This document shows, one piece after another, positions 1 to 64,000 of a stretch of 64,000 nt of DNA; positions within the stretch are counted from its first letter, which is position 1; the number at the start of each line of letters is the position of its first letter. The stretch lies in sequence record NC_015287.1. One strand, 5' to 3'. The notes beneath the pieces were generated by a model. That model did no database searches, had not been told where the DNA came from, and worked only from the letters and a program-made list of their open reading frames with translations. A program made the position numbers and the translations under genes.

Positions 1-3000
1 GTTAAGACTAAAGATACCATTACTGGTATTACATCAACACCTCATGAGATTGCAAACGGTGAAAGTGTAATTTTAAGTGGTATCAGTACCGCTGACTTCA
101 CTGAGTTCAATGGTGTTCGTAAAGTTAGTGTTATTACAAGAACATCTGGTCTTGCTAAGTACTTAGATAACGTAACTAATACTGGTGTTAGCACTTCTAT
201 CTTCGTTACTGACGTAAGAGGATTTGCTGCTGGGGATATCATTGGTATTGGTACAGAACAGATGACCATTACCAATATTGATGAAAGATTCTCTAGATTC
301 TTTGTAAACAGAGAAAATTACGTTGGTGCTGCAATGACTCATACAGTCGGCACTAATAACATTGTTTTAAAACCAACCAAGTTCTCTTTCCCTGTTGGCA
401 ACTCAACTGTTACTAGATTTACCTTTGAGAATGGCACTACCTTCTTTAATCCACAAGAAACAGTTGGTGTAGGTTCTACAGGAACACATTATGACATTCC
501 TCTCACTGGATTAAGTACAACTACATCACAAACCATTGAAAACAGGTTTGTACCTCAACAGAGAATCTATATTAAAGAACATAAGTTCTTCACAGGTCAA
601 GAGTTGAATTACAACATGGGTATTGGTGGAACATCTCTTGTATGGGCAAAAGTTTCTGCTGGTGCTACATCTGGTGTTGGAACTGAAGTTTTGGTCAATG
701 ATAGTAAAGTATATGCAATTAATTTTGAACAAGACTACATTGGATTATCTACAACTGGTATTCCTACTACAGGCGATGCAATTTGGTTCTATAACGTTGC
801 TTCAAACTCTGGATTTGCACATTCCTTTACTACTAACTTCCCCAAAGTCACAACTAAGGTAGAAAGGTTCTTTGGTGAAGTTGGAGTGTCTTCTGCCCAC
901 GGATTACTCACTGGAGACGTTATTACTCTAGATGCCCTTCCCCAATCTGCGGAAACTGTTGCACTTAGATATGATCCAGTTATTGCTAAGGTTACAACTG
1001 CAAAAGTTGGATTTACTAGAACAGACTTCTCTGCTGACTTAACAAGTTTGAATATCAAGGATGATGATTTCCAAAGTGGTGATAAAGTCGTTTATTATGA
1101 CAATGGCAACACTATTGATGGTTTGATCAATAATGAGACCTATTTTGTCCTTAGAGAAGATATTGACAACATTAAACTTTGCAAATACAAGTCTGATGTC
1201 TTTGATTCCAATCCTGTAGCGATTACAAGCATTACAACACCTTCTGCACTCAATCAGAGTTTCATTGCTAAGGTAAATCCTCCATTAGAGTTTATTACTG
1301 GTAATGTCATCACTTTTGATGTTTCGGATCAAAGTCTTTTGGATATGAAACTTGATTTCTATGAGGATCTCAATTTCAATCAAAGATTAGACGTTAATGG
1401 TACTAATGACACTGGATTCAACATTATCAGAGATGGAATCACAGGAAACGCTAATGCTACAGTTAAGATCACTACAAATACAGATTGGCCTAGAAAGACC
1501 TTCTATAACTTGACTCCTGTTGTTCCTTCTGACTCTAGAAAGACATATGGAACCTCTGATACAGAAGTTACAGGTAGAAACAATATAACCTTCAAAAATG
1601 TTGTTCTAAAAACAGATCATGAAGTTATCCGAAAAGATGACACTACATTTACCTTTAACTTAAAAGAAAAACCAACTTCACCTCAAAGACTGATATCTAG
1701 AGTCGGTGTAAGTACAATCACATACAGCACTGCTTCTAAGAACGCTAGAGGACCTATCAACTCCACCAAGATCAATTTCCCAGGCAAAGGATACACTGTT
1801 CTTCCTAGAGTCATTGGTTTTGCAAGTACACAAGGTAATGACGCTATCGTTAAGGTTTCATCTCCTGAGATTGGTCAAATTGATATTATTGAAAGAATTA
1901 AGGATGGATTTGACTATCCTACTGATCCTACTTTACTTCCTTTCCTTAGTGTCCCTGCAATCGTTGATATCAGTGGTATTGCAAGGATGGATGAGATCCA
2001 AGTGGTTGATGGTGGTACAAGATACAACCAACCTCCTACACTTGCAGTTCGTGGTAATGATAAAGTAAAAATTGCTGCAACTGTAAAAGGTGGATCTGTT
2101 GACAAGGTTGATATCATTGAAAACGCTTTTGAATTCAGTGAACCACTTAGTATCATTACAACTAATAACTCTAACGGTTATGACATTGATGCTATCACTC
2201 ATAGTGGTACTAGTGTTACAGTTGAACTTCTTTTAGATCCTCAGTTCAACAAACCCGTAACTACAGGATATGCAACCACAGATACTAAGTTACCATTCGA
2301 TGTTGGTGATAAGGTATTTGTCGAGAACTGTAGGATCAAACCAGCTTCACTTGCAAATGGAGAAGGTAACTTCAACTCTTCTGATTACGATTTCTCATTC
2401 TACACAGTTACAGGTGTCAACACTGCAAATGCAACTGTCACATTCAATATGGGAGATGCTCCTGGCATTTCTACTGTCACTCTTGGTTCTTATGATGATG
2501 ACTTTACTTTAGGATCTATTGTGAACTTCAACGATATGGCGAAGTTCAATATGACTATTATTGATGATGCTAAGTTCTTATCTGGTGAAAAAGTAACATC
2601 CAAGAAGTTTGAAGGATTTGTCTCAGAAGGTGGTTGGAATGGAAAGATTAGTCAACTTAGATTGAGAGACACCATTGGAACTCTAAACGCTGGTGACACA
2701 TTGGTTGGTGAGGTATCTGGTTTAGTAGGTAATGTAAGAGATGTAAACAGATTCAGTGTCAGAACAACTCTTGGTGTTACTAGAGACAAGGTTACTAAGA
2801 ATGACATGAACGTTGGTATCCTCAACGATTTCAGTCAGAGACTATCAGATAACTTCTACTTCCAGAAGTTCTCATACTCAATCAAGAGCAGACTTCCATA
2901 CACCACATGGAAAGAGTCTGTAAGATCTATTGTTCACCCATCTGGATTCTTAGAGTTCTCAGACTTGATTATTGAAAGTAATTCTAAGAATGATGCAGCT

Positions 3001-4584
3001 GCACTGGATCTTGTAAATGTTGGTATTGCTAAGTCCAACAACATGAAGGTCAAGGCAGTTGATACTAAAGTTGACCTTATCTTAAACATTGATAATGAAA
3101 TGTATTTGGGTAAGAGAGATAACTTTGCCATGGTCACTGAAGATGATCAGTTACCTAATGGTTCTGTACAGAGAATCTTCTTCCCAGAAGGTAGACCAAT
3201 TAAGAGTTTCATCTTGAACAAGACTAACAAAGTTTTGAACTTAGATGATATCTCCTCTGGTTTCAACGGTGCTCATGACAGAACAGGAACACTTGTTGGT
3301 AGTAAACAGTTCTCACTCTCTGTGGGTGGTGAACCTGTATTTAAGAAGTCATATAATGCTGCAGCAACTGCTAACGTTGACCTTGCATTGAATATCATTA
3401 GTATTCAGAATCACAACTTCCAGACTGGACAGACTGTAATTCTTGACACTCAAGGTGGTTCTAAGATTGGTATTGCAACCACATCTCATACCACAGGAAC
3501 TAAAGATATCATCATGGCGGCAAGATCATCTGGTATTGGTGGTAGTGCAATGTTTGAGAATGGATATAATGTTCAGATTCCAGGTCCTGTTACAGGAACA
3601 GCAGTTACTGCTAATCCACCAGGCGATCAATTTAGAATCTATGGATTTGGAAATCCTGATGGTGGATTACCTGGCATCTCCACCAGAGGTACAGGTGCTA
3701 GATTCCAAGTCAAGTTTGACTTTGATCAAACTACTGGACAGTGTATATCTACAGCAGTTACTCTGACTATTGGTGGTGCTGGATACTTTGTTGGAGATAA
3801 TGTAAGTATTGCTGGAACTCATTTGGGTGGTGCAACTCCTGCTAATGATCTTACATTCCCAGTTACGAAAGTTACTGGTACAAGAACAGGTGTTCAGACA
3901 TCGTATCTTAATGTTCCATCGACAAATAATGGATCTGGTTCTGGTGCGGTGTTCAATATTACCAGAGATGGTAACTTGGATGTTACTGATGTTCAAGTCG
4001 TAAGTGGTGGTACTGGTTATGCCTCTACTAACGTCATCTCTATTGCTGGTACATATGTTGGTGGTTCTACACCTACTGACAATATTTTCTTAAGTCCAGT
4101 TGAACTTGGAACCGATGTGATGCCTAATGAATTGTTTGTTCAGAAGGTTGATGATGTTAAGTTTAGAATTTCTGGATTATCTACATCATTACCATTCCAA
4201 TTTACAGGTCTAGGAACAGGAACTCACCTTCTCAAGGTTGCAGATCCTAACAAGCAGGCCTTGATTATGATTGATAATATTATTCAGACACCTATCAAGA
4301 ATAAAAAGTTAGGTGTTGAGGTCTCCGACCCAGTTGGACCAAGTGATCAGGGCATTGCAATCGGTGCTGGTATTGGTTCTCTTTCTAAGGGTGACATCAT
4401 CAAAATGGATGATGAATTAGTTAAGATTAATCAGATTGGAGACACCACATTCGTACAGGCAAGATTCGCTCTTGCAAACAGTACAGTAGCTACTGATTTC
4501 TATTATGACACTAACAGAGTTAACTCAACTGTGACTCGAATGGATACAACAACTGCTACTCACGATGATAACCCTCCATATTAA
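1..4584 (+). CDS. gp7: Baseplate wedge initiator gp7-like giant virion protein, 5'-truncated by the window edge
   Basis: Frame 1 is open from base 1 (VKTKDTITGITSTPHEIANG...) into the 262..4584 ORF, so the ATG at 262 is internal. Contains DNFYFQKFSYSIKSRLPYTTWKESVRSIVHPSGF and GFDYPTDPTL, which I recognise from cyanophage gp7-like proteins; lies upstream of gp8. Confidence 0.75.
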   Translation, partial: VKTKDTITGITSTPHEIANGESVILSGISTADFTEFNGVRKVSVITRTSGLAKYLDNVTNTGVSTSIFVTDVRGFAAGDIIGIGTEQMTITNIDERFSRFFVNRENYVGAAMTHTVGTNNIVLKPTKFSFPVGNSTVTRFTFENGTTFFNPQETVGVGSTGTHYDIPLTGLSTTTSQTIENRFVPQQRIYIKEHKFFTGQELNYNMGIGGTSLVWAKVSAGATSGVGTEVLVNDSKVYAINFEQDYIGLSTTGIPTTGDAIWFYNVASNSGFAHSFTTNFPKVTTKVERFFGEVGVSSAHGLLTGDVITLDALPQSAETVALRYDPVIAKVTTAKVGFTRTDFSADLTSLNIKDDDFQSGDKVVYYDNGNTIDGLINNETYFVLREDIDNIKLCKYKSDVFDSNPVAITSITTPSALNQSFIAKVNPPLEFITGNVITFDVSDQSLLDMKLDFYEDLNFNQRLDVNGTNDTGFNIIRDGITGNANATVKITTNTDWPRKTFYNLTPVVPSDSRKTYGTSDTEVTGRNNITFKNVVLKTDHEVIRKDDTTFTFNLKEKPTSPQRLISRVGVSTITYSTASKNARGPINSTKINFPGKGYTVLPRVIGFASTQGNDAIVKVSSPEIGQIDIIERIKDGFDYPTDPTLLPFLSVPAIVDISGIARMDEIQVVDGGTRYNQPPTLAVRGNDKVKIAATVKGGSVDKVDIIENAFEFSEPLSIITTNNSNGYDIDAITHSGTSVTVELLLDPQFNKPVTTGYATTDTKLPFDVGDKVFVENCRIKPASLANGEGNFNSSDYDFSFYTVTGVNTANATVTFNMGDAPGISTVTLGSYDDDFTLGSIVNFNDMAKFNMTIIDDAKFLSGEKVTSKKFEGFVSEGGWNGKISQLRLRDTIGTLNAGDTLVGEVSGLVGNVRDVNRFSVRTTLGVTRDKVTKNDMNVGILNDFSQRLSDNFYFQKFSYSIKSRLPYTTWKESVRSIVHPSGFLEFSDLIIESNSKNDAAALDLVNVGIAKSNNMKVKAVDTKVDLILNIDNEMYLGKRDNFAMVTEDDQLPNGSVQRIFFPEGRPIKSFILNKTNKVLNLDDISSGFNGAHDRTGTLVGSKQFSLSVGGEPVFKKSYNAAATANVDLALNIISIQNHNFQTGQTVILDTQGGSKIGIATTSHTTGTKDIIMAARSSGIGGSAMFENGYNVQIPGPVTGTAVTANPPGDQFRIYGFGNPDGGLPGISTRGTGARFQVKFDFDQTTGQCISTAVTLTIGGAGYFVGDNVSIAGTHLGGATPANDLTFPVTKVTGTRTGVQTSYLNVPSTNNGSGSGAVFNITRDGNLDVTDVQVVSGGTGYASTNVISIAGTYVGGSTPTDNIFLSPVELGTDVMPNELFVQKVDDVKFRISGLSTSLPFQFTGLGTGTHLLKVADPNKQALIMIDNIIQTPIKNKKLGVEVSDPVGPSDQGIAIGAGIGSLSKGDIIKMDDELVKINQIGDTTFVQARFALANSTVATDFYYDTNRVNSTVTRMDTTTATHDDNPPY

Positions 4585-4585
4585 C

Positions 4586-4593
4586 TATAAATA
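4586..4593 (+). promoter_or_regulatory. T4-type late promoter TATAAATA
   Basis: Exact T4 late consensus, intergenic, 20 nt before the ATG at 4614. Confidence 0.8.
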
Positions 4594-4613
4594 AAGAAAA
4601 ACGTTTTTAAGTA

Positions 4614-5636
4614 ATGTCTAAACAAGGGATTAGTACTGGTTCGGCTCCCAATGATGGGACTGGCGATACCCTATTGGCAGGGACTATTAAGATTAATAAT
4701 AACTTCAACGAAATCTACGATATTTTCGGAGACGGATCTAACCTTGTAAGTTTTGTTTCTTTCGCTAGCACTGCTGGATATTCTACCAACTGTGGTATTG
4801 CATCCACATCAGTTCTTGCTGGTCTTGCAGCGAGTGTTACAGATAACATTGACATCAATACATCTGGTGTTGTAACATCAAGTTATGCAGATGTTGGTAA
4901 AATAACAATTCAACAGCCAGGTGCAATTACAGATGGACCTATTGAAGTTGGATTTGCTGCAACAATGTTCCGAATCAAAGCAGACGGTATGGTCGGCATT
5001 GGAACATCATTACCTACTTCACAATTAGAAGTTGCATCATTCTCAAACGAAAAACCAACTATATGGTCAGTTGCAAAAGGTAATGGACATGGATTGCGAG
5101 TATCCGATGCAGCGATATCAGATAATAAGTCTTTTGTAGTTACTAACGAAGCCTACACTGGTATTGGTTCTACTGCTCCTAGATGTAGATTGGATGTGCG
5201 AGGAGATATCCAAGTAAGTGGTGCAAGTACATTAATGGATCAGGTCAACTTTAACTCTGATATTACAGAGAAAGTTGTAGGAAACTTTAGTGATCAGTTG
5301 ACTGTAAGTGCAGGCGGTACGTTCACATTTGACTTATCACAAGGAACAGTTGTTCTAGGTGGTATAACTACATCTGTTACTTCTTGGAACTTCACTAATG
5401 TCAACCCTGACAACAGTAAGGCAACAACAGTTACACTAATCAATAATGCTGGAATCGGATACACATACGGAGATTCCTGTACAGTGAATGGAGCATCTAT
5501 TGCAAACGGTATTAAATGGGTTGGTGGAAACCCTCCGCCTGCAACGGCCAATGATGATATTCTAACCTTTAGTATAGTGCGTGATAGCACTGGTGTTACC
5601 AGAGTCTATTGCAGCAGTTCTATTAACATTATTTGA
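4614..5636 (+). CDS. Short fibre-like / baseplate protein with gp9/gp10-type N-terminal motif
   Basis: N-terminus MSKQGISTGSAPNDGTGDTL matches the gp9/gp10 KQxIxxGxxxNDGTGDTL motif; has a fibre-type VGIGTSLPTSQLEV segment and a C-terminal beta domain. Confidence 0.7.
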   Translation: MSKQGISTGSAPNDGTGDTLLAGTIKINNNFNEIYDIFGDGSNLVSFVSFASTAGYSTNCGIASTSVLAGLAASVTDNIDINTSGVVTSSYADVGKITIQQPGAITDGPIEVGFAATMFRIKADGMVGIGTSLPTSQLEVASFSNEKPTIWSVAKGNGHGLRVSDAAISDNKSFVVTNEAYTGIGSTAPRCRLDVRGDIQVSGASTLMDQVNFNSDITEKVVGNFSDQLTVSAGGTFTFDLSQGTVVLGGITTSVTSWNFTNVNPDNSKATTVTLINNAGIGYTYGDSCTVNGASIANGIKWVGGNPPPATANDDILTFSIVRDSTGVTRVYCSSSINII

Positions 5637-5649
5637 GGAAGACGAGTAA

Positions 5650-8600
5650 ATGTCAACAAGAGTTACGCCAGGATCAGGAGCTCTACTAAGACCGTCTTTT
5701 AACTCAGTATATGGAGTAGTTAATGTCGAGGTTTTAGATGGTGGCTCGGGGTATGCCAAAACCGATCCTCCAAAGATCATAATTGAAGGAACAACTACAC
5801 CTTTAACTGAGGGTGTTTTCTTTCCTGTAATTAGTGGTCTAGGAACAATATCGGAAGTTATTATCTTCAAAACTGGAGCAGGGTATTATCCTGTATTCAG
5901 TACATCTACACAATCTCAAGTTGTTGTAGAAAGAGGTGCTTTTGGTACTATTTCTACAAGTCATAGTGTAGGAACTGCGTACTCAGTATATACTGGTGAT
6001 TATAATATTATTGATGACAATATCTTCTTTACTGATGCACCGTATGGTCAAGCAGGACCTATTGGATTACAAACAAGTTCTTCTTTTGCTGGTAGATTAT
6101 TCTCTAGAAAATTAGACCCATTTGATCCTAAAGATAAGAACGTAATTCTTGATGATATTGCACTAGAATTTACAGGTGTTGCAGGCACACAGTTTGACTT
6201 ATCAGAAAACCTTGGTGTAGTTACTGCTCTTTATAACAGTGTCAACACAGGTGTAGACATTAACAACAATCCGTTTATTTTGATAAACAATGTTGTTCAA
6301 ACGCCTGGTCTTGACTTTGAGATTGTTGATAATGCAGATAATAAGATTAACTTCCTGAGTGGAGTTCCTAGAGCTGGAAGAATTAATAAAGTTGGATTGC
6401 AGACTGGTGCTGGATATTACTTACCTCTCAAAGCTGCAGCAAGAGTTGGTGTTGGATCAACAGGTAGTCTTCAGTTTATTCAACTAGAAGGAAAGGGACA
6501 AGGATATAGAAACCCACCAGAGGTCACTGTAAGGTCTTCACAGGGTTATGGTGCGAGTATTTCTGCACAGATGGGTACATCTGCTGGTTCAGCAGTTGCC
6601 ATCTCCACAGCGGATTATAACCACATTACAGGTGTCTGTACATTTGTTACTGGTGGTACATCTCATGGATTTGTTGAAAACGATTTAGTCAGAATTACAG
6701 GCGCTGGATTTACATTCACTCCTGTTTCTGCAAACAGAAATATCAATACATTTGGGTATGATTACATTACTGGTATTGCAACTATTGGTGTATCAGGTGG
6801 TCACTACATTGGAACTGCAACTAACAGAAGTAGAAGTTTAGTTGTAAAACAAGTTCAAGTTACAAACGGCATAACCACATATCTATTCAGAGAAGACGCA
6901 TATCCTATTGTAGAAGTAATTGACAGTCTCAATGTATTAGTAGATTGCGGTGTTAGTACGCAACCATTAACCTATGTTAGCGGGGGACTGGTGCAAGCAG
7001 GCGTTGATACCGCAATCATGGAAGGTAGAAACGTCATTGGTTTTGATGTTCTTAGTGGTCACACTACAAACACATTCAGAGCATTTGTTGGTGTCTCCAC
7101 ATTTGAACATAATTATGTGGGTGGTGGTGTTGTAAACAGAGCCGAAGCTGGTATCGTTACAAACTTTACTATTGTTGAAGGTGGAACAGGATTCTTTGCT
7201 CCTAAGACTGTTGGATTCCTTGATGGTACACCTGTAAATGGAATTACAACTGTTACTGCGTATGGTAATAAGAGTGGTGATGAAAAAAATATAAATGCGT
7301 TGGAATATGATGCAGTTTCTGGTATTGCAACAATTACTTCATCGTCTGCTCATGGATTGACAACTTCAAACGTTGTTAAGTTATCTGGTATTGCATTTAG
7401 TACAGGTATTGGTGATATTATATTCCCATCAAATGCAAACAGATACTTTGGTGTTGTTGGTGTTGCAAGTGACTTAAACTTCACCGTTAATATCGGTGCT
7501 GCAATGACAACCACTGGTATTCATACTGCAAATGTTGGTGCTGGTATTGGTTCATTCATACCTTACGAAGGTCATGGATTGGAGACTGATGATTTTGTCA
7601 ACGTAACTGGTATTGCAGTCACATTTACAAGTGCTCCATCTGTTCGTGTTGGTGGCGTTGAGTATGATGAAACATCTGGTATTGCAACTATCTTTACTAG
7701 AGATAGACACAACCTTACAGAAGATGATTGTGTAATACTTTCTGGTATTGGATTTACTTGTGATTATGACCCTTCAATAGGTATTGGAACTGCTCAGTAT
7801 AACAACGTAACAGGAATTATGACTGTTACAACTATTGCTTCTCATGGATATAAGGTAGGTAAGGATGTTATATTGTCTGGTCTTGCATTTACATGTTCAA
7901 TAGACAATGGTGCTAGATTCCATTATTACCCAAGAAGCAGATCTACTGCATACGATACATCTCTACCTATTACAGGTTATGCTGGAACTGCACTTTCAAT
8001 AGATGTTGGTGCTGCACCTCCTAAAGATCAATACACTCACCAATTCTCAGAAGCAATCAATGGTGCTTTAGTTTATGGTGGTGACTATGATCATACCTTT
8101 ATTCGTGCAGTAGATGGTGCATTACTTACTGGAGGACCTTTTGCACATTCCTTCATCGGTGCAACTGCAACATCGACTTTTGCAGGCGGTGATTATGCAC
8201 ACACATATGTAAGTTCTGATGATAAGACTATCAAGACTGGTGGAGACTATGCACACACCTTTGATAGTGCTATTACTAATGCAATTACTGTTCCTGGCAT
8301 TGGTGGATTGTTCACTCCCACTAATGCAGACTATACTCCTAGCACTGGTTCATTAATTATAACAGTGCCTGGTCATGGATTATCAGGACCTAGTCAACAT
8401 TCAATCACAACTGCTAACTACAACCCCTTAGTGGGTATCTTGACCATCACTGTTCCTAATCACGGATTCTCAAATGGTGATCAAGTTTTAATTGCAGATA
8501 ATTCTATAGGTTGGAAATGTTCACTTGATGGATTTACAACAACAAAATATTATCCAAGAAACACAGATACTCTAAGCAATACTTGGGTTCCTATCAGTAA

Positions 8601-11600
8601 CGTCTCTACAAACACATTTGAGGTCTTTGCTGGTATTACTACTAGAGTGGATTACACCGTGTCTGCGGCGGACTACACACCCACTACAGGTATCATGACC
8701 ATGAGTATTGGAACTCATGATTTAAGAGCAGGACAAAGTTTCAAATTTAAACCAGAATCATTAGGATTTACTTGTAGGGCTGATAATTATACACGCATCA
8801 AATACTATCCAAGATCTAAAGACCCTGTTTATGAAACTGCTGTTCCTATTGTTAGTGTTGCTGGAACTACAATTACAACTCAGGTTGGTATAACAACAGA
8901 GGTCAAGTACAATATTAGATTTGCTGCATATACACCGCAGACTGGTATTATGACTGTCTCTCTAGACAGACTTCATAACTTCCAAGTTGGTGAAGCAATT
9001 AAGTTCAAGCCTGGATCTATCGTATTCAAATGTGAACAGGACGCTTTCCAAACAAATCACTTCTATCCAAGACCAACTGATCCATATTATGAAAAAACTG
9101 TAGATATAGTTGGTGCTGCTGGAACACTCTTTACTGTAAACGTAGGACCTACAACATCTTCACAGATCTACTCCTTTGTTCCTAATCAGGGTGTTGCTGT
9201 AGAGGCAGTTATTGCTGGTGGTGACTATCCATATCAATTAAATGGTATTGGAACTGATGCTGTCATAACTGGTGGTGGAGACTATACTCCATATTGGTAT
9301 CAAAATTCCACAACTGGTGCAGTTCAAAGACCAACCCAAAAAGTTGGTGTTGTGACTGGTGGATTATCATTCAAGTGTGCTAAGGACAACTATGCAACTG
9401 TTCACGCATATCCTCGTCCTACAGATCCTATTCACAATCTTGATGTAGGTATTGTTTCTGCTACAAGTAATACCTTTGAGATAAGAGTTGGTGTATCTAC
9501 AATCAGAGAACGTGGTATCTCTACATCAGTCTACAACCCTGCAACAGGTGAGTTGACAATGACAGTGGGTGCTGGACACTCTTACATCAATGAGTCATCT
9601 CATACAATTTCGACGGCAACGTACAATACTAGTACTGGTGTACTAGAACCAACTATTGCAAATCATGGTTTTGTTGCTGGTGAATATGTTAAATTTGATT
9701 TGGGTTCTATCTCATTCACATGCGATCTTGATGGTAATGTTGCTAGCAAGGCATATCCAAGATACTCCGATCCATATCTTAATAAATGGTTGCCAATTTA
9801 CAACGTTGGTGTAAACACATTTTCTGTTTATGTTGGTATTGCAACTCTTGGTGGAAACCACACATTTGTATCTGCAACTTCTGGTGGTCTCAAGAAAGCT
9901 AGAGACACTGTTGGTATCAATACAGGTTCTATTGTATTCACATGTGCCAGAGATGATCATGCTACAGAACACGCATATCCTCGTTCCTATGATCCTATTG
10001 GTAGTAATGTTTCTGTAGGTATTGGTTCTACTTCAGCGACCACACTTACAATTAATGTTGGTGTGTCTACAATCGTAAACTACGGTATTGCTACTGCTGC
10101 ATATACACCTACTACAGGTATCATGACCGTGTTCTCCAACATTCATGGTCTCAATGGTGCATACGATGATAAGACAATCCAGTTTGCAACTTATGATGCT
10201 ATCAGTGGTATTATGACAGTCACCACTAATCAACCTCACGGAATGATTACTGGTAATAGAGTCAACTTCAAGAGAGACTCTATCAGATTCAGATGTATGA
10301 TGGATCAGAGAAAATCTATTAAGAGTTATCCAAGAGCAAAAGATCCATCAGATCAACAGTGGTTATCTGTAACTGGTATTTCTACTAATCAGTTTAGTGT
10401 CGATGTGGGAACATCACCTCTTGTTTATCACAGTCCCACAAGCGGATCATATGATCCTTTCACTGGATTGATGACTGTAGACATTGGTTCTCATACTCTT
10501 AGAAAAGGAACTGGTGTAAAACTTAAAACAAGGGGATTCAAATTCACTTGTGCTTTAGATAATCATGCGACAAATCACTTCTACCCAAGGGCAAGTGGCA
10601 TATCTGGTCCAGACCCTGCTTATAATACTTCTGTTAAGATTACTTCTACAACAGATACTACTATTACACTGGATGTAGGTAAGTCATCCAACCAGTCAGA
10701 GCATATATTTGTCTCTGCTGCATCTAGTTCTGTTATCAGTGGTGGTAACTATATCCACACATTTGAGAACGCTGATTTGGATTCAATGTTGATTGCAAGG
10801 GACACAGTTGGTCTTGCAACTAATTCATACACATGGAGATGCGCTCAGGATAACTATGCAACTGATCACACATATCCTAGAACCACCGATCCTATTCACG
10901 ATGTAGAGGTTGGTATTGTTTCTACAACTCTTGATACATTTACAATGAATGTTGGTATTACATCAAGAGTTAAGTTCAATGTAACCAATGCTACCTACGA
11001 TCCTAATAGTGGATTGGTAACTATGACGACCGATTCATCTCATGGATTATCAACTACAACTGCTGTGGGTTTGGTAACAAATGGATTTGTGTACACATGT
11101 ACAATGGATCAGAACTCTACTGAACATGCTTATCCTAGAACTACTGACCCTGCACACGATACATCACTGTATCCTACTGCCGTAACTTCTAACAACGTAA
11201 CTGTAAATGTTGGTGTTTCTACTAGAGTAGAGTATAACATCAATCATGCAGATTACAATGATGTGGTGGGTATCATGACTATGTTCTTACCTACTGCTCA
11301 TGGCATTACAACCGCAGCTGGTGTTCCTAGAAATGTTAAGTTGAAGAATGAATCAATATACTTCACATGCTCCAAGGATAACTATGCAACAGCACATGTA
11401 TATCCTAAAGGTGGAGATCCTTACTACAATGGTTCTATTGTTAATAGGGTTATTGACAACAATAATATTGAGATTCAAGTAGGACCTTCAACAACACCTA
11501 GTTTCTATAATGGTGGCGGTATAATCCAAGGTGCTATACTTGCACCTAGACTTAGAAATAACTCTCCTAGTGGTGAGGACTTTGCATCTGGTGGTACATT

Positions 11601-14600
11601 TGTTGATAAGGTCATTGATGATCACACTTATGTTGTCAATGTAGGTATCTCTACAGTAGATCACATCTATGCAAGAGGTGGTATCTCACAACAGGGTAAG
11701 AGAATCGCTGCTTCTGATGAAATTGGGTTCTCTGGATTTGACGTTATTGAAAAAATTGATGCTGGTAAGTTTAGAGTCAATGCTGGACTTACAACTGAAA
11801 TCGCACTCTTCAAGAGAGGTGGTAGAATTGATAAACCAGTATTCCTTGATATCACAGAACCAGATGGATACTTTAACAGAGACCTAGAATACATTTCTGG
11901 ATCAACTGGAATCGGAACAAATGCAGTTGTCAACTTCCGTGTCAATGTAGATGGAAACATTGGTGAATTTGATCTTATCGAAGAAGGAACAGCATATAAG
12001 GTTGATGAAGTTCTAACTGTTTCTGGTATCATGACCAACCCCAGAGTTGGTGTTCTAACTGAATTCCAATTAACAGTTCAAGAACTAGAAAATGATACAT
12101 TCTCTGGATTCTATCCAGGCCAGTTCATTCTGTTTGATGATATTTCTGAGTTCTTCAATGGTAATCGTAAGAAGTTTACTTTATCTGTGACAACTAGCGG
12201 TGTTACTGAGATCTTAAGTCTTAAGACTCTGCCTGGTAGTGATATGGATATTACAAATAATATCTTCATCTACATTAATGATATCTTACAGACTCCACAA
12301 TCTTCTTACACCTTTAAAGGTAGTAGAGTCATCTTTACTGAAGCACCAAAACAAGATTCTAAGTGTTCTGTATTCTACTTCAGAGGATCTAAGAGAGACG
12401 TTGAGACTGTTGAACCAGTTGCATCTGTTAAGGCTGGTGATATTGTTCAAATTAAAGAGAATAGAATCAACCCTGCTGACATTGATCAGTTTGAAAGAAC
12501 AGGTAAGAGAATCGTTGCTTCTGATGTTCTTGAAACATTCTCTTACAATAGTATTGGTATTGACACTAACACTGCTGCTGAAAGACCACTATCTTGGGAG
12601 AAACAAAGACAAGACCAGATTCTTTCTGGTGTTCTAATCTCTAAAGCAAGACCAGGCTTGAAGAGTAAGGTTCTTCCTACAACTAGAATTATTAGAAATG
12701 TTGGTGAACTGGATGATTCGATTTATGTGAACAATGCTTTCCCTGTGTTCAATGCGATTGACTTGTTAGTACAGTCTGAGAGAAATGTTCAGATATTTGA
12801 AGATAATGAAATTGCACCAGGCGTTGTTACATCTGTTGTTTCTACATCCTCTAGTATTTCTGCTCTAACTATTGGTTATGGTGGTACAGGATATACAATT
12901 TCAAATCCAACTGTTGCAATTTCTAGTGCATTGATTGAACGTAAAGATCCTATTTCTGCGTGGGAGTTTGATGCGATCAGTGGTATTACATCAGCTATTG
13001 AATTTAGAGCAATCACTAAAGAAGATCCATACGTTGCTGTTGGTTCAAGTAGTTTCTACATCAACACTAAGAGTGGAACATTCTGGGAAAGAGGTAGAAT
13101 CGGATTTGGTGGAACTATTACATTCAACGGAGTTGGTGTTGGAAATAGTGGAACTGCTGATGTTCATGTCATGGCAGTAGGTGAGTTTGCATCCATGGCT
13201 AGAGCAGTTGCGATTGGTAACAGTATTAGTACATGGACTCCTATTGATCTAAAAGAACAAAGACAAATCCCTGCAATTAACCAAGTAAGTACATTCGATA
13301 GTACCTACACTGGACATTTCAATGATGTTATCTGGGAGGGAACTAGGAATACATGGGTTGCTGTTGGTGCTGCTGGAACTATCTTTAGTGCAGTTGGTCT
13401 TACAACTGGTGAAGCGTTCAGTCAATTCTCAGGAACATTACAAAATCTAAATGCAGTTTGTTATGGACAGTCAGAATACATTGCCGTTGGTAATGGTGGT
13501 GTAATTCTTGCATCTAATGATGGAACTGGATGGGCAGATAAGACAAGTAATACTGTCTTTGATTTGAATGACATCATCTATGATGGTAATAGATTTATTG
13601 TTGTGGGTGACAGTGGTACTATTGGTATTTCAACTGACAAAAACTTCTGGCAACCTTGGAGTCAACAGTTGCCTGCTGGAACAGTTAGCCCTGCAACGTT
13701 TGACTTTGCTAAAATTAAATTCGTTGATAATTTCTACGTTGGTATTTCCACAGTTGGTGATCTTTACTACTCCTTTGACCTTGCAAACTGGAACGAGAGA
13801 CCTGTTGCTCATAGTAATGAAATTCGTGATCTTGTTCAAACACCTTATGGTGATTTTGCAAGTACAAGAGTTATTGCTGTTGGTTCTGGAACTACAAACT
13901 TCTATGCAGATCCAGTTATCAACAGAGCAACTGCAACCGCATCCGTAACTTCTGGTGTAATTACATCCATCAATATCACTGATGGTGGATTTGGTTACAG
14001 GGTTGGAAGTAGTCCACCTGTGATTGTGGAATCTGATGCAACGAAGAGAGAAGATTTATTCTCTGTTGATGCAGAAGGCGACTTTGGTGACATTGTAGGA
14101 ATAAATACATGGTTGCCAGGATCTGCAAACGTATTACCAAGATTGGCTTTTACTCTTAAGTCTCAGTTCAACGATAATACTAATTTGGGATATGGTTATT
14201 CTTCACTAAATTCTCTTGGTGTTGAATATTCTGGACTACAAAAAGGTGATTTCTTCACCATCTACGATAGTTCATTAGTTGTTGGTCACGCACTGACTGG
14301 TATTACTACATCTAGTGGTGCAAACGAAGTTGTTGGTATGGTCACTGCTGGAGATTATCTTGGTGGTGTATTCAGAGTTGAACAAATCACAACAGGAGAT
14401 GCAATTTCTGGATTAGTTACAGTCACATGTGCTTTCCAGCCAGGTCCTACTCCTTACGGAAACAATACAATTCAAGTTGGTGTTGGCACAACAGCAACTA
14501 CTGATACCTTCTGGGGTAAATATAGTTGGGGTAAATTACTAGGATATCAGAATCGTGGTGCTGGTAATCCTACTAGCTTCCTTGTCAATACTATGAATGG

Positions 14601-14655
14601 AAATGTTGGATTATCCACTGCTGCGGTGGTGTCCAGAAAGAAACCACTAACTTAA
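5650..14655 (+). CDS. Giant (3001 aa) repeat-rich virion/baseplate structural protein
   Basis: Long ORF, rich in Thr/Gly/Val; 12 C..D...YP[RK]..DP repeats; C-terminal BNR/beta-propeller-like repeats (YIAVGNGGVILASNDGTGW); immediately precedes gp8. Confidence 0.85.
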   Translation: MSTRVTPGSGALLRPSFNSVYGVVNVEVLDGGSGYAKTDPPKIIIEGTTTPLTEGVFFPVISGLGTISEVIIFKTGAGYYPVFSTSTQSQVVVERGAFGTISTSHSVGTAYSVYTGDYNIIDDNIFFTDAPYGQAGPIGLQTSSSFAGRLFSRKLDPFDPKDKNVILDDIALEFTGVAGTQFDLSENLGVVTALYNSVNTGVDINNNPFILINNVVQTPGLDFEIVDNADNKINFLSGVPRAGRINKVGLQTGAGYYLPLKAAARVGVGSTGSLQFIQLEGKGQGYRNPPEVTVRSSQGYGASISAQMGTSAGSAVAISTADYNHITGVCTFVTGGTSHGFVENDLVRITGAGFTFTPVSANRNINTFGYDYITGIATIGVSGGHYIGTATNRSRSLVVKQVQVTNGITTYLFREDAYPIVEVIDSLNVLVDCGVSTQPLTYVSGGLVQAGVDTAIMEGRNVIGFDVLSGHTTNTFRAFVGVSTFEHNYVGGGVVNRAEAGIVTNFTIVEGGTGFFAPKTVGFLDGTPVNGITTVTAYGNKSGDEKNINALEYDAVSGIATITSSSAHGLTTSNVVKLSGIAFSTGIGDIIFPSNANRYFGVVGVASDLNFTVNIGAAMTTTGIHTANVGAGIGSFIPYEGHGLETDDFVNVTGIAVTFTSAPSVRVGGVEYDETSGIATIFTRDRHNLTEDDCVILSGIGFTCDYDPSIGIGTAQYNNVTGIMTVTTIASHGYKVGKDVILSGLAFTCSIDNGARFHYYPRSRSTAYDTSLPITGYAGTALSIDVGAAPPKDQYTHQFSEAINGALVYGGDYDHTFIRAVDGALLTGGPFAHSFIGATATSTFAGGDYAHTYVSSDDKTIKTGGDYAHTFDSAITNAITVPGIGGLFTPTNADYTPSTGSLIITVPGHGLSGPSQHSITTANYNPLVGILTITVPNHGFSNGDQVLIADNSIGWKCSLDGFTTTKYYPRNTDTLSNTWVPISNVSTNTFEVFAGITTRVDYTVSAADYTPTTGIMTMSIGTHDLRAGQSFKFKPESLGFTCRADNYTRIKYYPRSKDPVYETAVPIVSVAGTTITTQVGITTEVKYNIRFAAYTPQTGIMTVSLDRLHNFQVGEAIKFKPGSIVFKCEQDAFQTNHFYPRPTDPYYEKTVDIVGAAGTLFTVNVGPTTSSQIYSFVPNQGVAVEAVIAGGDYPYQLNGIGTDAVITGGGDYTPYWYQNSTTGAVQRPTQKVGVVTGGLSFKCAKDNYATVHAYPRPTDPIHNLDVGIVSATSNTFEIRVGVSTIRERGISTSVYNPATGELTMTVGAGHSYINESSHTISTATYNTSTGVLEPTIANHGFVAGEYVKFDLGSISFTCDLDGNVASKAYPRYSDPYLNKWLPIYNVGVNTFSVYVGIATLGGNHTFVSATSGGLKKARDTVGINTGSIVFTCARDDHATEHAYPRSYDPIGSNVSVGIGSTSATTLTINVGVSTIVNYGIATAAYTPTTGIMTVFSNIHGLNGAYDDKTIQFATYDAISGIMTVTTNQPHGMITGNRVNFKRDSIRFRCMMDQRKSIKSYPRAKDPSDQQWLSVTGISTNQFSVDVGTSPLVYHSPTSGSYDPFTGLMTVDIGSHTLRKGTGVKLKTRGFKFTCALDNHATNHFYPRASGISGPDPAYNTSVKITSTTDTTITLDVGKSSNQSEHIFVSAASSSVISGGNYIHTFENADLDSMLIARDTVGLATNSYTWRCAQDNYATDHTYPRTTDPIHDVEVGIVSTTLDTFTMNVGITSRVKFNVTNATYDPNSGLVTMTTDSSHGLSTTTAVGLVTNGFVYTCTMDQNSTEHAYPRTTDPAHDTSLYPTAVTSNNVTVNVGVSTRVEYNINHADYNDVVGIMTMFLPTAHGITTAAGVPRNVKLKNESIYFTCSKDNYATAHVYPKGGDPYYNGSIVNRVIDNNNIEIQVGPSTTPSFYNGGGIIQGAILAPRLRNNSPSGEDFASGGTFVDKVIDDHTYVVNVGISTVDHIYARGGISQQGKRIAASDEIGFSGFDVIEKIDAGKFRVNAGLTTEIALFKRGGRIDKPVFLDITEPDGYFNRDLEYISGSTGIGTNAVVNFRVNVDGNIGEFDLIEEGTAYKVDEVLTVSGIMTNPRVGVLTEFQLTVQELENDTFSGFYPGQFILFDDISEFFNGNRKKFTLSVTTSGVTEILSLKTLPGSDMDITNNIFIYINDILQTPQSSYTFKGSRVIFTEAPKQDSKCSVFYFRGSKRDVETVEPVASVKAGDIVQIKENRINPADIDQFERTGKRIVASDVLETFSYNSIGIDTNTAAERPLSWEKQRQDQILSGVLISKARPGLKSKVLPTTRIIRNVGELDDSIYVNNAFPVFNAIDLLVQSERNVQIFEDNEIAPGVVTSVVSTSSSISALTIGYGGTGYTISNPTVAISSALIERKDPISAWEFDAISGITSAIEFRAITKEDPYVAVGSSSFYINTKSGTFWERGRIGFGGTITFNGVGVGNSGTADVHVMAVGEFASMARAVAIGNSISTWTPIDLKEQRQIPAINQVSTFDSTYTGHFNDVIWEGTRNTWVAVGAAGTIFSAVGLTTGEAFSQFSGTLQNLNAVCYGQSEYIAVGNGGVILASNDGTGWADKTSNTVFDLNDIIYDGNRFIVVGDSGTIGISTDKNFWQPWSQQLPAGTVSPATFDFAKIKFVDNFYVGISTVGDLYYSFDLANWNERPVAHSNEIRDLVQTPYGDFASTRVIAVGSGTTNFYADPVINRATATASVTSGVITSINITDGGFGYRVGSSPPVIVESDATKREDLFSVDAEGDFGDIVGINTWLPGSANVLPRLAFTLKSQFNDNTNLGYGYSSLNSLGVEYSGLQKGDFFTIYDSSLVVGHALTGITTSSGANEVVGMVTAGDYLGGVFRVEQITTGDAISGLVTVTCAFQPGPTPYGNNTIQVGVGTTATTDTFWGKYSWGKLLGYQNRGAGNPTSFLVNTMNGNVGLSTAAVVSRKKPLT
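7880..11430 (+). repeat. Twelve degenerate ~100-aa protein repeats with a [FWY]xCxxD...YP[RK]xxDP core
   Basis: Examples: FTCRADNYTRIKYYPRSKDP, FKCAKDNYATVHAYPRPTDP, WRCAQDNYATDHTYPRTTDP, YTCTMDQNSTEHAYPRTTDP, FTCSKDNYATAHVYPKGGDP. Confidence 0.85.
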
Positions 14656-14657
14656 CC

Positions 14658-14665
14658 ACTAAATA
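14658..14665 (+). promoter_or_regulatory. Late promoter variant ACTAAATA
   Basis: Intergenic, upstream of gp8; the same variant precedes gp13 and gp19. Confidence 0.65.
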
Positions 14666-14689
14666 AACCTAAAGACTAGTTTTTTTAAA

Positions 14690-16285
14690 ATGCCTGCTAT
14701 TATATCCGAACAGTTTAGGATTCTGAACGCCGAGACTTTTGTACAAAGTTTTGTTGGGGTCGGATCTACAGTAAACAAATACTATGCCTTCATGGGACTT
14801 CCCAATTCTGTGGAGCCAAAGGCAGGCGGTACTGCCACATGGGCTACAAATACTCCTTCACCTTTAGATGGATTTGAAGAAGAATATTCTATCAAAGAAT
14901 CTATCATTGCGATGAAGAAAGTTACTGACAAAGATGTTCGCAGACTTGTCAGAAAAGTATCATGGGTGGCTGGTACTACATATGAAATGTATAGACATGA
15001 TTATAACATCTATAATTTAACACCTATTACTAGTCAAGGTAGTCTGTACGATGCTAATTATTATGTTGTTAATGAAGACCTGAAAGTTTACATTTGTCTA
15101 CAAAATGGATCAGACCCAGAGAACCCGAAGGGTAGGCCATCATATGACCAACCCACATTTGTTGACCTTGAGCCAAGAGCAGCTGGCACTAGTGGCGATG
15201 GTTATGTTTGGAAATACCTTTACACGATTAAACCTAGTGAAATTGTTAAATTTGACTCTATTGAATACATACCAGTGCCCGAAAACTGGGGTAACCAAGG
15301 CGAGACTGTTGCTACTAAGGCAAACGCTATAGATGGAAAGATTGAAGTGGTTGTGGTTAATGATAGAGGTTCTAACTACCAACCAATCTCAACCTCATTT
15401 GCGAATGTTCCCATTCTGGGAGATGGGTCAGGAGGAAAGGCTACTATTACGATTGACTCTTTCGGAAAAGTATCTGAAGTATTTGTTACTGACGGAGGAG
15501 AAGGATACACTCATGGATCCATCCAGTTTTTCCCAGGCGCTCCAGGCAGTGAGTCTGGCGGAGTACTTGCTAACCTTACCAATACAGGTATCGGAACAAC
15601 ATCGGTAGCAAACTTTAGTGTCATCATTCCTCCGAAGGGTGGACATGGATATGACGTTTATAGAGAATTAGGAGCATACAGAGCTCTACTTTATTCTAGA
15701 TTTGAAACTCTCGAAACTAACCCTGATATTATTGAAGGTAACGATTTTGCTAGGGTTGGATTGATAAAGAATCCCACTGTATTTGGTAGTAACACAGAAT
15801 TACTAGACACTGCCATGGTGAGTGGATTAAAAGCTTTGAAACTTGGTGGTATTACTACTGCAACAACCTATGCCGTTGACTCTGAGATTACACAGACAGT
15901 TGGTGTGGGATCTACTGCGATTGGATATGTTGCATCTTGGGATAAAGTTACAGGAGTGTTGAAGTATTATCAACCAATGGGTCTTGCTTCTAGTGAAACT
16001 GGATACAAGATTATTCCATTTACTTCTGTTCCTGATGCAGGCTATGGAGTTACGATTAATGGATCATCTGTTTCTGGATCGTTATTATCCATTGATACCA
16101 ATTATAACGGTGTCAGTACCTCAATAAATAATAAGACCTACCAATTAGGTATGAGTTTCACTTCTGGTATATCATCAGCGGAATTCAATACCAAATCGGG
16201 TGAAATAATCTATATTGATAATCGAACTGCGATTCCTAGATCTGCAAGTCAGAAGGAAGACATCAAGATAGTACTGGAGTTCTAA
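14690..16285 (+). CDS. gp8: Baseplate wedge subunit gp8
   Basis: MPAIISEQFRILNA start, YRHDY, VYICLQNG, DGYVWKYLYTI and C-terminal QKEDIKIVLEF, typical of T4-like gp8. Confidence 0.9.
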   Translation: MPAIISEQFRILNAETFVQSFVGVGSTVNKYYAFMGLPNSVEPKAGGTATWATNTPSPLDGFEEEYSIKESIIAMKKVTDKDVRRLVRKVSWVAGTTYEMYRHDYNIYNLTPITSQGSLYDANYYVVNEDLKVYICLQNGSDPENPKGRPSYDQPTFVDLEPRAAGTSGDGYVWKYLYTIKPSEIVKFDSIEYIPVPENWGNQGETVATKANAIDGKIEVVVVNDRGSNYQPISTSFANVPILGDGSGGKATITIDSFGKVSEVFVTDGGEGYTHGSIQFFPGAPGSESGGVLANLTNTGIGTTSVANFSVIIPPKGGHGYDVYRELGAYRALLYSRFETLETNPDIIEGNDFARVGLIKNPTVFGSNTELLDTAMVSGLKALKLGGITTATTYAVDSEITQTVGVGSTAIGYVASWDKVTGVLKYYQPMGLASSETGYKIIPFTSVPDAGYGVTINGSSVSGSLLSIDTNYNGVSTSINNKTYQLGMSFTSGISSAEFNTKSGEIIYIDNRTAIPRSASQKEDIKIVLEF

Positions 16286-16291
16286 AGACAA

Positions 16292-19200
16292 ATGCCACAA
16301 AATACTAACTTAAATTCATCTCCATACTTTGATGATTTTAATGAGTTAAAAAACTATCAAAGGGTACTATTCAAACCAGGCTTACCTGTACAGTCTAGGG
16401 AACTCACAACACTTCAATCTATTCTACAGAATCAGGTTGAAAAATTTGGTAAGCACTTCTTCAAAGAAGGATCTGTTGTCATTCCAGGCCAGATTGCCTA
16501 TGATGCAGAATATACTTGTGTACAGATTGATGACAGTCACTTAGGTATTCCTGTTTCTGCTTATCTGGAGAACTTGATAGGAAAGAAAATTAAGGGTGAG
16601 ACAAGTGGTGTCACTGCTAAGGTAGAAACTTATATTACAAATAGAACATCAGTCAAAGGGTCATATACCCTTTATATCAAATACAATAGTTCTAGTGATA
16701 CTGATTTCTCAAGAAAGACTTTTGCAGACGGAGAAAACTTATTACTAGAAGAGGATATGAACTATTCTCTGTCTAGTATTAGACAGGGTGCTAGTTTTGC
16801 AACAACACTTATTTCAAATGCAGTTGCAACTGGTGCTGCAGCAAAGATTGCTCAAGGTGTTTACTTCCTCAGAGGTTTCTTTGTAACTGTTGCTGATAGT
16901 ACAGTTATCCTAGATCAATATAGCAATACACCTTCATACAGAGTCGGTCTTTTAATCAAAGAAGAACTTGTAACTGCTTCTGCTTCTGATAATGATCTGT
17001 ATGATAATGCAAGAGGATTCTCAAACTTTGCAGCGCCTGGTGCTGATAGATTTAAACTCTCTACAACTCTAATTAAAAAGTCTCTTACAGACTTAAATGA
17101 TGAAAACTTTGTAGAGTTGATGAGAATTGAGAACGGTGTTCTCAGAAAATTTGTAAAAGCTGGTGCAGATAATTACAACTTAATTCGTGACGAACTTGCA
17201 AGAAGAACATATGATGAGTCTGGTCACTATTATATAAAACCATTCCCTCTAGTATCAAAAGAATGTCTTAATAACAGAGTAGGAAATGATGGTGCATTTT
17301 ATTCCAATCAATTAACTCAGCAGGGTAATGTTCCTACTGAGGATTTGATGTGTTTATCCATCGGACCTGGCAAGGCATATGTCAAGGGATACGAGATTGA
17401 AACACTCAATACAACCACTGTTGATGTTCCTAAACCAAGAGATACTGCAAAGATTGTAAATGAGTCTTTGCCTTTTAGTGTTGGTAGACAGATTGAAGTT
17501 AATAATGTTTATGGTTCTCCACTCATCGGTATCAGTACAAGTTCTTATGTAAAATTATTCAACGAAAGAACATCTACTGTTGGTACATCAAACGGTGAAC
17601 AGATTGGTGTTGCCAGAGTTTATGATATGAAGTTGAAGAATGTTGGTTATGCCGACTCTTCTACAGTATTTGAGACATCTCTGTATGACATTCAGACGTT
17701 CACATATCTACAATTAAATACTGGAACGACTGTACAATGTCCAACCTATGTTACTGGTCAAAATAGTAACGCTACAGGATACGCATATACTTCAGCAAAT
17801 AATTCTACACAGTTGACCTTATATCAGGTTAACGGACAATTCCAAGTTGGTGAAGAATTATTCTTCAATGGTGTGACATCAAATAGAAGTGTCACAGAGG
17901 TAGAAGATTATGGCGTAGAGGATATCAAACAGATTGTTAGTAACGATCCTACAAACTATCCATTCACAGCTGATCCTATTCTTAATCTTGGACATCTGAT
18001 CGCTCCTGTTGCAACTCAGTTTACTGTGAGTGCAGCAGTTGGTGGAGCATCTACAATATCATCTCCTAGTGCTAGTTTTGCAAATTCTGGTATCAAGACT
18101 GGAGACATCATTCAGTACAGTGTTGCTGGTAATAGTGTTCCCACATTTAACAGAGTTACTGGTACAACTGCAATCGCAATTAGTCTTGAGGCAACTACAG
18201 ACGTTGAGAATGTTTGTTCTGGTGCATTACCTACATCACAGGTATCTGCAAACGATCTATTCAAAGTAACATTAGAAGTTAAGAATAACTCATCTGCTTT
18301 CTTATTCAGTGAGTTGACTAAACCTAATGTTGCCTCTGTTGATCTAAATGGTGCAGATGTCATCTTTAAAAAATCTTATGACGTTACTGTTTCAAGTAAT
18401 GCGTTTAGTGGAACGTTAGAAACTGATGCTGATTTAACTCTTGAACCATTCGATGAAGAAGATTATAACCTTACATTCAAGACGACTGGTAAAACTGAGA
18501 ATCTAACAGATCAAAAACTTACTGTCAGTGGTAGAACTGTAACCTTATCTGGTTTGGACACTGCCTCTGGTGCTGCTGTATTGACAGTTACTTGGAAGAA
18601 AGTAAATGTAAAACCAAAATCAAAAGTATTTAAGAGAGCAACAACATATACCTTAAATAAATCCGCAAAAACCCAGTCAGGCACTGGATTAATGAAGTTA
18701 AATGATGGACTTACTTATGACACAACATTTGGTAATAGAGTCCAAGATGATAGACTTTCTCTTGGAGTTTGTGATGTTGCAGAAGTTCTTGCTGTATTAG
18801 AATCTTCATCAACTGCTGATCCCCAGTTCCCAATCTTACAACTTACTAATCTAAACTCCAATATTCTCAATGCTGTAGTTGGTGAGAATATTGTTGGTAA
18901 GACATCTGGTGCATCTGCTGTATTTGTTGCAACTAATGGATCTAATGAAGTTAGTTTTGTATCTCAAAATGAGAATTCTTTTGAGATTGGTGAGGAAGTT
19001 ATTTTTGAAGAGACTCAAGTTGCTGGTGTAGTTCAGACTTTCATTCCAGGCGATAGAGACATTAAAAATAACTATGAGTTTGATCCAGGCCAAAGATTAG
19101 ACTATGTTGATTTCTCTGCATTAGTCAGAAAGTCTGGTACAGAAGCTCCTAGTAGAAGGATTACTATTGTTTATAATAACTTTGTTATCGATGAGGCCGA

Positions 19201-22200
19201 TCCAGGCGATTTTGTGACTGTAAACTCTTATGAGAAAAAATACTATAAGAGTGTGTTACCTTTTGTAGGTAGTATTCCTACATCTGATATTATTGACCTA
19301 AGACCTAGAGTTACATCTACCGTTGCTGGTAAGGCTCCTTGGGAATTTGAAGCAAGACAATTCACTCCAGGCACATCTTCTTCTTCTCATATTCTTGCTA
19401 AAGATAAGTCATTCAACTTATCCTATGAATACTATCTTGGAAGAATAGACAAGTTATTCTTGAGTAAGGAAGGTATCTTTACTTTATCTCAAGGTGTTCC
19501 TTCGGAGTTACCAAAACTTCCGAATACCATTGATAATGCTTTAGAAGTTGCAACTATTCAACTTCCTCCTTATCTTTATGATCCAGCGGATGCACAAATC
19601 ACAATCGCTAGACATAAACGATTCCGAATGAAGGATATCGCAAGTATTGAAAATAGAATCAAAAATATTGAGTATTATACTGCATTATCATTACTTGAAG
19701 TAGAGACTACAAATATGTCTCTTCGTGATCCACAAACTAATCTAGAAAGATTTAAGTCTGGATTCTTTGTTGATAACTTCAAGTCTGTAACTGGTGGTGA
19801 CGTAAACAACGGTTCATACAAAGCATCTGTGGATGCTAAAGAAGGTAGACTGAGACCACAACACTACACAACTTCTATCGACTTATTACTTGGATCAGAA
19901 GCGATTGTTGGTGCTGCAACATCTTCTAATCCTACTGCTGACTATAGATTTGTTGAAGATCTTGGTGATTCAAATGTCAAGAGAATTGGTGACGTTGTAT
20001 GTTTGAATTACAGTGATACTGTTTACCTAGAGAACAACTTTGCAACTCGTATTGAGAATGTAAACCCATTTGCTGTTGTAAACTGGATTGGTCAGGTTGA
20101 ACTGAATCCAGGCACTGACACATGGATTGAGACTAGAAGAACTGCTGCTACCTACGATATTGAAGGTAGTTTCAATTCTACAATGGGAATCACTGGTGCA
20201 GATAGTAACACTGGTCTTTCACCTGTTGATTGGGGTTCATGGGAAACAACTTGGACAGGATCAAGTACATCCACAGGACCTTCTCTCTTTAGTGAAACTA
20301 GAACCAGTGTAACTGGTAGATCTACTAGAAGAGGTGGATTTAGAAAAGGTCGTGGTATTCCTATCACTACAACAACTAACTTTAGAGATAGAACTACAAA
20401 CTTCAGAGAGCAAACAACTACAACCACTACTAACCAAACTAGAGCTGGTATCCAGTTCCGTGTTGGTGAAAGATTTGATACCACAAGTCTTGGCGACAAG
20501 GTTGTAAATACAGAAGTTATCGCTACAATGCGATCCAGAAACATTGAGTTTATCTGTAGAAGACTTAAGCCAAACACAAGATTATATCCATTCTTCGATA
20601 GTATTGACATGTCGAAGTATGTTGTACCTAAACTTATTGAGATTACAATGGTGAGTGGTACATTTGGTGCTGGTGAAGTTGTTGAAGGAAGTCGTCCTAA
20701 TACAAACAATGATGCAATTAGGTTTAGACTTGCAAACCAGAACCACAAATATGGTCCTTACAACAATCCTTCACAGGTCTATAAGCAGAATCCTTATGAC
20801 CCTGCTTCTAGTATCTCATCTACATATTCTTCTACCACAACATTATTAAACGTTGATACTGCATCTTTAGAACTTCAGGCTGCTTCTGGTTTCTACGGAT
20901 ATATCACTACTGGTATGAAGTTGATTGGTCAATCTAGTGGTGCTATCGCAACTGTGACTGCAATTAGATTGATTACAGATAAGGCAGGATCATTGATTGG
21001 ATCTCTATTCTTACCTGATCCTACAATTCCTTCCGCACCTACATTCAATACTGGTACTAAGACATTTACATTATCTTCGAGTCCTACTAACTCCACTATC
21101 TCTGGATTCACAGATAGTTCTGGTGAAGCAAACTTCACATCATCTGGTACACTCCAGACTGTTGAGTCTTCTACTCTCAGAATGAGAAATGCAGACGTAC
21201 AGAGAATCCCACAGTCTCAGGATAGAACTCTTACAGATACAAGTAGTAGAATTGTTATTGATAACACCTTTGCTAACAGATCCACTTCTCAGACTAGATG
21301 GGTTGACCCTCTTGCACAATCTTTTGAAGTTCCTGATGTCAATGGTGTATTCCTTACTAAGTGTGATGTTTACTTCCAAGCAAAGGATACAAACCAATTA
21401 CCTGTTACTTTACAAGTAAGAACACTTCAAACTGGTTTGCCTACTCAAGAAATCTTACCATTTGGTGAGTGTATTCTTGATCCTGATGAAGTTGTATTAT
21501 CAGATGATGGATCTAAACCGACAACGTTTACCTTCCCTGCACCTGTGTATTGTGAAGGTGGAGGAGAGTTTGCACTTGTTCTTCTTTCTGCATCTAACGA
21601 ATACTTCGTTTACATCTCTAGGATGGGTGAGGAAGATATTACAACACTCAATTCTGCTGACTCTGATAAAATTATTGTATCTCAACAACCTCTACTTGGA
21701 TCATTGTTCAAGTCACAGAACGGTGCTACATGGGATCCAAGTCAGTTAGAAGATCTTAAGTTCAATCTATACAGAGCAAACTTTACTTCAAGTTCTGGTA
21801 GAGTTAACTTCTACAACCCAGATCTTGAAGTTGGAAACAGACAGATTGTTTCTCTTGCTCCTAACCCTATTGACATGCTTTCATACAATGCAGTTGTCGG
21901 TTTAGGAAAGAGTTTGACTGCAACAGAACAAGCTGGATTGACAGAAGGAACAACTATCTATCAACAGGCAAATCCAAACTTTAGTGCAAATCTGAATAAA
22001 ATTCTTGGTGCAATCGGTGTTGGTAGTGATTTGACAATTACCAATGGTGGTAGTGGTTTTGCTGCAACATCTGTTGTTTACTCTAATGTACCTGTTAGTT
22101 CTCTATTTGGTAAGGGAACTGGTGCAACTGTCAACTTGACTGTATCGAATAGAGTTGCTACAGCTGCAACAGTTGCTATTGGTGGAACTGGATACTCTGC

Positions 22201-23809
22201 TGGAGATGTTCTTACTGTGTCTGCCACAAATACTGGTGGATTCGGAAAAGATCTGAGACTAACAATTCCAAATAACGTTGGTGTGATCAGTGCCTTCAAT
22301 ACTTTAGTTCTTGATAATATTCAAGGTGTTCCTAAAGTTGACTCCTCTTCTGCCATCGTATATGTTGGTGGTAGTGGAACAAGTATCGTCAACGGTGGTT
22401 CTATCACATATCTCAACAATGTGACTGATGGATTACACTTTAGAGTGAGACATTCTAATCATGGTATGTACTCTCAAGAAGATACTGTAACATTGAGTGG
22501 TGTTGAGGCAGATGTAAAACCTGAGAAGTTAACAGCTTCTGTCGATTCAAGTAGTACAGAAGATATGACTGTTACTGCTGTTGGAATTTTCACATCATTT
22601 GAAAATATCCCAGTCAGTAGTTCTAACCCAGGCTACATTAAACTTGGAAACGAGATTATCAAATATACTGGTGTAACAACCACAACTTCAACTTTGAATA
22701 ACATTACTAGATCTATTGATGATACTAAGGCTGGTGATTACACTGTAAATGATAAGATTTACAAGTATGAGTTGAATGGTGTTTCTCTCAGAAGAATCAA
22801 CACATCTCATAGTTTCATTCCTACAGACAACGCTAAGTATCCTATTGATGTTGATCACTATTGGATCAAGGTTGGTGTCTCAAGTAGAGGTGTAGATAGA
22901 GCAACTGGAAATGCAAATGGATTCCCAGAACTGTTCTTTGCTGAGAATAAGTCTGGTGGTAGTTACGATCAACAGTATGTACAAGTTGGTAATTCTTACG
23001 GACCTATGGCGACACAGAACATTGCGTTCAATATTGTCAGACCTAACGTTGCAACTCTCTTACCAGAGGGAACTGAGATCAATGCAAAGATTAGAACATT
23101 CACTGGTAACAGTCCTGATGGAAACTTGAAGGCATTTGTGGATCAAGGTTATGAGTCTGTATCTTTACAGAGTAACAACTACTTATCTACTCCTAGAATC
23201 GTTGCTTCTAAAGCAAATGAACTTGCAAAACTTACTGACTTCCCAGGCAGAAAGTCATTTACATTACAAACCAATCTAAGTACAGATGATCCTAAAGTCA
23301 GTCCTATGATTGACTTGGATAGAGTCAATATGATTACTATCATGGATAGACTCAACTCCAAGATCACTGATTATGCAACTGACAGAAGAGTCAATTCAAT
23401 TAATAATGATCCTAGTGCTGCAGTTTACTTATCTAAAGTTGTAAATCTTGAGAAGTCTGCTGATGGATTGAAAGTGATGTTTGATGCTTACAGACACGCA
23501 ACAAACGATATTCGAGTTCTTTACAGAATATTCAGAATTGATGCTCCACCACAGTATCAGTTATTTGAACTATTCCCAGGCTTTGAAAACTTAGATTCTA
23601 ATGGAAATGTAATTGATCAGGCAAAGAATAATGGTAAGGCTGATAGAAGAATCTTGGCATCTCAGACAGAAGATGATTATAAAGAGTATGAGTTCAATGT
23701 GAAAAATCTTCCACAGTTCAATGGATTCCAAATCAAGATTGTGATGTCAGGAACTAACTTTGCTTACGTTCCTAAGATCCGTGACCTAAGAGCAATCGCA
23801 TCTATCTAA
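16292..23809 (+). CDS. Large virion structural protein, DUF4815/VrlC-like
   Basis: MPQNTNLNSSPYFDDF...VLFKPGLPVQSRELTTLQSILQNQ start; APGADRFK, DPLAQSF and C-terminal PKIRDLRAIA motifs; conserved position after gp8 in cyanomyoviruses. Confidence 0.85.
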   Translation: MPQNTNLNSSPYFDDFNELKNYQRVLFKPGLPVQSRELTTLQSILQNQVEKFGKHFFKEGSVVIPGQIAYDAEYTCVQIDDSHLGIPVSAYLENLIGKKIKGETSGVTAKVETYITNRTSVKGSYTLYIKYNSSSDTDFSRKTFADGENLLLEEDMNYSLSSIRQGASFATTLISNAVATGAAAKIAQGVYFLRGFFVTVADSTVILDQYSNTPSYRVGLLIKEELVTASASDNDLYDNARGFSNFAAPGADRFKLSTTLIKKSLTDLNDENFVELMRIENGVLRKFVKAGADNYNLIRDELARRTYDESGHYYIKPFPLVSKECLNNRVGNDGAFYSNQLTQQGNVPTEDLMCLSIGPGKAYVKGYEIETLNTTTVDVPKPRDTAKIVNESLPFSVGRQIEVNNVYGSPLIGISTSSYVKLFNERTSTVGTSNGEQIGVARVYDMKLKNVGYADSSTVFETSLYDIQTFTYLQLNTGTTVQCPTYVTGQNSNATGYAYTSANNSTQLTLYQVNGQFQVGEELFFNGVTSNRSVTEVEDYGVEDIKQIVSNDPTNYPFTADPILNLGHLIAPVATQFTVSAAVGGASTISSPSASFANSGIKTGDIIQYSVAGNSVPTFNRVTGTTAIAISLEATTDVENVCSGALPTSQVSANDLFKVTLEVKNNSSAFLFSELTKPNVASVDLNGADVIFKKSYDVTVSSNAFSGTLETDADLTLEPFDEEDYNLTFKTTGKTENLTDQKLTVSGRTVTLSGLDTASGAAVLTVTWKKVNVKPKSKVFKRATTYTLNKSAKTQSGTGLMKLNDGLTYDTTFGNRVQDDRLSLGVCDVAEVLAVLESSSTADPQFPILQLTNLNSNILNAVVGENIVGKTSGASAVFVATNGSNEVSFVSQNENSFEIGEEVIFEETQVAGVVQTFIPGDRDIKNNYEFDPGQRLDYVDFSALVRKSGTEAPSRRITIVYNNFVIDEADPGDFVTVNSYEKKYYKSVLPFVGSIPTSDIIDLRPRVTSTVAGKAPWEFEARQFTPGTSSSSHILAKDKSFNLSYEYYLGRIDKLFLSKEGIFTLSQGVPSELPKLPNTIDNALEVATIQLPPYLYDPADAQITIARHKRFRMKDIASIENRIKNIEYYTALSLLEVETTNMSLRDPQTNLERFKSGFFVDNFKSVTGGDVNNGSYKASVDAKEGRLRPQHYTTSIDLLLGSEAIVGAATSSNPTADYRFVEDLGDSNVKRIGDVVCLNYSDTVYLENNFATRIENVNPFAVVNWIGQVELNPGTDTWIETRRTAATYDIEGSFNSTMGITGADSNTGLSPVDWGSWETTWTGSSTSTGPSLFSETRTSVTGRSTRRGGFRKGRGIPITTTTNFRDRTTNFREQTTTTTTNQTRAGIQFRVGERFDTTSLGDKVVNTEVIATMRSRNIEFICRRLKPNTRLYPFFDSIDMSKYVVPKLIEITMVSGTFGAGEVVEGSRPNTNNDAIRFRLANQNHKYGPYNNPSQVYKQNPYDPASSISSTYSSTTTLLNVDTASLELQAASGFYGYITTGMKLIGQSSGAIATVTAIRLITDKAGSLIGSLFLPDPTIPSAPTFNTGTKTFTLSSSPTNSTISGFTDSSGEANFTSSGTLQTVESSTLRMRNADVQRIPQSQDRTLTDTSSRIVIDNTFANRSTSQTRWVDPLAQSFEVPDVNGVFLTKCDVYFQAKDTNQLPVTLQVRTLQTGLPTQEILPFGECILDPDEVVLSDDGSKPTTFTFPAPVYCEGGGEFALVLLSASNEYFVYISRMGEEDITTLNSADSDKIIVSQQPLLGSLFKSQNGATWDPSQLEDLKFNLYRANFTSSSGRVNFYNPDLEVGNRQIVSLAPNPIDMLSYNAVVGLGKSLTATEQAGLTEGTTIYQQANPNFSANLNKILGAIGVGSDLTITNGGSGFAATSVVYSNVPVSSLFGKGTGATVNLTVSNRVATAATVAIGGTGYSAGDVLTVSATNTGGFGKDLRLTIPNNVGVISAFNTLVLDNIQGVPKVDSSSAIVYVGGSGTSIVNGGSITYLNNVTDGLHFRVRHSNHGMYSQEDTVTLSGVEADVKPEKLTASVDSSSTEDMTVTAVGIFTSFENIPVSSSNPGYIKLGNEIIKYTGVTTTTSTLNNITRSIDDTKAGDYTVNDKIYKYELNGVSLRRINTSHSFIPTDNAKYPIDVDHYWIKVGVSSRGVDRATGNANGFPELFFAENKSGGSYDQQYVQVGNSYGPMATQNIAFNIVRPNVATLLPEGTEINAKIRTFTGNSPDGNLKAFVDQGYESVSLQSNNYLSTPRIVASKANELAKLTDFPGRKSFTLQTNLSTDDPKVSPMIDLDRVNMITIMDRLNSKITDYATDRRVNSINNDPSAAVYLSKVVNLEKSADGLKVMFDAYRHATNDIRVLYRIFRIDAPPQYQLFELFPGFENLDSNGNVIDQAKNNGKADRRILASQTEDDYKEYEFNVKNLPQFNGFQIKIVMSGTNFAYVPKIRDLRAIASI

Positions 23810-24018
23810 TGAAAAAAGTCAAAGTGAAAGATAGTAATTCTCTTTATAGAGATGAAGAGAGTGGTGCAATATTAAATTGCAATGATTCTGCATACGATAG
23901 TTATCTCCAATTAAAGGAGAAAAAGTTAAAGGAAGCGGCTGAAATGGATAAACTAAAGGATGATGTTGATGAACTCAAAGATATGATGAAACTAATTTTA
24001 AGCAAATTAGATAAATAA
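23809..24018 (+). CDS. Small conserved hypothetical protein (coiled-coil C-terminus)
   Basis: TAATG stop/start overlap with the upstream gene; LYRDEESGAILN motif typical at this locus. Confidence 0.75.
   Translation: MKKVKVKDSNSLYRDEESGAILNCNDSAYDSYLQLKEKKLKEAAEMDKLKDDVDELKDMMKLILSKLDK
24010..24017 (+). promoter_or_regulatory. Late promoter GATAAATA
   Basis: NATAAATA overlapping the upstream stop, about 22 nt before the ATG at 24040. Confidence 0.6.
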
Positions 24019-24039
24019 CTAAAATCCCCCTTTTGACAG

Positions 24040-24375
24040 ATGACTGCAAGGAACATCAACTTAGTTTTAGATCAAGGTGTAGATTTTGAAGCTACTTTCA
24101 CGATCAGAAACGAGAACGCATCTGCTTTGAATCTAACAGGTTATACTGGATCTGCTCAACTAAGAAAGCACCCTGAGGCATCTAAGTCTACTCCTTTTGT
24201 GGTAACTTTTCCAAATAGAGTAAACGGACAGATCAAAGTTGCAATGGCATCTACCATTACTGCTGTGATAGAAGGAGGGAGATATGTGTATGATCTGGTT
24301 TTAGAATCGCCTAATGCGTATAAGACTAGACCAATACAAGGAAACCTTCTTGTAATTCCAGGCGTAACACGATAA
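24040..24375 (+). CDS. Small virion structural protein (BppU N-terminal-like beta domain)
   Basis: LDQGVDF...LNLTGYTGSAQLRK...GRYVYDL...IQG pattern. Confidence 0.75.
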   Translation: MTARNINLVLDQGVDFEATFTIRNENASALNLTGYTGSAQLRKHPEASKSTPFVVTFPNRVNGQIKVAMASTITAVIEGGRYVYDLVLESPNAYKTRPIQGNLLVIPGVTR

Positions 24376-25049
24376 TGGCAGATTACTTAGTCACTCTCAA
24401 CGATCCTGGCAGTTATAATGTCGGTGTAGACTATGAGGTTCCCTCAAAGTCGATCCAATATGGTAATATCATTATTGGGAAAACACCAGCACAAGATGGT
24501 ACTGAAACCACATTTAATCTAAATGACCAAGGATCAGCATATACTCCTAACAATAATCAACAACTTATTGTTACTAAAAATGGTCTTTTCCTAGATCCGT
24601 CGAATGATTACAATATTTCTGGAGATAAAGTTGTATTTACAACTCCTCCAGCAGCAAATGATGACGTAGTGATCATTGCTCTTGCTGCAGCTGCTGATTT
24701 AACACGAACTGTAAACTATGTTATTGATAGCGGCAGTCTTCCAATGCAGCCTGGTGACAAAGGTAAACTTACCATAGATGTCACTGGACTTATCGAAAAT
24801 ATCAGAGTCTTGTCAGATCAGACTGGTGATATTGTTCTTGAAATAGAAAAATGCACTTTCGCAGATTATCCGAATTTCGCTAGTATTACTGGTGGTTCGA
24901 GAGTGCAACTAACCAATTCGGATAAATACTTTGATGATGTCCTAAATAATTGGACGACCACTATTGGAGCTGGAGATATTCTTCGTTTTACGGTGGTAAG
25001 TGTGAATAATATTAGAAGGTTACTAATCTCTCTAAAATTAAAATTATAA
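24375..25049 (+). CDS. Putative virion structural protein
   Basis: TAATG-coupled to the previous gene; contains the NGLFLDPSNDYNISGDKVVFTTPP module also seen in the 3001-aa protein (NDILQTPQSSYTFKGSRVIFTEAP). Confidence 0.7.
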   Translation: MADYLVTLNDPGSYNVGVDYEVPSKSIQYGNIIIGKTPAQDGTETTFNLNDQGSAYTPNNNQQLIVTKNGLFLDPSNDYNISGDKVVFTTPPAANDDVVIIALAAAADLTRTVNYVIDSGSLPMQPGDKGKLTIDVTGLIENIRVLSDQTGDIVLEIEKCTFADYPNFASITGGSRVQLTNSDKYFDDVLNNWTTTIGAGDILRFTVVSVNNIRRLLISLKLKL

Positions 25050-25052
25050 ATA
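25045..25052 (+). promoter_or_regulatory. Late promoter TATAAATA
   Basis: Exact consensus upstream of the 25095 gene. Confidence 0.75.
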
Positions 25053-25094
25053 AGTATAGTTCTTAACGTTCTAAGACCCTAGAGGTAGTTTTCA

Positions 25095-26102
25095 ATGGCA
25101 TTACTCGTTCCTAATATTGGTGAAATTGAGTCGCTACGTTATCTGATTGCTCAGAATAACTTTGTCGCAGATTTAGAAGATACATCACCGCGAAATCTTG
25201 TATTAAAACTTTTTACAAGTAACACGACCCCTGCTGAGGGCGATGTTCCGTCTGCAACTGCGTACTTTGAACCCTACATTGACGGAAACGTTAACGGTTA
25301 CGGTACTACTGCAAACACTGGTTATCCTGTATGTGTAAACAACAGAGGAGATCAGGACTATAACCAGCAGTATGGTATCCTGTTGAACGGATCTAGATGG
25401 GTGATCAAGAACGTTGGTAGTGGTACGACTGCTACATATCCAGAACAAACATTTACTTTCACTGGACCTGCTGGTAACATCTACGGTTACTACGTTACTA
25501 GAGCAAATAACATGCCTGTTGCAGTACAGGGTGTTGTTCATGGTGCTGGTGTTGGTATTGGAACCACCGTTACTAAGGGTAATAACACAGACCCAACTAT
25601 CGGTGTTGTCGGTAACTCTTACCTCACAATCGACCCACAAGTTAGCATTGACGACTTAACATTAGGACAGTTCGTTGCTGGTAACGCTGGTATCGCAACT
25701 GGTACGAAGATTATCGGTATTGACAGGGCTTACAGAACGATTTACCTAGACAAACCTCTGGTTGATAACATTCAGGTCGCGACTGACCCATCAGTTACAT
25801 TCAGTTTCGGTAAGATTACGTTCGCCAACCACGGACTTAGAGCGGGTGATATCCTCTATGTTTCTGCTGGTGCTGGTAACACAACTCTTGAGTCTAATGT
25901 TTACACCGTGTTCAATGTTCCTAATGCAGATGAGTTTGTAACAACTCCTTCATTAAGTGCAACTTCTAATGGTGTGTTAGGTCTTAACACTGCGACTCTC
26001 TACAGTTCAATCATGTACGCTGAGAGATTCACAAACGGTCCTTACAACATTCAGAACAACGGAGACCAAATCAAGATTACTCTTAACGTCGCACTCGACT
26101 AA
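25095..26102 (+). CDS. Conserved virion structural protein (MALLVPNIGE... family)
   Basis: Clean ORF with its own late promoter and a downstream terminator; many C-ending codons; ends AERFTNGPYNIQNNGDQIKITLNVALD. Confidence 0.75.
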   Translation: MALLVPNIGEIESLRYLIAQNNFVADLEDTSPRNLVLKLFTSNTTPAEGDVPSATAYFEPYIDGNVNGYGTTANTGYPVCVNNRGDQDYNQQYGILLNGSRWVIKNVGSGTTATYPEQTFTFTGPAGNIYGYYVTRANNMPVAVQGVVHGAGVGIGTTVTKGNNTDPTIGVVGNSYLTIDPQVSIDDLTLGQFVAGNAGIATGTKIIGIDRAYRTIYLDKPLVDNIQVATDPSVTFSFGKITFANHGLRAGDILYVSAGAGNTTLESNVYTVFNVPNADEFVTTPSLSATSNGVLGLNTATLYSSIMYAERFTNGPYNIQNNGDQIKITLNVALD

Positions 26103-26109
26103 TTTAAAA

Positions 26110-26117
26110 ACTAAATA
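26110..26117 (+). promoter_or_regulatory. Possible late promoter ACTAAATA
   Basis: Matches the variant used elsewhere, but lies upstream of a terminator hairpin. Confidence 0.4.
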
Positions 26118-26127
26118 TGAATATGTG

Positions 26128-26164
26128 GACTCTGCTTTATAACTAAGGCAGGGTCTTTTTATTT
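26128..26164 (+). terminator. Rho-independent terminator
   Basis: GACTCTGCTTT-ATAACT-AAGGCAGGGTC: 11-bp stem with G:U pairs, followed by TTTTTATTT. Confidence 0.75.
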
Positions 26165-26176
26165 GGGGGATACCTT

Positions 26177-29100
26177 TTGACAGTATTTGTCTACGACAAT
26201 ACGAAGATAGATCAATTCACTACGTTCCAAGGCGGTGATATCACCGTGGGATCTAGTGAAAATATTGACTATGGCGATATTGTAGACAATGTAGAACCCG
26301 AAAGAGACGAGAATTTTTTCTTTGTAAACGACTGGGGACTTATCACTGCTACAGCAGATGTACTCCCATTCGGACCTATCAATGTAGTAGATGGAAGAGA
26401 TGCACTGGGTAGATCTAGATCTCAGTGGATTCCAGAGAACGCAAATACTGTACTGTTTGATGTAAACGATACTGCCCTAGAGAAGGCAGTAACGCCTTGG
26501 ATTGGTTCTGGTACAATTCAAGAGATCGGTTCTGGTCTCGAAAGGATTGTCATACCAGACCTCGGAGCGGCAGGGGCTGTCATCTTCATCCCATCTGGGA
26601 CAGCAGAAGAATCTATATCTAGAGGAAATTATGATGGTGCTGGTGCGATTGCCAAGTCAGGGCTGTCTGCAACCGACCTAGACCAAGTTTATCCTTATGT
26701 TGGTAGTGGTGATATCACCCTCAGTGGTACTACTACAACACCTTATAATGAAGCGTATCTCCCTGTAATTAAAAATGCCTTTAGAGTTAAAGGTGGAGAT
26801 AATCGACTATTTGACGTTGAGAAAGTTATATACAACTACGCCAGAAGTGTATCTGACGTATTCGAGAAAGAAGATAACGGTACAATTACAGTTAGAGAAG
26901 GTGCATCCTTCGATAATCTCAATGTCACATTTGACGAGGTTATCACAGATCCTCTTGCGAAGGAGAGATCATTCTCTGACGAAGATCAGGTAGAATTTGA
27001 AAGCTACGGAAATATATTAGATACGCCTACATCTGCTGAAGATTACGGTGTCCTAGAACAACAATTACAAGGCGGAATATTCTTTGACGAATATCAGGCA
27101 ACCTTTGTCAAGGGCAACGATGCCATTGTCAGAGGATACGAAGGTCTTGGTACGTTCAAGAAAGAAGGTGCTGCAGACGAAGATCGTTTCTTTGCATACT
27201 CTGGATCTGGTACAGCAACATTCTCTGGAGAGAACTTCTTCAGTCAGGCTCCACAAAGCACAATCTTCGGTGTCGGTGATAAGATTACTGCATCTGGTAG
27301 TGCAGATGAGGCGTTCGTCCCTGCAACTGTTGATAACACTGTTCTCTTCGGTATCTCTGGAGATGGTGCAGAGTCTAGAAATATACTACCAACTACAAGA
27401 AAGGCTCTACTTAGACCTTCTGGTTCTGTATCTGGTATCGCTATTGTTACTGGTAGTGGAGACAAATCCAATACAGTTCTCTTCAATACTTCTGGTGCGG
27501 CAACAGATGTTGTACTTGTCAAGGACTACGAGAATACAAATCTATTCGATATCTCTGGAGGGATGCAACAGGGAGTTCCTGTTTACACTCCTTCTTGGTT
27601 CTCTGCAACTGGAGAGTCTGCAACAGAAGAATACGATTGGGGTCTTATCACTGCCACTCCAACTCAACTATCGGAAGATTGGGGACCAATCAATACAAAC
27701 GACGAGACAATACCCAAGGTTGCAGAGAACTGGGGATTCCTTCTCGGAGAGTTCAACTACGTTCAAGTTGGCGGTCAACACTATCCAAACAGAGATACAT
27801 TCTCTGTTGGAGAATCCAGTCTTATTGTTCAGACTGCTGGAACAACAGGTGTTGCAACGTTCCTACTTTCCGAAGATCTCGATATCGCAGCTGCGATTCA
27901 ATACGAATCTTCTGGTATTACTGGTATTGCTACCTACAAGGCTGGCATCAACATCTTCGGTGCAAACTGGTTCAGTCAGGCTCCTCAACACACAGTCTTC
28001 GGTGAAGAAGGTGCAATCACCATTGGTATCTCTACTGCTAATGAGTCGATCACTCCATTCATTCCAGAGGGATCTGGTTCACTCTTCACTATTGGTGGTG
28101 CGGCAGAATCCAGCACCAAGGCATACTTGGTTGGAGATTACCAGTTTATTTCTGGTGCTGCGAACGTCAACTTCGCTCCACATATCACTGGTGTTGGTAC
28201 TGGAACGTTCAGTCAAGGAAGAGAACCTTATCAGACTTACGCTCGTAAGATCAATATTCCTGATGATGAGTTCGGTGGAACCATCTCTCTTACTGGTAAT
28301 ACCATCTTTGAGAAGAATACAGATTCTTACAATGAGTCTTCTATTCTCTTCGGTACAGAGAATGAAGATTATGGATCAATCTCTGTTGAGGATGTTGGTC
28401 GTGGATTCTCACTTTCATCTCTTGGAATCGGACTTACATCCGTTGAATCTCTCGATGCTGGAGATATTACCTTTGATAATTCACAACAAACTGGTCTCAC
28501 ATATGACGAGGCAGTTGGTGGTCCTGGCGTTCTTCCATCGTTCGATAAGAACCAACAGTACAACGTCAGATTTGATTCCAATGTTGTTGCCGAGGATCGT
28601 GGTATTCTCGGAATCAGTTCTGTTGGTGGTCGTCCTTACACCAGACTGTATCCTTCCGATACTGGATTCGATCAACAGGAAATCAACAACGGATACGAAG
28701 ATGCTGGATTCATTACAGATCCAGCACCAAGGGAATCTCAGTTCCCATTCGGAAAGATTGTATTCCCAACAATCCCTGCCAAGTTTACTCAGTTCATCCC
28801 AAGTTGGATTGGTTCTGGTACACTCAACGTATCTGGTACTTCCATCGAGAGAGTTGCTGTTGCAAGTAGCACAACATCTCTATTCGACTTTGTTAGTGGT
28901 GCCGATGAGAGATTCATCGCTCAGACTCCAGAAGGAACAGTTCTGTTCGATATTTCTGGTACTGCAAACGAGAGTGTCACCAAAGACTTTGTTGGTTCTG
29001 GTTCTATTACTCTCGAAAGTGGAGTTGGAATCACTACTTACAGAAGGATTCTCGACATCAAGGGTGTTGGTTCTGCAACCTTCTCTGGTTCTGGTGTTAT

Positions 29101-30835
29101 CAGATCCAGTTTCGATCCACCAGAAGGAACTTACCTACACATCTTTGGAGACGGATACTCAGACTTCAAGGTTTCCTTTGCTACTCAGTCTCAGAAAGCA
29201 ACGTTACGTCTGGTTGGAGAACTTACTCACCCAGATATCGACTTCACACCTCATTATGGTATCGATCGGAACATTGGTATCGAGACAGGCATGTTCCTCT
29301 TGCCTGGTGGTGGCCTCAACGAAGACGGAACAGGTCCAGGCATTGTTACCACAAGGTTCTTACCTAAGTACCCTGCAACTGGTCGAATCACCATTGATGG
29401 TAAGGCAATCGGTCGTACCAACGCTCCTATTCTTACTGATGGTACAATCTACATTCTTGGTATTGGTACTGAGGGTAACGGTCAGATTGGCGATGACGGA
29501 ATCGGTGATCTTAATGGTGTTGAATTTGGTGCAAAAGAAAGATTCGTTCCAGCTACAGAGTTTGGTGCTGGATCTCTCCTATTCGACTTCCAGACAACTG
29601 GTGCAGAAGCAAGACCAGTCAAGGTCTTTGGTTACTATGGAGACGACAAAGATCCTGGCACATCTGGACAAATCACCATACGTCAGGAAGGTGGTATTCT
29701 CACAATCGAGAGAACTGTCGTACCAGAAATCGGATCTGGTACATTCACTTACAGTGGTGCTGGTCAAGGCGAGGCTACAACATCTGTCGAAATTGGTTCT
29801 GGTTCTCTATTCGCAATCGGCGGTATTGCAGAGTCTACAACTGCTGCAGAACTTGTCGCTGGAACCTCCATATTCAATGGAACCGCAGAAGAATCCTTCT
29901 CTGCTCAGACCCCAGAAGATACTGCAACAATTACACTATCTGGAACAGGAGTTGCTCAAAGAAGATTCGAGCCTGTTGGTTCTGGAACTCTTACACTCAG
30001 CAACGATCAAAGAGTCGTTACTGGTATCATACTTTCTCCAACAGGTTCTGGTACATTCAGTATTCTTGGTGGTGCTGCGGAGGCAACAGTCGAACCATCT
30101 GCTGCAAGAGCAATTCTTACAGATATCACAGGTGTTGCAGAAACAAGATACTTCCAAGTATTCCAAGACTTTGTTCCATCTGGTACATTCACATTATCTG
30201 GAGAACTTACACATCCAGATATCGACTTCACACCAGCGTACACTGGATCTGGAATTACTACAATCTCTGGATCTGCCGACGAGGTGGATCTTGTCAGAGA
30301 GATTGGTGTTGGTATTGCAACCTTCTCTGGTGCAGCGGTTGTCAGAATCACAGCAGACGATCTGGAAGGAACAGTCCTCTTCGATACAAAAGGCGCTTCT
30401 GCTCTCACCGCACTCAATCAAGTTTACGGATACTACGGAGACGACAGAGATCCAGGCACATCTGGTATTACTACAATCTCTGGTGTTGGTATTACAAAAC
30501 CAATACAAGTCTTTGGCTACTACGGAGACGACAAAGATCCTGGCACATCGGGTGGATTTACATTCTCCAATACTCCTCTCGTACACCCATTTGTCGATTA
30601 CACACCTTCGATTGGTATTGGTGTTGCAGTCCTTTACCAGACAAGTGGAACAGCTGTCGAATCCTTCACCTTCGCCAACTACGAGACTCAAGGAAGATTC
30701 AAAGGACTTGCTGGATCTAAAGAATCTCTCGCTCGTGCAACTTACGTTGGAATTGGTCAGATTAATACCTTCGGAGCTGGTCAAACAGAATACGCCGTTA
30801 TCGAAGAAGGTAGAACTTATGTTGTCATAATCTAA
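26177..30835 (+). CDS. Large acidic Gly/Thr/Ser-rich repeat protein, probable virion/fibre-associated
   Basis: TTG start with GGGGGA SD-like sequence just upstream; 1552-aa ORF with normal phage codon pattern; internal repeats GYYGDD[KR]DPGTSG x3 and GELTHPDIDFTP x2. Confidence 0.8.
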   Translation: MTVFVYDNTKIDQFTTFQGGDITVGSSENIDYGDIVDNVEPERDENFFFVNDWGLITATADVLPFGPINVVDGRDALGRSRSQWIPENANTVLFDVNDTALEKAVTPWIGSGTIQEIGSGLERIVIPDLGAAGAVIFIPSGTAEESISRGNYDGAGAIAKSGLSATDLDQVYPYVGSGDITLSGTTTTPYNEAYLPVIKNAFRVKGGDNRLFDVEKVIYNYARSVSDVFEKEDNGTITVREGASFDNLNVTFDEVITDPLAKERSFSDEDQVEFESYGNILDTPTSAEDYGVLEQQLQGGIFFDEYQATFVKGNDAIVRGYEGLGTFKKEGAADEDRFFAYSGSGTATFSGENFFSQAPQSTIFGVGDKITASGSADEAFVPATVDNTVLFGISGDGAESRNILPTTRKALLRPSGSVSGIAIVTGSGDKSNTVLFNTSGAATDVVLVKDYENTNLFDISGGMQQGVPVYTPSWFSATGESATEEYDWGLITATPTQLSEDWGPINTNDETIPKVAENWGFLLGEFNYVQVGGQHYPNRDTFSVGESSLIVQTAGTTGVATFLLSEDLDIAAAIQYESSGITGIATYKAGINIFGANWFSQAPQHTVFGEEGAITIGISTANESITPFIPEGSGSLFTIGGAAESSTKAYLVGDYQFISGAANVNFAPHITGVGTGTFSQGREPYQTYARKINIPDDEFGGTISLTGNTIFEKNTDSYNESSILFGTENEDYGSISVEDVGRGFSLSSLGIGLTSVESLDAGDITFDNSQQTGLTYDEAVGGPGVLPSFDKNQQYNVRFDSNVVAEDRGILGISSVGGRPYTRLYPSDTGFDQQEINNGYEDAGFITDPAPRESQFPFGKIVFPTIPAKFTQFIPSWIGSGTLNVSGTSIERVAVASSTTSLFDFVSGADERFIAQTPEGTVLFDISGTANESVTKDFVGSGSITLESGVGITTYRRILDIKGVGSATFSGSGVIRSSFDPPEGTYLHIFGDGYSDFKVSFATQSQKATLRLVGELTHPDIDFTPHYGIDRNIGIETGMFLLPGGGLNEDGTGPGIVTTRFLPKYPATGRITIDGKAIGRTNAPILTDGTIYILGIGTEGNGQIGDDGIGDLNGVEFGAKERFVPATEFGAGSLLFDFQTTGAEARPVKVFGYYGDDKDPGTSGQITIRQEGGILTIERTVVPEIGSGTFTYSGAGQGEATTSVEIGSGSLFAIGGIAESTTAAELVAGTSIFNGTAEESFSAQTPEDTATITLSGTGVAQRRFEPVGSGTLTLSNDQRVVTGIILSPTGSGTFSILGGAAEATVEPSAARAILTDITGVAETRYFQVFQDFVPSGTFTLSGELTHPDIDFTPAYTGSGITTISGSADEVDLVREIGVGIATFSGAAVVRITADDLEGTVLFDTKGASALTALNQVYGYYGDDRDPGTSGITTISGVGITKPIQVFGYYGDDKDPGTSGGFTFSNTPLVHPFVDYTPSIGIGVAVLYQTSGTAVESFTFANYETQGRFKGLAGSKESLARATYVGIGQINTFGAGQTEYAVIEEGRTYVVII
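27084..30830 (+). CDS. Nested +1-frame ORF (1248 aa, Leu/Val/Ser/Gln-rich), unknown function
   Basis: Frame is stop-free from 27057 to 30827; all other same-strand shadow ORFs in the window are under 150 aa; host NTA codons are always followed by C/T here. Expression unproven. Confidence 0.5.
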   Translation: MTNIRQPLSRATMPLSEDTKVLVRSRKKVLQTKIVSLHTLDLVQQHSLERTSSVRLHKAQSSVSVIRLLHLVVQMRRSSLQLLITLFSSVSLEMVQSLEIYYQLQERLYLDLLVLYLVSLLLLVVETNPIQFSSILLVRQQMLYLSRTTRIQIYSISLEGCNREFLFTLLLGSLQLESLQQKNTIGVLSLPLQLNYRKIGDQSIQTTRQYPRLQRTGDSFSESSTTFKLAVNTIQTEIHSLLENPVLLFRLLEQQVLQRSYFPKISISQLRFNTNLLVLLVLLPTRLASTSSVQTGSVRLLNTQSSVKKVQSPLVSLLLMSRSLHSFQRDLVHSSLLVVRQNPAPRHTWLEITSLFLVLRTSTSLHISLVLVLERSVKEENLIRLTLVRSIFLMMSSVEPSLLLVIPSLRRIQILTMSLLFSSVQRMKIMDQSLLRMLVVDSHFHLLESDLHPLNLSMLEILPLIIHNKLVSHMTRQLVVLAFFHRSIRTNSTTSDLIPMLLPRIVVFSESVLLVVVLTPDCILPILDSINRKSTTDTKMLDSLQIQHQGNLSSHSERLYSQQSLPSLLSSSQVGLVLVHSTYLVLPSRELLLQVAQHLYSTLLVVPMRDSSLRLQKEQFCSIFLVLQTRVSPKTLLVLVLLLSKVELESLLTEGFSTSRVLVLQPSLVLVLSDPVSIHQKELTYTSLETDTQTSRFPLLLSLRKQRYVWLENLLTQISTSHLIMVSIGTLVSRQACSSCLVVASTKTEQVQALLPQGSYLSTLQLVESPLMVRQSVVPTLLFLLMVQSTFLVLVLRVTVRLAMTESVILMVLNLVQKKDSFQLQSLVLDLSYSTSRQLVQKQDQSRSLVTMETTKILAHLDKSPYVRKVVFSQSRELSYQKSDLVHSLTVVLVKARLQHLSKLVLVLYSQSAVLQSLQLLQNLSLEPPYSMEPQKNPSLLRPQKILQQLHYLEQELLKEDSSLLVLELLHSATIKESLLVSYFLQQVLVHSVFLVVLRRQQSNHLLQEQFLQISQVLQKQDTSKYSKTLFHLVHSHYLENLHIQISTSHQRTLDLELLQSLDLPTRWILSERLVLVLQPSLVQRLSESQQTIWKEQSSSIQKALLLSPHSIKFTDTTETTEIQAHLVLLQSLVLVLQNQYKSLATTETTKILAHRVDLHSPILLSYTHLSITHLRLVLVLQSFTRQVEQLSNPSPSPTTRLKEDSKDLLDLKNLSLVQLTLELVRLIPSELVKQNTPLSKKVELMLS
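29228..30552 (+). repeat. Dispersed DNA-level repeats in the 1552-aa gene
   Basis: ggagacgaca[a/g]agatcc[t/a]ggcacatc in the motifs starting near 29630, 30428 and 30515; ca[c/t]ccagatatcgacttcacacc at 29228 and 30212. Confidence 0.8.
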
Positions 30836-30839
30836 ATCC

Positions 30840-30847
30840 TATAAATA
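30840..30847 (+). promoter_or_regulatory. Late promoter TATAAATA
   Basis: Exact consensus, intergenic. Confidence 0.8.
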
Positions 30848-30880
30848 AATGGAGAAGCATAACTATTGGACATCTGATTC

Positions 30881-31339
30881 ATGACCAAGCAGGTTCAATT
30901 TAGAAAAGGAACTACAGCTGAACACTTCAACTTTACTGGAGCTCTTGCAGAGATAACAGTAGATACTGACAAGAATACGGCGGTTGTTCACGACGGATCA
31001 ACTCCTGGCGGATTTGAACTTGCAAGAGCAAGATGGACATTTGTATCTGGAAACTATACTTTGGCAACAAACCAAAAGTACACAGTTGATTCGCAAAATA
31101 GTCCTTCTGGATTCGACTTGGTAATGCCAACTCCTCGAGCGGTTGGTGACTGGGTATGGATTGAAGACTTTGCTAATTTCTTTAGTATCCATCCTATCAA
31201 CGTCACATCACAATACAGTTTTGAAAACGGACATTTAGTTAGAGAATCTTCACCTTTCATCATGGACGTTTCGGGTGCGTCAGTGACTTTTATTTGGAAT
31301 GGTTCCCTTTGGAAAGTATTCAACAATAGGGCTAGTTAA
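30881..31339 (+). CDS. Small fibre-associated protein (Mtd N-terminal-like motif plus gp9/10-like C-terminal domain)
   Basis: QFRKGTTAEH...GALAEITVDTDKNTAVVHDGSTPGG, followed by an MPTPRAVGDWVWIED...FIWNGSLWKV domain. Confidence 0.7.
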   Translation: MTKQVQFRKGTTAEHFNFTGALAEITVDTDKNTAVVHDGSTPGGFELARARWTFVSGNYTLATNQKYTVDSQNSPSGFDLVMPTPRAVGDWVWIEDFANFFSIHPINVTSQYSFENGHLVRESSPFIMDVSGASVTFIWNGSLWKVFNNRAS

Positions 31340-31341
31340 CA

Positions 31342-31746
31342 ATGGCACTTACGCTAAGTAATTCTATTTCTGGACAATTTGACCCTTCCGAATCGTCGGG
31401 TTTTTTCGTGTATGCACTCAGGAGAGATGCAGAAGGCATGCTGATGTTCTCCAAAGTTAGTGCTGCTTCAACAGAATTAGGAGAATTCTATCGTAACGAT
31501 GGAACTGCTATACCAGAATTCGGTGATGGTTTAGATTATGGTACATACGATGTTGGTGTTGGTAAAACATCAGTTATTCGTAATGATATTGCGACTGTTA
31601 AAAAATTCGTAGATGATCCGAATGATAAATACCAACAGATTCGCTTTGATCGAAGAAACTTATACTATTACATAGACGATGATGGCTTTTTCGTTATAAG
31701 ATTTAATGGTCCCGACTATGCTTATAACAGCATCGGACCTAAGTAA
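31342..31746 (+). CDS. Conserved hypothetical protein
   Basis: Clean 134-aa ORF 2 nt after the previous stop; DKYQQIRFDRRNLYYYIDDDGFFVIR motif. Confidence 0.7.
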   Translation: MALTLSNSISGQFDPSESSGFFVYALRRDAEGMLMFSKVSAASTELGEFYRNDGTAIPEFGDGLDYGTYDVGVGKTSVIRNDIATVKKFVDDPNDKYQQIRFDRRNLYYYIDDDGFFVIRFNGPDYAYNSIGPK

Positions 31747-31783
31747 AAAATCCCAAACCCTCAGATAATTACACGGAGAAAAA

Positions 31784-34700
31784 ATGGCTGAGTTTAGACT
31801 TGGAAGAGTAAAATTCAACTGGACAGGTGACTGGACAACATCCAAAGCCTATTTGATTGACGATATCGCCAAGTTTGGTGGTAACACTTATGTGGCAATC
31901 GAGAACCACACGTCAACAGCAAGTGTCAGTGACTTTTACGCTAACGACCTTTCCAAATGGAACATCCATATTGAAGGTCTAGAACAAAAAGGACAATGGG
32001 CTACTGGAGTCTACTATCGTATTAACGACTTAGTAAAATTCGGTAACGTTGTTTATAGAGTTACAACTGCTCACACATCAGAAGGAACTTTCATCGATAA
32101 GACGAAAGTTACTGAGTATGTAAAAGGATTTCAAAACGAAGGTGAGTGGGATGGCAATGTAGAGTATCAATCAGGTGACGTTGTAAATTACAACGGTTCA
32201 TCTTATGTTGCGTTAACCACATCTCTTGCTGGATTCCAACCTCCTCAGTATTTGGGTGTTTCCACAGATCCAAATGCTAAGTGGACTATCTTATCTGATG
32301 GTCTTGCTGGTGCGGCTTCAACATACATTGAAGGTACTTACTACAGAGGTGACCTTATTCAGTATGGTGGTAACATCTATCGTCATAAATTAGGTATCAC
32401 AACCAACGTTTCTCCTTTACAGGTTGGTTTAGGATCTATTCAACCACAATCTTTCACTGGTACAGAAGTTTGGGATCTTCTGGTTAAGGGATTTGATTTC
32501 AAAGGCGGTTTCTCCACGACCTTTAACTATCATCCAGGCCACGTTGCAAGATACGGTTCAGACTCTTACATCTCTATTGGTTCTTCTCACAAGAATGTTA
32601 TTCCTACCGCTGGTATCGGAACTTTCTGGGAAGTTCTTGCATCTGGAGATTCCTCTGCTGCTCTTAACACCAAGGGTGACTTACTCAGTTACAACTCTGG
32701 TAATGTAAGAATCGGTATTGGTTCTACAGGTTATGCACTTGCAGTCCAGTCAAATGGAATGCCAGGCTACGAGATTGTAGGTAACCAAACAAGAATTTAC
32801 TACGTTGACTCCGAAGACGGATTAGACGTAAACAACGGTCTTGCACCTAACTTGGCGTTTAAGACTATTAAAAAGGCTTGCGAAGCTGCTCGTCCTAAAA
32901 CAAACATCACCAATATGGTGTATACCGCTTCCACTGGTGTGGCAACGGTTACTGCGCCTGGTCACGGTCTGTTAAACACTGGTACGTTCGTTCAGTTACA
33001 AGATATTCAGTTTGAGTGTCTATCTGGAGGTAACGTATTCAACGTTCTGGGTATGACCTATAACAAGGCAGTTGGTCTTGCAACGATTACTGCTATTGGT
33101 CTTGGTGCTGCTCCCGAAGTTGGAATTGGTGCAACTGTTAGAATCAGAAACTTGAGTGTTCAGTATCAAGGTTCTGCACAGTTTGCTCATACATTCCAAA
33201 CCGCAACAGAAGACGCTATCCAGTCTGGTGGTGACTATGTTCACACATTCAACAGTTGTGCTCCAAACGGAGTGACAGTTGTTGGTGGATCCAGTATCAC
33301 TCCAACAAGTGCTACATATGATCCTTCAAATGGTAACTTCACTATGACTATCACAGGTCATAGTTTATCAACTTCTGACAGTGTTACCATCGCTGATAAC
33401 GCATTTACGTTCACCTGTACGATGAACAACAATGCAAGTCAGAAGACATATCCTAGACCTGGCAAAGACCCTGCACAAGGACAACAGTTAGCAATTACAG
33501 GTACAACAACTGATACAATTACAGTTAACGTTGGACCTTCTCCAATCGTCAACCATCAACCAACTGCGGTTTCTTATAACCAAGCAACTGGTGACATGGT
33601 TTGTACAATCGGACCACACACATTAACAGTTGGTACATCTGTTAAGTTGGCTACTGATGGTATGGTATTCCGTTGTTCAATGGACGGATACACAACCGAT
33701 CACTCTTATCCTCGTCAAGTTGCTGGAGATGGTAACCCTGACCCTGCATACAACACAGCTCTTAACATTACTGCTGTTACAACCAACACAATTACAATCA
33801 ACGTTGGTACTGCGTCTGATGATCAGACAATCACTGGTAAGTTCCCTGCTGTACATACTCAAGGTACTTACGAATTCCTTGTACAGGCTGTACCCGACTC
33901 CAACTCTATTACTTTAAACGTTGGTGTTTCTACTACCGATTACCTCTATGTTTCTGGTGGTACTGCGTTCGTTGGTTTAACAACAACCAAGTATCCCGAC
34001 AAGGTTGCTAAGTCTTACTACGAGGTTCTTGAAGTTACTGATGTTGACAACTTTAAGTGTAACGTTGGTATCTCCACAATCGATCACACATACGTTGAAG
34101 GTGGTTTAGTTACAGACTTGACCCCTGCTATCTTGAAACTGTCTGCGTCTCAGTTCTACGAACAGTTACCAGTTACAGTTCCTCCTTTCACTTCGATTGT
34201 TGGTAACGCACTTAGAGGTTCACAGGTTCTTCCTAAGGCTGGAACATCTGATGACTCTTCAACTCCTAACAACAGGAGTCACATGTTCAAGATGTCTGAT
34301 GCAACAACTATTCAGGCAATCTCCATGAAAGGAATGGAAGGATTCTACTATGATCCTAACGCTCCTTTAGAGTTAGATAACTCTAACTTAAGAACTGGTA
34401 TCGGTACAACCGCTGCTGGTGTGTTCATCTCCTTGAACCCAGATTCACCTATCGATAACAAGTCACCTTATGTTAAGGACTGTACTTGTTTCTCCGACCC
34501 TGCAACTGAGAGTGGCAGATTCGGTGGTGGTGGTGTTGGTGTATTCATCGATGGTGGTGTACACGACACAGGTGCAAAATCAATGGTGTTCGATGCGTTT
34601 ACGCACGTTGCATCTGATGGTGCTGGTTACATTCTTGATAAGGGTGCAATCGCTGAAATCGTTTCCTGTTTCACATACTACGCTAAGTGGGGTTACTACT

Positions 34701-36217
34701 CAGGTGGTGGATCAAGAATCAGGGGTGTTGGCGGAAACAACTCTTACGGAGACTACGGTGTTATCTCATCTGGTTTCTCAACTGATGAAGTTCCCAGAAC
34801 TGCAAAGGTCTTTGGTGACATGATGACAGTTCAAGGAACAACCAAAGGCGGTACAGTTTCTATCGGTGCTACCATGTTCGGTCAGACATCTAAGGCAACT
34901 GCATGGATGTTGAATGATCAGATCTCCGCTGATAAGATTTACTTCAAGTATCAAAGTGGATACGGTAATGCTGGTATCGGTACTACTGGATTCGTAGATG
35001 GAGAAATCGTCTGGTTCGGTAATGGTGCTGAGAATAGTTCTGGTGTGGGTTCAATCACAGTCGGAGCTGCCGCATCTTCCACAACTGGACAGAAAGGAAC
35101 AATTCTAGAGGTTGACCAAACATCTGGAACACTTCTAATCGGTGATGCTATCGGATTCCAGACAACCGCTTACGGTGCAGACGATAGATTCTACATCATC
35201 AACACAATCACGAATGTTGCCGCCGCGGCCACATACTATGAGTGGCAGGCTGGAAACGGTGCAAGTCAACAAGTTGTCTTCAACAACCGTGCAACTCTGA
35301 CAATCTCTCCTGAGAAATCAAGAGGAACATGGGATACTAGAAACTCTGGTTCCACATCTGACATTGAAATCAGAACACTGTTCTCACAGGCAAGACTAAC
35401 AGGACACGACTTCCTCGCAGTTGGTACTGGTAACAAGACACAGACTGGATATCCAAACGTCAACTTGGCGAACGTTATCCAAGGTCAGGAAACTAACGTG
35501 TTCGGACCTGGTAAGGTGTTCTTCGTATCTACTGACCAAGGTGGTAACTTCCGAGTTGGAGACTTCTTCTCCGTTGACCAGTTGACTGGTCGTGCAACAT
35601 TGGATGCTTCCGCGTTCAACTTGTCTGGTTTGACAGAATTGAGACTGGGTGCTATCGGTGGTCAGGTCGGTGAGGCAATCAACGAGTTCTCCTCTGATGA
35701 GACACTTGCTGGTAACTCAAACACTGCATGTCCTACAGAATTTGCAGTTAAGGGATTCTTAACTCGCGGTTCAATGGGTATCAAGGCAATGACACCTCCT
35801 GTTGGTACAACTGCTCAAAGACCTGGCGGCGTTGACGATGAGTTCAACACTGGTGCGTTAAGATTCAACACTACCTTGGGTGCTCTTGAGTACTACAACG
35901 GTACAACATGGATTCAGCCTGGTGTTAAGACATATAGTACTGTTTCTTCAAGTTTCAGTGCTACTTCTGGAGTCACATACTTTGTGAACACAGGTGGTGG
36001 TCAGGTAACTGCTACACTCCCTGCATCTCCTGACTTAGGTGCTGAGATTACATTCATGGACGTTGCTAAGACCTTCGACTCAAACAACTTGGTTGTTTCC
36101 AGAAACGGTAGACCAATCCAAGGTGACAATGCTAACCTAACTGTTTCCACAGAAGGTGCTGCATTTACCCTCGTTTACTCTGGTTCCACATACGGTTGGA
36201 GAATCTTCTCCATCTAA
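31784..36217 (+). CDS. Modular tail fibre (N-terminal W...Y..DD.V..GG..Y repeats, YPR repeats, probable beta-helix, gp9/10-like C-terminal domain)
   Basis: GGAG SD; MAEFRLGRVKFNWTGDW start; IYYVDSEDGLDVNNGLAPNLAFKTIKKA; C-terminal LPASPDLGAEITFMD...RNGRPIQG...LVYSGSTYGW. Confidence 0.8.
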   Translation: MAEFRLGRVKFNWTGDWTTSKAYLIDDIAKFGGNTYVAIENHTSTASVSDFYANDLSKWNIHIEGLEQKGQWATGVYYRINDLVKFGNVVYRVTTAHTSEGTFIDKTKVTEYVKGFQNEGEWDGNVEYQSGDVVNYNGSSYVALTTSLAGFQPPQYLGVSTDPNAKWTILSDGLAGAASTYIEGTYYRGDLIQYGGNIYRHKLGITTNVSPLQVGLGSIQPQSFTGTEVWDLLVKGFDFKGGFSTTFNYHPGHVARYGSDSYISIGSSHKNVIPTAGIGTFWEVLASGDSSAALNTKGDLLSYNSGNVRIGIGSTGYALAVQSNGMPGYEIVGNQTRIYYVDSEDGLDVNNGLAPNLAFKTIKKACEAARPKTNITNMVYTASTGVATVTAPGHGLLNTGTFVQLQDIQFECLSGGNVFNVLGMTYNKAVGLATITAIGLGAAPEVGIGATVRIRNLSVQYQGSAQFAHTFQTATEDAIQSGGDYVHTFNSCAPNGVTVVGGSSITPTSATYDPSNGNFTMTITGHSLSTSDSVTIADNAFTFTCTMNNNASQKTYPRPGKDPAQGQQLAITGTTTDTITVNVGPSPIVNHQPTAVSYNQATGDMVCTIGPHTLTVGTSVKLATDGMVFRCSMDGYTTDHSYPRQVAGDGNPDPAYNTALNITAVTTNTITINVGTASDDQTITGKFPAVHTQGTYEFLVQAVPDSNSITLNVGVSTTDYLYVSGGTAFVGLTTTKYPDKVAKSYYEVLEVTDVDNFKCNVGISTIDHTYVEGGLVTDLTPAILKLSASQFYEQLPVTVPPFTSIVGNALRGSQVLPKAGTSDDSSTPNNRSHMFKMSDATTIQAISMKGMEGFYYDPNAPLELDNSNLRTGIGTTAAGVFISLNPDSPIDNKSPYVKDCTCFSDPATESGRFGGGGVGVFIDGGVHDTGAKSMVFDAFTHVASDGAGYILDKGAIAEIVSCFTYYAKWGYYSGGGSRIRGVGGNNSYGDYGVISSGFSTDEVPRTAKVFGDMMTVQGTTKGGTVSIGATMFGQTSKATAWMLNDQISADKIYFKYQSGYGNAGIGTTGFVDGEIVWFGNGAENSSGVGSITVGAAASSTTGQKGTILEVDQTSGTLLIGDAIGFQTTAYGADDRFYIINTITNVAAAATYYEWQAGNGASQQVVFNNRATLTISPEKSRGTWDTRNSGSTSDIEIRTLFSQARLTGHDFLAVGTGNKTQTGYPNVNLANVIQGQETNVFGPGKVFFVSTDQGGNFRVGDFFSVDQLTGRATLDASAFNLSGLTELRLGAIGGQVGEAINEFSSDETLAGNSNTACPTEFAVKGFLTRGSMGIKAMTPPVGTTAQRPGGVDDEFNTGALRFNTTLGALEYYNGTTWIQPGVKTYSTVSSSFSATSGVTYFVNTGGGQVTATLPASPDLGAEITFMDVAKTFDSNNLVVSRNGRPIQGDNANLTVSTEGAAFTLVYSGSTYGWRIFSI

Positions 36218-36268
36218 TTTGAGATCCTTTATATTATGTTTCTTATTCAAACCCTTTTAGGATCGTAA

Positions 36269-37054
36269 ATGGCCAACTATAGATCATATCGAAAAGTAAG
36301 ATCAGACCAACTAACTGCTGGTACTATTGGTATCAATAAGTTAGTGTCGGGTGTGACTCCAGATTATTGCGTCAAGATGTTTCATGGACATCCTTGCTAT
36401 TGCACACCTGGCTGTTGTTGTTTGTGGACTGTACCATCGGGAGTAGGTAAACTAACTATCGAACTCTGGGGTGCTGGAGGAAACGGACATGGACATTGTA
36501 CATGTAACAGATGTCAACACTATCAAGCTGCTGCTGGGGGAACATACAATACAAAAACCATCGCGACAACGCCTGGTTGTCAGTATCGTGTATGTGCTGG
36601 TGGAGTTTACAGATGTTGTTCTAGAGAATGTAATGGATGTCAAGGATGTTCTTCATACGTTAACGGTCACAACTTAAGTAACTTCTGTGCTCTTGGTGGT
36701 GCAAGAGGTTGTGCAAACCCAGACTGGTCTGTCAGATGTACATCTAGAAACTACTGTTGTGTATCGCCTGGAACATGGGGTGGAGACTTTGCAATGGCTC
36801 CTCACCAAAAAGGTTGGTCAGGTCACTGGAACTGTCACTGTACTGGTGCGGTTGCAAACACAATGTCATCAGGTGCTCCATTCTTAACATCTGAAGGTGT
36901 TGAGACTATGTTGGAACAGTGCTGGTCACGTTGCGGTTGCTGGACTGCTCCTTATGCGTCTGGTGGACAAGGTGCAATGACTACATACTGTGGTCGTTGT
37001 TGTGGACAGGGCGGTCAAGGCGGCTCTGGTGTTGTAAGAATCACTTACGTCTAG
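36269..37054 (+). CDS. Cys/Gly-rich fibre-tip/adhesin-like protein, paralog 1
   Basis: WTVPSGV..IELWGAGGNG...GG.GG.G.V.ITY glycine-rich fibre domain; 29 Cys in 261 aa (hand count). Confidence 0.8.
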   Translation: MANYRSYRKVRSDQLTAGTIGINKLVSGVTPDYCVKMFHGHPCYCTPGCCCLWTVPSGVGKLTIELWGAGGNGHGHCTCNRCQHYQAAAGGTYNTKTIATTPGCQYRVCAGGVYRCCSRECNGCQGCSSYVNGHNLSNFCALGGARGCANPDWSVRCTSRNYCCVSPGTWGGDFAMAPHQKGWSGHWNCHCTGAVANTMSSGAPFLTSEGVETMLEQCWSRCGCWTAPYASGGQGAMTTYCGRCCGQGGQGGSGVVRITYV

Positions 37055-37068
37055 GAATTTAAACAGAA

Positions 37069-37863
37069 ATGGCAAGTTATTCATCATACAAAAAGATTAA
37101 TGGAGATCAGTTAGAGGATAATACCCTCAACGCTAGTAGTTTTAGTGGTTCTCCAAACTGTACCTACGGCGTAAAATGGGTATTCGGTATCATGTGTCGT
37201 TGTTCGCCTGGTTGCTGCTGCAACTGGACAGTTCCTTCGGGAGTGGGCAACATGTGGATTCAGGCCTGGGGTGCTGGAGGAAATGGTACTGGTGCATGTT
37301 CATGTAACAGATGTCAACACTATCAATCTGGTGGTGGAGGATACTACAACTCCAAGATGATTCAAACCAACAGTAATTGTTCATATACTGTATGTGCTGC
37401 TGGAGTTTACAGATGTCTCTCTAGAGAATGTTATGGTTGCGTAGGTTGTTCATCCTATGTAAATGGACATAACTTATCAAACTTCTGCGCTATTGGTGGA
37501 TGTAGAGGTAATGCCAACCCAAGTTGGAGTACTTCTTGTAACTCTCTGAATACATGTTGTAGACAGCCTGGAAACAACGGAGGAGACTTCGGAATTGGTA
37601 ACCACGGTTCTATCTGGTCTGCATCTAGACACGATACTTACAGAGGTTGGTGTCACTGTTACCACTACGGTCAGAGACCTACTTCTGCACCGTTGATTGG
37701 TACACAAGTTACTCAGTCTATTAGAGAATGTTGGATTCGTTGTGGTTGCTGGATCGTACCTTATGGTCACGGTGGACAGAGTGCTATGACTACATATTGT
37801 GGTAGATGTTGCGGTCAGGGTGGTACTGGCGGTGGCGGACTCGTCAAAATTACATACTTCTAA
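37069..37863 (+). CDS. Cys/Gly-rich fibre-tip/adhesin-like protein, paralog 2
   Basis: Aligns end to end with its neighbours; 28 Cys in 264 aa (hand count). Confidence 0.8.
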   Translation: MASYSSYKKINGDQLEDNTLNASSFSGSPNCTYGVKWVFGIMCRCSPGCCCNWTVPSGVGNMWIQAWGAGGNGTGACSCNRCQHYQSGGGGYYNSKMIQTNSNCSYTVCAAGVYRCLSRECYGCVGCSSYVNGHNLSNFCAIGGCRGNANPSWSTSCNSLNTCCRQPGNNGGDFGIGNHGSIWSASRHDTYRGWCHCYHYGQRPTSAPLIGTQVTQSIRECWIRCGCWIVPYGHGGQSAMTTYCGRCCGQGGTGGGGLVKITYF

Positions 37864-37873
37864 GGGAAAGTAA

Positions 37874-38662
37874 ATGGCTTCTTATTCAAGTTATAAAAAA
37901 GTCTCAAATGACAGAATCATTGATGCTTCGATCACTTCATCGAAGGTTCAAGCTGGTTCATTCTCAAACTGGTGTGTAAAATGGGTCTATGGTCATCCAT
38001 GTTACTGTACACCTGGCTGCTGTTGCAACTGGACTGTTCCTACTGGAGTGACAAGAATCACTTGGGAAATCTGGGGTGCTGGTGGTAACGGACACGGTGC
38101 ATGTTCATGTAACAGATGTCAAAACTGGCACGGTGCTGGTGGTGGATACTATAATACAAGAACTATCTCCACTACTGCTGGATGTCAATATACTGTATGT
38201 GCTGCTGGTGTTTACAGATGTTGTTCTAGAGAGTGTACAGGGTGTTGCGGATGTAACTCCTATGTAAATGGATATAACCTCTCTAACTTCTGTGCCTTAG
38301 GTGGTGTCAGAGGTTGTGCAACTGGTGACTGGTCATCAAACTGTTATTCACAGTTCCATACTTGTTGTATGCAACCTGGCGCCCACGGTGGAGAGTTTGG
38401 AATGGGTAACCACGGTGGTAACTCATACAGACCTGACGGATTCAACTGTCACTGTTTCTATAACGAAGGATTACCAACAGGTGCTCCATTCATCGGAACT
38501 CTTGGTGTTTCTTACGGACAAAGACAGTGTTGGATGCGTTGCGGTTGCTGGACAGTTCCCTATGGACACGGAGGACAAGGTGCGAACAGTAACTACTGTG
38601 GAAGATGCTGTGGACAAGGCGGACAAGGTGGATCAGGACTCGTTAAAATCACCTACGTCTAA
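37874..38662 (+). CDS. Cys/Gly-rich fibre-tip/adhesin-like protein, paralog 3
   Basis: Aligns end to end with its neighbours; 30 Cys in 262 aa (hand count). Confidence 0.8.
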   Translation: MASYSSYKKVSNDRIIDASITSSKVQAGSFSNWCVKWVYGHPCYCTPGCCCNWTVPTGVTRITWEIWGAGGNGHGACSCNRCQNWHGAGGGYYNTRTISTTAGCQYTVCAAGVYRCCSRECTGCCGCNSYVNGYNLSNFCALGGVRGCATGDWSSNCYSQFHTCCMQPGAHGGEFGMGNHGGNSYRPDGFNCHCFYNEGLPTGAPFIGTLGVSYGQRQCWMRCGCWTVPYGHGGQGANSNYCGRCCGQGGQGGSGLVKITYV

Positions 38663-38742
38663 GATTCTTTGCAGACATTGTAAGAGAACTGCTACAAATA
38701 AAATACGTTGTTTAGGGATGTGCGTTGCAGATTCCGACTACT

Positions 38743-38768
38743 AGGGGGTTTATAACCCTCTTTTTTTT
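38743..38768 (+). terminator. Rho-independent terminator
   Basis: AGGGGGTT-TAT-AACCCTCT stem followed by a T run. Confidence 0.7.
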
Positions 38769-38775
38769 ATAAATA
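38768..38775 (+). promoter_or_regulatory. Late promoter TATAAATA
   Basis: Exact consensus overlapping the end of the terminator T-tract. Confidence 0.8.
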
Positions 38776-38807
38776 GTCCCGAAGGAGTAAACCCGAAGAA
38801 ATCCAAA

Positions 38808-39611
38808 ATGGCAACAAAGATTATCGAACATCAGTGGAAGTTAAATCTTCCCAATGCTTTCCTTACAGACCACTCTATGTCTGATGGAAACCAAAGAGAC
38901 CAAACTTATGATGGTCCCGACAAAATTTATCTGCAAATTAATGCAGAAGGAAAAGAGGTATATGGACCTCTCACAGAAGATGACATCGCAGATGGTCGTC
39001 CAAAACCCCTAGATGTTGTACAGTGGTATGAAGTGGACTGTGCTAGATCTGATTTACACACTCTTATCTGTCAGTTAAGAGGACCTGTTGTCAATGAGAA
39101 AGAAGAAGATAGAGGTGCTGGTACAGATACAAACCATCCTGGCTCTCCAGAGGTGGATGGAACTATCTATCCTCAATTTACATATTCTTCAACTATCTTC
39201 CCTGATGACATCTATAACTGGGATACTATCAGAGTTGCAAATCCTGGCACTGCTGGACCTGATGACATCACTATCGGTACATTCACACCTAGAGAAAAGT
39301 TAAACGGTGTTGATGAGGACAAGACATGGGATCATGTTAGAAAACATAGAGACAGTGTTCTTGCTAATACTGATGGTCAGATTGCAGAAGACATGCCTGA
39401 TGCACTTAAGCAACAGTGGAAAGATTATCGTCAGTCATTAAGAGATCTTCCTAATAAGATGATCGCTGCTGGAGTTCATCCTAACTTCGCTGACTTGATG
39501 TTCCCCTTTGAGCCTGGATTCCAAGATCCTCCTCATCAAGGAGACCCTGATGCAGAAAGTGGACAAGCATGGGAACCCCCCATCTTCTATGTAAGAAACT
39601 TTTATATATAA
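38808..39611 (+). CDS. Tail fibre assembly chaperone-like protein
   Basis: C-terminal WDHVRKHRDSVLANTD...QQWKDYRQSLRDLP is the phage tail assembly chaperone motif (W..vR..RD.lL..tD...W..YRQ.LRDlP). Confidence 0.75.
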   Translation: MATKIIEHQWKLNLPNAFLTDHSMSDGNQRDQTYDGPDKIYLQINAEGKEVYGPLTEDDIADGRPKPLDVVQWYEVDCARSDLHTLICQLRGPVVNEKEEDRGAGTDTNHPGSPEVDGTIYPQFTYSSTIFPDDIYNWDTIRVANPGTAGPDDITIGTFTPREKLNGVDEDKTWDHVRKHRDSVLANTDGQIAEDMPDALKQQWKDYRQSLRDLPNKMIAAGVHPNFADLMFPFEPGFQDPPHQGDPDAESGQAWEPPIFYVRNFYI

Positions 39612-39622
39612 AATAATTCATC

Positions 39623-39652
39623 AAGATCCTCCTAATAAGAGGATCTTTTTTA
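39623..39652 (+). terminator. Rho-independent terminator
   Basis: Perfect 9-bp inverted repeat AAGATCCTC-CTAATAA-GAGGATCTT followed by T's. Confidence 0.8.
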
Positions 39653-39656
39653 TTAC

Positions 39657-40316
39657 ATGTTTGAAGTAAATCCTGTCGAAATTACCGAAATAAAAAGATG
39701 TTACGACTACGATAGAATGAGTGACATTGGATATAAATGGAGGAAAGTATTTGTTATAGATGACTTCTACAAGAATCCAGATGAAGTTAGAGACTACGCT
39801 TTGTCATGTGAAAGGACAAATGACAAAGAACATTGTGGCGGTCTCATAGGAACAAGAGTTGTTGAAGATAGACCAGACATGGTTGATAATTTGAAACCAG
39901 TTTTCAAAGAACTCTGCCAACATCCAGAGTGGACAAATCTACAATTTAGTGAGGGAATGTTTGACTACAGATGGGACAGTCAAAAGTTCTGGGTCAATCA
40001 TACAACCAATGAAGATATAAATGAAAGATTTACTAAGACTGTTTATTGTTTTACCCACCATAGAGATAGAGATTCTAGTTGGGCTGCTCTGGTTTATCTG
40101 AACAAAGATGAGGAATGTGACGGTGGAACAGATTTTTACAAATACAGAGAAGACCATGCTTATGGGGATTACGACATAAGAAAAGACATAACCTTTACAT
40201 GTCCAATGAAATATAATAGAATGGTAATGTATGAAGCAAGTTGCACTCATGGTGCGACCTTAAATCGCACAATGTTTAAAGAATATCCTCGTCTGGCACA
40301 GGTATTTTTTATGTGA
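39657..40316 (+). CDS. DUF6445-like / 2OG-Fe(II) oxygenase-fold protein
   Basis: IDDFYKNPDEVR, HRD, WAALVYLN, GGTDFY, MKYNRMVMY...HG...RLAQVFF. Confidence 0.7.
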   Translation: MFEVNPVEITEIKRCYDYDRMSDIGYKWRKVFVIDDFYKNPDEVRDYALSCERTNDKEHCGGLIGTRVVEDRPDMVDNLKPVFKELCQHPEWTNLQFSEGMFDYRWDSQKFWVNHTTNEDINERFTKTVYCFTHHRDRDSSWAALVYLNKDEECDGGTDFYKYREDHAYGDYDIRKDITFTCPMKYNRMVMYEASCTHGATLNRTMFKEYPRLAQVFFM

Positions 40317-40334
40317 CTATATACTATAGGAATT

Positions 40335-41582
40335 ATGAGAACTATGAGATCAAAAGCATTCTTCGTCAATGGTGGGGCAGGGAGAGTAATAAGTTCAATA
40401 CCAGCATTTGAAAAATATGCAGAAACCCATGATGATTTTGTCATCGTGTGTGAAGGAGGTACTGATTTCTTCAAAGGACATCCTACATTAGACGATAAGG
40501 TCTACGACCACTGGCATAAAAGAGTATTCCAAGAACATATTAAACACAGGGATTGCGAGAGTCCAGAACCATACAGAGTATGGCATTACTACAATCAAAA
40601 GTGCAATCTAGCACAAGCATACGATATGGAAATCAATGGGTTAGAAGAACCCAGAGAACTTCCTAAGCCAACAATTCATCTCAATAAGTCAGAGGTTATT
40701 GCTGCTTATAATGTTGTTGAAGAAATTAAATCTGTTACTAAGAAAGATAAAGTAATTGTAGTTCAACCATTTGGTAGATCTGTTGAACAGATGGGAGAGT
40801 TTATTGCAGATCCAACTTCTAGAAGTATGTCTCTCACAGGAGTTGTAGATATCATCAACGCTCTTAAGAAAGATTATGCAGTGGTTGTGATGAGTGAACT
40901 TCATTTCCCAGTTGAAGAGAATGAAGAAAAATATCCTATTGCTAGACCTCAAATTTCTGACATGAGAGTTTGGGCTGGTGTGATTGAGATTGCTGATCAC
41001 TTCTTAGGATGTGACAGTATGGGTCAACACATTGCAAGAGCATTTGATAAGACTGCAACTGTTGTAATTGGATCTACATACCCAGAGAACATTAGTTATC
41101 CAGGCCATAAGGACTTTGATATTATTGATGTGGGAGATGGTCGTAGAGAGTATGCTCCTATTAGAATCGCAATGGATGAAAGAGTAGATCGTTTCAATGA
41201 TGAAGCGATGGAACTAAGTAAAAAACAGATTGATGAAGTCGTTGCATCTTGTAGAAAAAGATTAGGTAAACCAAAAGCATATACTGGTACTTTTGTTCCT
41301 CCACAACAACAGCAGGGACAATCTTGTTCACCAAGTCAACCTCAACAACCAGCTATTGCATCACCAGTGCAATCACAGTTGAATAATTTACCTACTTCAA
41401 ATTGGACTCCTTCTGCGACACAAACAACTAATCCTATGATGAGTGGTGCTCCTAAACCTACCTTTACTATGGAACCACCAAAACCAAAAAAACCAAAGAA
41501 CAAGAAAGGTTTCCAATCTGAAATTAAAAATCTGTTAAAATCCGATAAAGATAACGCAATTACTATAGAAAAGAAGAATTGA
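40335..41582 (+). CDS. Glycosyltransferase, GT9 (heptosyltransferase)-like, with Gln/Pro-rich C-terminal tail
   Basis: VIVVQPFG and DHFLGCDSMGQHIARAFDKTATVVIGST resemble the GT9 DSG..H.A.A...P.V..fG.T signature. The start may be 40344. Confidence 0.6.
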   Translation: MRTMRSKAFFVNGGAGRVISSIPAFEKYAETHDDFVIVCEGGTDFFKGHPTLDDKVYDHWHKRVFQEHIKHRDCESPEPYRVWHYYNQKCNLAQAYDMEINGLEEPRELPKPTIHLNKSEVIAAYNVVEEIKSVTKKDKVIVVQPFGRSVEQMGEFIADPTSRSMSLTGVVDIINALKKDYAVVVMSELHFPVEENEEKYPIARPQISDMRVWAGVIEIADHFLGCDSMGQHIARAFDKTATVVIGSTYPENISYPGHKDFDIIDVGDGRREYAPIRIAMDERVDRFNDEAMELSKKQIDEVVASCRKRLGKPKAYTGTFVPPQQQQGQSCSPSQPQQPAIASPVQSQLNNLPTSNWTPSATQTTNPMMSGAPKPTFTMEPPKPKKPKNKKGFQSEIKNLLKSDKDNAITIEKKN

Positions 41583-41586
41583 GATT

Positions 41587-43389
41587 ATGACACAATGGAT
41601 TGCTGCAATCGCTAGAGGTCACAACTCTGGTGTATGCCTACTGAAAGATGGACAATTAGTTTTCTCTATTGAAGAAGAGAGACTATCAAGAAAAAAATAT
41701 GATGGAGGTCCTATGGCTTCCATGATTAAGATATTGGATTATACCGATACACTTGATTATCTTGTAGTTGCACATACACAACCTCTGGATGAGGCTGGAA
41801 GAAATGACTTTACAGGAGAACCTATCTACGTTGCTCTTGCAAGAAAACTGGGTCTTATTGATCGTAAAGCAGATGTCTATAAACATCCTCAAGTTGTAGA
41901 TTACAGTCATATCCATCATAAACTTCACTCCGCTTGTGCTTTCTATAGGTCTGGATTTGAGTCTGCCGTATCTGTCATTGTAGACGGTGCAGGGACATTT
42001 ATTCCAATGCAGATTGATGGTGAACAGGAGATGACATGGGAATTAGAAACCATTGTCAACTGTGCATATCCTGATAAATTTAAAACTCTATACAAACATC
42101 AAGGAGGTAGAGGTCCTTGGGGTGCTGCAAAAATAGACAATTTCCCATCTGAGAGGGAAGATGAAGAAGGTACTCATGAATTACTTTTAGATGACTCTGC
42201 TGGAATTGTTAAGGCATACGAAGCAGTAACACAATATTGTGGATGGGCTCCGATTGAGGCTGGTAAAACTATGGGACTTTTCCCATACGGAAAACCTAAT
42301 AATGAAATTCCAGACATTTATACAAACTATGATGGTAGGAGCGATTGGGTTACTACCAATAGAGATCTCATTGTACCTACTTATCCTAATGGTGCAATCG
42401 TAAACAAAGGTAGATTCTTGGAACTAAGAGAACCTCAAGATCCAAGTACAGTAAAAGACATTACAAAGTTAGATAATCGCAGAGACATGGCACATGCGAT
42501 TCAAACTGAATCTCAATCTATGGTATTAGATTTGATTCGCAAGGCAGTTAAGATGAGTGGAGAGAAGAATGTTGTTCTCTCTGGTGGATATGGATTAAAC
42601 TGTGTTGCAAACTATTGGTATCTCGAACAGTTAAAAGATGAGGGTATCAATTTATTTGTAGAACCAGTAAGTAATGATGCTGGAACTGCAATCGGTGCTG
42701 CATATTGGCATTATCATAAAGTAACAAAGGACAAGGAGGTTAAACCAATGATTACCGATCTATATTATGGACCTAAGTATGAATACGATACTGAATACAT
42801 TACAGACCTTGCTAATTATTACAATGCGACTAGAATCTTTGAGGCTACACATGAAGATGCAGTTGATCTAATTACTAAGAAGAATATTGTTGCAATGTTC
42901 CAAGGTAAATCGGAGGCTGGTCCTAGGGCATTGGGTAATAGATCTATCATGTATGATCCCAGAGATCCAAAAGGAAAGGATCATGTCAATACTATCAAAC
43001 GTCGTGAATACTTCAGACCTTTTGCTGGTTCTATTCTCAAAGAACATGTTCACGAATGGTTCGATCTTCGTGGTATGGATGAAACTCCATTCATGATGTA
43101 CGCTGTTAGGTGTCAGGAAGGAATCAAAGAAAAGATTCCAGCAATCATCCATGTTGATGATACATGTAGAATTCAAACAGTTACAGAAGAAGTCAATCCT
43201 CATTACTATAATTTAATCAAAACTTTCTACGATAAGACAGGATGCCCTATCATCTTTAATACATCCTTCAACCTAGGCGGAGAACCTCTTGTAGAGACCC
43301 TAGACGACGCTCTGAGGACTCTTGCAAACAGTTTGATAGAATACCTCTATCTGCCTGAATATGGTCTTATGATCGAAGTAAAGAACTGA
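41587..43389 (+). CDS. Carbamoyltransferase, NodU/CmcH/TobZ family, full length
   Basis: EEERLSRKK, HHKLHS, GKTMGLFPYG, SGGYGLNCVAN, NDAGTAIG, EAGPRALGNRS, KRREYFRPFA, NTSFNLGGEPLV. Confidence 0.9.
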   Translation: MTQWIAAIARGHNSGVCLLKDGQLVFSIEEERLSRKKYDGGPMASMIKILDYTDTLDYLVVAHTQPLDEAGRNDFTGEPIYVALARKLGLIDRKADVYKHPQVVDYSHIHHKLHSACAFYRSGFESAVSVIVDGAGTFIPMQIDGEQEMTWELETIVNCAYPDKFKTLYKHQGGRGPWGAAKIDNFPSEREDEEGTHELLLDDSAGIVKAYEAVTQYCGWAPIEAGKTMGLFPYGKPNNEIPDIYTNYDGRSDWVTTNRDLIVPTYPNGAIVNKGRFLELREPQDPSTVKDITKLDNRRDMAHAIQTESQSMVLDLIRKAVKMSGEKNVVLSGGYGLNCVANYWYLEQLKDEGINLFVEPVSNDAGTAIGAAYWHYHKVTKDKEVKPMITDLYYGPKYEYDTEYITDLANYYNATRIFEATHEDAVDLITKKNIVAMFQGKSEAGPRALGNRSIMYDPRDPKGKDHVNTIKRREYFRPFAGSILKEHVHEWFDLRGMDETPFMMYAVRCQEGIKEKIPAIIHVDDTCRIQTVTEEVNPHYYNLIKTFYDKTGCPIIFNTSFNLGGEPLVETLDDALRTLANSLIEYLYLPEYGLMIEVKN

Positions 43390-43856
43390 TGAGAGAAATT
43401 AAAGAATACGAGTATCCATTTCAAAAAGATAATACTGAATTGGAGGTAGAGATTCTTAATGCTACTGCTCCTGTACCTGATAGTTATCTTGAAAGATCGG
43501 AACATTGTCACATAGCACAATGGTATAGTTATCCACAAAAAATAAGAAAATTTATAGAGTGGATAGAAGAAACTACAGACGCTAAGGTAAAAGATTTATG
43601 GGGAGTTTGGTATCGTGATGATGGTGGTCTCAAGTGGCACACACATAAAGGAGATTTTAGATATTCATTTGTTTACTACATAAAGGTTCCAGAGGGTAGT
43701 TCATCAATATATTTTAGCGAAGATCCAGAAACAACTGAACCAACTTTTTTTCATCCAAATCAAGGAATTTGTGTGGTATGGGATAGTGATTTTCCTCATT
43801 CTGTACCTCCTGGCAAACATAAAGGTAGATGCGTATTATCAGGTAATTTAAAATGA
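43389..43856 (+). CDS. Putative 2OG-Fe(II) oxygenase / cupin-fold protein
   Basis: WHTH...SFVYYI...PHSV...RCVLSGN pattern; TGATG coupling to the upstream gene. Confidence 0.6.
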   Translation: MREIKEYEYPFQKDNTELEVEILNATAPVPDSYLERSEHCHIAQWYSYPQKIRKFIEWIEETTDAKVKDLWGVWYRDDGGLKWHTHKGDFRYSFVYYIKVPEGSSSIYFSEDPETTEPTFFHPNQGICVVWDSDFPHSVPPGKHKGRCVLSGNLK

Positions 43857-44962
43857 ATAAAGCCGTTGGAATAATGATATCTCATGATGCTTCCATTTGT
43901 ATAGTGGAAGACGGAGAGATAAAAAGCATTATGCAAGAAGAAAGATGCAGTCGTGCAAAACATGATGTCTATCCATCAAAAGCATATCAAACACTGTTCG
44001 GAGATAATTTTCCTTCATCAGAATTATTGAACATTGAATTTGGATTCACTGGTATTAAGTATTGGCCTGTAAATGACTTGGCACAAGACTTTCATCTATC
44101 GTTTGAGCAAGAGGTATATTCTTTTATAAGTTTTGTTATTAATAAATGTTCTGATCTCCATACGAAGAAGATAAAGATGGAGGAGAAAGATACAGCAGCA
44201 TGGAATACTAAATGGCACGGTACTAGATATGATGAACATCATACATTTCATGCTTTTTCTGGATTTTATAATTCGGGATTTAAAGATGCAGCAGTTTTAG
44301 TTGTTGATGGTATGGGTAATCCGTCAACAATAGATTCTGAAAATCATGAAGTAGCAAGTATTTACACAGTAGAATATCCAGCTAAAATTGTATGCCATTC
44401 AAAGCAAGAGACACCAAAACATCATGCAGACTCAATGAAGGAAAGACATTCTCATACAAAATGGCCTATGGGAATTGGTATGGTGTACTCTTCTATTGCT
44501 GCTTATTGTGGATTTGGCCAGTTGGGATCTGGTAAAATAATGGGTCTAGCATCGTATGGTAAAGAAGATCCTAATATAAAACCTTTTGTTTTTGATAACT
44601 ATGAAATTAATTCTAGACTCTTCTATAGAACACATGATGGTTGTATTTTTATAGATTATGACTATCTACCAAGAGATTGGGACTACAGAAATTGGAATGA
44701 AGATGTTCAGAAAATCGCTAATTTATGCTGGAGATTACAAAAAGATTTTGAAAGGTGGATGACTAAAGCAATATTAGATACTTTGGAAATAACAGGAAAG
44801 AAAAATATTGTTTTGAGTGGTGGTTGTGCTATGAATTGTGTGGCAAATTATGAATACTTAAAACACCTACCCGAAGGTGTTAAACTATTTGTAGATCCTT
44901 TATGTGAAGATGCAGGCATCTCTGTTGGATTAGCTCAATTTTTATACTGGTCTAATCAATGA
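43853..44962 (+). CDS. Carbamoyltransferase N-terminal (Kae1-like) domain only
   Basis: HDASIC, QEERCSRAKH, EHHTFHA, KIMGLASYG, LSGGCAMNCVAN, EDAGISVG; ends without the C-terminal domain. Confidence 0.85.
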   Translation: MNKAVGIMISHDASICIVEDGEIKSIMQEERCSRAKHDVYPSKAYQTLFGDNFPSSELLNIEFGFTGIKYWPVNDLAQDFHLSFEQEVYSFISFVINKCSDLHTKKIKMEEKDTAAWNTKWHGTRYDEHHTFHAFSGFYNSGFKDAAVLVVDGMGNPSTIDSENHEVASIYTVEYPAKIVCHSKQETPKHHADSMKERHSHTKWPMGIGMVYSSIAAYCGFGQLGSGKIMGLASYGKEDPNIKPFVFDNYEINSRLFYRTHDGCIFIDYDYLPRDWDYRNWNEDVQKIANLCWRLQKDFERWMTKAILDTLEITGKKNIVLSGGCAMNCVANYEYLKHLPEGVKLFVDPLCEDAGISVGLAQFLYWSNQ

Positions 44963-45513
44963 AATTTGAAGTTTACGATGATTTTATATCACCAACATAT
45001 CAAAATATATTAGAGAGTTTGCTCTCTGATTATAATACTAGGTGGTCATATCAACCACACATGGATTATGGTGAACGTGGAGCTCCACAATTTTTAATTG
45101 GCATATTAGATAATGGAAATGTAGGAGATCAAATGTTGCACTTTGCTCTTCTGGGTTTGGTTAGTAAGATCATAGATGAACAATTACCTAACTGTATTAA
45201 TACTAGAATAAGAGCAATACTACAGACTCCTCTAGTTGATCCACCAAAGCATTATATTCCCCATACTGATGACAGAGGATCTGAATTTTGGAGTGCTATT
45301 TACTATGTAAATGATGCTACAGGTGACACATATCTGTTTGATCAAAAGACAGATGATGTTGATAATCCAATAGATTGGAGGTGGAATCATAGTGATTCTG
45401 TATCTCCCAAAAAAGGAAGATTAATCATATTTCCCTCTCAACATTTTCATGCTGGTTCTTCACCTAAATCAGACAGAAGAATGTTACTCAACTTTAATTT
45501 TGCCAAAAGATGA
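44959..45513 (+). CDS. 2OG-Fe(II) oxygenase-like protein
   Basis: PHTD...SAIYYVND..GDT...PKKGRLIIF...HAGSSP...RMLLNFN. Confidence 0.75.
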   Translation: MKFEVYDDFISPTYQNILESLLSDYNTRWSYQPHMDYGERGAPQFLIGILDNGNVGDQMLHFALLGLVSKIIDEQLPNCINTRIRAILQTPLVDPPKHYIPHTDDRGSEFWSAIYYVNDATGDTYLFDQKTDDVDNPIDWRWNHSDSVSPKKGRLIIFPSQHFHAGSSPKSDRRMLLNFNFAKR

Positions 45514-46997
45514 AAAGAATTAAAAGACTAGTTATTGTTGGTGGCGGAACTGCTGGATGGATTACTGCATCATGGTTTGCTCGTAGATGGTCAAAACATT
45601 TTGAAGTAGTAATTATTGATAAGTCTCAACCAGAAAGAATTGGTGTGGGGGAAGCGACTCTTCTTAGTTTCCCAAATGTCATGAAGATGATGGGATATAA
45701 ACCTAGTGATTGGATGAGGGAAGTAGATGCAACATTTAAGTCTGGTATTTTATTTCCTGGCTGGGGTCATGAAGATGCGGAGATTTGGCATCCTTTTTCA
45801 TTTACAAGTGTAGGAGATACTAAAGTACCTTTATACGATCTATGGCAATCATTCCAAGAAAAATATGATCTAAAAAATATCTCTCCAATGTATAATTCTT
45901 CCTTGAAGAATAAAATTGAGACCAACTATGTACATGATTCTTATGCCTTCCAACTTGACTGTGGAAAGTTAGTACAGTTTTTGATGAGACATACTACACC
46001 TTATTGCAAATATATTCAGTCTGATGTAGTAGATATCATTAGAGATGGTCAATCGGATGATATAACTAAATCTAACATTAAAGAATTGGTGTTAGATGAT
46101 GGATCAAGAATTGATGCTGATATATTCGTAGACTGCACTGGTTGGAAACAACTTCTTGTTGGTAAAGACAATGTTGATTTGAGTGATAGACTGTATATCA
46201 ATGCAGCTCTTGCTGGTAGAGTGAAGTATGAAGATTATAGAAAAGAACAACATCCATACACTGCCTGCCCTGCACAAGAACATGGTTGGATATGGAAGAT
46301 TCCCACAAGATCCAGAATAGGAACAGGATATTGTTTCAATAGAGATATCAATGATCCAGATGAAGTAAGACAAGCGTTCTCTGATCACTGGAATGGTAGA
46401 ATCAAACCAGATGAAATGAGATTACTTGACTGGAAACCACAATATGTCAAAAATTTCTGGGTGGGTAATGTAGTTCCTATTGGACTTTCTGCTGGATTTA
46501 TTGAACCACTGGAAAGTACAGGACTTGCATTAATGATCAGAGGTGTGGAGTATCTGGAAGAAAGTCTTTACGGTGGTTACTTTAATAGTAAAGTAGAAGC
46601 ACCTTTCTATGATGCTAAAATGAAGTGTAGTTATGAGAGTGCTGTTGATTATGTAAACATGCACTATTCTTACTGCCGTAGAAAGGGTAGATTCTGGGAT
46701 TACGTTAGATCTAAATACCAGAAATCAGCAACACAAAAACTATTTGAGGAATACATCCAAGATCCCAATGTGAGGACTCCTCAAACTGGAAAGGTGGGTT
46801 CATTTTTTGATGGCACTAATTATCAAGTCTGGTTACTACAGTTAATGACAGATAAAATTAACTCTAAAGAGTATTGGAAAACTGACACAACTGTAATCCC
46901 AAGATTAGATAACTTTGTTGAAAACACGTTGGTTCAAAATCAATTAAACTCTATTGATCAGAGTCAATATATCACACATTTAGATACACTAGAATGA
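45510..46997 (+). CDS. Flavin-dependent halogenase, tryptophan halogenase (PrnA-like) family
   Basis: GGGTAGW FAD motif, GVGEAT, ATFKSGI (catalytic Lys position), FVDCTG, GWIWKIP (WxWxIP), FIEPLESTG. Confidence 0.9.
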   Translation: MKRIKRLVIVGGGTAGWITASWFARRWSKHFEVVIIDKSQPERIGVGEATLLSFPNVMKMMGYKPSDWMREVDATFKSGILFPGWGHEDAEIWHPFSFTSVGDTKVPLYDLWQSFQEKYDLKNISPMYNSSLKNKIETNYVHDSYAFQLDCGKLVQFLMRHTTPYCKYIQSDVVDIIRDGQSDDITKSNIKELVLDDGSRIDADIFVDCTGWKQLLVGKDNVDLSDRLYINAALAGRVKYEDYRKEQHPYTACPAQEHGWIWKIPTRSRIGTGYCFNRDINDPDEVRQAFSDHWNGRIKPDEMRLLDWKPQYVKNFWVGNVVPIGLSAGFIEPLESTGLALMIRGVEYLEESLYGGYFNSKVEAPFYDAKMKCSYESAVDYVNMHYSYCRRKGRFWDYVRSKYQKSATQKLFEEYIQDPNVRTPQTGKVGSFFDGTNYQVWLLQLMTDKINSKEYWKTDTTVIPRLDNFVENTLVQNQLNSIDQSQYITHLDTLE

Positions 46998-47395
46998 ATA
47001 GAATAGTATGGTGCAATGGCACGTTTGACATCTTGCACCCAGGCCATATTGAATTATTCAAGGTTGGTAAATCTCTAGGAGATAAACTTATTGTAGCAAC
47101 AGATACGGATGAAAAGATACGTCAAGATAAGGGTGAAACTAAGCCCGTCAATAATCTTTGTGACAGAATTTCGATGTTACAAGCAATAAAATACATTGAT
47201 GAAGTATTTTATTTTAATGACCGAAAAGAATTGGAAGGGTTGATAGAATTATACTCTCCTGATATACTATTGCTGGGTGATGATTGGAGAGGTGGTGACG
47301 TAGTTGGTATACAATATGCCAAAGAAGTAAGGTTTCTACCTCGCCTAAATTATTCAACAACTAATATTATTAGTAAGATTCGTGGAACAGTTTAA
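46994..47395 (+). CDS. rfaE2: Heptose-1-phosphate adenylyltransferase (RfaE/HldE domain II, cytidylyltransferase-like)
   Basis: NGTFDILHPGH, KGETKPVN, GDDW, YSTTNII. Confidence 0.8.
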   Translation: MNRIVWCNGTFDILHPGHIELFKVGKSLGDKLIVATDTDEKIRQDKGETKPVNNLCDRISMLQAIKYIDEVFYFNDRKELEGLIELYSPDILLLGDDWRGGDVVGIQYAKEVRFLPRLNYSTTNIISKIRGTV

Positions 47396-48221
47396 TGTAA
47401 TTGTTATTGGTGATAAGTGTACTGATAAGTACATCTATGGGGAATGTAGTAGATTAAGTCCAGAACAACCTGTACCTGTCTTAGATAAGAAAAAGGTTGA
47501 AGAAAAGCCTGGTATGGCAGGCAATACTGAATTGAATCTCAAGGCATTTGGTATTAACACCGTTCTACTTTCCCAGAGAGAAGAAATTACAAAGACTAGA
47601 TTCGTTGATACCAATAGTGGATATCAATTAATGCGTTTGGATGAAACTCCCAAGTGTGGTAGAATTGCAAATGCAGAATTGAAAATGGCATTTATGCACA
47701 TGAATCCACATGCTGTAGTCATTTCAGATTATGACAAAGGATATCTCACAGAAAATGATCTGTGGTCTATATGTCATAATGTCAACAGACCAGTATTTGT
47801 TGATACTAAAAAACGTAAACTATTCCAAAAAGATAATGTATTCTGGAAGATAAACAAAAAGGAATATGATCTTTTGGATGAGAGTCACATGCCTGATGAG
47901 AAAAATCTTATTGTTACTTTAGGATCAGAGGGTGTGATGTGGAGAGGATTAGTTTTTAAACCAGAAGTAGTCAAAGTATTTGACGTTTGTGGTGCTGGAG
48001 ATACCTTCCTCTCGGCTTTAGTCTACGAATTTTTAAGGACTAACAATATGCAGAAGTCTATTGAATTAGCAAACAAGGCTGCTGCAATCTCAGTAACTCA
48101 TCCTGGCGCTTATTACTTGACTAGGAGTGATATTGATTCACTATATGGAGAAGAAAATGGAGAAGTTAAAGATCAGCAAATCGGATCTAATGCACCACAG
48201 GTTGCAAGCGTGGTTGCGTGA
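47382..48221 (+). CDS. rfaE1: Heptose-7-phosphate kinase (RfaE/HldE domain I, PfkB family)
   Basis: RLSPEQPVPVL, PGMAGN, ISDYDKG, VFDVCGAGDTF. Confidence 0.8.
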   Translation: MEQFNVIVIGDKCTDKYIYGECSRLSPEQPVPVLDKKKVEEKPGMAGNTELNLKAFGINTVLLSQREEITKTRFVDTNSGYQLMRLDETPKCGRIANAELKMAFMHMNPHAVVISDYDKGYLTENDLWSICHNVNRPVFVDTKKRKLFQKDNVFWKINKKEYDLLDESHMPDEKNLIVTLGSEGVMWRGLVFKPEVVKVFDVCGAGDTFLSALVYEFLRTNNMQKSIELANKAAAISVTHPGAYYLTRSDIDSLYGEENGEVKDQQIGSNAPQVASVVA

Positions 48222-48369
48222 TCATACATGCCAAGATATTGAATACTTGGGAGAACAGGAAGACCACAATGGTGAAATGAAACATCTGTATCGTATTGGC
48301 GAACATAAAGTATTTCACGATCAAGTTGAAGAATTGGAAATGGTCGAAGTAGATGAAGACGAAGATTGA
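48157..48369 (+). CDS. Small hypothetical protein
   Basis: ATG at 48157 with GGAG upstream (the ORF track uses GTG 48127); MHHRLQAWLRDH motif; overlaps the kinase 3' end by 65 nt. Confidence 0.55.
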   Translation: MEKLKISKSDLMHHRLQAWLRDHTCQDIEYLGEQEDHNGEMKHLYRIGEHKVFHDQVEELEMVEVDEDED

Positions 48370-49057
48370 ATATATTTTCAGAGTAGATGGATCTGATATT
48401 TTTTATACGCCAGAAACAAATGGTGGTGGAGATTACTTCTTTACAGAATACCTAAACTTAGTCATGGAGAACTATGGCAGAGTTCATCATCTCATGGAAT
48501 GGTGTAGTGGACCTGGATTCATAGGTTATGGAATGATGGCAACTAATCTTTGTGATCATCTTACTCTATTAGATAAATTTGAACCAGCAGTAGAGGTAGC
48601 AAAGAAAACTGCTGAGAATTCATTCATAAAGACTATAGATCTTGTAGATACTGAGAAGGTATATCATCGTAGAGTTTTTCCTCGTACAACAATATATCAT
48701 TCAGATACTTGTTCAGTGTTATCCGATTATAAACTGGATCTGGTTGTAGGTAATCCTCCCCATTTTGAGTGTAAGGAAGATGCAATCAAAGCTCTTAGTA
48801 AGTTGGGTGGTACACCTTTATTCAACAATCACCTGTCAGAAATTCTTTTAGATCCAAATTGGGATGCTCACAGAGATATGTTTAGAGAAGTATCGACAAG
48901 ACTCTCAGATGATGGTACAATATGTTTGCAACTTCACTCAGGTGGATCTAGTGCTGATACATTTAGGTCAATGGTCGAGGAAGCTGGCATGAGAATTACT
49001 GGAACCTTCAATAGTGTTCAGTATGATGACATCTATTACATGGAGGTTAAGAAATGA
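48353..49057 (+). CDS. Class I SAM-dependent methyltransferase
   Basis: EWCSGPGFIG (motif I), LLDKFE, DLVVGNPPHF. Confidence 0.8.
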   Translation: MKTKIEYIFRVDGSDIFYTPETNGGGDYFFTEYLNLVMENYGRVHHLMEWCSGPGFIGYGMMATNLCDHLTLLDKFEPAVEVAKKTAENSFIKTIDLVDTEKVYHRRVFPRTTIYHSDTCSVLSDYKLDLVVGNPPHFECKEDAIKALSKLGGTPLFNNHLSEILLDPNWDAHRDMFREVSTRLSDDGTICLQLHSGGSSADTFRSMVEEAGMRITGTFNSVQYDDIYYMEVKK

Positions 49058-49389
49058 GGTACTGCGTTGATATTGATAATACTATCTGCACACCCACAGT
49101 AGGTAGAGATTACTCCAAGGCAGAACCATGGCCAGCTCGTATTGACATCATAAATAAATTATATGATGATGGTCATAACATTACCTATTTTACTGCTAGA
49201 GGTATGGGTAGATTTGGTGATGATCCAGATGCAAGTGTAAAAGCATCTGCTTTATTGTTTGACCTCACAGAACAACAACTTAAAGATTGGGGATGTAAAT
49301 ATCATACTCTAATTTTAGGTAAACCACATGCAGATTATTTTATCGATGACAAGGGGGTGAACGCAAATGAGTTCTTTGAACGCTTCTAG
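49054..49389 (+). CDS. Small HAD-family phosphatase (capsule-biosynthesis-phosphatase-like)
   Basis: VDIDNTIC (DxDxT), YFTARG, GKPHADYFIDDK. Confidence 0.75.
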   Translation: MRYCVDIDNTICTPTVGRDYSKAEPWPARIDIINKLYDDGHNITYFTARGMGRFGDDPDASVKASALLFDLTEQQLKDWGCKYHTLILGKPHADYFIDDKGVNANEFFERF

Positions 49390-49768
49390 AAGACCTCGTA
49401 ATGCCCGTGCAGCAGAACCAGTAAAATATGTACCTAAAGGTTGGGGATATGAAAAGTGGATCGCCAACTGTGAAAAGTATTGTGGCAAGTTATTGTTTAT
49501 TGCCAAAGATAAACAGTGTTCATGGCACTATCACAAACTAAAAGACGAAGTATTTTTTGTACAGAGTGGTAAGATAAAATTATATCACGGATGGGATGAT
49601 GATATTGAAAAGGCAGAAATAACTATCCTTAGAAGAGGAGACAAGTTTCATGTGCCTATTGGTCTGAAACATCGTATGTTTGCACTAGAAGATACCGAAC
49701 TTTTTGAGTTCAGTACAGAACATATGGATTCAGATTCTCATAGAATTATGCCTGGCGATCTTCTATGA
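49367..49768 (+). CDS. Cupin-domain protein, sugar isomerase-like
   Basis: PKGWGYEKWI, SWHYHKLKDEVF, GLKHRM, EFSTEH. Confidence 0.75.
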   Translation: MSSLNASRRPRNARAAEPVKYVPKGWGYEKWIANCEKYCGKLLFIAKDKQCSWHYHKLKDEVFFVQSGKIKLYHGWDDDIEKAEITILRRGDKFHVPIGLKHRMFALEDTELFEFSTEHMDSDSHRIMPGDLL

Positions 49769-50379
49769 TTGAAAAAATTACTGATATGATATATGTTGAA
49801 AGAGATGTTCTTTCACAGGATCAGTGTGATGAGATGATAAAATATTTTTGGGATAATCCACAATTACACGATGATGGCAAGGTAGAACATTTTAAGGATG
49901 GTGAATATCAAGGTAAGTTAGTAAACAAGGAACATAAAAATTGTATTCAATTTCAGTTTGAACCTCATCATAAGTATGCAAACTTGATGACACAAGTTAT
50001 TCAAGACGCATATTTGAATTACAGATATCAACTACCAGTTCTACCAGCATCAGACCTTGCAATATTGGATTACACCATTAGGTGTTATGAAAAAGGTAAA
50101 GGTATATTTAAAACACATGTTGATCAAGCAGAGGGTGGAACTATATCCAGACTATTTGCTTGTATCATATATTTGAATGATGTAGATGAAGGAGGAGAAA
50201 CATTCTTTCCTGATTGGAATATTGCTTGTAAATGTGAAAGAGGAAAGATACTTTTATTCCCATGTAATTGGATATTCCCACATGGATCTAACCCCAACAT
50301 ATCTCACCACAAGTATATACTAACTGCTTTTATAAATCTAAACTATGAAATGCCCATGTATGATGAAACAGTAGTATAA
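49765..50379 (+). CDS. 2OG-Fe(II) oxygenase (prolyl-4-hydroxylase-like)
   Basis: FKTHVD, IIYLNDVDEGGETFF, LFPCNWIFPHGSNP...KYI. Confidence 0.85.
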   Translation: MIEKITDMIYVERDVLSQDQCDEMIKYFWDNPQLHDDGKVEHFKDGEYQGKLVNKEHKNCIQFQFEPHHKYANLMTQVIQDAYLNYRYQLPVLPASDLAILDYTIRCYEKGKGIFKTHVDQAEGGTISRLFACIIYLNDVDEGGETFFPDWNIACKCERGKILLFPCNWIFPHGSNPNISHHKYILTAFINLNYEMPMYDETVV

Positions 50380-51152
50380 TCATGTTGATACCATGAGTTA
50401 TCTGCACAGGTATATTCTTGATACTTACCTTCTAGATGTTTGGGGAAGGGGATTACTTCAATCTCCGCCCCTTCTTTTTTGGCAATCAATTCCGCAACCT
50501 CTTGGAAAGAGATAGGATTGCCAGTCCCAACATCGTAGATGCCACTCCCTGCCGTATTATCTAGGACAACATCTACTACATCATCCACACATACAAAATC
50601 TCTAAAGGCATATTCAGAGTCTTCAAAAATTTTAATTACCTTGGTTTCTCTAGCTTGTTTAGTAAACTTACTAATTGGACTTGCTTGATCTCCTTTATGT
50701 TCCTCACCATCTCCATATACATTGAAGTATCTGAATCCCTGCACTTGTTCAAACTCATCCATGTGATCTAGAACCCAGTAATCTACAGTTGCTTTTGATA
50801 GTGCATAGAAGTTTAGTGGATTGATAGTTCCTTTCAGATATCCATACTCACTATGAATCTTACCATAAACAGATGCAGATGAGGCATATTTGACTGGGAT
50901 AGAATATTCTATTGCTTTTTCAAACAGTGCAATAGAGAACTCTATATTATACTTGTGAATTTTATTTACGTCTGTCTCTGTTGTACTTGATATGGCTCCC
51001 TGATGTAGAATCATCTCTACCTCATCCCACTTATCATATTGATTTAAGAAATCAAAAGCACCATCTTTTTCAACTCTATAAAGATTTTCTGGATCGATTC
51101 TCTTTTCAAATGCTTGACCTATAAAACCTTTGTAACCTGTAATGATAATCAT
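50343..51152 (-). CDS. hldD: ADP-L-glycero-D-manno-heptose 6-epimerase-like NAD-dependent epimerase
   Basis: ITGYKGFIG, HQGAISSTT, YASSASVYG, PLNFYALSK (YxxxK), GFRYFNVYG, RDFVCVDD, YQEYTCAD. Confidence 0.8.
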   Translation of the reverse strand: MIIITGYKGFIGQAFEKRIDPENLYRVEKDGAFDFLNQYDKWDEVEMILHQGAISSTTETDVNKIHKYNIEFSIALFEKAIEYSIPVKYASSASVYGKIHSEYGYLKGTINPLNFYALSKATVDYWVLDHMDEFEQVQGFRYFNVYGDGEEHKGDQASPISKFTKQARETKVIKIFEDSEYAFRDFVCVDDVVDVVLDNTAGSGIYDVGTGNPISFQEVAELIAKKEGAEIEVIPFPKHLEGKYQEYTCADNSWYQHDYTTVSSYMGIS

Positions 51153-51847
51153 AAGGGAAAATGTAATGGTATAAAAAATACTTGGACTAGTCGGTAAGTA
51201 TCACCTTCAAACCAGCCTGGTTTGTCATATGGGGTGTGAAGAATTTGATCTGGATACATTATCATTCTATTATACTTCATTTCTGCTAAATGTATCAACT
51301 CCCATGGACCTACACTATCGGTAATATGTTCCTTCCTCCATATTCCGTCTTGATTTGGATTAACTTGCTGTCCATTGTATGTATAAAACCCAGTGCCACC
51401 CTTACATTCTTTGGGTTTATTGAGATAAATTAGTCCAGCCCATCCTCTTGTCTCATATTCTGGTGGGTAGTCCACATGAGGTATTATATTCGTAAATTCT
51501 GACTGGGTTACATTGACTGAGAAGGGAACAGGTTTACAGGCTTCTTTAAATGTCTTCACTTCATCCATCTTTAATCCATACACATTCTCTGCTATTTGTT
51601 GCCATATTTCGTGCATATGATCAAGATTCATATTCATGTCTACCCTCACGCCAGGTAGATTGCCACAAACTCTTGGGTTATTTGTGCCTGGGCATCTGAG
51701 TGCAAGATTCCTTACCTTGTCTGGATTCTTGTAAAAATTATCAATATAGACTATGGGAGTTTCTTGCCAACCCATCAATTCTACTCTTGCTCCCAACTCT
51801 TCATTGATTGCAAAGGTTTCTGACTCGTTTATAAAATACTTTTTCAC
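51149..51847 (-). CDS. DUF6445-like protein, paralog of 39657..40316
   Basis: IDNFYKNPDKVR, PHVD, WAGLIYLN, GGTGFY, MKYNRMIMY, RLVQVFF; GTG start; ATGA-coupled to hldD. Confidence 0.7.
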   Translation of the reverse strand: MKKYFINESETFAINEELGARVELMGWQETPIVYIDNFYKNPDKVRNLALRCPGTNNPRVCGNLPGVRVDMNMNLDHMHEIWQQIAENVYGLKMDEVKTFKEACKPVPFSVNVTQSEFTNIIPHVDYPPEYETRGWAGLIYLNKPKECKGGTGFYTYNGQQVNPNQDGIWRKEHITDSVGPWELIHLAEMKYNRMIMYPDQILHTPYDKPGWFEGDTYRLVQVFFIPLHFPL

Positions 51848-51850
51848 TTA

Positions 51851-51858
51851 ACTAAATA
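51851..51858 (+). promoter_or_regulatory. Late promoter variant ACTAAATA
   Basis: Intergenic, upstream of gp13. Confidence 0.65.
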
Positions 51859-51884
51859 CTTCGGAGAACTTATGAATAGAGGGA

Positions 51885-52703
51885 ATGGCAAAACCCAATA
51901 GTAAAGATGGATTGAAAGAATATGCTCTTAGGAAACTTGGAAAGCCTGTTCTTGAGATCAATGTCGATGATGATCAGATAGATGATCTGATTGACGATGC
52001 CCTCCAACTGTTTCATGAAAGACACGGTGAAGGTATTGATAGAGTATTCTTGAAGCATAAAATTACTGAAGCAGAAAAACAAAGTATGCTCGGTGTACAG
52101 GCAACAACTACTGCCACTAGTACTGCTGGAGGTATTGCTTCTGCGGATTATACTGAGTCTGCAAACTATCTTCCACTACCCGATACCATCATTGGCGTAA
52201 ACAAAATCTTTAAAATGGACTCATCCACCATCTCGGCGGGTATGTTCAACGTCAAGTATCAGATCTTCCTTAATGATTTATACTACTACGGAGCAATCGA
52301 TTTGCTTAACTATAGTATGGTCAAATCATATCTAGAAACACTTGATTATATCTTGAATCCTGATATTCAAGTAAGATTTAATAAGAAGAACGGCAGATTA
52401 TACATGGATCTGAATGTGAAAGAACTGTCAGATAATAACTTTTTAATTATAGACTGTTATCGTATTGTAGATCCAGAAAGTGAAACTGCTGTTTACAACG
52501 ATCACTGGCTTAAACAGTATACCACTGCACTAATCAAACGTCAATGGGGTCAGAATCTCATTAAGTTCACTGGTGTCAAGTTACCTGGCGGACTAGAACT
52601 GAATGGTAGACAGATATATGACGATGCTGTTATGGAATTAGAAAAACTTGATGAGAAGTTAATGAATGAATATGCAATGCCACCTCTAGACTTTGTTGGA
52701 TAA
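51885..52703 (+). CDS. gp13: Neck protein gp13
   Basis: LKEYALRKLGKPVLEINVDDDQ...WLKQYTTALIKRQWGQNLIKF...LPGG...NG. Confidence 0.93.
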   Translation: MAKPNSKDGLKEYALRKLGKPVLEINVDDDQIDDLIDDALQLFHERHGEGIDRVFLKHKITEAEKQSMLGVQATTTATSTAGGIASADYTESANYLPLPDTIIGVNKIFKMDSSTISAGMFNVKYQIFLNDLYYYGAIDLLNYSMVKSYLETLDYILNPDIQVRFNKKNGRLYMDLNVKELSDNNFLIIDCYRIVDPESETAVYNDHWLKQYTTALIKRQWGQNLIKFTGVKLPGGLELNGRQIYDDAVMELEKLDEKLMNEYAMPPLDFVG

Positions 52704-54991
52704 TGCCTTTATCACCTTTCTTTCTACATGGATCGCCAAGTGAACAGAGACTAGTTCAAGACTTGGTGAACGAACACTTAAAGTTGTTCGGACAGGATGT
52801 TTTGTATCTTCCTAGAAGAATCATCAACCAGAACACAGTGATTAGAGAGATCACTGCGTCTAAGTTTGATGATAGTTTTAGATTGGAAGCATACCTTACC
52901 AATGTAGATGGATTTGGAACTCCCTCTGATGTTCTTACTAAGTTTGGTGTTAGAGATCAGGACGAGATTACTCTAGTAGTGTCTAAAGAAAGGTATGATG
53001 ATTTCATAACTCCTTTTATAAAACAGTTCCCAGAAGGCGAGAGAGCAAACGCTTCCCATCCTAATGAAGGAGATTTAATTTATCTTCCTCTAGACAATGC
53101 TTTATTTGAAATCAAATATATTGAAAGAAAAGTTCCTTTCTACCAGTTAAATGAACTCTTCATGTATGAGTTCAGATGCGAGATCTTTGAGCCTGAAGAT
53201 GAAGTCATTGATCTACCTGATGGATTGACTGATAAAAATGGTGAAGATGTTGACGACGGTATCATCACTCGCGGCAACATGATTACTCTCAGGTTAGAGA
53301 AAGAAGGTAATGAAAACGCATTAGGATATGTATCTCTGGCATCTACAGTTCCAGGCGTGAAGTCAATTCAACGCATACAACTTATAAATGACGGTAATTA
53401 TAGAGGAACTCCCACTGTACAAATATTCAAACCAACTCAAGGTAATAGAGCAACTGGTACAGTAACTATCGCTGAAGGTGGTATTGATTCAGTAACTCTG
53501 ACTGATTCTGGATCTAATTACCTAAGTGTTCCTAGTATTTCATTTACACCCCCAAACAAAACCACTTCTGCTCAGATACAGTTTGGTAATAACTCACTAC
53601 ATCATACATCTACAACAGATATGATTGGTGCTAACTTTGCATTTACCAGCAATGTAGATTCTAGAGACAGTGGTAATGGTAGACTATCATTGAGTTTCTG
53701 GTTGTATCCCACTAAGTTTGACCCAGCAGTCAATGGTGGAACAGTCATGTGGACTGATAGATTTAAGATATATTATAGAGAGACAGGTAATATTATATTT
53801 GCTTCTGGTTCTGGATCTATTGAGAACACAACACAACTCAATCTAAATGCTTGGAACTTTATCAGAGTAGAACAGTATAACACTGATGCAACCATATCTG
53901 TAAATGGAACTGTAAGTAACAGTCTTAACACAGCAAACCCAATCATGTTCTTTGCAGGCGATACCCTGAAACTGGGTGCTGATGCTTCAGGACAAGGTTT
54001 CATTCCATCTCAGACTGCATCATGGGAAGGGTACTTAGATCACATTACTCTCAACTTAACAGGTGATAACTCTACAAGAACTGCCAGTGCAGAACAAGTT
54101 CCAACATCGGAAACTCAACAAGAGACAGATATACAGACAGGAACCACTGCACAGTTTATTCGCAAGTTAGATAACGAACATCCTATAGTTAGAGCAACCA
54201 CAGATGCAAATAGAGTTGTATCTTCATTGACAATAGAATATGAGGGATGGGGATATACGTCAGTTCCTATCATGACTATTGGAGAACCTGATCTTGGAAC
54301 TCAGGCAACTGCTGTTGCAATCATGACAACTAGGTCTGGTGTTTCTAATCAATCTATTGATAGAATTTTACTAACAAATCCAGGCACAGGATATACAACA
54401 CCACCTCTGGTTGTCTTTAGTGGAGGTAATCCTATATCTGGTGCAGCTGCTACCGCTATAGTTTCTGAGGCAGTTCTTGGACCTGTAGGACTCACTACTG
54501 GTGGTAAGGGATATACATTTACTCCTACTGTTGGTATCACTTCTGTGTATATTCAACAGTCTAATGAAACTGAACCTCTAATGATGAACGCACAGGCAGA
54601 GGCAGTTGTCAGCACTGCTGGTACAGTTAAGGAGATCAGATATAGTAATGCTGGTGCTGGTTATACTAACACAGCTGCATATGTTGCCATTGGTTCAGTA
54701 ACATCTAATTTCTTTGGTGAGTTTGATATTGATGAAATAGTCAAAGGAGTATCTACAGGTACGAGTGCATACGTCGCCAACTGGGATACCGCAAATAATA
54801 TACTCCAAGTCGTTGCATCATCTGGATCTTTCGGAATTGGTGAGGTAGTGGTTGGTGCAGCTGCCAGTTATAGAATCCTCTCTATCGATGAGTCCTTTGA
54901 GGATGTTCCTTTCGCTTCTAACGATGAAATCGAGACAGAAGCAGATGAGATTTTAGACTTTACAGAAAGAAATCCTTTTGGGGAATTCTAA
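52703..54991 (+). CDS. gp14: Neck protein gp14 with a large insertion
   Basis: gp14 N-terminal core (LVQDLVNEHLKLFGQDVLYLPR, EGDLIYLP, FYQL) and C-terminal DFTERNPFG flank about 500 inserted residues. Confidence 0.88.
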   Translation: MPLSPFFLHGSPSEQRLVQDLVNEHLKLFGQDVLYLPRRIINQNTVIREITASKFDDSFRLEAYLTNVDGFGTPSDVLTKFGVRDQDEITLVVSKERYDDFITPFIKQFPEGERANASHPNEGDLIYLPLDNALFEIKYIERKVPFYQLNELFMYEFRCEIFEPEDEVIDLPDGLTDKNGEDVDDGIITRGNMITLRLEKEGNENALGYVSLASTVPGVKSIQRIQLINDGNYRGTPTVQIFKPTQGNRATGTVTIAEGGIDSVTLTDSGSNYLSVPSISFTPPNKTTSAQIQFGNNSLHHTSTTDMIGANFAFTSNVDSRDSGNGRLSLSFWLYPTKFDPAVNGGTVMWTDRFKIYYRETGNIIFASGSGSIENTTQLNLNAWNFIRVEQYNTDATISVNGTVSNSLNTANPIMFFAGDTLKLGADASGQGFIPSQTASWEGYLDHITLNLTGDNSTRTASAEQVPTSETQQETDIQTGTTAQFIRKLDNEHPIVRATTDANRVVSSLTIEYEGWGYTSVPIMTIGEPDLGTQATAVAIMTTRSGVSNQSIDRILLTNPGTGYTTPPLVVFSGGNPISGAAATAIVSEAVLGPVGLTTGGKGYTFTPTVGITSVYIQQSNETEPLMMNAQAEAVVSTAGTVKEIRYSNAGAGYTNTAAYVAIGSVTSNFFGEFDIDEIVKGVSTGTSAYVANWDTANNILQVVASSGSFGIGEVVVGAAASYRILSIDESFEDVPFASNDEIETEADEILDFTERNPFGEF

Positions 54992-54994
54992 ATA
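54987..54994 (+). promoter_or_regulatory. Possible late promoter TCTAAATA
   Basis: Overlaps the gp14 stop, upstream of gp15. Confidence 0.5.
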
Positions 54995-55015
54995 GTTTCA
55001 TAAGGTGGTAATATT

Positions 55016-56098
55016 ATGTTAACGAATCACTTCTATCATGAGATTATTCGGAAGACCATTGTGTCTTTTGGAACACTCTTTAATAATATAGAAATACAAC
55101 ATACTGACAAGTCAGGTAAGGCTGTCAGTGTGATAAAAGTTCCAGTATCTTACGGACCTCAGCAGAAATTTTTAGCTAGAGTAACTCAAGGTAGAGATTA
55201 TCAAGACGGTGTTGGTACTACGCTCACTCTACCAAGAATGTCTTTTGAAGTTATTGGTATGACTTATGACTCGACAAGAAAGGTGTCTACTATGCAATCT
55301 TTCAAGTCAGTCAATACGAAGACTAACAAAATGGTAAAGGCATTTATGCCTGTTCCATACAATATTAATATGCAACTTAGTATACTATCTAAGTTGAATG
55401 AAGATGCAATACAAATATTAGAACAGATACTACCATACTTCCAACCAGCATTTAATCTAACAGTAGATTTGGTGGATGTGATTGGAGAGAAGAGAGATAT
55501 GCCAATTACTCTGGAAGGAATCCAGATGGAAGATAACTATGAAGATGATTTCCTTACTAGGAGAGCATTAGTTTATACCTTGAACTTTGTATGCAAGACT
55601 TACTTGTTCGGTCCTATTAACAATAGTAGTGAGGGACTTATTAAGAAAGTACAGACAGATTACTATTCAGACACAGAAAATCTCAAAATTGCATCAAGAC
55701 AACAAAGGTACACTGCTGTTCCTGTTGCATTAAAAGACTATACTAAGGATGACACCGCTAGAACTAATCAAGTCATTGACACTGTGGTCACGGCATTCAA
55801 TGTCAACAGTGCAACTCCGTTCAAAAAAGGTGATTATATACAGATTGATGATGAGAAGATGTTAATCCGAGGTGTATCTGGAAATAGATTGACAGTAAAT
55901 AGAGGACAGTATAGTAGTGAAATTGTATCGCATGACATAAATATTCCTATTCATGCTATCAATGCACAAGATGATAACAAAGTAGTTGAGAAAGTAATTG
56001 AATTCGGTGATGACTTCGGATTCGGTGAAACCGTAACTGACTTTAATTCAGATGGCACTATCTACAGTGAGACCCAACAGAGGGATGTTGAACAATGA
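55016..56098 (+). CDS. gp15: Tail sheath stabiliser / completion protein gp15
   Basis: HFYHEIIRKTIVSFGTLFNNI, LPRMSFE, EQILPYFQP. Confidence 0.92.
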   Translation: MLTNHFYHEIIRKTIVSFGTLFNNIEIQHTDKSGKAVSVIKVPVSYGPQQKFLARVTQGRDYQDGVGTTLTLPRMSFEVIGMTYDSTRKVSTMQSFKSVNTKTNKMVKAFMPVPYNINMQLSILSKLNEDAIQILEQILPYFQPAFNLTVDLVDVIGEKRDMPITLEGIQMEDNYEDDFLTRRALVYTLNFVCKTYLFGPINNSSEGLIKKVQTDYYSDTENLKIASRQQRYTAVPVALKDYTKDDTARTNQVIDTVVTAFNVNSATPFKKGDYIQIDDEKMLIRGVSGNRLTVNRGQYSSEIVSHDINIPIHAINAQDDNKVVEKVIEFGDDFGFGETVTDFNSDGTIYSETQQRDVEQ

Positions 56099-56532
56099 TT
56101 GAAGATGAGAACTTTGACTCTATAGATGAGGCACTAGAGGTTTCTTCTGAAATAATTAAGAAAGAACCCATTGCCAAACCTACAAAAACTAGTCCTAAGC
56201 ACCTCAAGTCTGACGAAGAAGACGTAGAGAAGGACTACAAATATAGTAGAGCTCAGTTGTATTCTTTAGTTGAGAAAGGTCAAGAGGCAGTAGACGGTGC
56301 ATTAGATGTTGCACAACAGTCTGACTCTGCAAGGGCGTATGAAGTTGCTGGTCAACTTATCAAACACGTTGCAGACACGGCAGATAAACTAATTGATCTC
56401 CAGAAAAAGATGAAGGAGATCGATGAGGTCAAAGAGAAGAACACTACCAATGTTACCAATAACTCTTTGTTTGTAGGAAGCACTGCTGACTTACAAAAGA
56501 TGCTAAAACAAATGAAAAAGGACACCAAATGA
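56095..56532 (+). CDS. gp16: Terminase small subunit gp16
   Basis: DYKYSRAQL, SARAYEVAGQLIK, NNSLFVGSTADLQKML. Confidence 0.92.
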   Translation: MIEDENFDSIDEALEVSSEIIKKEPIAKPTKTSPKHLKSDEEDVEKDYKYSRAQLYSLVEKGQEAVDGALDVAQQSDSARAYEVAGQLIKHVADTADKLIDLQKKMKEIDEVKEKNTTNVTNNSLFVGSTADLQKMLKQMKKDTK

Positions 56533-56780
56533 AAAGTTTCAAATCAATCAACGAAGAAGGTAACTGGCAGAGATTGAATAAGTATGGTGCAACCTATACT
56601 ATCACTTTTCAGTTTAGAGGTCAGACTAAATTTATTCAAATGTTCTTTCCTCAAAGAGCAAGACCTTTGAAAAAGAATGTTCAATATGAATTGAACAAAG
56701 TATATCCAGGCAGTAAAGTATTATACTTTGATGCTAGTGATAAAGATCCCACGAAACCGTTATTAGTAATTGACGCATAA
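56529..56780 (+). CDS. Hypothetical protein
   Basis: ATGA-coupled 83-aa ORF between gp16 and gp17. Confidence 0.7.
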   Translation: MKSFKSINEEGNWQRLNKYGATYTITFQFRGQTKFIQMFFPQRARPLKKNVQYELNKVYPGSKVLYFDASDKDPTKPLLVIDA

Positions 56781-56783
56781 ACT

Positions 56784-58442
56784 ATGCCTGATAATAATGC
56801 ACAATACCTTGGAAACCCTAATCTAAAAAAAGCAAACGTTGCTCAGAACTTTACTAAGAAACAAGTTGCTGAGTTTTTGAAGTGTGCTCAAGACCCTGTA
56901 TATTTTGCTAAGAACTATGTACAGATCATTAACTTGGATGAAGGTCTAGTACCATTCGAGATGTATGACTTTCAAGAAAAGTTAGTTAATAATTTCCATA
57001 ACAATAGATTCAACATCTGTAAGATGCCTCGACAGTCGGGTAAGTCAACGACTGTGGTGTCATATCTTTTGCACTATGCCATCTTCAACGATAGTGTTAC
57101 AATAGGAATCCTTGCAAACAAAGCTCAGACTGCAAGAGATCTACTTGGTAGATTACAGATTGCATATGAGAACTTACCCAAGTGGATGCAACAGGGTATC
57201 ATTGCATGGAACAAAGGATCTATGGAATTGGAAAACAAATCCAAGATCATTGCGGCATCTACCTCTGCATCAGCTGTTCGAGGTATGTCATTCAACATTA
57301 TATTCTTAGACGAATTTGCGTTCGTTGCCAACCATTTAGCAGATGATTTCTTTAGTAGTGTATATCCTACTATTAGTTCTGGTAAGTCTACTAAGGTAAT
57401 TATTGTTTCTACCCCAAGAGGTATGAATCATTTTTACCGACTGTGGCATGATGCGGAACTAGGTAGAAACGAATACGTCACCACAGACGTTCACTGGTCA
57501 GAAGTGCCAGGCAGAGATGAGGCTTGGAAAGAACAGACGATCAAGAACACATCAGAGGCACAGTTTCGTGTTGAGTTTGAGTGTGAGTTTTTAGGATCTG
57601 TTGATACATTGATTGCACCATCTAAGTTGAAGACTATGGTGTATGATGAACCAATCAATACTGGAAAGAGAGGCGGTGAGATATATCAAAACCCGATAGA
57701 AAAACACAATTATTCAATCACAGTAGACGTTGCAAGAGGTGTAGAGAAAGATTACTCTGCTTTTATTGTGTTTGATACAACTACATTTCCATATAAAGTA
57801 GTTGCAAAGTATAGGAATAATACTATAAAACCAATGTTATTCCCTAGTGTTATTGCAGAATTTGCTAGGGCATATAATAATGCTTTTATATTATGTGAGG
57901 TAAATGATATAGGTGATCAAATTGCATCTATACTATTCTATGACTTAGAATATGAAAATGTCTTGATGACTGCTGTGAGAGGTAGAGCGGGTCAAGTTTT
58001 AGGACAAGGATTCTCTGGTAGTAAAGTTCAACTAGGAGTCAAGATGTCTAAGACTGTAAAGAAAATAGGCGCTTTGAACCTAAAGACACTCATTGAGTCA
58101 GATAAATTAATCATCAATGACTACAATATAATTGCAGAACTGACAACCTTTATTGAAAAATCAAACTCGTTTGAGGCAGAAGAAGGTTGTAATGATGACC
58201 TTGCTATGTGTTTGGTTATATTTGCATGGTTAGTGATGCAAGATTATTTTAAAGAGATGACCGATGATGATATACGAAAGAGAGTCTATGATGATCAAAG
58301 AGATCAGATAGAACAAGACATGGCTCCTTTTGGTTTCATTGCTGACGGTGTATCAGAAGAGACTTCATTCGTAGACAGTTCTGGTGACAGATGGCATGTA
58401 GACGAATATGGGGATAGATCTTATATGTGGGATTACCTGTAA
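56784..58442 (+). CDS. gp17: Terminase large subunit gp17
   Basis: YLGNPNLKK, PRQSGKST (Walker A), IFLDEFAFV (Walker B), VDVARG, NDDLAM; no intein seen. Confidence 0.96.
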   Translation: MPDNNAQYLGNPNLKKANVAQNFTKKQVAEFLKCAQDPVYFAKNYVQIINLDEGLVPFEMYDFQEKLVNNFHNNRFNICKMPRQSGKSTTVVSYLLHYAIFNDSVTIGILANKAQTARDLLGRLQIAYENLPKWMQQGIIAWNKGSMELENKSKIIAASTSASAVRGMSFNIIFLDEFAFVANHLADDFFSSVYPTISSGKSTKVIIVSTPRGMNHFYRLWHDAELGRNEYVTTDVHWSEVPGRDEAWKEQTIKNTSEAQFRVEFECEFLGSVDTLIAPSKLKTMVYDEPINTGKRGGEIYQNPIEKHNYSITVDVARGVEKDYSAFIVFDTTTFPYKVVAKYRNNTIKPMLFPSVIAEFARAYNNAFILCEVNDIGDQIASILFYDLEYENVLMTAVRGRAGQVLGQGFSGSKVQLGVKMSKTVKKIGALNLKTLIESDKLIINDYNIIAELTTFIEKSNSFEAEEGCNDDLAMCLVIFAWLVMQDYFKEMTDDDIRKRVYDDQRDQIEQDMAPFGFIADGVSEETSFVDSSGDRWHVDEYGDRSYMWDYL

Positions 58443-58651
58443 TGGACTTAGATGATCCAGTTTTATTTTTACACGAAAGAAAATGTAGAGTCTGTGGAAG
58501 AACATACCCACTGACAGAGGGTTTTTACCTGACTAGAAAGAGTAGAGGAGTTCTGCCTTCATCATACTCATATGAGTGTAAAACTTGCACTATTGACCGA
58601 GTTAAGAGAAAAAGAAAGAAGGATAAACCAGACGTATATCCAGATTGGTAG
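58442..58651 (+). CDS. Small Zn-finger-like protein (CxxC...CxxC)
   Basis: CRVCG and ECKTC; TAATG overlap with the gp17 stop suggests a start at 58442. Confidence 0.65.
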   Translation: MDLDDPVLFLHERKCRVCGRTYPLTEGFYLTRKSRGVLPSSYSYECKTCTIDRVKRKRKKDKPDVYPDW

Positions 58652-58690
58652 GGGGTTCATGTACGATTTCCCCACAGAAAAGCACAAAAG

Positions 58691-58698
58691 AATAAATA
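58691..58698 (+). promoter_or_regulatory. Late promoter AATAAATA
   Basis: NATAAATA upstream of gp18. Confidence 0.65.
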
Positions 58699-58737
58699 AT
58701 TTCAGAAAAACAACTGAGATCCAAGAGGAACACAAAC

Positions 58738-61158
58738 ATGGCGCTTAATCTAGTATCTCCAGGCGTTAAGGTAAGAGAGGTTGACTTAACTGTAGGAAGG
58801 ATTGACGGCCTTGCCGATCAGGTGGGTGCTATTGCAGGACCTTTCGCAAAAGGACCTGTCAACGAACCAGTATTGATCGAGACAGAAGCTGACTTACTTG
58901 CAACGTTTGGTAAACCCTATACCGCTGACGGACAATATGAATACTGGATGACTGCATCCGCGTTCTTGTCATACGGTGGAGTTCTTAGAGTTCTAAGAAG
59001 TAGCAACAGCACACTTTCCAACGCTAACGTGCCTGTTGGTGCTGCAGTTACTAACTTACAAATCAAGTCTCAAGAAGACTACTATAATAACTACACTCAA
59101 CCTACAACTTGGCATTACGCTGCAAGATCACCTGGCTCTTGGGCAAATGATCTTAAGATATGTACCATTGATGGTGCCGCAGACCAGAGAATTGCAATCG
59201 GTACAGAAGGATTATCAGTTGGATTCGCTGTAACTGCTGCGTTCTCATCTCAGGTTGCAAACACAGATGGAACAGTTGGTGTTCAAACAGGTTACTTAAA
59301 AGGTCTTATTACTGATATCAATGTTGGTTCTATTGATGTCAAAGTTGTTGCGAAACACAACGTTTCTAATGACACTTGGACTAAAGCTGGTTACGAAGAA
59401 GGATCTGACACTAATGCTTTCCAAGGATATAGTTTGTCTATCTTTACTGCAAACGAAAATGCTGATGCAACAGTTAATCATGCAAACAGACTGAAGATCT
59501 TTAACAATTCTGGACAATCAGTTTCGATTGAAAGAACTCAATTCCAAGCAAACATCGGTATTGGTTCCACAACTATCGAATTTGGAGCAGATTTAAACAC
59601 ACTCAAGACTGCACCTGGCGACACAATCAGATCTCTTAACGGAACTTACTCTGGTACTATTGTTTCTTACGCAACCACTGGTGGTGTTGCACAAATCATC
59701 ATGGACACTGCAGCAACTGTTGCATTTGCAAACACAGCATTCCAAGTGATGTCTGGTATTGACAGTGGTATCTACCTCAGAGAAGGTAACTCCGTTGTTG
59801 ACTGGTATGATCAACAGACTCTTGGACTTACAAACCAAACTATCTTCTGGAGTCAGATTGCAGAACGTCCAACAACTTCTGAATTTGCTAAAGACAGAAG
59901 TGGTGAGAATGATGAAGTTCATGTTGTCGTTGTTGATGACACAGGTAAGGTAACAGGCACATCTGGAAACATTGTAGAGAAATGGACTGGATTATCTAAG
60001 GCAACTGATGCTAAGGTTTCTCCTTCTACAAATATCTACTACAAAGATTACGTTGCACAGTTCTCCAACTATGCTTTCGTTGGTGTTGCTCAAACTGGTC
60101 TTGGTCTCAAGAATACTTCTTTAAGTGGATACACAGTAGATAGTTCTGGTGTTTGGGGACAACCAGCACAAGGAGTTGTTTTCAACGGTTCAGGTCCTAA
60201 GACATTCTCACTTACAAACGGAAACGATTACGGTGGAATTGGTAAGTTTGATTGTACATTAGGTGAGGTTGTAAATTCTTACACAGTTCTTGACAACCCT
60301 GCTGAGTATGCAGTTAACTTCCTTATCCAAGGTCCTTCAAGTGGTGCATCCATCTATGAAGCACAGGCTAAGGCAAACAAACTGTTGAGTATTGCATCTG
60401 TCAGAAAAGACTGTGTTGCATGTATCTCTCCTTATAGAGAGGGAGTTGTTGGTGTAACTAACACTGATCAACAAACTGCAAACATCGTACAGTTCTACGA
60501 TAGTTTACAATCTACATCTTATGGTGTATTTGACTCTGGTTATAAGTACACATTTGATAGATTCAATAATACATTCAGATACATTCCTCTGAATGGAGAC
60601 ATTGCTGGATTGATGGCAAGAACTTCGATTAACTCATTCCCTTGGTTCTCCCCCGCTGGAGCAGCTAGAGGAACAATCAACAATGCTATCAAACTTGCAT
60701 ACAACCCATCTCAAGCACAAAGAGATACGATTTATCCTAAGAGAATTAACCCTGTTATCTTCTCTCCTGGCTCTGGTATCGTATTGTTCGGTGACAGAAC
60801 TGCTCAGAAGCAAGCTTCTGCTTTCGATAGAATCAACGTCCGTCGCTTGTTCTTAACAATCGAAGGAACTATCGAGAGAGCTGCAAGATCGCAGTTATTT
60901 GAATTCAACGATGAACTTACAAGATCTAACTTCTTAAACATTGTTGAACCTTATCTTCGTGATGTTAAGTCTAAGAGAGGTATCTCGGACTTTGTTGTCA
61001 TCTGCGATGAGACAAACAACACACCTGATGTTATTGACTCTAACACATTTAAGGCAGACATATTCGTGAAGCCTGCACGTTCTATCAACTTCATTGGTCT
61101 AACCTTTGTTGCAACTAGAACAGGCATCAGCTTCGATGAAGTTGTAGGTTCCGCCTAA
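58738..61158 (+). CDS. gp18: Tail sheath protein gp18
   Basis: LVSPGVKVREVDLT, PWFSPAG, SAFDRINVRRLFL, KPARSINFIGLTFVATRTG. Confidence 0.96.
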   Translation: MALNLVSPGVKVREVDLTVGRIDGLADQVGAIAGPFAKGPVNEPVLIETEADLLATFGKPYTADGQYEYWMTASAFLSYGGVLRVLRSSNSTLSNANVPVGAAVTNLQIKSQEDYYNNYTQPTTWHYAARSPGSWANDLKICTIDGAADQRIAIGTEGLSVGFAVTAAFSSQVANTDGTVGVQTGYLKGLITDINVGSIDVKVVAKHNVSNDTWTKAGYEEGSDTNAFQGYSLSIFTANENADATVNHANRLKIFNNSGQSVSIERTQFQANIGIGSTTIEFGADLNTLKTAPGDTIRSLNGTYSGTIVSYATTGGVAQIIMDTAATVAFANTAFQVMSGIDSGIYLREGNSVVDWYDQQTLGLTNQTIFWSQIAERPTTSEFAKDRSGENDEVHVVVVDDTGKVTGTSGNIVEKWTGLSKATDAKVSPSTNIYYKDYVAQFSNYAFVGVAQTGLGLKNTSLSGYTVDSSGVWGQPAQGVVFNGSGPKTFSLTNGNDYGGIGKFDCTLGEVVNSYTVLDNPAEYAVNFLIQGPSSGASIYEAQAKANKLLSIASVRKDCVACISPYREGVVGVTNTDQQTANIVQFYDSLQSTSYGVFDSGYKYTFDRFNNTFRYIPLNGDIAGLMARTSINSFPWFSPAGAARGTINNAIKLAYNPSQAQRDTIYPKRINPVIFSPGSGIVLFGDRTAQKQASAFDRINVRRLFLTIEGTIERAARSQLFEFNDELTRSNFLNIVEPYLRDVKSKRGISDFVVICDETNNTPDVIDSNTFKADIFVKPARSINFIGLTFVATRTGISFDEVVGSA

Positions 61159-61172
61159 TTCAATTATCATTT

Positions 61173-61180
61173 ACTAAATA
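61173..61180 (+). promoter_or_regulatory. Late promoter variant ACTAAATA
   Basis: Intergenic, upstream of gp19. Confidence 0.65.
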
Positions 61181-61201
61181 CACACGAAGAGGAATCACAC
61201 A

Positions 61202-61885
61202 ATGGGTTTCACAAATAGCTCAAAAATTAATGCAACAACCATCGACGACTTCAAAAGTAAGTTAGTCGGTGGTGGTGCTCGTCCCAATCTATTTGAGGTT
61301 GAATTAGTTTTCCCTGCTGCTCTCAATGAAAAGGACGCAAAAGACAAAGGAAAATTCTTGGTTAAGGCCGCGAATCTCCCTGCATCTAACATCAACGTAA
61401 TTGATGTTCCTTTCAGAGGAAGAAACTTGAAGATTGCTGGAGACAGAACATTTGATGTCTGGACAATCACAATCATCAACGATACTGATTTCATGATCAG
61501 AAATGCTTTTGAGAGATGGATGAACGCAATCAACAAACATGATAACGCTACTGGTGAAGTTACACCAGCAGACTATCAGACTGATATGACTGTTAGCCAA
61601 CTCGGTAGAGCTCCTAAAGGAACACCTGGCGGTTTAGGTGGTATCGATGAAGATGTACCTATTCTCAGACAGTATAAGTTCCACGGAACATTCCCAACTA
61701 ACGTAAGTGCAATCGAACTTTCATACGATCAAACTGATTCTATTGAAGAGTTTACTGTTGACCTACAAGTTCAGTGGTGGGATGCTTACGGAGCAAATAG
61801 TGAGAATGTCTTTGGAACAGGAACACAAGAAAACACACAAATTGGACCTGGTGAAGGAACAGAGAATCAATCTGCTACTGCCTAA
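61202..61885 (+). CDS. gp19: Tail tube protein gp19
   Basis: GGGARPNLFEV, VPFRGRNLKIAGDRTFDVWTIT, IEEFTVDLQVQWW. Confidence 0.95.
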   Translation: MGFTNSSKINATTIDDFKSKLVGGGARPNLFEVELVFPAALNEKDAKDKGKFLVKAANLPASNINVIDVPFRGRNLKIAGDRTFDVWTITIINDTDFMIRNAFERWMNAINKHDNATGEVTPADYQTDMTVSQLGRAPKGTPGGLGGIDEDVPILRQYKFHGTFPTNVSAIELSYDQTDSIEEFTVDLQVQWWDAYGANSENVFGTGTQENTQIGPGEGTENQSATA

Positions 61886-61890
61886 AACCA

Positions 61891-61898
61891 TATAAATA
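61891..61898 (+). promoter_or_regulatory. Late promoter TATAAATA
   Basis: Exact consensus upstream of gp20. Confidence 0.8.
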
Positions 61899-61924
61899 AC
61901 TGGGAACAGCCCAGAAAGTGATTA

Positions 61925-63616
61925 ATGGCTAAATTATTTGGATTCAAAATCCAGAAGGATGACGAACAAAACAAAAACGTTGTCTCTCCTGTACCCCAAT
62001 CTAACGAGGATTCGTCGGACTATTATGTCTCGAGCGGATTCTATGGGCAGTACGTTGATATTGATGGTGTATTTAAGTCTGAGTTTGAGTTAATAAAAAG
62101 ATATAGAGAAATGGCACTGCATCCCGAAGTGGATAGTGCCATTGAAGATATTATAAATGAAGCAATAGTTTCAGATCAGAATGATTCTCCAGTCGAAATC
62201 GATTTGGAGAATCTTCCAGCATCTAAGCAACTTAAAGATCTCATAAGAGAAGAGTTCAAAACAGTCAAGGAGATTTTGAACTTCGATGATAAGTGTCATG
62301 AGATTCTTAGGAACTGGTATGTTGATGGAAGAATCTATTACCATAAGGTAATTGATATCAAAGCGCCAGAAGAAGGTATTAAAGAAGTAAGATATATTGA
62401 CCCACTTAAGATTAAGTTGGTAAGGAAACTCAAGACAGATAATTCATTAAGAGGAGCAATCAATCAGGTAAATTCTAAGAACCCTGCTGATATTGAGAAT
62501 CCAGAGATAGAAGAGTATTACCAGTATGATCCTAGTCAGACACAAGGTAAAAATGCCTTGGGTGCTATTGGTCAAACTCCCTTCTCTACCAAACAAAGAC
62601 CAGTAAAGATTGCACCTGATGCTATTTCTTTCTGTCACTCTGGTTTGGTTGATAGAAATAAACAGACTATTCTTTCTTACTTACATAAGTCAATCAAGGC
62701 ACTCAATCAACTTAGAATGATTGAGGACTCTCTTGTTATCTACAGGTTGAGTCGTGCTCCAGAAAGAAGAATTTTCTATATTGATGTAGGTAACTTACCT
62801 AAGATGAAAGCGGAACAATACCTCAAAGAGGTAATGAACCGTTATAGAAATAAACTCGTCTATGACGCATCTACAGGAGAAATAAGAGATGACAGAAAAC
62901 ACATGTCCATGCTCGAAGACTTCTGGTTACCCAGAAGAGAGGGTGGCAGAGGAACTGAGATCACTACGTTGCCAGGTGGACAAAATCTTGGCGAACTTAG
63001 CGACATCGAGTACTTCCAAAAGAAACTATACCGATCACTAGGAGTTCCAGAATCTCGTATCGCTGGATCTGGTGATGGATTCAATCTTGGTAGATCCTCT
63101 GAGATCTTAAGAGATGAGATCAAGTTTACAAAGTTTGTTGGCAGAATGAGAAAAAGATTCTCACATCTGTTCAACGACATGTTGAAGACACAGTTAATTC
63201 TAAAAAACATTGTTACCCCAGAAGATTGGGAAGTACTTGGAGATCATATTCAGTATGACTTTGTGTATGACAATCACTTTGCAGAACTTAAAGAGACAGA
63301 ACTACTCAACGAAAGACTTGGTGTTGTTGCCGCTGTTGATCCTTATGTTGGTAAATACTTCTCACTTGATTATGTGAGAAGAAAAATCCTCAAGCAAAAG
63401 GATGAGGAGGTCATTGAGATCGACAAGCAAATGGAGAAGGAAATCAAGGATGGCAAACTCGCTGATCCTATGGAAGTACAACAACTTCAACTTGGAGTTC
63501 ATCCCGAACAGATGCCTGGTGGTGCAATGAATCCACAAGATCCAAACATGGGTGGAGCACCTCAAGAAGGTGGTGCAGAACAAGCTCCACAGATGCCAGA
63601 AGGCGGGGAAATATAA
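61925..63616 (+). CDS. gp20: Portal protein gp20
   Basis: HPEVDSAIEDI, WYVDGR, EDSLVIYRLSRAPERRIFYIDVGNLPK, EDFWLPRREGGRGTEITTLPGG. Confidence 0.97.
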   Translation: MAKLFGFKIQKDDEQNKNVVSPVPQSNEDSSDYYVSSGFYGQYVDIDGVFKSEFELIKRYREMALHPEVDSAIEDIINEAIVSDQNDSPVEIDLENLPASKQLKDLIREEFKTVKEILNFDDKCHEILRNWYVDGRIYYHKVIDIKAPEEGIKEVRYIDPLKIKLVRKLKTDNSLRGAINQVNSKNPADIENPEIEEYYQYDPSQTQGKNALGAIGQTPFSTKQRPVKIAPDAISFCHSGLVDRNKQTILSYLHKSIKALNQLRMIEDSLVIYRLSRAPERRIFYIDVGNLPKMKAEQYLKEVMNRYRNKLVYDASTGEIRDDRKHMSMLEDFWLPRREGGRGTEITTLPGGQNLGELSDIEYFQKKLYRSLGVPESRIAGSGDGFNLGRSSEILRDEIKFTKFVGRMRKRFSHLFNDMLKTQLILKNIVTPEDWEVLGDHIQYDFVYDNHFAELKETELLNERLGVVAAVDPYVGKYFSLDYVRRKILKQKDEEVIEIDKQMEKEIKDGKLADPMEVQQLQLGVHPEQMPGGAMNPQDPNMGGAPQEGGAEQAPQMPEGGEI

Positions 63617-63619
63617 ATA
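63612..63619 (+). promoter_or_regulatory. Late promoter TATAAATA
   Basis: Exact consensus overlapping the gp20 stop. Confidence 0.7.
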
Positions 63620-63647
63620 ATACTAGTCTAATTCTATATTAACACTT

Positions 63648-63950
63648 ATGGATAATGATTTACTTGATATGATTGCTGCAGGGCAAGATGGATCTGCAAC
63701 TGAGATTCATGATAAGATCAAAGAGATCTTATATAACAAGGCTGCGGAAAACATTGACCTTGTGAAACCAGCTGTCACTGCTGACATGTTTGGTGGACCT
63801 AATCCTCATTTGAATGATGAGGAAGAACAGGAGGTTGAAGACGAAGCTCCTGGCACACCTAGTTCTGTTGAGGATACAGCAGAAGTTGAAGAGCCTGTCG
63901 CTGAGGCAGAACCTGTAGATGATGAAGTAGAAGAACAACCTGAGGCTTAA
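63648..63950 (+). CDS. Small acidic protein, probable prohead core component
   Basis: Glu-rich 100-aa ORF between the portal and prohead protease genes. Confidence 0.7.
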   Translation: MDNDLLDMIAAGQDGSATEIHDKIKEILYNKAAENIDLVKPAVTADMFGGPNPHLNDEEEQEVEDEAPGTPSSVEDTAEVEEPVAEAEPVDDEVEEQPEA

Positions 63951-63951
63951 C

Positions 63952-64000
63952 ATGAAACTCATCACGGAAGAGATCGAAACCGCTAAGGTTCTTGTCGAAG
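63952..64000 (+). CDS. gp21: Prohead core scaffold/protease gp21, 3'-truncated
   Basis: MKLITEEIETAKVLVE start is typical of cyanophage gp21; expected position. Confidence 0.75.
   Translation, partial: MKLITEEIETAKVLVE

Follow-up and report, generated by a model that had tools for sequence, protein, structure and literature searches.

We analysed a 64,000-nucleotide stretch of sequence record NC_015287.1 (Synechococcus phage S-SSM7), hereafter the window, in which a position plus 62000 gives the coordinate in the record. The original prediction had drawn attention to three tandem plus-strand open reading frames of 261, 264 and 262 amino acids, and these lie exactly where it had placed them. 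The record annotates all three as hypothetical proteins. They belong to the following array of features.

30840..30847, plus strand: T4-type late-promoter-like motif 5' of gene 111, recognized by recurrence of its 8-mer in the window
30881..31339, plus strand: SSSM7_111, small tail protein with an N-terminal Mtd_N domain and first gene of the module (Pfam Mtd_N, 50.3 bits; phrog_9648, "tail protein")
31342..31746, plus strand: SSSM7_112, conserved hypothetical protein, T4-GC 295 (phrog_8997)
31784..36217, plus strand: SSSM7_113, long tail-fibre protein of 1477 aa (phrog_9851, "tail fiber protein")
36269..37054, plus strand: SSSM7_114, paralog 1, 261 aa, 29 Cys (Gly_rich_2, 24.9 bits; phrog_4205, E 1e-68)
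37069..37863, plus strand: SSSM7_115, paralog 2, 264 aa, 28 Cys (phrog_4205, E 1e-63)
37874..38662, plus strand: SSSM7_116, paralog 3, 262 aa, 30 Cys, the copy modelled (Gly_rich_2, 26.4 bits; AlphaFold2; Foldseek)
38743..38769, plus strand: intrinsic-terminator-like hairpin (38743-38761; 8-pair stem, 4 GC pairs) plus T run, closing the fibre-paralog unit
38768..38775, plus strand: second late-promoter-like motif, the same 8-mer, 33 nt 5' of gene 118
38808..39611, plus strand: SSSM7_118, candidate tail-fibre-assembly-type chaperone, 267 aa (Phage_tail_APC; phrog_4912)
39623..39647, plus strand: terminator-like hairpin 3' of gene 118 (9-pair stem, T run)

The 8-mer found at 30840 and 38768, a motif taken from the window itself, is presumably a late promoter of the kind used by T4-like phages. 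It occurs six times in the window, always on the plus strand and 21 to 43 nt before the start of a plus-strand open reading frame. The copy at 30840 is likely the start of a transcription unit that holds the fibre gene and the three paralogs; indeed, late-promoter-like motif, fibre gene, paralogs and terminator appear to form one unit, in which the paralogs would share late transcription with the long fibre gene 113. As had been predicted, a terminator (the hairpin at 38743-38761 with its T run) and then a gene with a chaperone motif follow the paralogs, and this gene, 118, appears to be promoted separately from the fibre-paralog unit. The upstream genes show synteny with other phages (SSSM7_111 with Sf-FS3, S-CAM3 and P-SSM2; SSSM7_112 with P-SSM2 and S-CAM3). 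SSSM7_113 carries three stretches of N-terminal CBM_5_12 repeats, and cysteine makes up 0.7% of its residues.

Paralogs 1, 2 and 3, by comparison, consist of 11.1, 10.6 and 11.5% cysteine (29, 28 and 30 residues, in agreement with the original count), against a median of 0.74% and a next highest value of 3.7% among the 35 window open reading frames of at least 150 aa. Their glycine content is 16.1 to 17.9%. The other two paralogs are 57% and 62% identical to paralog 1, and 26 cysteine columns are identical across all three. Every cysteine motif quoted earlier was recovered, including the Cys-to-Leu change in paralog 2, and the stretch that had been called variable falls where the family varies most and is rich in indels, at residues 181-200 of paralog 3 (p3). 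Variable, indel-rich segments lie at p3 residues 151-170, 181-200 and 211-220, and it is in these loop segments, between 151 and 220, that the paralogs diverge most from each other; the first ten residues at the N-terminus are conserved across the three copies. Each paralog matches the profile phrog_4205 (unknown function) over its full length (residues 1-261/264; E 1e-63 to 4e-70). Pfam Gly_rich_2 (PF21722) recognizes paralogs 1 and 3 marginally above its gathering cutoff of 24.3 bits, while paralog 2 gave no Pfam match at E ≤ 0.1; the family is precomputed on many homologs, though not on every one.

The AlphaFold2 model of paralog 3 reached a pLDDT of 78.6 and a pTM of 0.77, and 67% of its residues were assigned neither helix nor strand, a proportion that fits polyglycine-type segments. 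On the basis of this model, the three paralogs have a tail-fibre head fold, a TNF-like beta-sandwich with a glycine-rich domain formed by its loops; the glycine-rich fibre-tip scaffold proposed from the letters alone is thus upheld by structure comparison as well as by the marginal Gly_rich_2 matches. When the model was compared with the PDB using Foldseek, the best match was the Pam3 fibre (7ypx_A; E 1.3e-6, probability 1.0, TM 0.51/0.53), and the Bxb1 tail tip (9d93) and the TG domains of ALK/LTK were also retrieved. TM-scores to Pam3 gp24 are moderate, at about 0.5. Against BFVD, 205 viral matches were obtained at E ≤ 0.001, mostly "glycine-rich domain", "tail fiber" and "minor tail" proteins, among them proteins of S-CAM3, P-SSM2 and Syn9. 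A PDB sequence search returned nothing under E 0.9. The fold is a known one, present here in a cysteine-rich, three-paralog version.

The extracellular TG domain of ALK/LTK is of the same fold class by Foldseek (E 2e-3 to 1e-2), but TM values are low (0.25 to 0.3) and the domain belongs to cytokine-binding animal receptor kinases. To our knowledge it is neither used as a trimer nor part of a trimeric fibre, a point that we counted against a heterotrimer of the paralogs. The match to mycobacteriophage Bxb1 (gp33 "brush" and gp29 subdomains; Foldseek probability 1.0, TM 0.37 to 0.47) concerns virion tail-tip parts with glycine-rich bundles; Bxb1, however, is a siphophage of an actinobacterium, and the accessible portion of its description reports no cysteine-rich character or paralog triad (PMC13243192). 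The likeness to Pam3 gp24/gp25 (PDB 7ypx, 7yfw) goes further. Pam3 is also a cyanophage, its gp24 is of similar size (250-280 aa) with a head made of a TNF-like sandwich and a glycine-rich domain, and a TFA-type fibre chaperone is encoded next to the fibre gene. gp24 is trimeric, with the likewise trimeric chaperone wrapped around its heads at a 3:3 ratio, and its glycine-rich domain is 39% Gly, whereas the S-SSM7 paralogs are about 11% Cys overall (PMC9608196 for Pam3). The two systems differ further in that Pam3 builds a homotrimer from one gene while the S-SSM7 type always keeps three diverged paralogs, in that gp24 has a long N-terminal helical shaft where the paralogs have only about 33 residues before the sandwich, and in a sequence identity of just 17%.

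For gene 118, the expectation of a tail-fibre-assembly-type chaperone after the paralogs was confirmed at the family level: Phage_tail_APC (PF16778) matched residues 176-217, in the C-terminal helical region, with 38.4 bits against a gathering cutoff of 26.6, and phrog_4912 ("tail fiber assembly") matched at E 2e-11. Nearly all of the best 120 of 214 gene 118 homologs (E ≤ 0.001) carry a precomputed PF16778 match. The AlphaFold2 model (pLDDT 84.9) has a beta-rich N-terminal part followed by helices at 174-220, a two-part layout that agrees with the published description of Pam3 gp25 (PMC9608196). Comparison of this model with the PDB by Foldseek retrieved no solved fibre chaperone (Pam3 gp25, Mu Tfa), the best E being 0.94 and the matches unrelated, and phmmer against PDB sequences gave no match. 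Two candidate homologs of gene 118 were rejected, namely S-CAM3 gp155 (weak, 12.9 bits) and P-SSM2 305 (no similarity found).

These observations bear on whether the paralogs belong to the virion at all. Conceivably their function is confined to the infected cell, where they might, for instance, buffer metal or redox state or serve as assembly factors that leave the fibre, like T4 gp38, which is a chaperone missing from particles (PMC9608196). Consistent with such a role, there is no proteomic record of the paralogs in virions; the virion proteomics literature includes no study of S-SSM7 or of any phage with this family, Sullivan 2010 having covered S-SM1, S-PM2 and Syn9 only. The S-SCSM2R paper reports a receptor-binding protein of the virion that has a homolog somewhere among the S-SSM7 genes. 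Nonetheless, solved virion structures show this fold in distal fibre heads, a dedicated chaperone-type gene is already present 3', and the combination of variable loops with a conserved core is typical of receptor-binding proteins. We consider a purely intracellular function very improbable.

In Sullivan 2010, gene clusters 1336-1338 are unique to S-SSM7. The paralogs are far beyond chance, since 529 full-length homologs exist in metagenomes. Profile searches (E ≤ 0.001) gave 394 matches among 50%-identity cluster representatives, with hundreds of viral contigs represented; in cellular genomes only 6 matches were found, on contigs binned into marine metagenome-assembled genomes. Exactly three tandem copies were present in all 83 loci of the S-SSM7 type and in 74 of the 75 loci of a distant subfamily, where the lone exception is interrupted by a contig end. 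Copy order is fixed as well, the nearest relative in another locus holding the same position for 193 of 195 proteins. Within one locus the copies are only 50 to 65% identical, which therefore indicates no gene conversion, and SSSM7_114, 115 and 116 are anciently diverged paralogs. With dN/dS values of 0.09 to 0.15 in the core and 0.27 to 0.33 in the variable segments, sequence comparison indicates that purifying selection is acting on all three copies. S-CAM3 has three copies, P-SSM2 two cysteine-rich copies instead of three, and a single-copy 477-aa relative has its own shaft and cysteine-rich head, followed by a tail-fibre-assembly-type gene. No one-to-one orthology of copies between subfamilies was found, as for every S-SSM7-type copy the top-scoring partner in the other subfamily is copy 1; the triplication may have been single and ancient or repeated. 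Two unusual sequences were set aside: P0139, in which the fibre C-terminus seems joined to paralog 1, was rejected as a natural fusion because it derives from a long-read contig with genes fragmented into many short open reading frames, and P0191, whose start is unlike the paralog family, is an apparent artefact.

The original prediction had offered two assemblies, a heterotrimeric tip and three alternative host-range tips. Taken as three independent adhesins, each paralog would form its own homotrimer or a monomeric cap, like T2/S16 gp38 on gp37, and provide an alternative receptor specificity on different fibres or particles. The position after the fibre gene and the size of about 260 aa recall gp38-type adhesins, the loop segments are where the paralogs differ most, and the P-SSM2 pair and the single-copy relative imply that the head can work outside a triad. 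S16 gp38 (PDB 6F45) is likewise a glycine-rich protein of about 250 aa that is encoded after the distal fibre gene and presents variable loops on a polyglycine scaffold; it differs in being described, in the abstract of PMC12032242, as monomeric. The suggested kinship with T-even gp38 did not survive, however: Gly_rich_2 was the sole Pfam match at E ≤ 0.1, no PDB sequence matched under E 0.9, and S16 gp38 (6F45) was absent among the 50 PDB fold matches listed, so membership of the gp38 family was rejected and the resemblance concerns role rather than family. Moreover, alternative tips should come and go and thus vary in number, yet three copies in fixed order occur in 157 of 158 loci across two divergent subfamilies, and the common N-terminal ten residues fit a shared docking or trimerizing element better than three attachment sites. 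Because copy number is fixed, the heterotrimeric tip is favoured over alternative tips, and independent adhesins seem to us unlikely.

The best reading of the sequences is a fibre head in which the three proteins combine 1:1:1 as a heterotrimer, with cysteines as bracing and variable loops at residues 151-220; we assign this reading about an even chance of being right. An analogy is the C1q globular head, in which the A, B and C chains, encoded by three clustered genes, contribute paralogous TNF-like domains to a heterotrimer; C1q, though, is of animal origin, carries collagen stalks and lacks any glycine-rich or cysteine-rich domain. Counted for a heterotrimer was mycobacteriophage Mysterious, in which three adjacent genes of similar size, gp35, gp36 and gp37 (203-209 aa), yield a fibre-like heterotrimer with a beta-sandwich core, as seen by cryo-EM (PMC13252515); its fold and position (a baseplate accessory ring) are different, and the likeness lies in the assembly principle proposed here. 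Counted against it were the two copies of P-SSM2, the subfamily copies that do not correspond 1:1, the only moderate TM-scores to Pam3 gp24, and the chaperone model without a PDB fold or sequence match. In the favoured assembly, the three paralogs would come together as one pseudo-threefold head that either caps fibre 113 or makes a separate short fibre, attached through a variable linker of 20 residues together with the ten conserved residues at the start. The gene 118 product would aid folding of the head, as Pam3 gp25 does for gp24, and p3 segments 151-170, 181-200 and 211-220 may touch the host surface. The conserved cysteines would brace glycine-rich loops poor in hydrophobic core, by disulfides, metal-thiolate sites or both.

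That the aligned cysteines are a conserved feature, as the original prediction required, was clear from 195 distinct homologs, in which 21 cysteine columns are at least 98% conserved; across the superfamily only about 8 to 10 columns are near-universal. The CxxCxxC stretch is conserved in the S-SSM7 subfamily. Superfamily-wide, C121, C124 and C127 are kept in 68, 49 and 46%, and because this range is only 46 to 68%, an ancestral Fe-S site is unlikely as judged from the alignment. The S-SSM7 type comprises 79 proteins with an even and 116 with an odd cysteine count, the second subfamily 48 and 85, and the 50%-identity representatives 39 and 42; triad sums were even in 22 cases and odd in 46. 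Co-occurrence was clique-like (C34/C117/C148, phi 0.73 to 0.76; C49/C124/C127/C223/C225, phi 0.41 to 0.59); as a test of disulfides versus metal, both measures are suggestive only, being confounded by shared ancestry.

Virion disulfides, linking fibre to wedge, are documented in Pam3 (PMC9942802). If most cysteines of the S-SSM7 paralogs paired, disulfides would lock the head in oxic seawater, and some might join subunits or anchor the head on the fibre. The snow flea antifreeze protein is an example of a glycine-rich polyproline-II bundle that contains disulfides; the paralogs presumably spend most of their existence outside the cell; and the six co-occurring columns 49, 121, 124, 127, 223 and 225 could represent three bonds. 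Assembly, on the other hand, takes place in a reducing cytoplasm. A fully paired network is argued against because even counts show no excess in either subfamily, the representatives or the triad sums; in addition, the invariant columns number 21, which is odd, and the variable columns group by three to six rather than in clean pairs. We regard disulfides as a plausible answer that falls somewhat short of even.

Alternatively, most cysteines may bind Zn, or Fe/Fe-S at a subfamily-specific site, in thiolate clusters able to form inside the cell. In their spacing (CxC, CC and CxxC) the cysteines are reminiscent of metal-thiolate proteins, the parity of their counts is unconstrained, and their co-occurrence is clique-like, a signal confounded by phylogeny. 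Near-invariant histidines, p3 H180 and H193, adjoin cysteines, and His, Asp, Asn or Glu stand in for Cys in the variable columns 104, 148, 223, 242 and 245. The remaining substitutions, however, are hydrophobic or Gly, few columns are near-universal superfamily-wide, and Pfam and NCBIfam searches of the paralogs matched no metal-binding family; we also know of no structural relative (Pam3 gp24, ALK) that needs metal. Metal binding by most cysteines is plausible but, on balance, somewhat less likely than not. The fullest version, an obligate heterotrimeric receptor-binding head of three TNF-like and glycine-rich paralogs whose scaffold would be held by intracellularly loaded metal-thiolate clusters, not by a hydrophobic core or disulfides, strikes us as quite unlikely.

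Receptor-binding proteins of marine T4-like cyanophages are almost uncharacterized, yet they decide which Synechococcus and Prochlorococcus strains die. The family described here is abundant and lies in a conserved fibre module, where it combines a rare fold, an extreme and conserved cysteine content and a strict three-gene rule; its cysteine network raises the question of how a virion protein made in a reducing cell is stable in oxic seawater. Were the head metal-braced and heterotrimeric, it would stand as a viral equivalent of C1q's globular head and as the first polyglycine adhesin braced by metal. More generally, if the heterotrimer holds true, it would represent a different route to fibre-tip diversity, with three non-equivalent faces per head, and would make the host-recognition module recognizable in metagenomes by a sequence marker.

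The window is a 100% match to NC_015287, the genome of Synechococcus phage S-SSM7 (a T4-like cyanomyovirus in the family Kyanoviridae); adding 62000 to a window position yields its position in that record. Three adjacent genes in it, SSSM7_114, SSSM7_115, and SSSM7_116 (paralogs 1 to 3, encoding gp114 to gp116), lie in a module with the following features.

30840, + strand: late-promoter-like motif before gene 111, the first gene of the module
31784-36217, + strand: fibre gene 113 (SSSM7_113), upstream of the triad; phrog_9851, with CBM_5_12 repeats
36269-37054, + strand: paralog 1, SSSM7_114, annotated as a hypothetical protein
37069-37863, + strand: paralog 2, SSSM7_115, annotated as a hypothetical protein
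37874-38662, + strand: paralog 3, SSSM7_116, annotated as a hypothetical protein
38743-38761 plus a T run, + strand: terminator-like hairpin 3' of the triad
38768, + strand: late-promoter-like motif between the terminator and the chaperone gene
38808-39611, + strand: gene 118 (SSSM7_118), with a Phage_tail_APC match, 3' of the terminator-like hairpin

The other two copies share 57% and 62% identity with paralog 1. SSSM7_114, SSSM7_115, and SSSM7_116 contain 29, 28, and 30 cysteines (10.6 to 11.5%), with 16 to 18% glycine, against a window background of 0.74% cysteine (median of 35 open reading frames [ORFs] of at least 150 aa; next highest, 3.7%), and 26 cysteine columns are identical in all three. 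Thus, the tandem cysteine-rich paralogs of the original prediction are real in coordinates, composition, and flanking genes, and all of the motifs that it quoted were found in the paralog alignment. SSSM7_117, a RefSeq coding sequence annotated as hypothetical (38415-38744, + strand), lies across the 3' end of paralog 3 and is read in a different frame. Because the alternative-frame ORF at this site ranges from 0 to 209 aa across 82 related loci, SSSM7_117 is unlikely to be a real gene.

Six copies of an 8-base motif, which we take to be the T4-type late-promoter consensus, are present in the window (4586, 25045, 30840, 38768, 61891, and 63612), all on the + strand and 21 to 43 nt upstream of an ORF start; 3.95 copies were expected, and the count alone is not significant. 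From motif and hairpin positions, genes 111 to 116 likely form one transcription unit, closed by the 38743 hairpin; gene 118 likely forms another by itself, closed by a hairpin at 39623. ARAGORN found no tRNA or tmRNA genes in positions 1-64000. Upstream of the module, 26177-30835 (+ strand; RefSeq start, 26246) encodes a protein of ~1,530 to 1,552 aa with no cysteine, 13% glycine, short internal repeats visible in the translation, and no Pfam family. Immediately downstream of the chaperone gene is SSSM7_119 (39657-40316, + strand; 3.7% cysteine), a DUF6445/2OG-Fe(II)-oxygenase-like protein labeled "minor coat protein" by phrog, followed by carbamoyltransferases, a tryptophan halogenase, heptose-pathway genes, and a cysteine dioxygenase; fibre proteins or host surface sugars could conceivably be modified. 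SSSM7_120 (T4-GC 302; 40335-41582, + strand), whose 415-aa product ends in a Gln/Pro-rich tail and has no family match, closes the module, and it is kept at the module end in P-SSM2, S-CAM3, and Sf-FS3.

Exactly three tandem copies were present in all 83 S-SSM7-type loci (the window, its duplicate RefSeq record [L001], Sf-FS3, and 80 IMG/VR contigs). The nearest relative from another locus occupied the same position for 193 of 195 proteins, with mean identities of 70 to 73% for same-position and 55 to 59% for cross-position comparisons. Together with the 50 to 65% identity among copies within one locus, this pattern shows that the triplication is old and ordered and has not been homogenised by gene conversion. 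In a distant subfamily, seen only in uncultured phages, 74 of 75 loci carried three copies; a contig end truncates the other locus. Genes of this subfamily (L087 to L151 and others) run in the order of a copy, a chaperone-like gene (~230 aa), two further copies, and a longer chaperone-like gene (315 to 496 aa), and there are therefore two chaperone-type genes per triad. This subfamily occupies the same module, with a long fibre gene bearing CBM_5_12 on one side and a gene for a carbamoyltransferase on the other. We found no one-to-one correspondence between the copies of the two subfamilies, and a tblastn search of the phage collection with the distant subfamily (E ≤ 0.001) returned no full-length match, only short partial matches to S-SSM7-type phages.

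S-CAM3 carries three cysteine-rich genes 3' of the syntenic fibre gene (10.9, 11.6, and 8.0% cysteine), and P-SSM2 carries two (10.1% each). A single-copy relative, P0129 (477 aa), has its own shaft ahead of the cysteine-rich head, and a Phage_tail_APC gene comes directly after it. An apparent fusion of a fibre end to the family (P0139 on L162) was rejected, as it comes from a long-read contig with fragmented genes; the start of P0191 is unlike the family and looks artefactual, and representatives of both kinds should be used with caution. Among the metagenomic contigs (L003 to L082), 51 of 80 stop 379 to 774 bases upstream of paralog 1 (window ~35500-35890), within the last ~110 to 240 codons of the fibre gene. 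Assembly seems to fail at the point where this gene turns variable or repetitive; its C-terminal part and the triad are conserved.

All three paralogs matched phrog_4205 (function unknown) over their full length. Pfam Gly_rich_2 gave marginal matches to paralogs 1 and 3 and none to paralog 2, and NCBIfam and PDB sequence searches returned nothing. For paralog 3, AlphaFold2 used a 44-sequence alignment and gave a model with a pLDDT of 78.6, a pTM of 0.77, and two thirds of residues outside helices and strands. Foldseek matched it in the PDB to the fibre of cyanophage Pam3 (7ypx_A; E, 1e-6; TM, 0.51/0.53), as well as to Bxb1 tail-tip chains and many ALK/LTK TG-domain entries, and among predicted viral structures to 205 proteins (E ≤ 0.001), mainly glycine-rich-domain, tail-fibre, and minor-tail proteins, including those of cyanophages S-CAM3, P-SSM2, and Syn9. 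These matches show that the fold is a TNF-like sandwich plus a glycine-rich domain, the one that makes up the distal head in Pam3. That head belongs to a trimer and is embraced 3:3 by a trimeric TFA-type chaperone (PMC9608196). Kinship with T-even gp38 was not borne out: there was no gp38 family match, S16 gp38 was absent among the 50 fold matches listed, and the likeness is an analogy of role only. Two Neomarinimicrobiota MAG contigs (L167 and L168; 153 and 335 kb) gave a partial match of 37% identity to residues 37-147, which could represent a glycine-rich-domain protein of cellular or prophage origin.

In paralog 3 numbering, residues 1-10 are conserved across all three paralogs and are followed by a variable linker (11-30). 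The conserved core (31-150 and 221-262) holds most cysteine clusters, and the indel-rich variable segments (151-170, 181-200, and 211-220) coincide with the regions in which the model is less confident. In all three paralogs, dN/dS was 0.09 to 0.15 in the core and 0.27 to 0.33 in the variable segments, and all three are under purifying selection. Among 195 distinct proteins drawn from 82 independent loci, each with 25 to 30 cysteines, 21 cysteine columns were at least 98% conserved and 15 more were variable; a lack of conserved cysteine positions among homologs, which the original prediction had named as a refutation, was not seen. In a wider set of 109 sequences, nonredundant at 75% identity, about 8 to 10 columns were near universal (residues 51, 79, 109, 140, 157, 165, 194, and 219, plus 50 and 116) and the others were subfamily specific. 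Distant relatives likewise contain 6 to 12% cysteine.

The original prediction had offered metal loading or disulfide locking, and we approached this question through cysteine counts and co-occurrence. Even numbers were not enriched among S-SSM7-type proteins (79 even, 116 odd), in the second subfamily (48 and 85), or among 50%-identity representatives (39 and 42); sums per triad were 22 even and 46 odd, and 32 and 27. The invariant set is itself odd (21 columns). Variable columns co-occurred as groups rather than clean pairs: C34/C117/C148 (phi, 0.73 to 0.76) and C49/C124/C127/C223/C225 (phi, 0.41 to 0.59 within the five), with C121 linked only to C225 (phi, 0.49) and C223 (phi, 0.35). Cysteine was replaced by His, Asp, Asn, and Glu and also by Gly and hydrophobic residues. 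These patterns are suggestive, being confounded by shared ancestry: they weigh against intramolecular disulfide pairing of all cysteines and would fit metal sites or a mixture. The CxxCxxC stretch lacks conservation at the superfamily level, which makes an ancestral Fe-S site unlikely. Virions of cyanophage Pam3 do contain disulfides (PMC9942802).

Neither the fold nor the chaperone family is new; our literature searches gave no account of the extreme conserved cysteine content, the strict triad, or the wide spread of the module in marine T4-like phages. We propose that a single pseudo-threefold head may be assembled from gp114, gp115, and gp116 in a 1:1:1 ratio. Conceptually, such a three-paralog head has a parallel in that of C1q. 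In mycobacteriophage Mysterious, the adjacent genes for gp35, gp36, and gp37 yield one fibre-like heterotrimer of solved structure (PMC13252515), a precedent for the three-gene heterotrimer proposed here. Counting against a 1:1:1 head are the two copies in P-SSM2 and a gp118 model that has no fold match in the PDB. In the proposed assembly, gp118 would help form the head, which might be mounted on fibre 113 or might itself make up a separate short fibre like that of Pam3; the cysteines would brace the glycine-rich loops, and the variable loops would be turned towards the host.

Follow-up and report, generated by a model that had tools for sequence, protein, structure and literature searches.

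A candidate heptose synthesis and transfer module between the fibre and neck genes of a marine cyanophage

Gene content of the locus

The window, by which we mean the whole stretch of 64,000 nucleotides that was analysed, is 100% identical to NC_015287 and derives from the marine cyanophage Synechococcus phage S-SSM7. An interval of sugar genes (40335-51152; Table 1) is bordered on one side by the tail fibre (31784-36217) and its tip/chaperone genes, and on the other by those of the neck (gp13, gp14 and gp15), which start at 51885 and run onward. The original prediction had named four genes here, encoding a heptose kinase, an adenylyltransferase, an HldD-like epimerase and a GT9-like transferase. 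All four are present where they had been placed, with E-values far below chance, and the gene map of the window bears out their co-location between fibre and neck genes. Of the 10.8 kb that the interval spans, these four account for only ~3.3 kb, and ~60% is other cargo, with genes for a halogenase, a methyltransferase, a half carbamoyltransferase and three 2OG oxygenases. This cargo had been missed, as had the phosphatase, the cupin and the other of the two carbamoyltransferase genes. All frames in the interval are intact, the genes overlap tightly and catalytic motifs are retained. Two terminator-like hairpins stand between the fibre genes and the cassette, which counts against a link to the fibres, and a search for a late-promoter motif upstream of the cassette found none.

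Table 1. Features of the sugar interval and its borders in S-SSM7
Feature	Coordinates	Strand	Details
Second terminator-like hairpin	38743-38761		TATAAATA comes next, at 38768
Terminator-like hairpin	39623-39647	+	9-bp stem, then T-run; parts fibre-tip/chaperone genes from cassette
DUF6445/2OG-Fe(II)-oxygenase-like protein	39657-40316	+	PF20043 E 8e-9; PF13640 E 6.6e-4; phrog_1644; annotated 'minor coat protein'
GT9-fold glycosyltransferase, putative heptosyltransferase	40335-41582	+	phrog_8954; SSSM7_120; annotated 'hypothetical'
Full-length O-carbamoyltransferase, TobZ/NovN/GdmN/NodU type	41587-43389	+	Kae1-like N domain, YrdC-like C domain; PF16861 E 5.9e-60; PF02543 E 4.3e-26; PDB 7xb6, 9s2t, 3ven E 1e-46 to 1.7e-49
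Small 2OG-Fe(II) oxygenase	43389-43856	+	PF13759/PF13640; accessory insertion
Half carbamoyltransferase	43853-44962	+	Kae1-like N domain alone; PF02543 E 7.1e-19, residues 4-361; no PF16861/YrdC-like domain in Pfam search
2OG-Fe(II) oxygenase	44959-45513	+	PF13640 E 5.1e-9; record annotation 'denV'
Flavin-dependent tryptophan-halogenase-like enzyme	45510-46997	+	PF04820 E 8.1e-82; insertion
HldE-C-type heptose-1-phosphate adenylyltransferase	46994-47395	+	TIGR02199 (rfaE_dom_II) E 2.4e-29, 102 bits vs cut-off 181.5; phrog_7878; HxGH as HPGH; STT near C-terminus
HldE-N-type PfkB heptose-7-phosphate kinase	47382-48221	+	GTG start; GAGD motif; best NCBIfam model TIGR02198 (rfaE_dom_I) E 1.9e-39, 135.6 bits vs cut-off 345; ribokinase model 3.5e-14
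Small annotated ORF SSSM7_128	48145-48369	+	Overlapping longer ORF without Pfam match
Class I SAM methyltransferase-like protein	48353-49057	+	PF05175 E 1.3e-5; phrog_35227; insertion
Minimal HAD-type phosphatase	49054-49389	+	DxDxT at residues 6-10; proposed GmhB step
Metal-binding cupin	49367-49768	+	HxH..E..H motif; proposed sedoheptulose-7-phosphate isomerase
2OG-Fe(II) oxygenase	49765-50379	+	PF13640 E 1.1e-10; also in Sf-FS3
HldD-like ADP-glycero-manno-heptose 6-epimerase	50343-51152	-	TIGR02197 E 8.3e-63, 212 bits vs cut-off 274.6; E. coli HldD structure 1eq2 E 1.5e-40; GxxGxxG; N-terminal region shortened
Second DUF6445/2OG-oxygenase-like protein	51149-51847	-	PF20043 E 3.3e-16; phrog_1644; island end; divergent from gp13

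Candidate enzymes for heptose synthesis and transfer

Kinase, adenylyltransferase and epimerase each have a heptose-specific family as their top match, and the Ser/Tyr/Lys triad and second catalytic Lys of HldD align in the epimerase. Since all three score under the NCBIfam curated equivalog cut-offs, we only infer that the pathway enzymes are specific for heptose. We propose that the minimal HAD-type phosphatase can fill the GmhB step; it matches a PDB entry named 'capsule biosynthesis protein' (9iqw, E 2.4e-15) and TIGR01689 (E 8.5e-6). It is mis-named 'phosphoheptose isomerase' in database records.

The pathway had been called near-complete. GmhA is indeed lacking, as no SIS_2 match occurs in the whole S-SSM7 genome, and the enzymes are present, but near-complete is probably an understatement, because the phosphatase can stand in for GmhB and a cupin resembling phosphomannose isomerases for GmhA. 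Database records mis-name this cupin a 'cysteine dioxygenase'. Its model (pLDDT 86.7) best matches cupin phosphomannose isomerases of Thermococcus (Z 15.8, rmsd 1.5-1.6 A, 21% identity), and D-lyxose/D-mannose isomerases are likewise among its top structural matches; non-isomerases, namely CapF (nucleotide-sugar epimerase domain), KdgF and auxin-binding protein, lie within one Z unit of these neighbours, and sequence matches to isomerase families are weak. All 35 phage records with this cupin have it within the heptose module, and none of six cupin-bearing phage genomes has a SIS_2/GmhA match in a search that was positive in 11 of 14 cellular control genomes. In phage Bellamy, it is flanked on one side by an HddA-like kinase (E 7e-83) and on the other by an HddC-like guanylyltransferase (E 4e-17). 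The GDP-heptose route (HddA/HddC) has only the isomerase and phosphatase steps in common with the ADP route. We propose that the cupin acts as the missing sedoheptulose-7-phosphate isomerase, a non-orthologous replacement for GmhA; if so, the ADP-heptose pathway would be complete.

The product of 40335-41582 is a divergent GT9-fold transferase, an assignment on which Pfam matches of homologues, profile comparison with the PDB, Foldseek and an unbiased VIA search agree. While the S-SSM7 protein itself has no Pfam match, 40 of 62 diverse homologues match PF01075 (best E 1.2e-8), and the family profile matches WaaF and WaaC in the PDB. Among the 48,161 chains of the VIA search, five GT9-fold chains come out on top (Z 15.0-11.9), and no other GT-B enzyme exceeds Z 10.8. 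The model itself is poor (mean pLDDT 57.5; N domain below 50). The Aah/TibC protein heptosyltransferases had been named among GT9-fold enzymes, yet no specific likeness to them is seen: TibC ranks under LPS-type GT9 chains, and the S-SSM7 protein lacks a CxxC motif. At the position of the catalytic Asp13 of WaaC the family has an invariant Arg, which would allow for another catalytic mechanism and even another donor, and the acceptor (N) domain is unlike that of the LPS enzymes. After the catalytic core (~residues 1-320) come a Q/P/S/T-rich linker and a C-terminal end that is polybasic and amphipathic, resembling a membrane-targeting tail; low-complexity linker, polybasic stretch and short amphipathic helix recur in the homologues from P-SSM2, Sf-FS3 and metagenomes.

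Conservation of the cassette

A core of seven genes (GT9-like, carbamoyltransferase, adenylyltransferase, kinase, HAD, cupin and epimerase) keeps its order in P-SSM2, S-CAM3, Sf-FS3 and metagenomic contig L009, and also in L007 up to the kinase, where that contig ends. S-CAM1 has GT9-like and cupin genes as well. Across 15 loci compared, the full O-carbamoyltransferase invariably adjoins the GT9-like gene, and 12 loci have fibre or tip genes upstream. The pair occurs without adjacent heptose genes in L010 and L011. A DUF6445-like gene precedes the GT9-like gene in Sf-FS3, L005, L006 and L007, as it does directly in S-SSM7. A Vibrio N4-like phage carries a distant member of the GT9-like family between its tail-fibre and tail genes, and an Aeromonas myophage carries one beside a fibre-like gene; these distant members retain 24 invariant alignment columns (23 without the start Met). 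No heptose-synthesis genes were detected in the ~12.7 kb around these genes; Vibrio and Aeromonas hosts have their own ADP-heptose synthesis. The heptose-synthesis genes of S-SM2, P-TIM68 and Bellamy reside in a different, large 'LPS' island with other glycosyltransferases, away from the fibres and near hli and pstS.

The genes for the halogenase, the half carbamoyltransferase, the 2OG oxygenases and the methyltransferase do not belong to the core but are insertions specific to lineages, since such tailoring genes are absent from the P-SSM2 and S-CAM3 cassettes and partly present in Sf-FS3, which has an orthologue of the half carbamoyltransferase and lacks, like the other two, the halogenase and methyltransferase-like genes. 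They may tailor the product further or be unrelated island cargo. Heptose genes were already known from cyanophage islands, as the original prediction noted, and were published as unexplained 'LPS genes' (Sullivan 2005, 2010; PMC1079782, PMC3037559). What seems to be new is the assignment to GT9, the proposal of a cupin in place of GmhA, and the linkage of GT9, carbamoyltransferase and tail fibre, which is seen in Vibrio and Aeromonas phages as well.

Proposed product and its acceptor

The interval is probably a phage-borne module for making and using nucleotide-heptose, carbamoylation included, with a protein of the tail-fibre module as the candidate acceptor. Whereas family assignments and synteny are observed, the reactions, and the order in which they would run, are proposed. 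Sedoheptulose-7-phosphate, a pentose-phosphate intermediate, would be converted by the metal cupin into D-glycero-D-manno-heptose-7-phosphate and phosphorylated at O-1 by the PfkB kinase; the mini-HAD phosphatase would then remove the 7-phosphate in GmhB's place, the HldE-C-type adenylyltransferase would form ADP-D,D-heptose and the HldD-like epimerase would yield ADP-L-glycero-beta-D-manno-heptose. The divergent GT9-fold enzyme would move the heptose to its acceptor, and the adjoining TobZ/NodU-type enzyme would O-carbamoylate it, much as Pseudomonas WapO acts on HepII of the LPS core to make 7-O-carbamoyl-HepII (PMC8005017). Since the GT9-like gene is constantly accompanied by that of the O-carbamoyltransferase, a carbamoylated heptoside is the likely product.

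The original observation of heptose-type enzymes with a GT9-fold transferase is confirmed by family-model and structure matches, and its interpretation, that the sugar is destined for phage proteins or the infected-cell surface, is supported in part. Tentatively, we place the acceptor among the proteins of the adjoining tail-fibre module, which would amount to virion glycosylation. By synteny, the placement after tail-fibre genes, including in the unrelated Vibrio and Aeromonas phages, would favour a phage-protein target, while the basic amphipathic tail of the transferase leans towards a membrane as the site. It is somewhat less likely that the same pathway instead serves a membrane or envelope molecule of the infected cell (LPS, another outer-membrane glycolipid or a lipid-linked glycan), by which the phage would remodel the cell surface, for instance as a block to superinfection or to alter recognition, as in the original cyanophage 'LPS gene' hypothesis (PMC1079782, PMC3037559). 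Such a role would fit the membrane-targeting look of the tail and its recurrence in homologues. It would also suit the GT9 fold, as most of the GT9 enzymes characterised are heptosyltransferases of the LPS core and the top structural matches (3tov, WaaF and WaaC) are among these; moreover, the sole known carbamoyl-heptose belongs to an LPS core, and three phages carry their heptose genes in the 'LPS' island. However, the LPS reported for marine Synechococcus (WH8102 and CC9311) lacks heptose, as had been stated, and also Kdo, the usual GT9 acceptor (PMC4515613). The differing N domain and the replaced Asp13 likewise speak against an LPS acceptor, late surface remodelling would be of little gain to a lytic T4-like phage, and the GT9-like gene stays fixed beside fibre genes even across unrelated phage families.

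Two further readings dispense with a macromolecular acceptor or with function. That the whole interval acts as a single natural-product-like cluster, making a soluble heptose molecule that is halogenated, hydroxylated, methylated and carbamoylated, akin to ADP-heptose-derived antibiotics, appears improbable. Antibiotic-tailoring enzymes (NovN, TobZ and GdmN) are indeed the closest solved relatives of the carbamoyltransferase, and halogenase, three to five 2OG oxygenases, methyltransferase and half carbamoyltransferase form one same-strand overlapping block. However, the otherwise identical P-SSM2 and S-CAM3 cassettes do without the tailoring genes and Sf-FS3 has only part of them, halogenase and 2OG oxygenase genes occur singly across many cyanophage genomes (PMC3037559), and the interval encodes no enzyme, such as an NRPS or PKS, that would build a scaffold. 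Sullivan et al. 2010 (PMC3037559) raised the idea of non-functional 'stuffer' DNA or decaying host-derived cargo, with which the sub-cut-off scores of all the enzymes and the shortened epimerase would agree; given the intact, tightly overlapping frames and retained motifs, it is very improbable here. The genes keep their order from genus to genus at protein identities of 45-75%, and the GT9-like family forms thousands of 90% clusters with conserved polar residues in marine metagenomes. Near-identical fragments also occur in marine metatranscriptome libraries of two studies, as contigs whose presence may reflect DNA carry-over.

Gene content and setting of the cassette

The interval 40335-51152 matches Synechococcus phage S-SSM7 (GU071098 / NC_015287; record position = window position + 62000) at 100% identity and cyanophage S-SSM6a at 99.8%. 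S-SSM7 is a T4-like cyanomyovirus (Kyanoviridae) whose isolation host is Synechococcus WH8109. Baseplate genes and very large fibre-like genes lie upstream of the interval, and gp13, gp14, gp15, terminase and sheath lie downstream. The original prediction set the cassette between the fibre and the neck genes, correctly, with fibre, tip and chaperone genes on one side and gp13-gp15 on the other. The cassette genes on the + strand are packed tightly, the majority overlapping.

Features of the S-SSM7 fibre-to-neck region, in window coordinates
Position	Strand	Feature	Remarks
31784-36217		Tail fibre, 1477 residues	After baseplate and large fibre-like genes
36269-38662		Three ~262-residue Gly-rich paralogues	PF21722; between fibre and chaperone-like gene
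38743-38761	+	Terminator-like hairpin	TATAAATA directly after, at 38768
38808		Chaperone-like gene	Tail-assembly-chaperone domain; after Gly-rich paralogues
39623-39647	+	Terminator-like hairpin	Stops 10 nt short of the ATG at 39657
39657-40316	+	DUF6445 / 2OG-oxygenase-like protein	Record name "minor coat protein"
40335-41582	+	GT9-like protein	phrog_8954; "hypothetical" in record
41587-43389	+	Full NodU/TobZ-type carbamoyltransferase	
43389-43856	+	Small 2OG oxygenase	
43853-44962	+	Carbamoyltransferase	Kae1-like half alone
44959-45513	+	2OG oxygenase	Record name "denV"
45510-46997	+	Tryptophan-halogenase-like flavoenzyme	
46994-47395	+	HldE-C-type adenylyltransferase	
47382-48221	+	HldE-N-type PfkB kinase	
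48145-48369	+	Small ORF	
48353-49057	+	Methyltransferase-like protein	
49054-49389	+	111-residue protein	Record name "phosphoheptose isomerase"
49367-49768	+	Cupin	Record name "cysteine dioxygenase"
49765-50379	+	2OG oxygenase	
50343-51152	-	HldD-like epimerase	
51149-51847	-	Second DUF6445 protein	Record name "minor coat protein"

Five record names look wrong. The gene named "denV / DNA endonuclease V" encodes a 2OG-Fe(II) oxygenase (PF13640, E 5e-9), both "minor coat proteins" are DUF6445 / 2OG-oxygenase-like, and the "phosphoheptose isomerase" and "cysteine dioxygenase" are discussed below. The doubtful names of these five genes propagate through PHROGs and many cyanophage records.

In the record the cassette carries cluster numbers T4-GC 302-308, in themselves a hint that it forms a unit. 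Its seven core genes (GT9-like protein, carbamoyltransferase, adenylyltransferase, kinase, HAD protein, cupin and epimerase) stand uninterrupted and in T4-GC order in P-SSM2, with the epimerase on the opposite strand, and the same core is common to S-CAM3, Sf-FS3 and the metagenomic contig L009. Another contig, L007, follows the P-SSM2 gene order up to its end after the kinase, and S-CAM1 also has the GT9-like and cupin genes. The S-SSM7 cassette contains insertions (2OG oxygenases, the half-carbamoyltransferase, the halogenase, the methyltransferase and the small ORF), some of them common to Sf-FS3.

That such genes occur in cyanophage islands, as the original prediction stated, is on record: the heptose genes of P-SSM2, S-SM2 and S-SSM7 appear in the literature under the name "LPS genes", their role given as unknown and the co-occurrence of T4-GCs 304, 305, 307 and 308 explicitly noted (PMC1079782, PMC3037559), and were listed again in a later genome note (PMC7378029). 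Since they were published in this way, the basic observation is not new. Within the limits of our search, what appears to be new is the placing in GT9 of T4-GC 302, labelled "hypothetical" in all records (a single JGI homologue bears the COG name), the reassignment of the "phosphoheptose isomerase" as a HAD phosphatase and of the "cysteine dioxygenase" as a candidate GmhA-replacing isomerase, the invariable coupling of the GT9-like protein with an O-carbamoyltransferase, and the recurrence of this glycosyltransferase family in tail-fibre neighbourhoods of unrelated phages. Among the unexplained "LPS" auxiliary genes of ocean cyanophages, the heptose genes rank with the most widespread.

Two strong terminator-like hairpins precede the cassette. 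The first is followed directly by the late-promoter motif TATAAATA, ahead of the chaperone-like gene, and the second ends so close to the ATG of the first DUF6445 gene that there is no room for a separate promoter. With 6 matches where 3.95 are expected, TATAAATA shows no enrichment, and none of its matches stands directly before the cassette; sigma-70-like promoters are fewer than the shuffle expectation. In a comparison covering 5,991 letters, short contigs 95-99% identical to seven cassette genes (those for the kinase, methyltransferase, phosphatase, cupin, 2OG oxygenase, epimerase and halogenase) turned up in two marine metatranscriptome studies, in four libraries altogether. These matches denote presence in RNA libraries only, as DNA carry-over, strand and level are not judgeable from contigs. 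A single contig of metatranscriptome run X1 passes straight from 47875 to 49185 and so leaves out both the small ORF and the methyltransferase. With 24 letters on its shorter side, it lends weak support to an origin in a relative lacking the insertion, which fits the kinase-to-phosphatase order of P-SSM2.

A putative ADP-heptose pathway and its isomerase step

The original prediction named a heptose kinase, an adenylyltransferase and an HldD-like epimerase, and each of the three proteins has an HldE or HldD model as its best match. Among NCBIfam models the kinase matches TIGR02198 best (E 1.9e-39, 135.6 bits in three stretches, against 52.8 bits for ribokinase), a score below the equivalog cut-off of 345 bits; it has a PfkB fold (PF00294, E 3.2e-16) and a GAGD motif near residue 205. 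The adenylyltransferase matches TIGR02199 best (E 2.4e-29, 102 bits, against 75.7 bits for the TagD type), again below the cut-off (181.5 bits), and keeps the HPGH (HxGH) and STT motifs. For the epimerase, the match to TIGR02197 (E 8.3e-63, 212.4 bits; cut-off 274.6 bits) begins at profile position 51, the N-terminal region being ~25 residues shorter, and residues 6-12 read GYKGFIG, i.e. GxxGxxG. In its alignment with E. coli HldD (1eq2, E 1.5e-40) the SSA.., Y..SK and HKG elements align, so that the SDR triad of Ser, Tyr and Lys is kept, as is the counterpart of K178, the second catalytic Lys of the E. coli enzyme. The three proteins are divergent relatives, for which we infer specificity for heptose.

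Among the closest known systems is the bacterial ADP-L-glycero-beta-D-manno-heptose pathway (GmhA, HldE, GmhB, HldD). The two domains of HldE correspond to the PfkB kinase and the cytidylyltransferase-fold adenylyltransferase of the phage, the HldD-type SDR epimerase has the same catalytic residues, and the reaction order is presumed alike. However, the phage kinase and adenylyltransferase are on separate genes, all phage enzymes score under the equivalog cut-offs, no SIS-fold GmhA is detected, the cupin being the candidate isomerase, and the phosphatase is a 111-residue minimal HAD protein, kin to capsule-biosynthesis phosphatases rather than to GmhB. Moreover, the pathway is virus-encoded, whereas the host LPS is reported without heptose.

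Judged by its sequence, the product annotated as "phosphoheptose isomerase" is a phosphatase. It contains the HAD DxDxT nucleophile motif, and its nearest kin are a "capsule biosynthesis protein" (9iqw, E 2.4e-15) and the TIGR01689 capsule phosphatase family (E 8.5e-6). This mini-HAD protein would be the obvious candidate for the GmhB step. As for GmhA, a search for SIS_2 (PF13580) at E <= 0.01 gave no match in S-SSM7, P-SSM2, S-CAM3, S-SM2, P-TIM68 or Bellamy; run as a control on 14 cellular genomes, it gave matches in 11.

It is appealing to propose that the cupin fills this gap. The protein has the classical two-motif metal site HxH..E..H and lies inside the heptose gene set in all 35 phage records that hold it. 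Its model (pLDDT 86.7), in a structural search (VIA), matches best the ~110-residue cupin phosphomannose isomerases of Thermococcus (7zvm, 7zvy; Z 15.8, rmsd 1.5-1.6 A, 21% identity), with D-lyxose/D-mannose isomerases likewise among its top structural matches; the CapF epimerase cupin domain and several unrelated cupins lie less than 1 Z unit from the phosphomannose isomerase match. Of 20 members of the family, 19 match Lyx_isomer and 9 match MannoseP_isomer, all weakly. The name "cysteine dioxygenase" was set aside in favour of a sugar-isomerase-like cupin. A JmjC reading was also discarded, as JmjC_2 matches are no stronger than the isomerase ones and a 2OG-dependent JmjC enzyme would be a larger protein than this.

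A further argument comes from phage Bellamy and its gene group at 5994-9795 of locus L022. Here the cupin has an HddA-type GHMP heptose-7-phosphate kinase (E 7e-83) on one side and an HddC-type guanylyltransferase (E 4e-17) on the other, and a GDP-mannose-4,6-dehydratase-like enzyme and an RmlD-like reductase come next. This is the gene content of the alternative GDP-alpha-heptose / 6-deoxyheptose route and suggests a 6-deoxyheptose. The GDP-alpha and ADP-beta heptose routes have in common only the isomerase and phosphatase steps, and the two types of phage module have exactly two proteins in common, the cupin and the mini-HAD protein. The constant heptose context, the lack of GmhA, the Bellamy route and the phosphomannose isomerase-like model are the reasons for which we propose the cupin as isomerase, and the gene context suggests that it is the missing sedoheptulose-7-phosphate isomerase that replaces GmhA. 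Cupin-type phosphomannose and lyxose isomerases have the small metal-cupin fold and the HxH..E..H ligands in common with the phage protein and convert a ketose to a manno-aldose, in chemical parallel to the GmhA reaction; the conversion of fructose-6-phosphate to mannose-6-phosphate is its six-carbon analogue. The proposed phage substrate, sedoheptulose-7-phosphate, is longer by one carbon. Our literature search found no paper on a cupin-type sedoheptulose-7-phosphate isomerase. If the assignment is true, it would define a new enzyme family for the first committed step of heptose synthesis, and the pathway would be tied to the pentose-phosphate rewiring known of cyanophages because sedoheptulose-7-phosphate is its precursor.

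Two other observations concern these modules. In Bellamy, a glycosyltransferase and another carbamoyltransferase lie ~3 kb downstream of the GDP-heptose genes. In P-TIM68 (locus L021, 3923-5068), a "transketolase-like" gene adjoins the heptose kinase and shows the pattern of a fused E1 alpha/beta thiamine enzyme (PDH E1 alpha E 1.6e-20, beta E 3.6e-20; transketolase just 9e-7). This two-carbon-transfer enzyme might feed or modify the sugar.

A remote GT9 family coupled to an O-carbamoyltransferase

The 415-residue GT9-like protein (P0001) gave no Pfam, NCBIfam or direct PDB match, including none to PF01075 (Glyco_transf_9) even at E <= 10, and a shallow profile of its family (A1) found three chance-level matches alone in the PDB, none GT9-related. 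The family itself is large (2636 clusters at 90% identity by word search; 501 representatives at 50% identity by exhaustive search), and PF01075 is matched by 40 of 62 diverse full-length homologues (best E 1.2e-8), while no other Pfam family recurs in more than two of them. Only the deep profile (A3), not P0001 alone or A1, reached WaaF (E 0.019) and WaaC, together with the Veillonella GT9 structure, over the donor-binding motif of the C domain. Foldseek's top ten for the P0001 model (pLDDT 57.5, N domain <50) are all GT9 chains, with TM-scores of 0.3-0.45 that, coming from a low-confidence model, are not meaningful alone. The VIA ranking of the same model, over 48,161 chains and not dependent on Foldseek, runs from Veillonella 3tov (Z 15.0) through the plant NDH GT9-like subunit (14.6), WaaF (13.7) and WaaC (12.6) to TibC (11.9), all other GT-B enzymes having Z <= 10.8. 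These four lines agree with the GT9-like transferase originally claimed, and we accept P0001 as a remote member of the GT9 fold, with the caveats that an invariant Arg (R17) stands at the position of the WaaC catalytic Asp13, in a stretch where the N-terminal motif alignment is weak, and that an invariant PEPY motif in the N domain is the family's own. Membership in the TibC/Aah group is not indicated: TibC ranks fifth, under 3tov, WaaF and WaaC, and P0001 contains no CxxC motif.

The phage protein resembles GT9 heptosyltransferases, its top structural matches, in its GT-B fold, and the donor-binding DSG..H region of WaaC and WaaF aligns with its C-domain motif, including D227, which is invariant in the phage family and equivalent to WaaC Asp261. 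Nevertheless, phrog_8954 is distinct and seen in phages only, and it differs from these enzymes in the replaced WaaC Asp13, the PEPY motif and a low-complexity basic C-terminal tail; the Cys-rich iron-finger of TibC has no counterpart. In the tail (residues ~321-415, 41295-41582) a Q/P/S/T-rich, disordered low-complexity linker leads into a polybasic stretch and then into a conserved amphipathic helix, which is short. Homologues from P-SSM2, Sf-FS3 and metagenomes have tails of like pattern and other sequence. The tail of the S-SSM7 protein may serve for membrane targeting or docking.

A search of genome contigs for the GT9-like gene returned 12 matches, all on marine MAG contigs (loci L005-L016) labelled Actinomycetota, Methanobacteriota, Flavobacteriales, Neomarinimicrobiota and others. 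All carry the carbamoyltransferase and most carry cyanophage fibre or tip genes. Because those contigs that were examined, among a set that includes contigs of 335 kb and 153 kb, contain phage genes, these loci look like phage DNA mis-binned into MAGs.

The full carbamoyltransferase combines a Kae1-like N domain (PF02543) with a YrdC-like C domain (PF16861). It stays below the NodU equivalog cut-off (136.7 vs 1000 bits), and its solved kin in the PDB, TobZ, NovN and GdmN (E ~1e-46 to 1e-49), are O-carbamoyltransferases acting on sugar or aglycone hydroxyls. In a tblastn survey it adjoins the GT9-like gene in 15/15 cyanophage-type loci; fibre or tip genes lie upstream in 12 of these, and heptose-synthesis genes follow in 5. 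The tightest coupling is therefore that of the GT9-like protein with the O-carbamoyltransferase. Variants of the arrangement exist: two GT9-like paralogues flank the carbamoyltransferase in L012 (3049-6704), and a 322-residue ORF that has no Pfam or PHROG match lies between the two genes in L011 (8933-9901).

A precedent for a carbamoylated heptose comes from Pseudomonas, whose LPS core contains 7-O-carbamoyl-HepII, a modification ascribed to WapO (PMC8005017). The phage enzyme has its two-domain Kae1-like and YrdC-like architecture in common with the O-carbamoyltransferases NodU/NolO, TobZ, NovN and GdmN and presumably with WapO (PA5005). It is genetically coupled to the GT9-like gene and not to an LPS-core cluster; S-SSM7 differs further in its second carbamoyltransferase copy, with a Kae1 domain alone. 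To our knowledge, 7-O-carbamoyl-HepII is the only carbamoyl-heptose known. The product of the cassette is likely a carbamoylated heptoside.

Candidate acceptors for the putative heptosyltransferase

Sullivan et al. 2010 (PMC3037559) left open the possibility that the heptose genes are "stuffer DNA". Against this stand the intact and overlapping frames, the kept catalytic motifs and the great abundance in ocean metagenomes of the GT9-like and cupin families, each with thousands of clusters. If the cassette is functional, the acceptor we tentatively prefer, at somewhat less than even confidence, is a fibre or other virion protein. The fibre or tip genes upstream of the GT9-like and carbamoyltransferase pair in 12 of 15 loci argue for it, as do distant members of phrog_8954, in which 24 alignment columns stay invariant (23 if the start Met is not counted): in SBP1, an N4-like phage of Vibrio, the gene lies between a "tail fiber protein" and a "tail family protein", and in Aeromonas phage HJ05 it follows a fibre-like protein, directly before the tail sheath. 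Other features speak against a fibre acceptor or for transfer to an envelope glycolipid, which we regard as rather unlikely. Two terminator-like hairpins part the cassette from the fibre genes and no late-promoter motif precedes it; the synthesis genes of S-SM2, P-TIM68 and Bellamy lie near hli and pstS with other glycosyltransferases; characterised GT9 enzymes act mostly on membrane-bound LPS; and the basic amphipathic tail of P0001 resembles a membrane anchor. Other targets take up the rest of the probability. DNA glycosylation was set aside, as the GT9-like gene resides in the fibre module and not in the replication module; we know of no hydroxymethylase context in T4-like cyanophages.

Returning to a fibre acceptor, the distribution of the pathway deserves attention. 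Vibrio and Aeromonas hosts make their own ADP-heptose, and no heptose-synthesis genes were detected near the GT9-like gene in SBP1 or HJ05. Marine Synechococcus LPS has been reported to contain neither heptose nor Kdo (PMC4515613), in agreement with the heptose-less host LPS of the original prediction. It makes a coherent story that the pathway is carried where the host has no LPS heptose and absent near the gene where the host makes ADP-heptose. If true, it would provide a reason for a whole viral sugar-nucleotide pathway, namely that the host, its LPS being reported without heptose, may not supply the sugar. In mycobacteriophages and chloroviruses, whose virions are glycosylated, a glycosyltransferase gene likewise lies among virion structural genes and the virus provides its own sugar-nucleotide enzymes. 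The heptose sugar, the carbamoyl group and the glycosyltransferase family differ, and cyanophage virions are not known to bear a glycan.

Perhaps, then, cyanophages of heptose-less hosts possess a self-sufficient ADP-heptose pathway with a cupin in place of GmhA, and use a phage GT9 clade and an O-carbamoyltransferase to place carbamoyl-heptose on their own tail fibres, a virion glycosylation system that they would share with Vibrio and Aeromonas phages, which borrow host ADP-heptose. This scenario, taken whole, is unlikely. If true, it would point to tail-fibre glycosylation and carbamoylation as a determinant of host range or particle stability in abundant marine viruses.

Collagen-like Gly-X-Y repeats, possible targets of hydroxylases and glycosyltransferases, do not occur in runs of >= 5 repeats in the window. 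The three Gly-rich PF21722 paralogues are natural candidates for acceptors. Sf-FS3 and the metagenomic loci L005 and L007 have all three conserved together, likewise upstream of the GT9-like gene.
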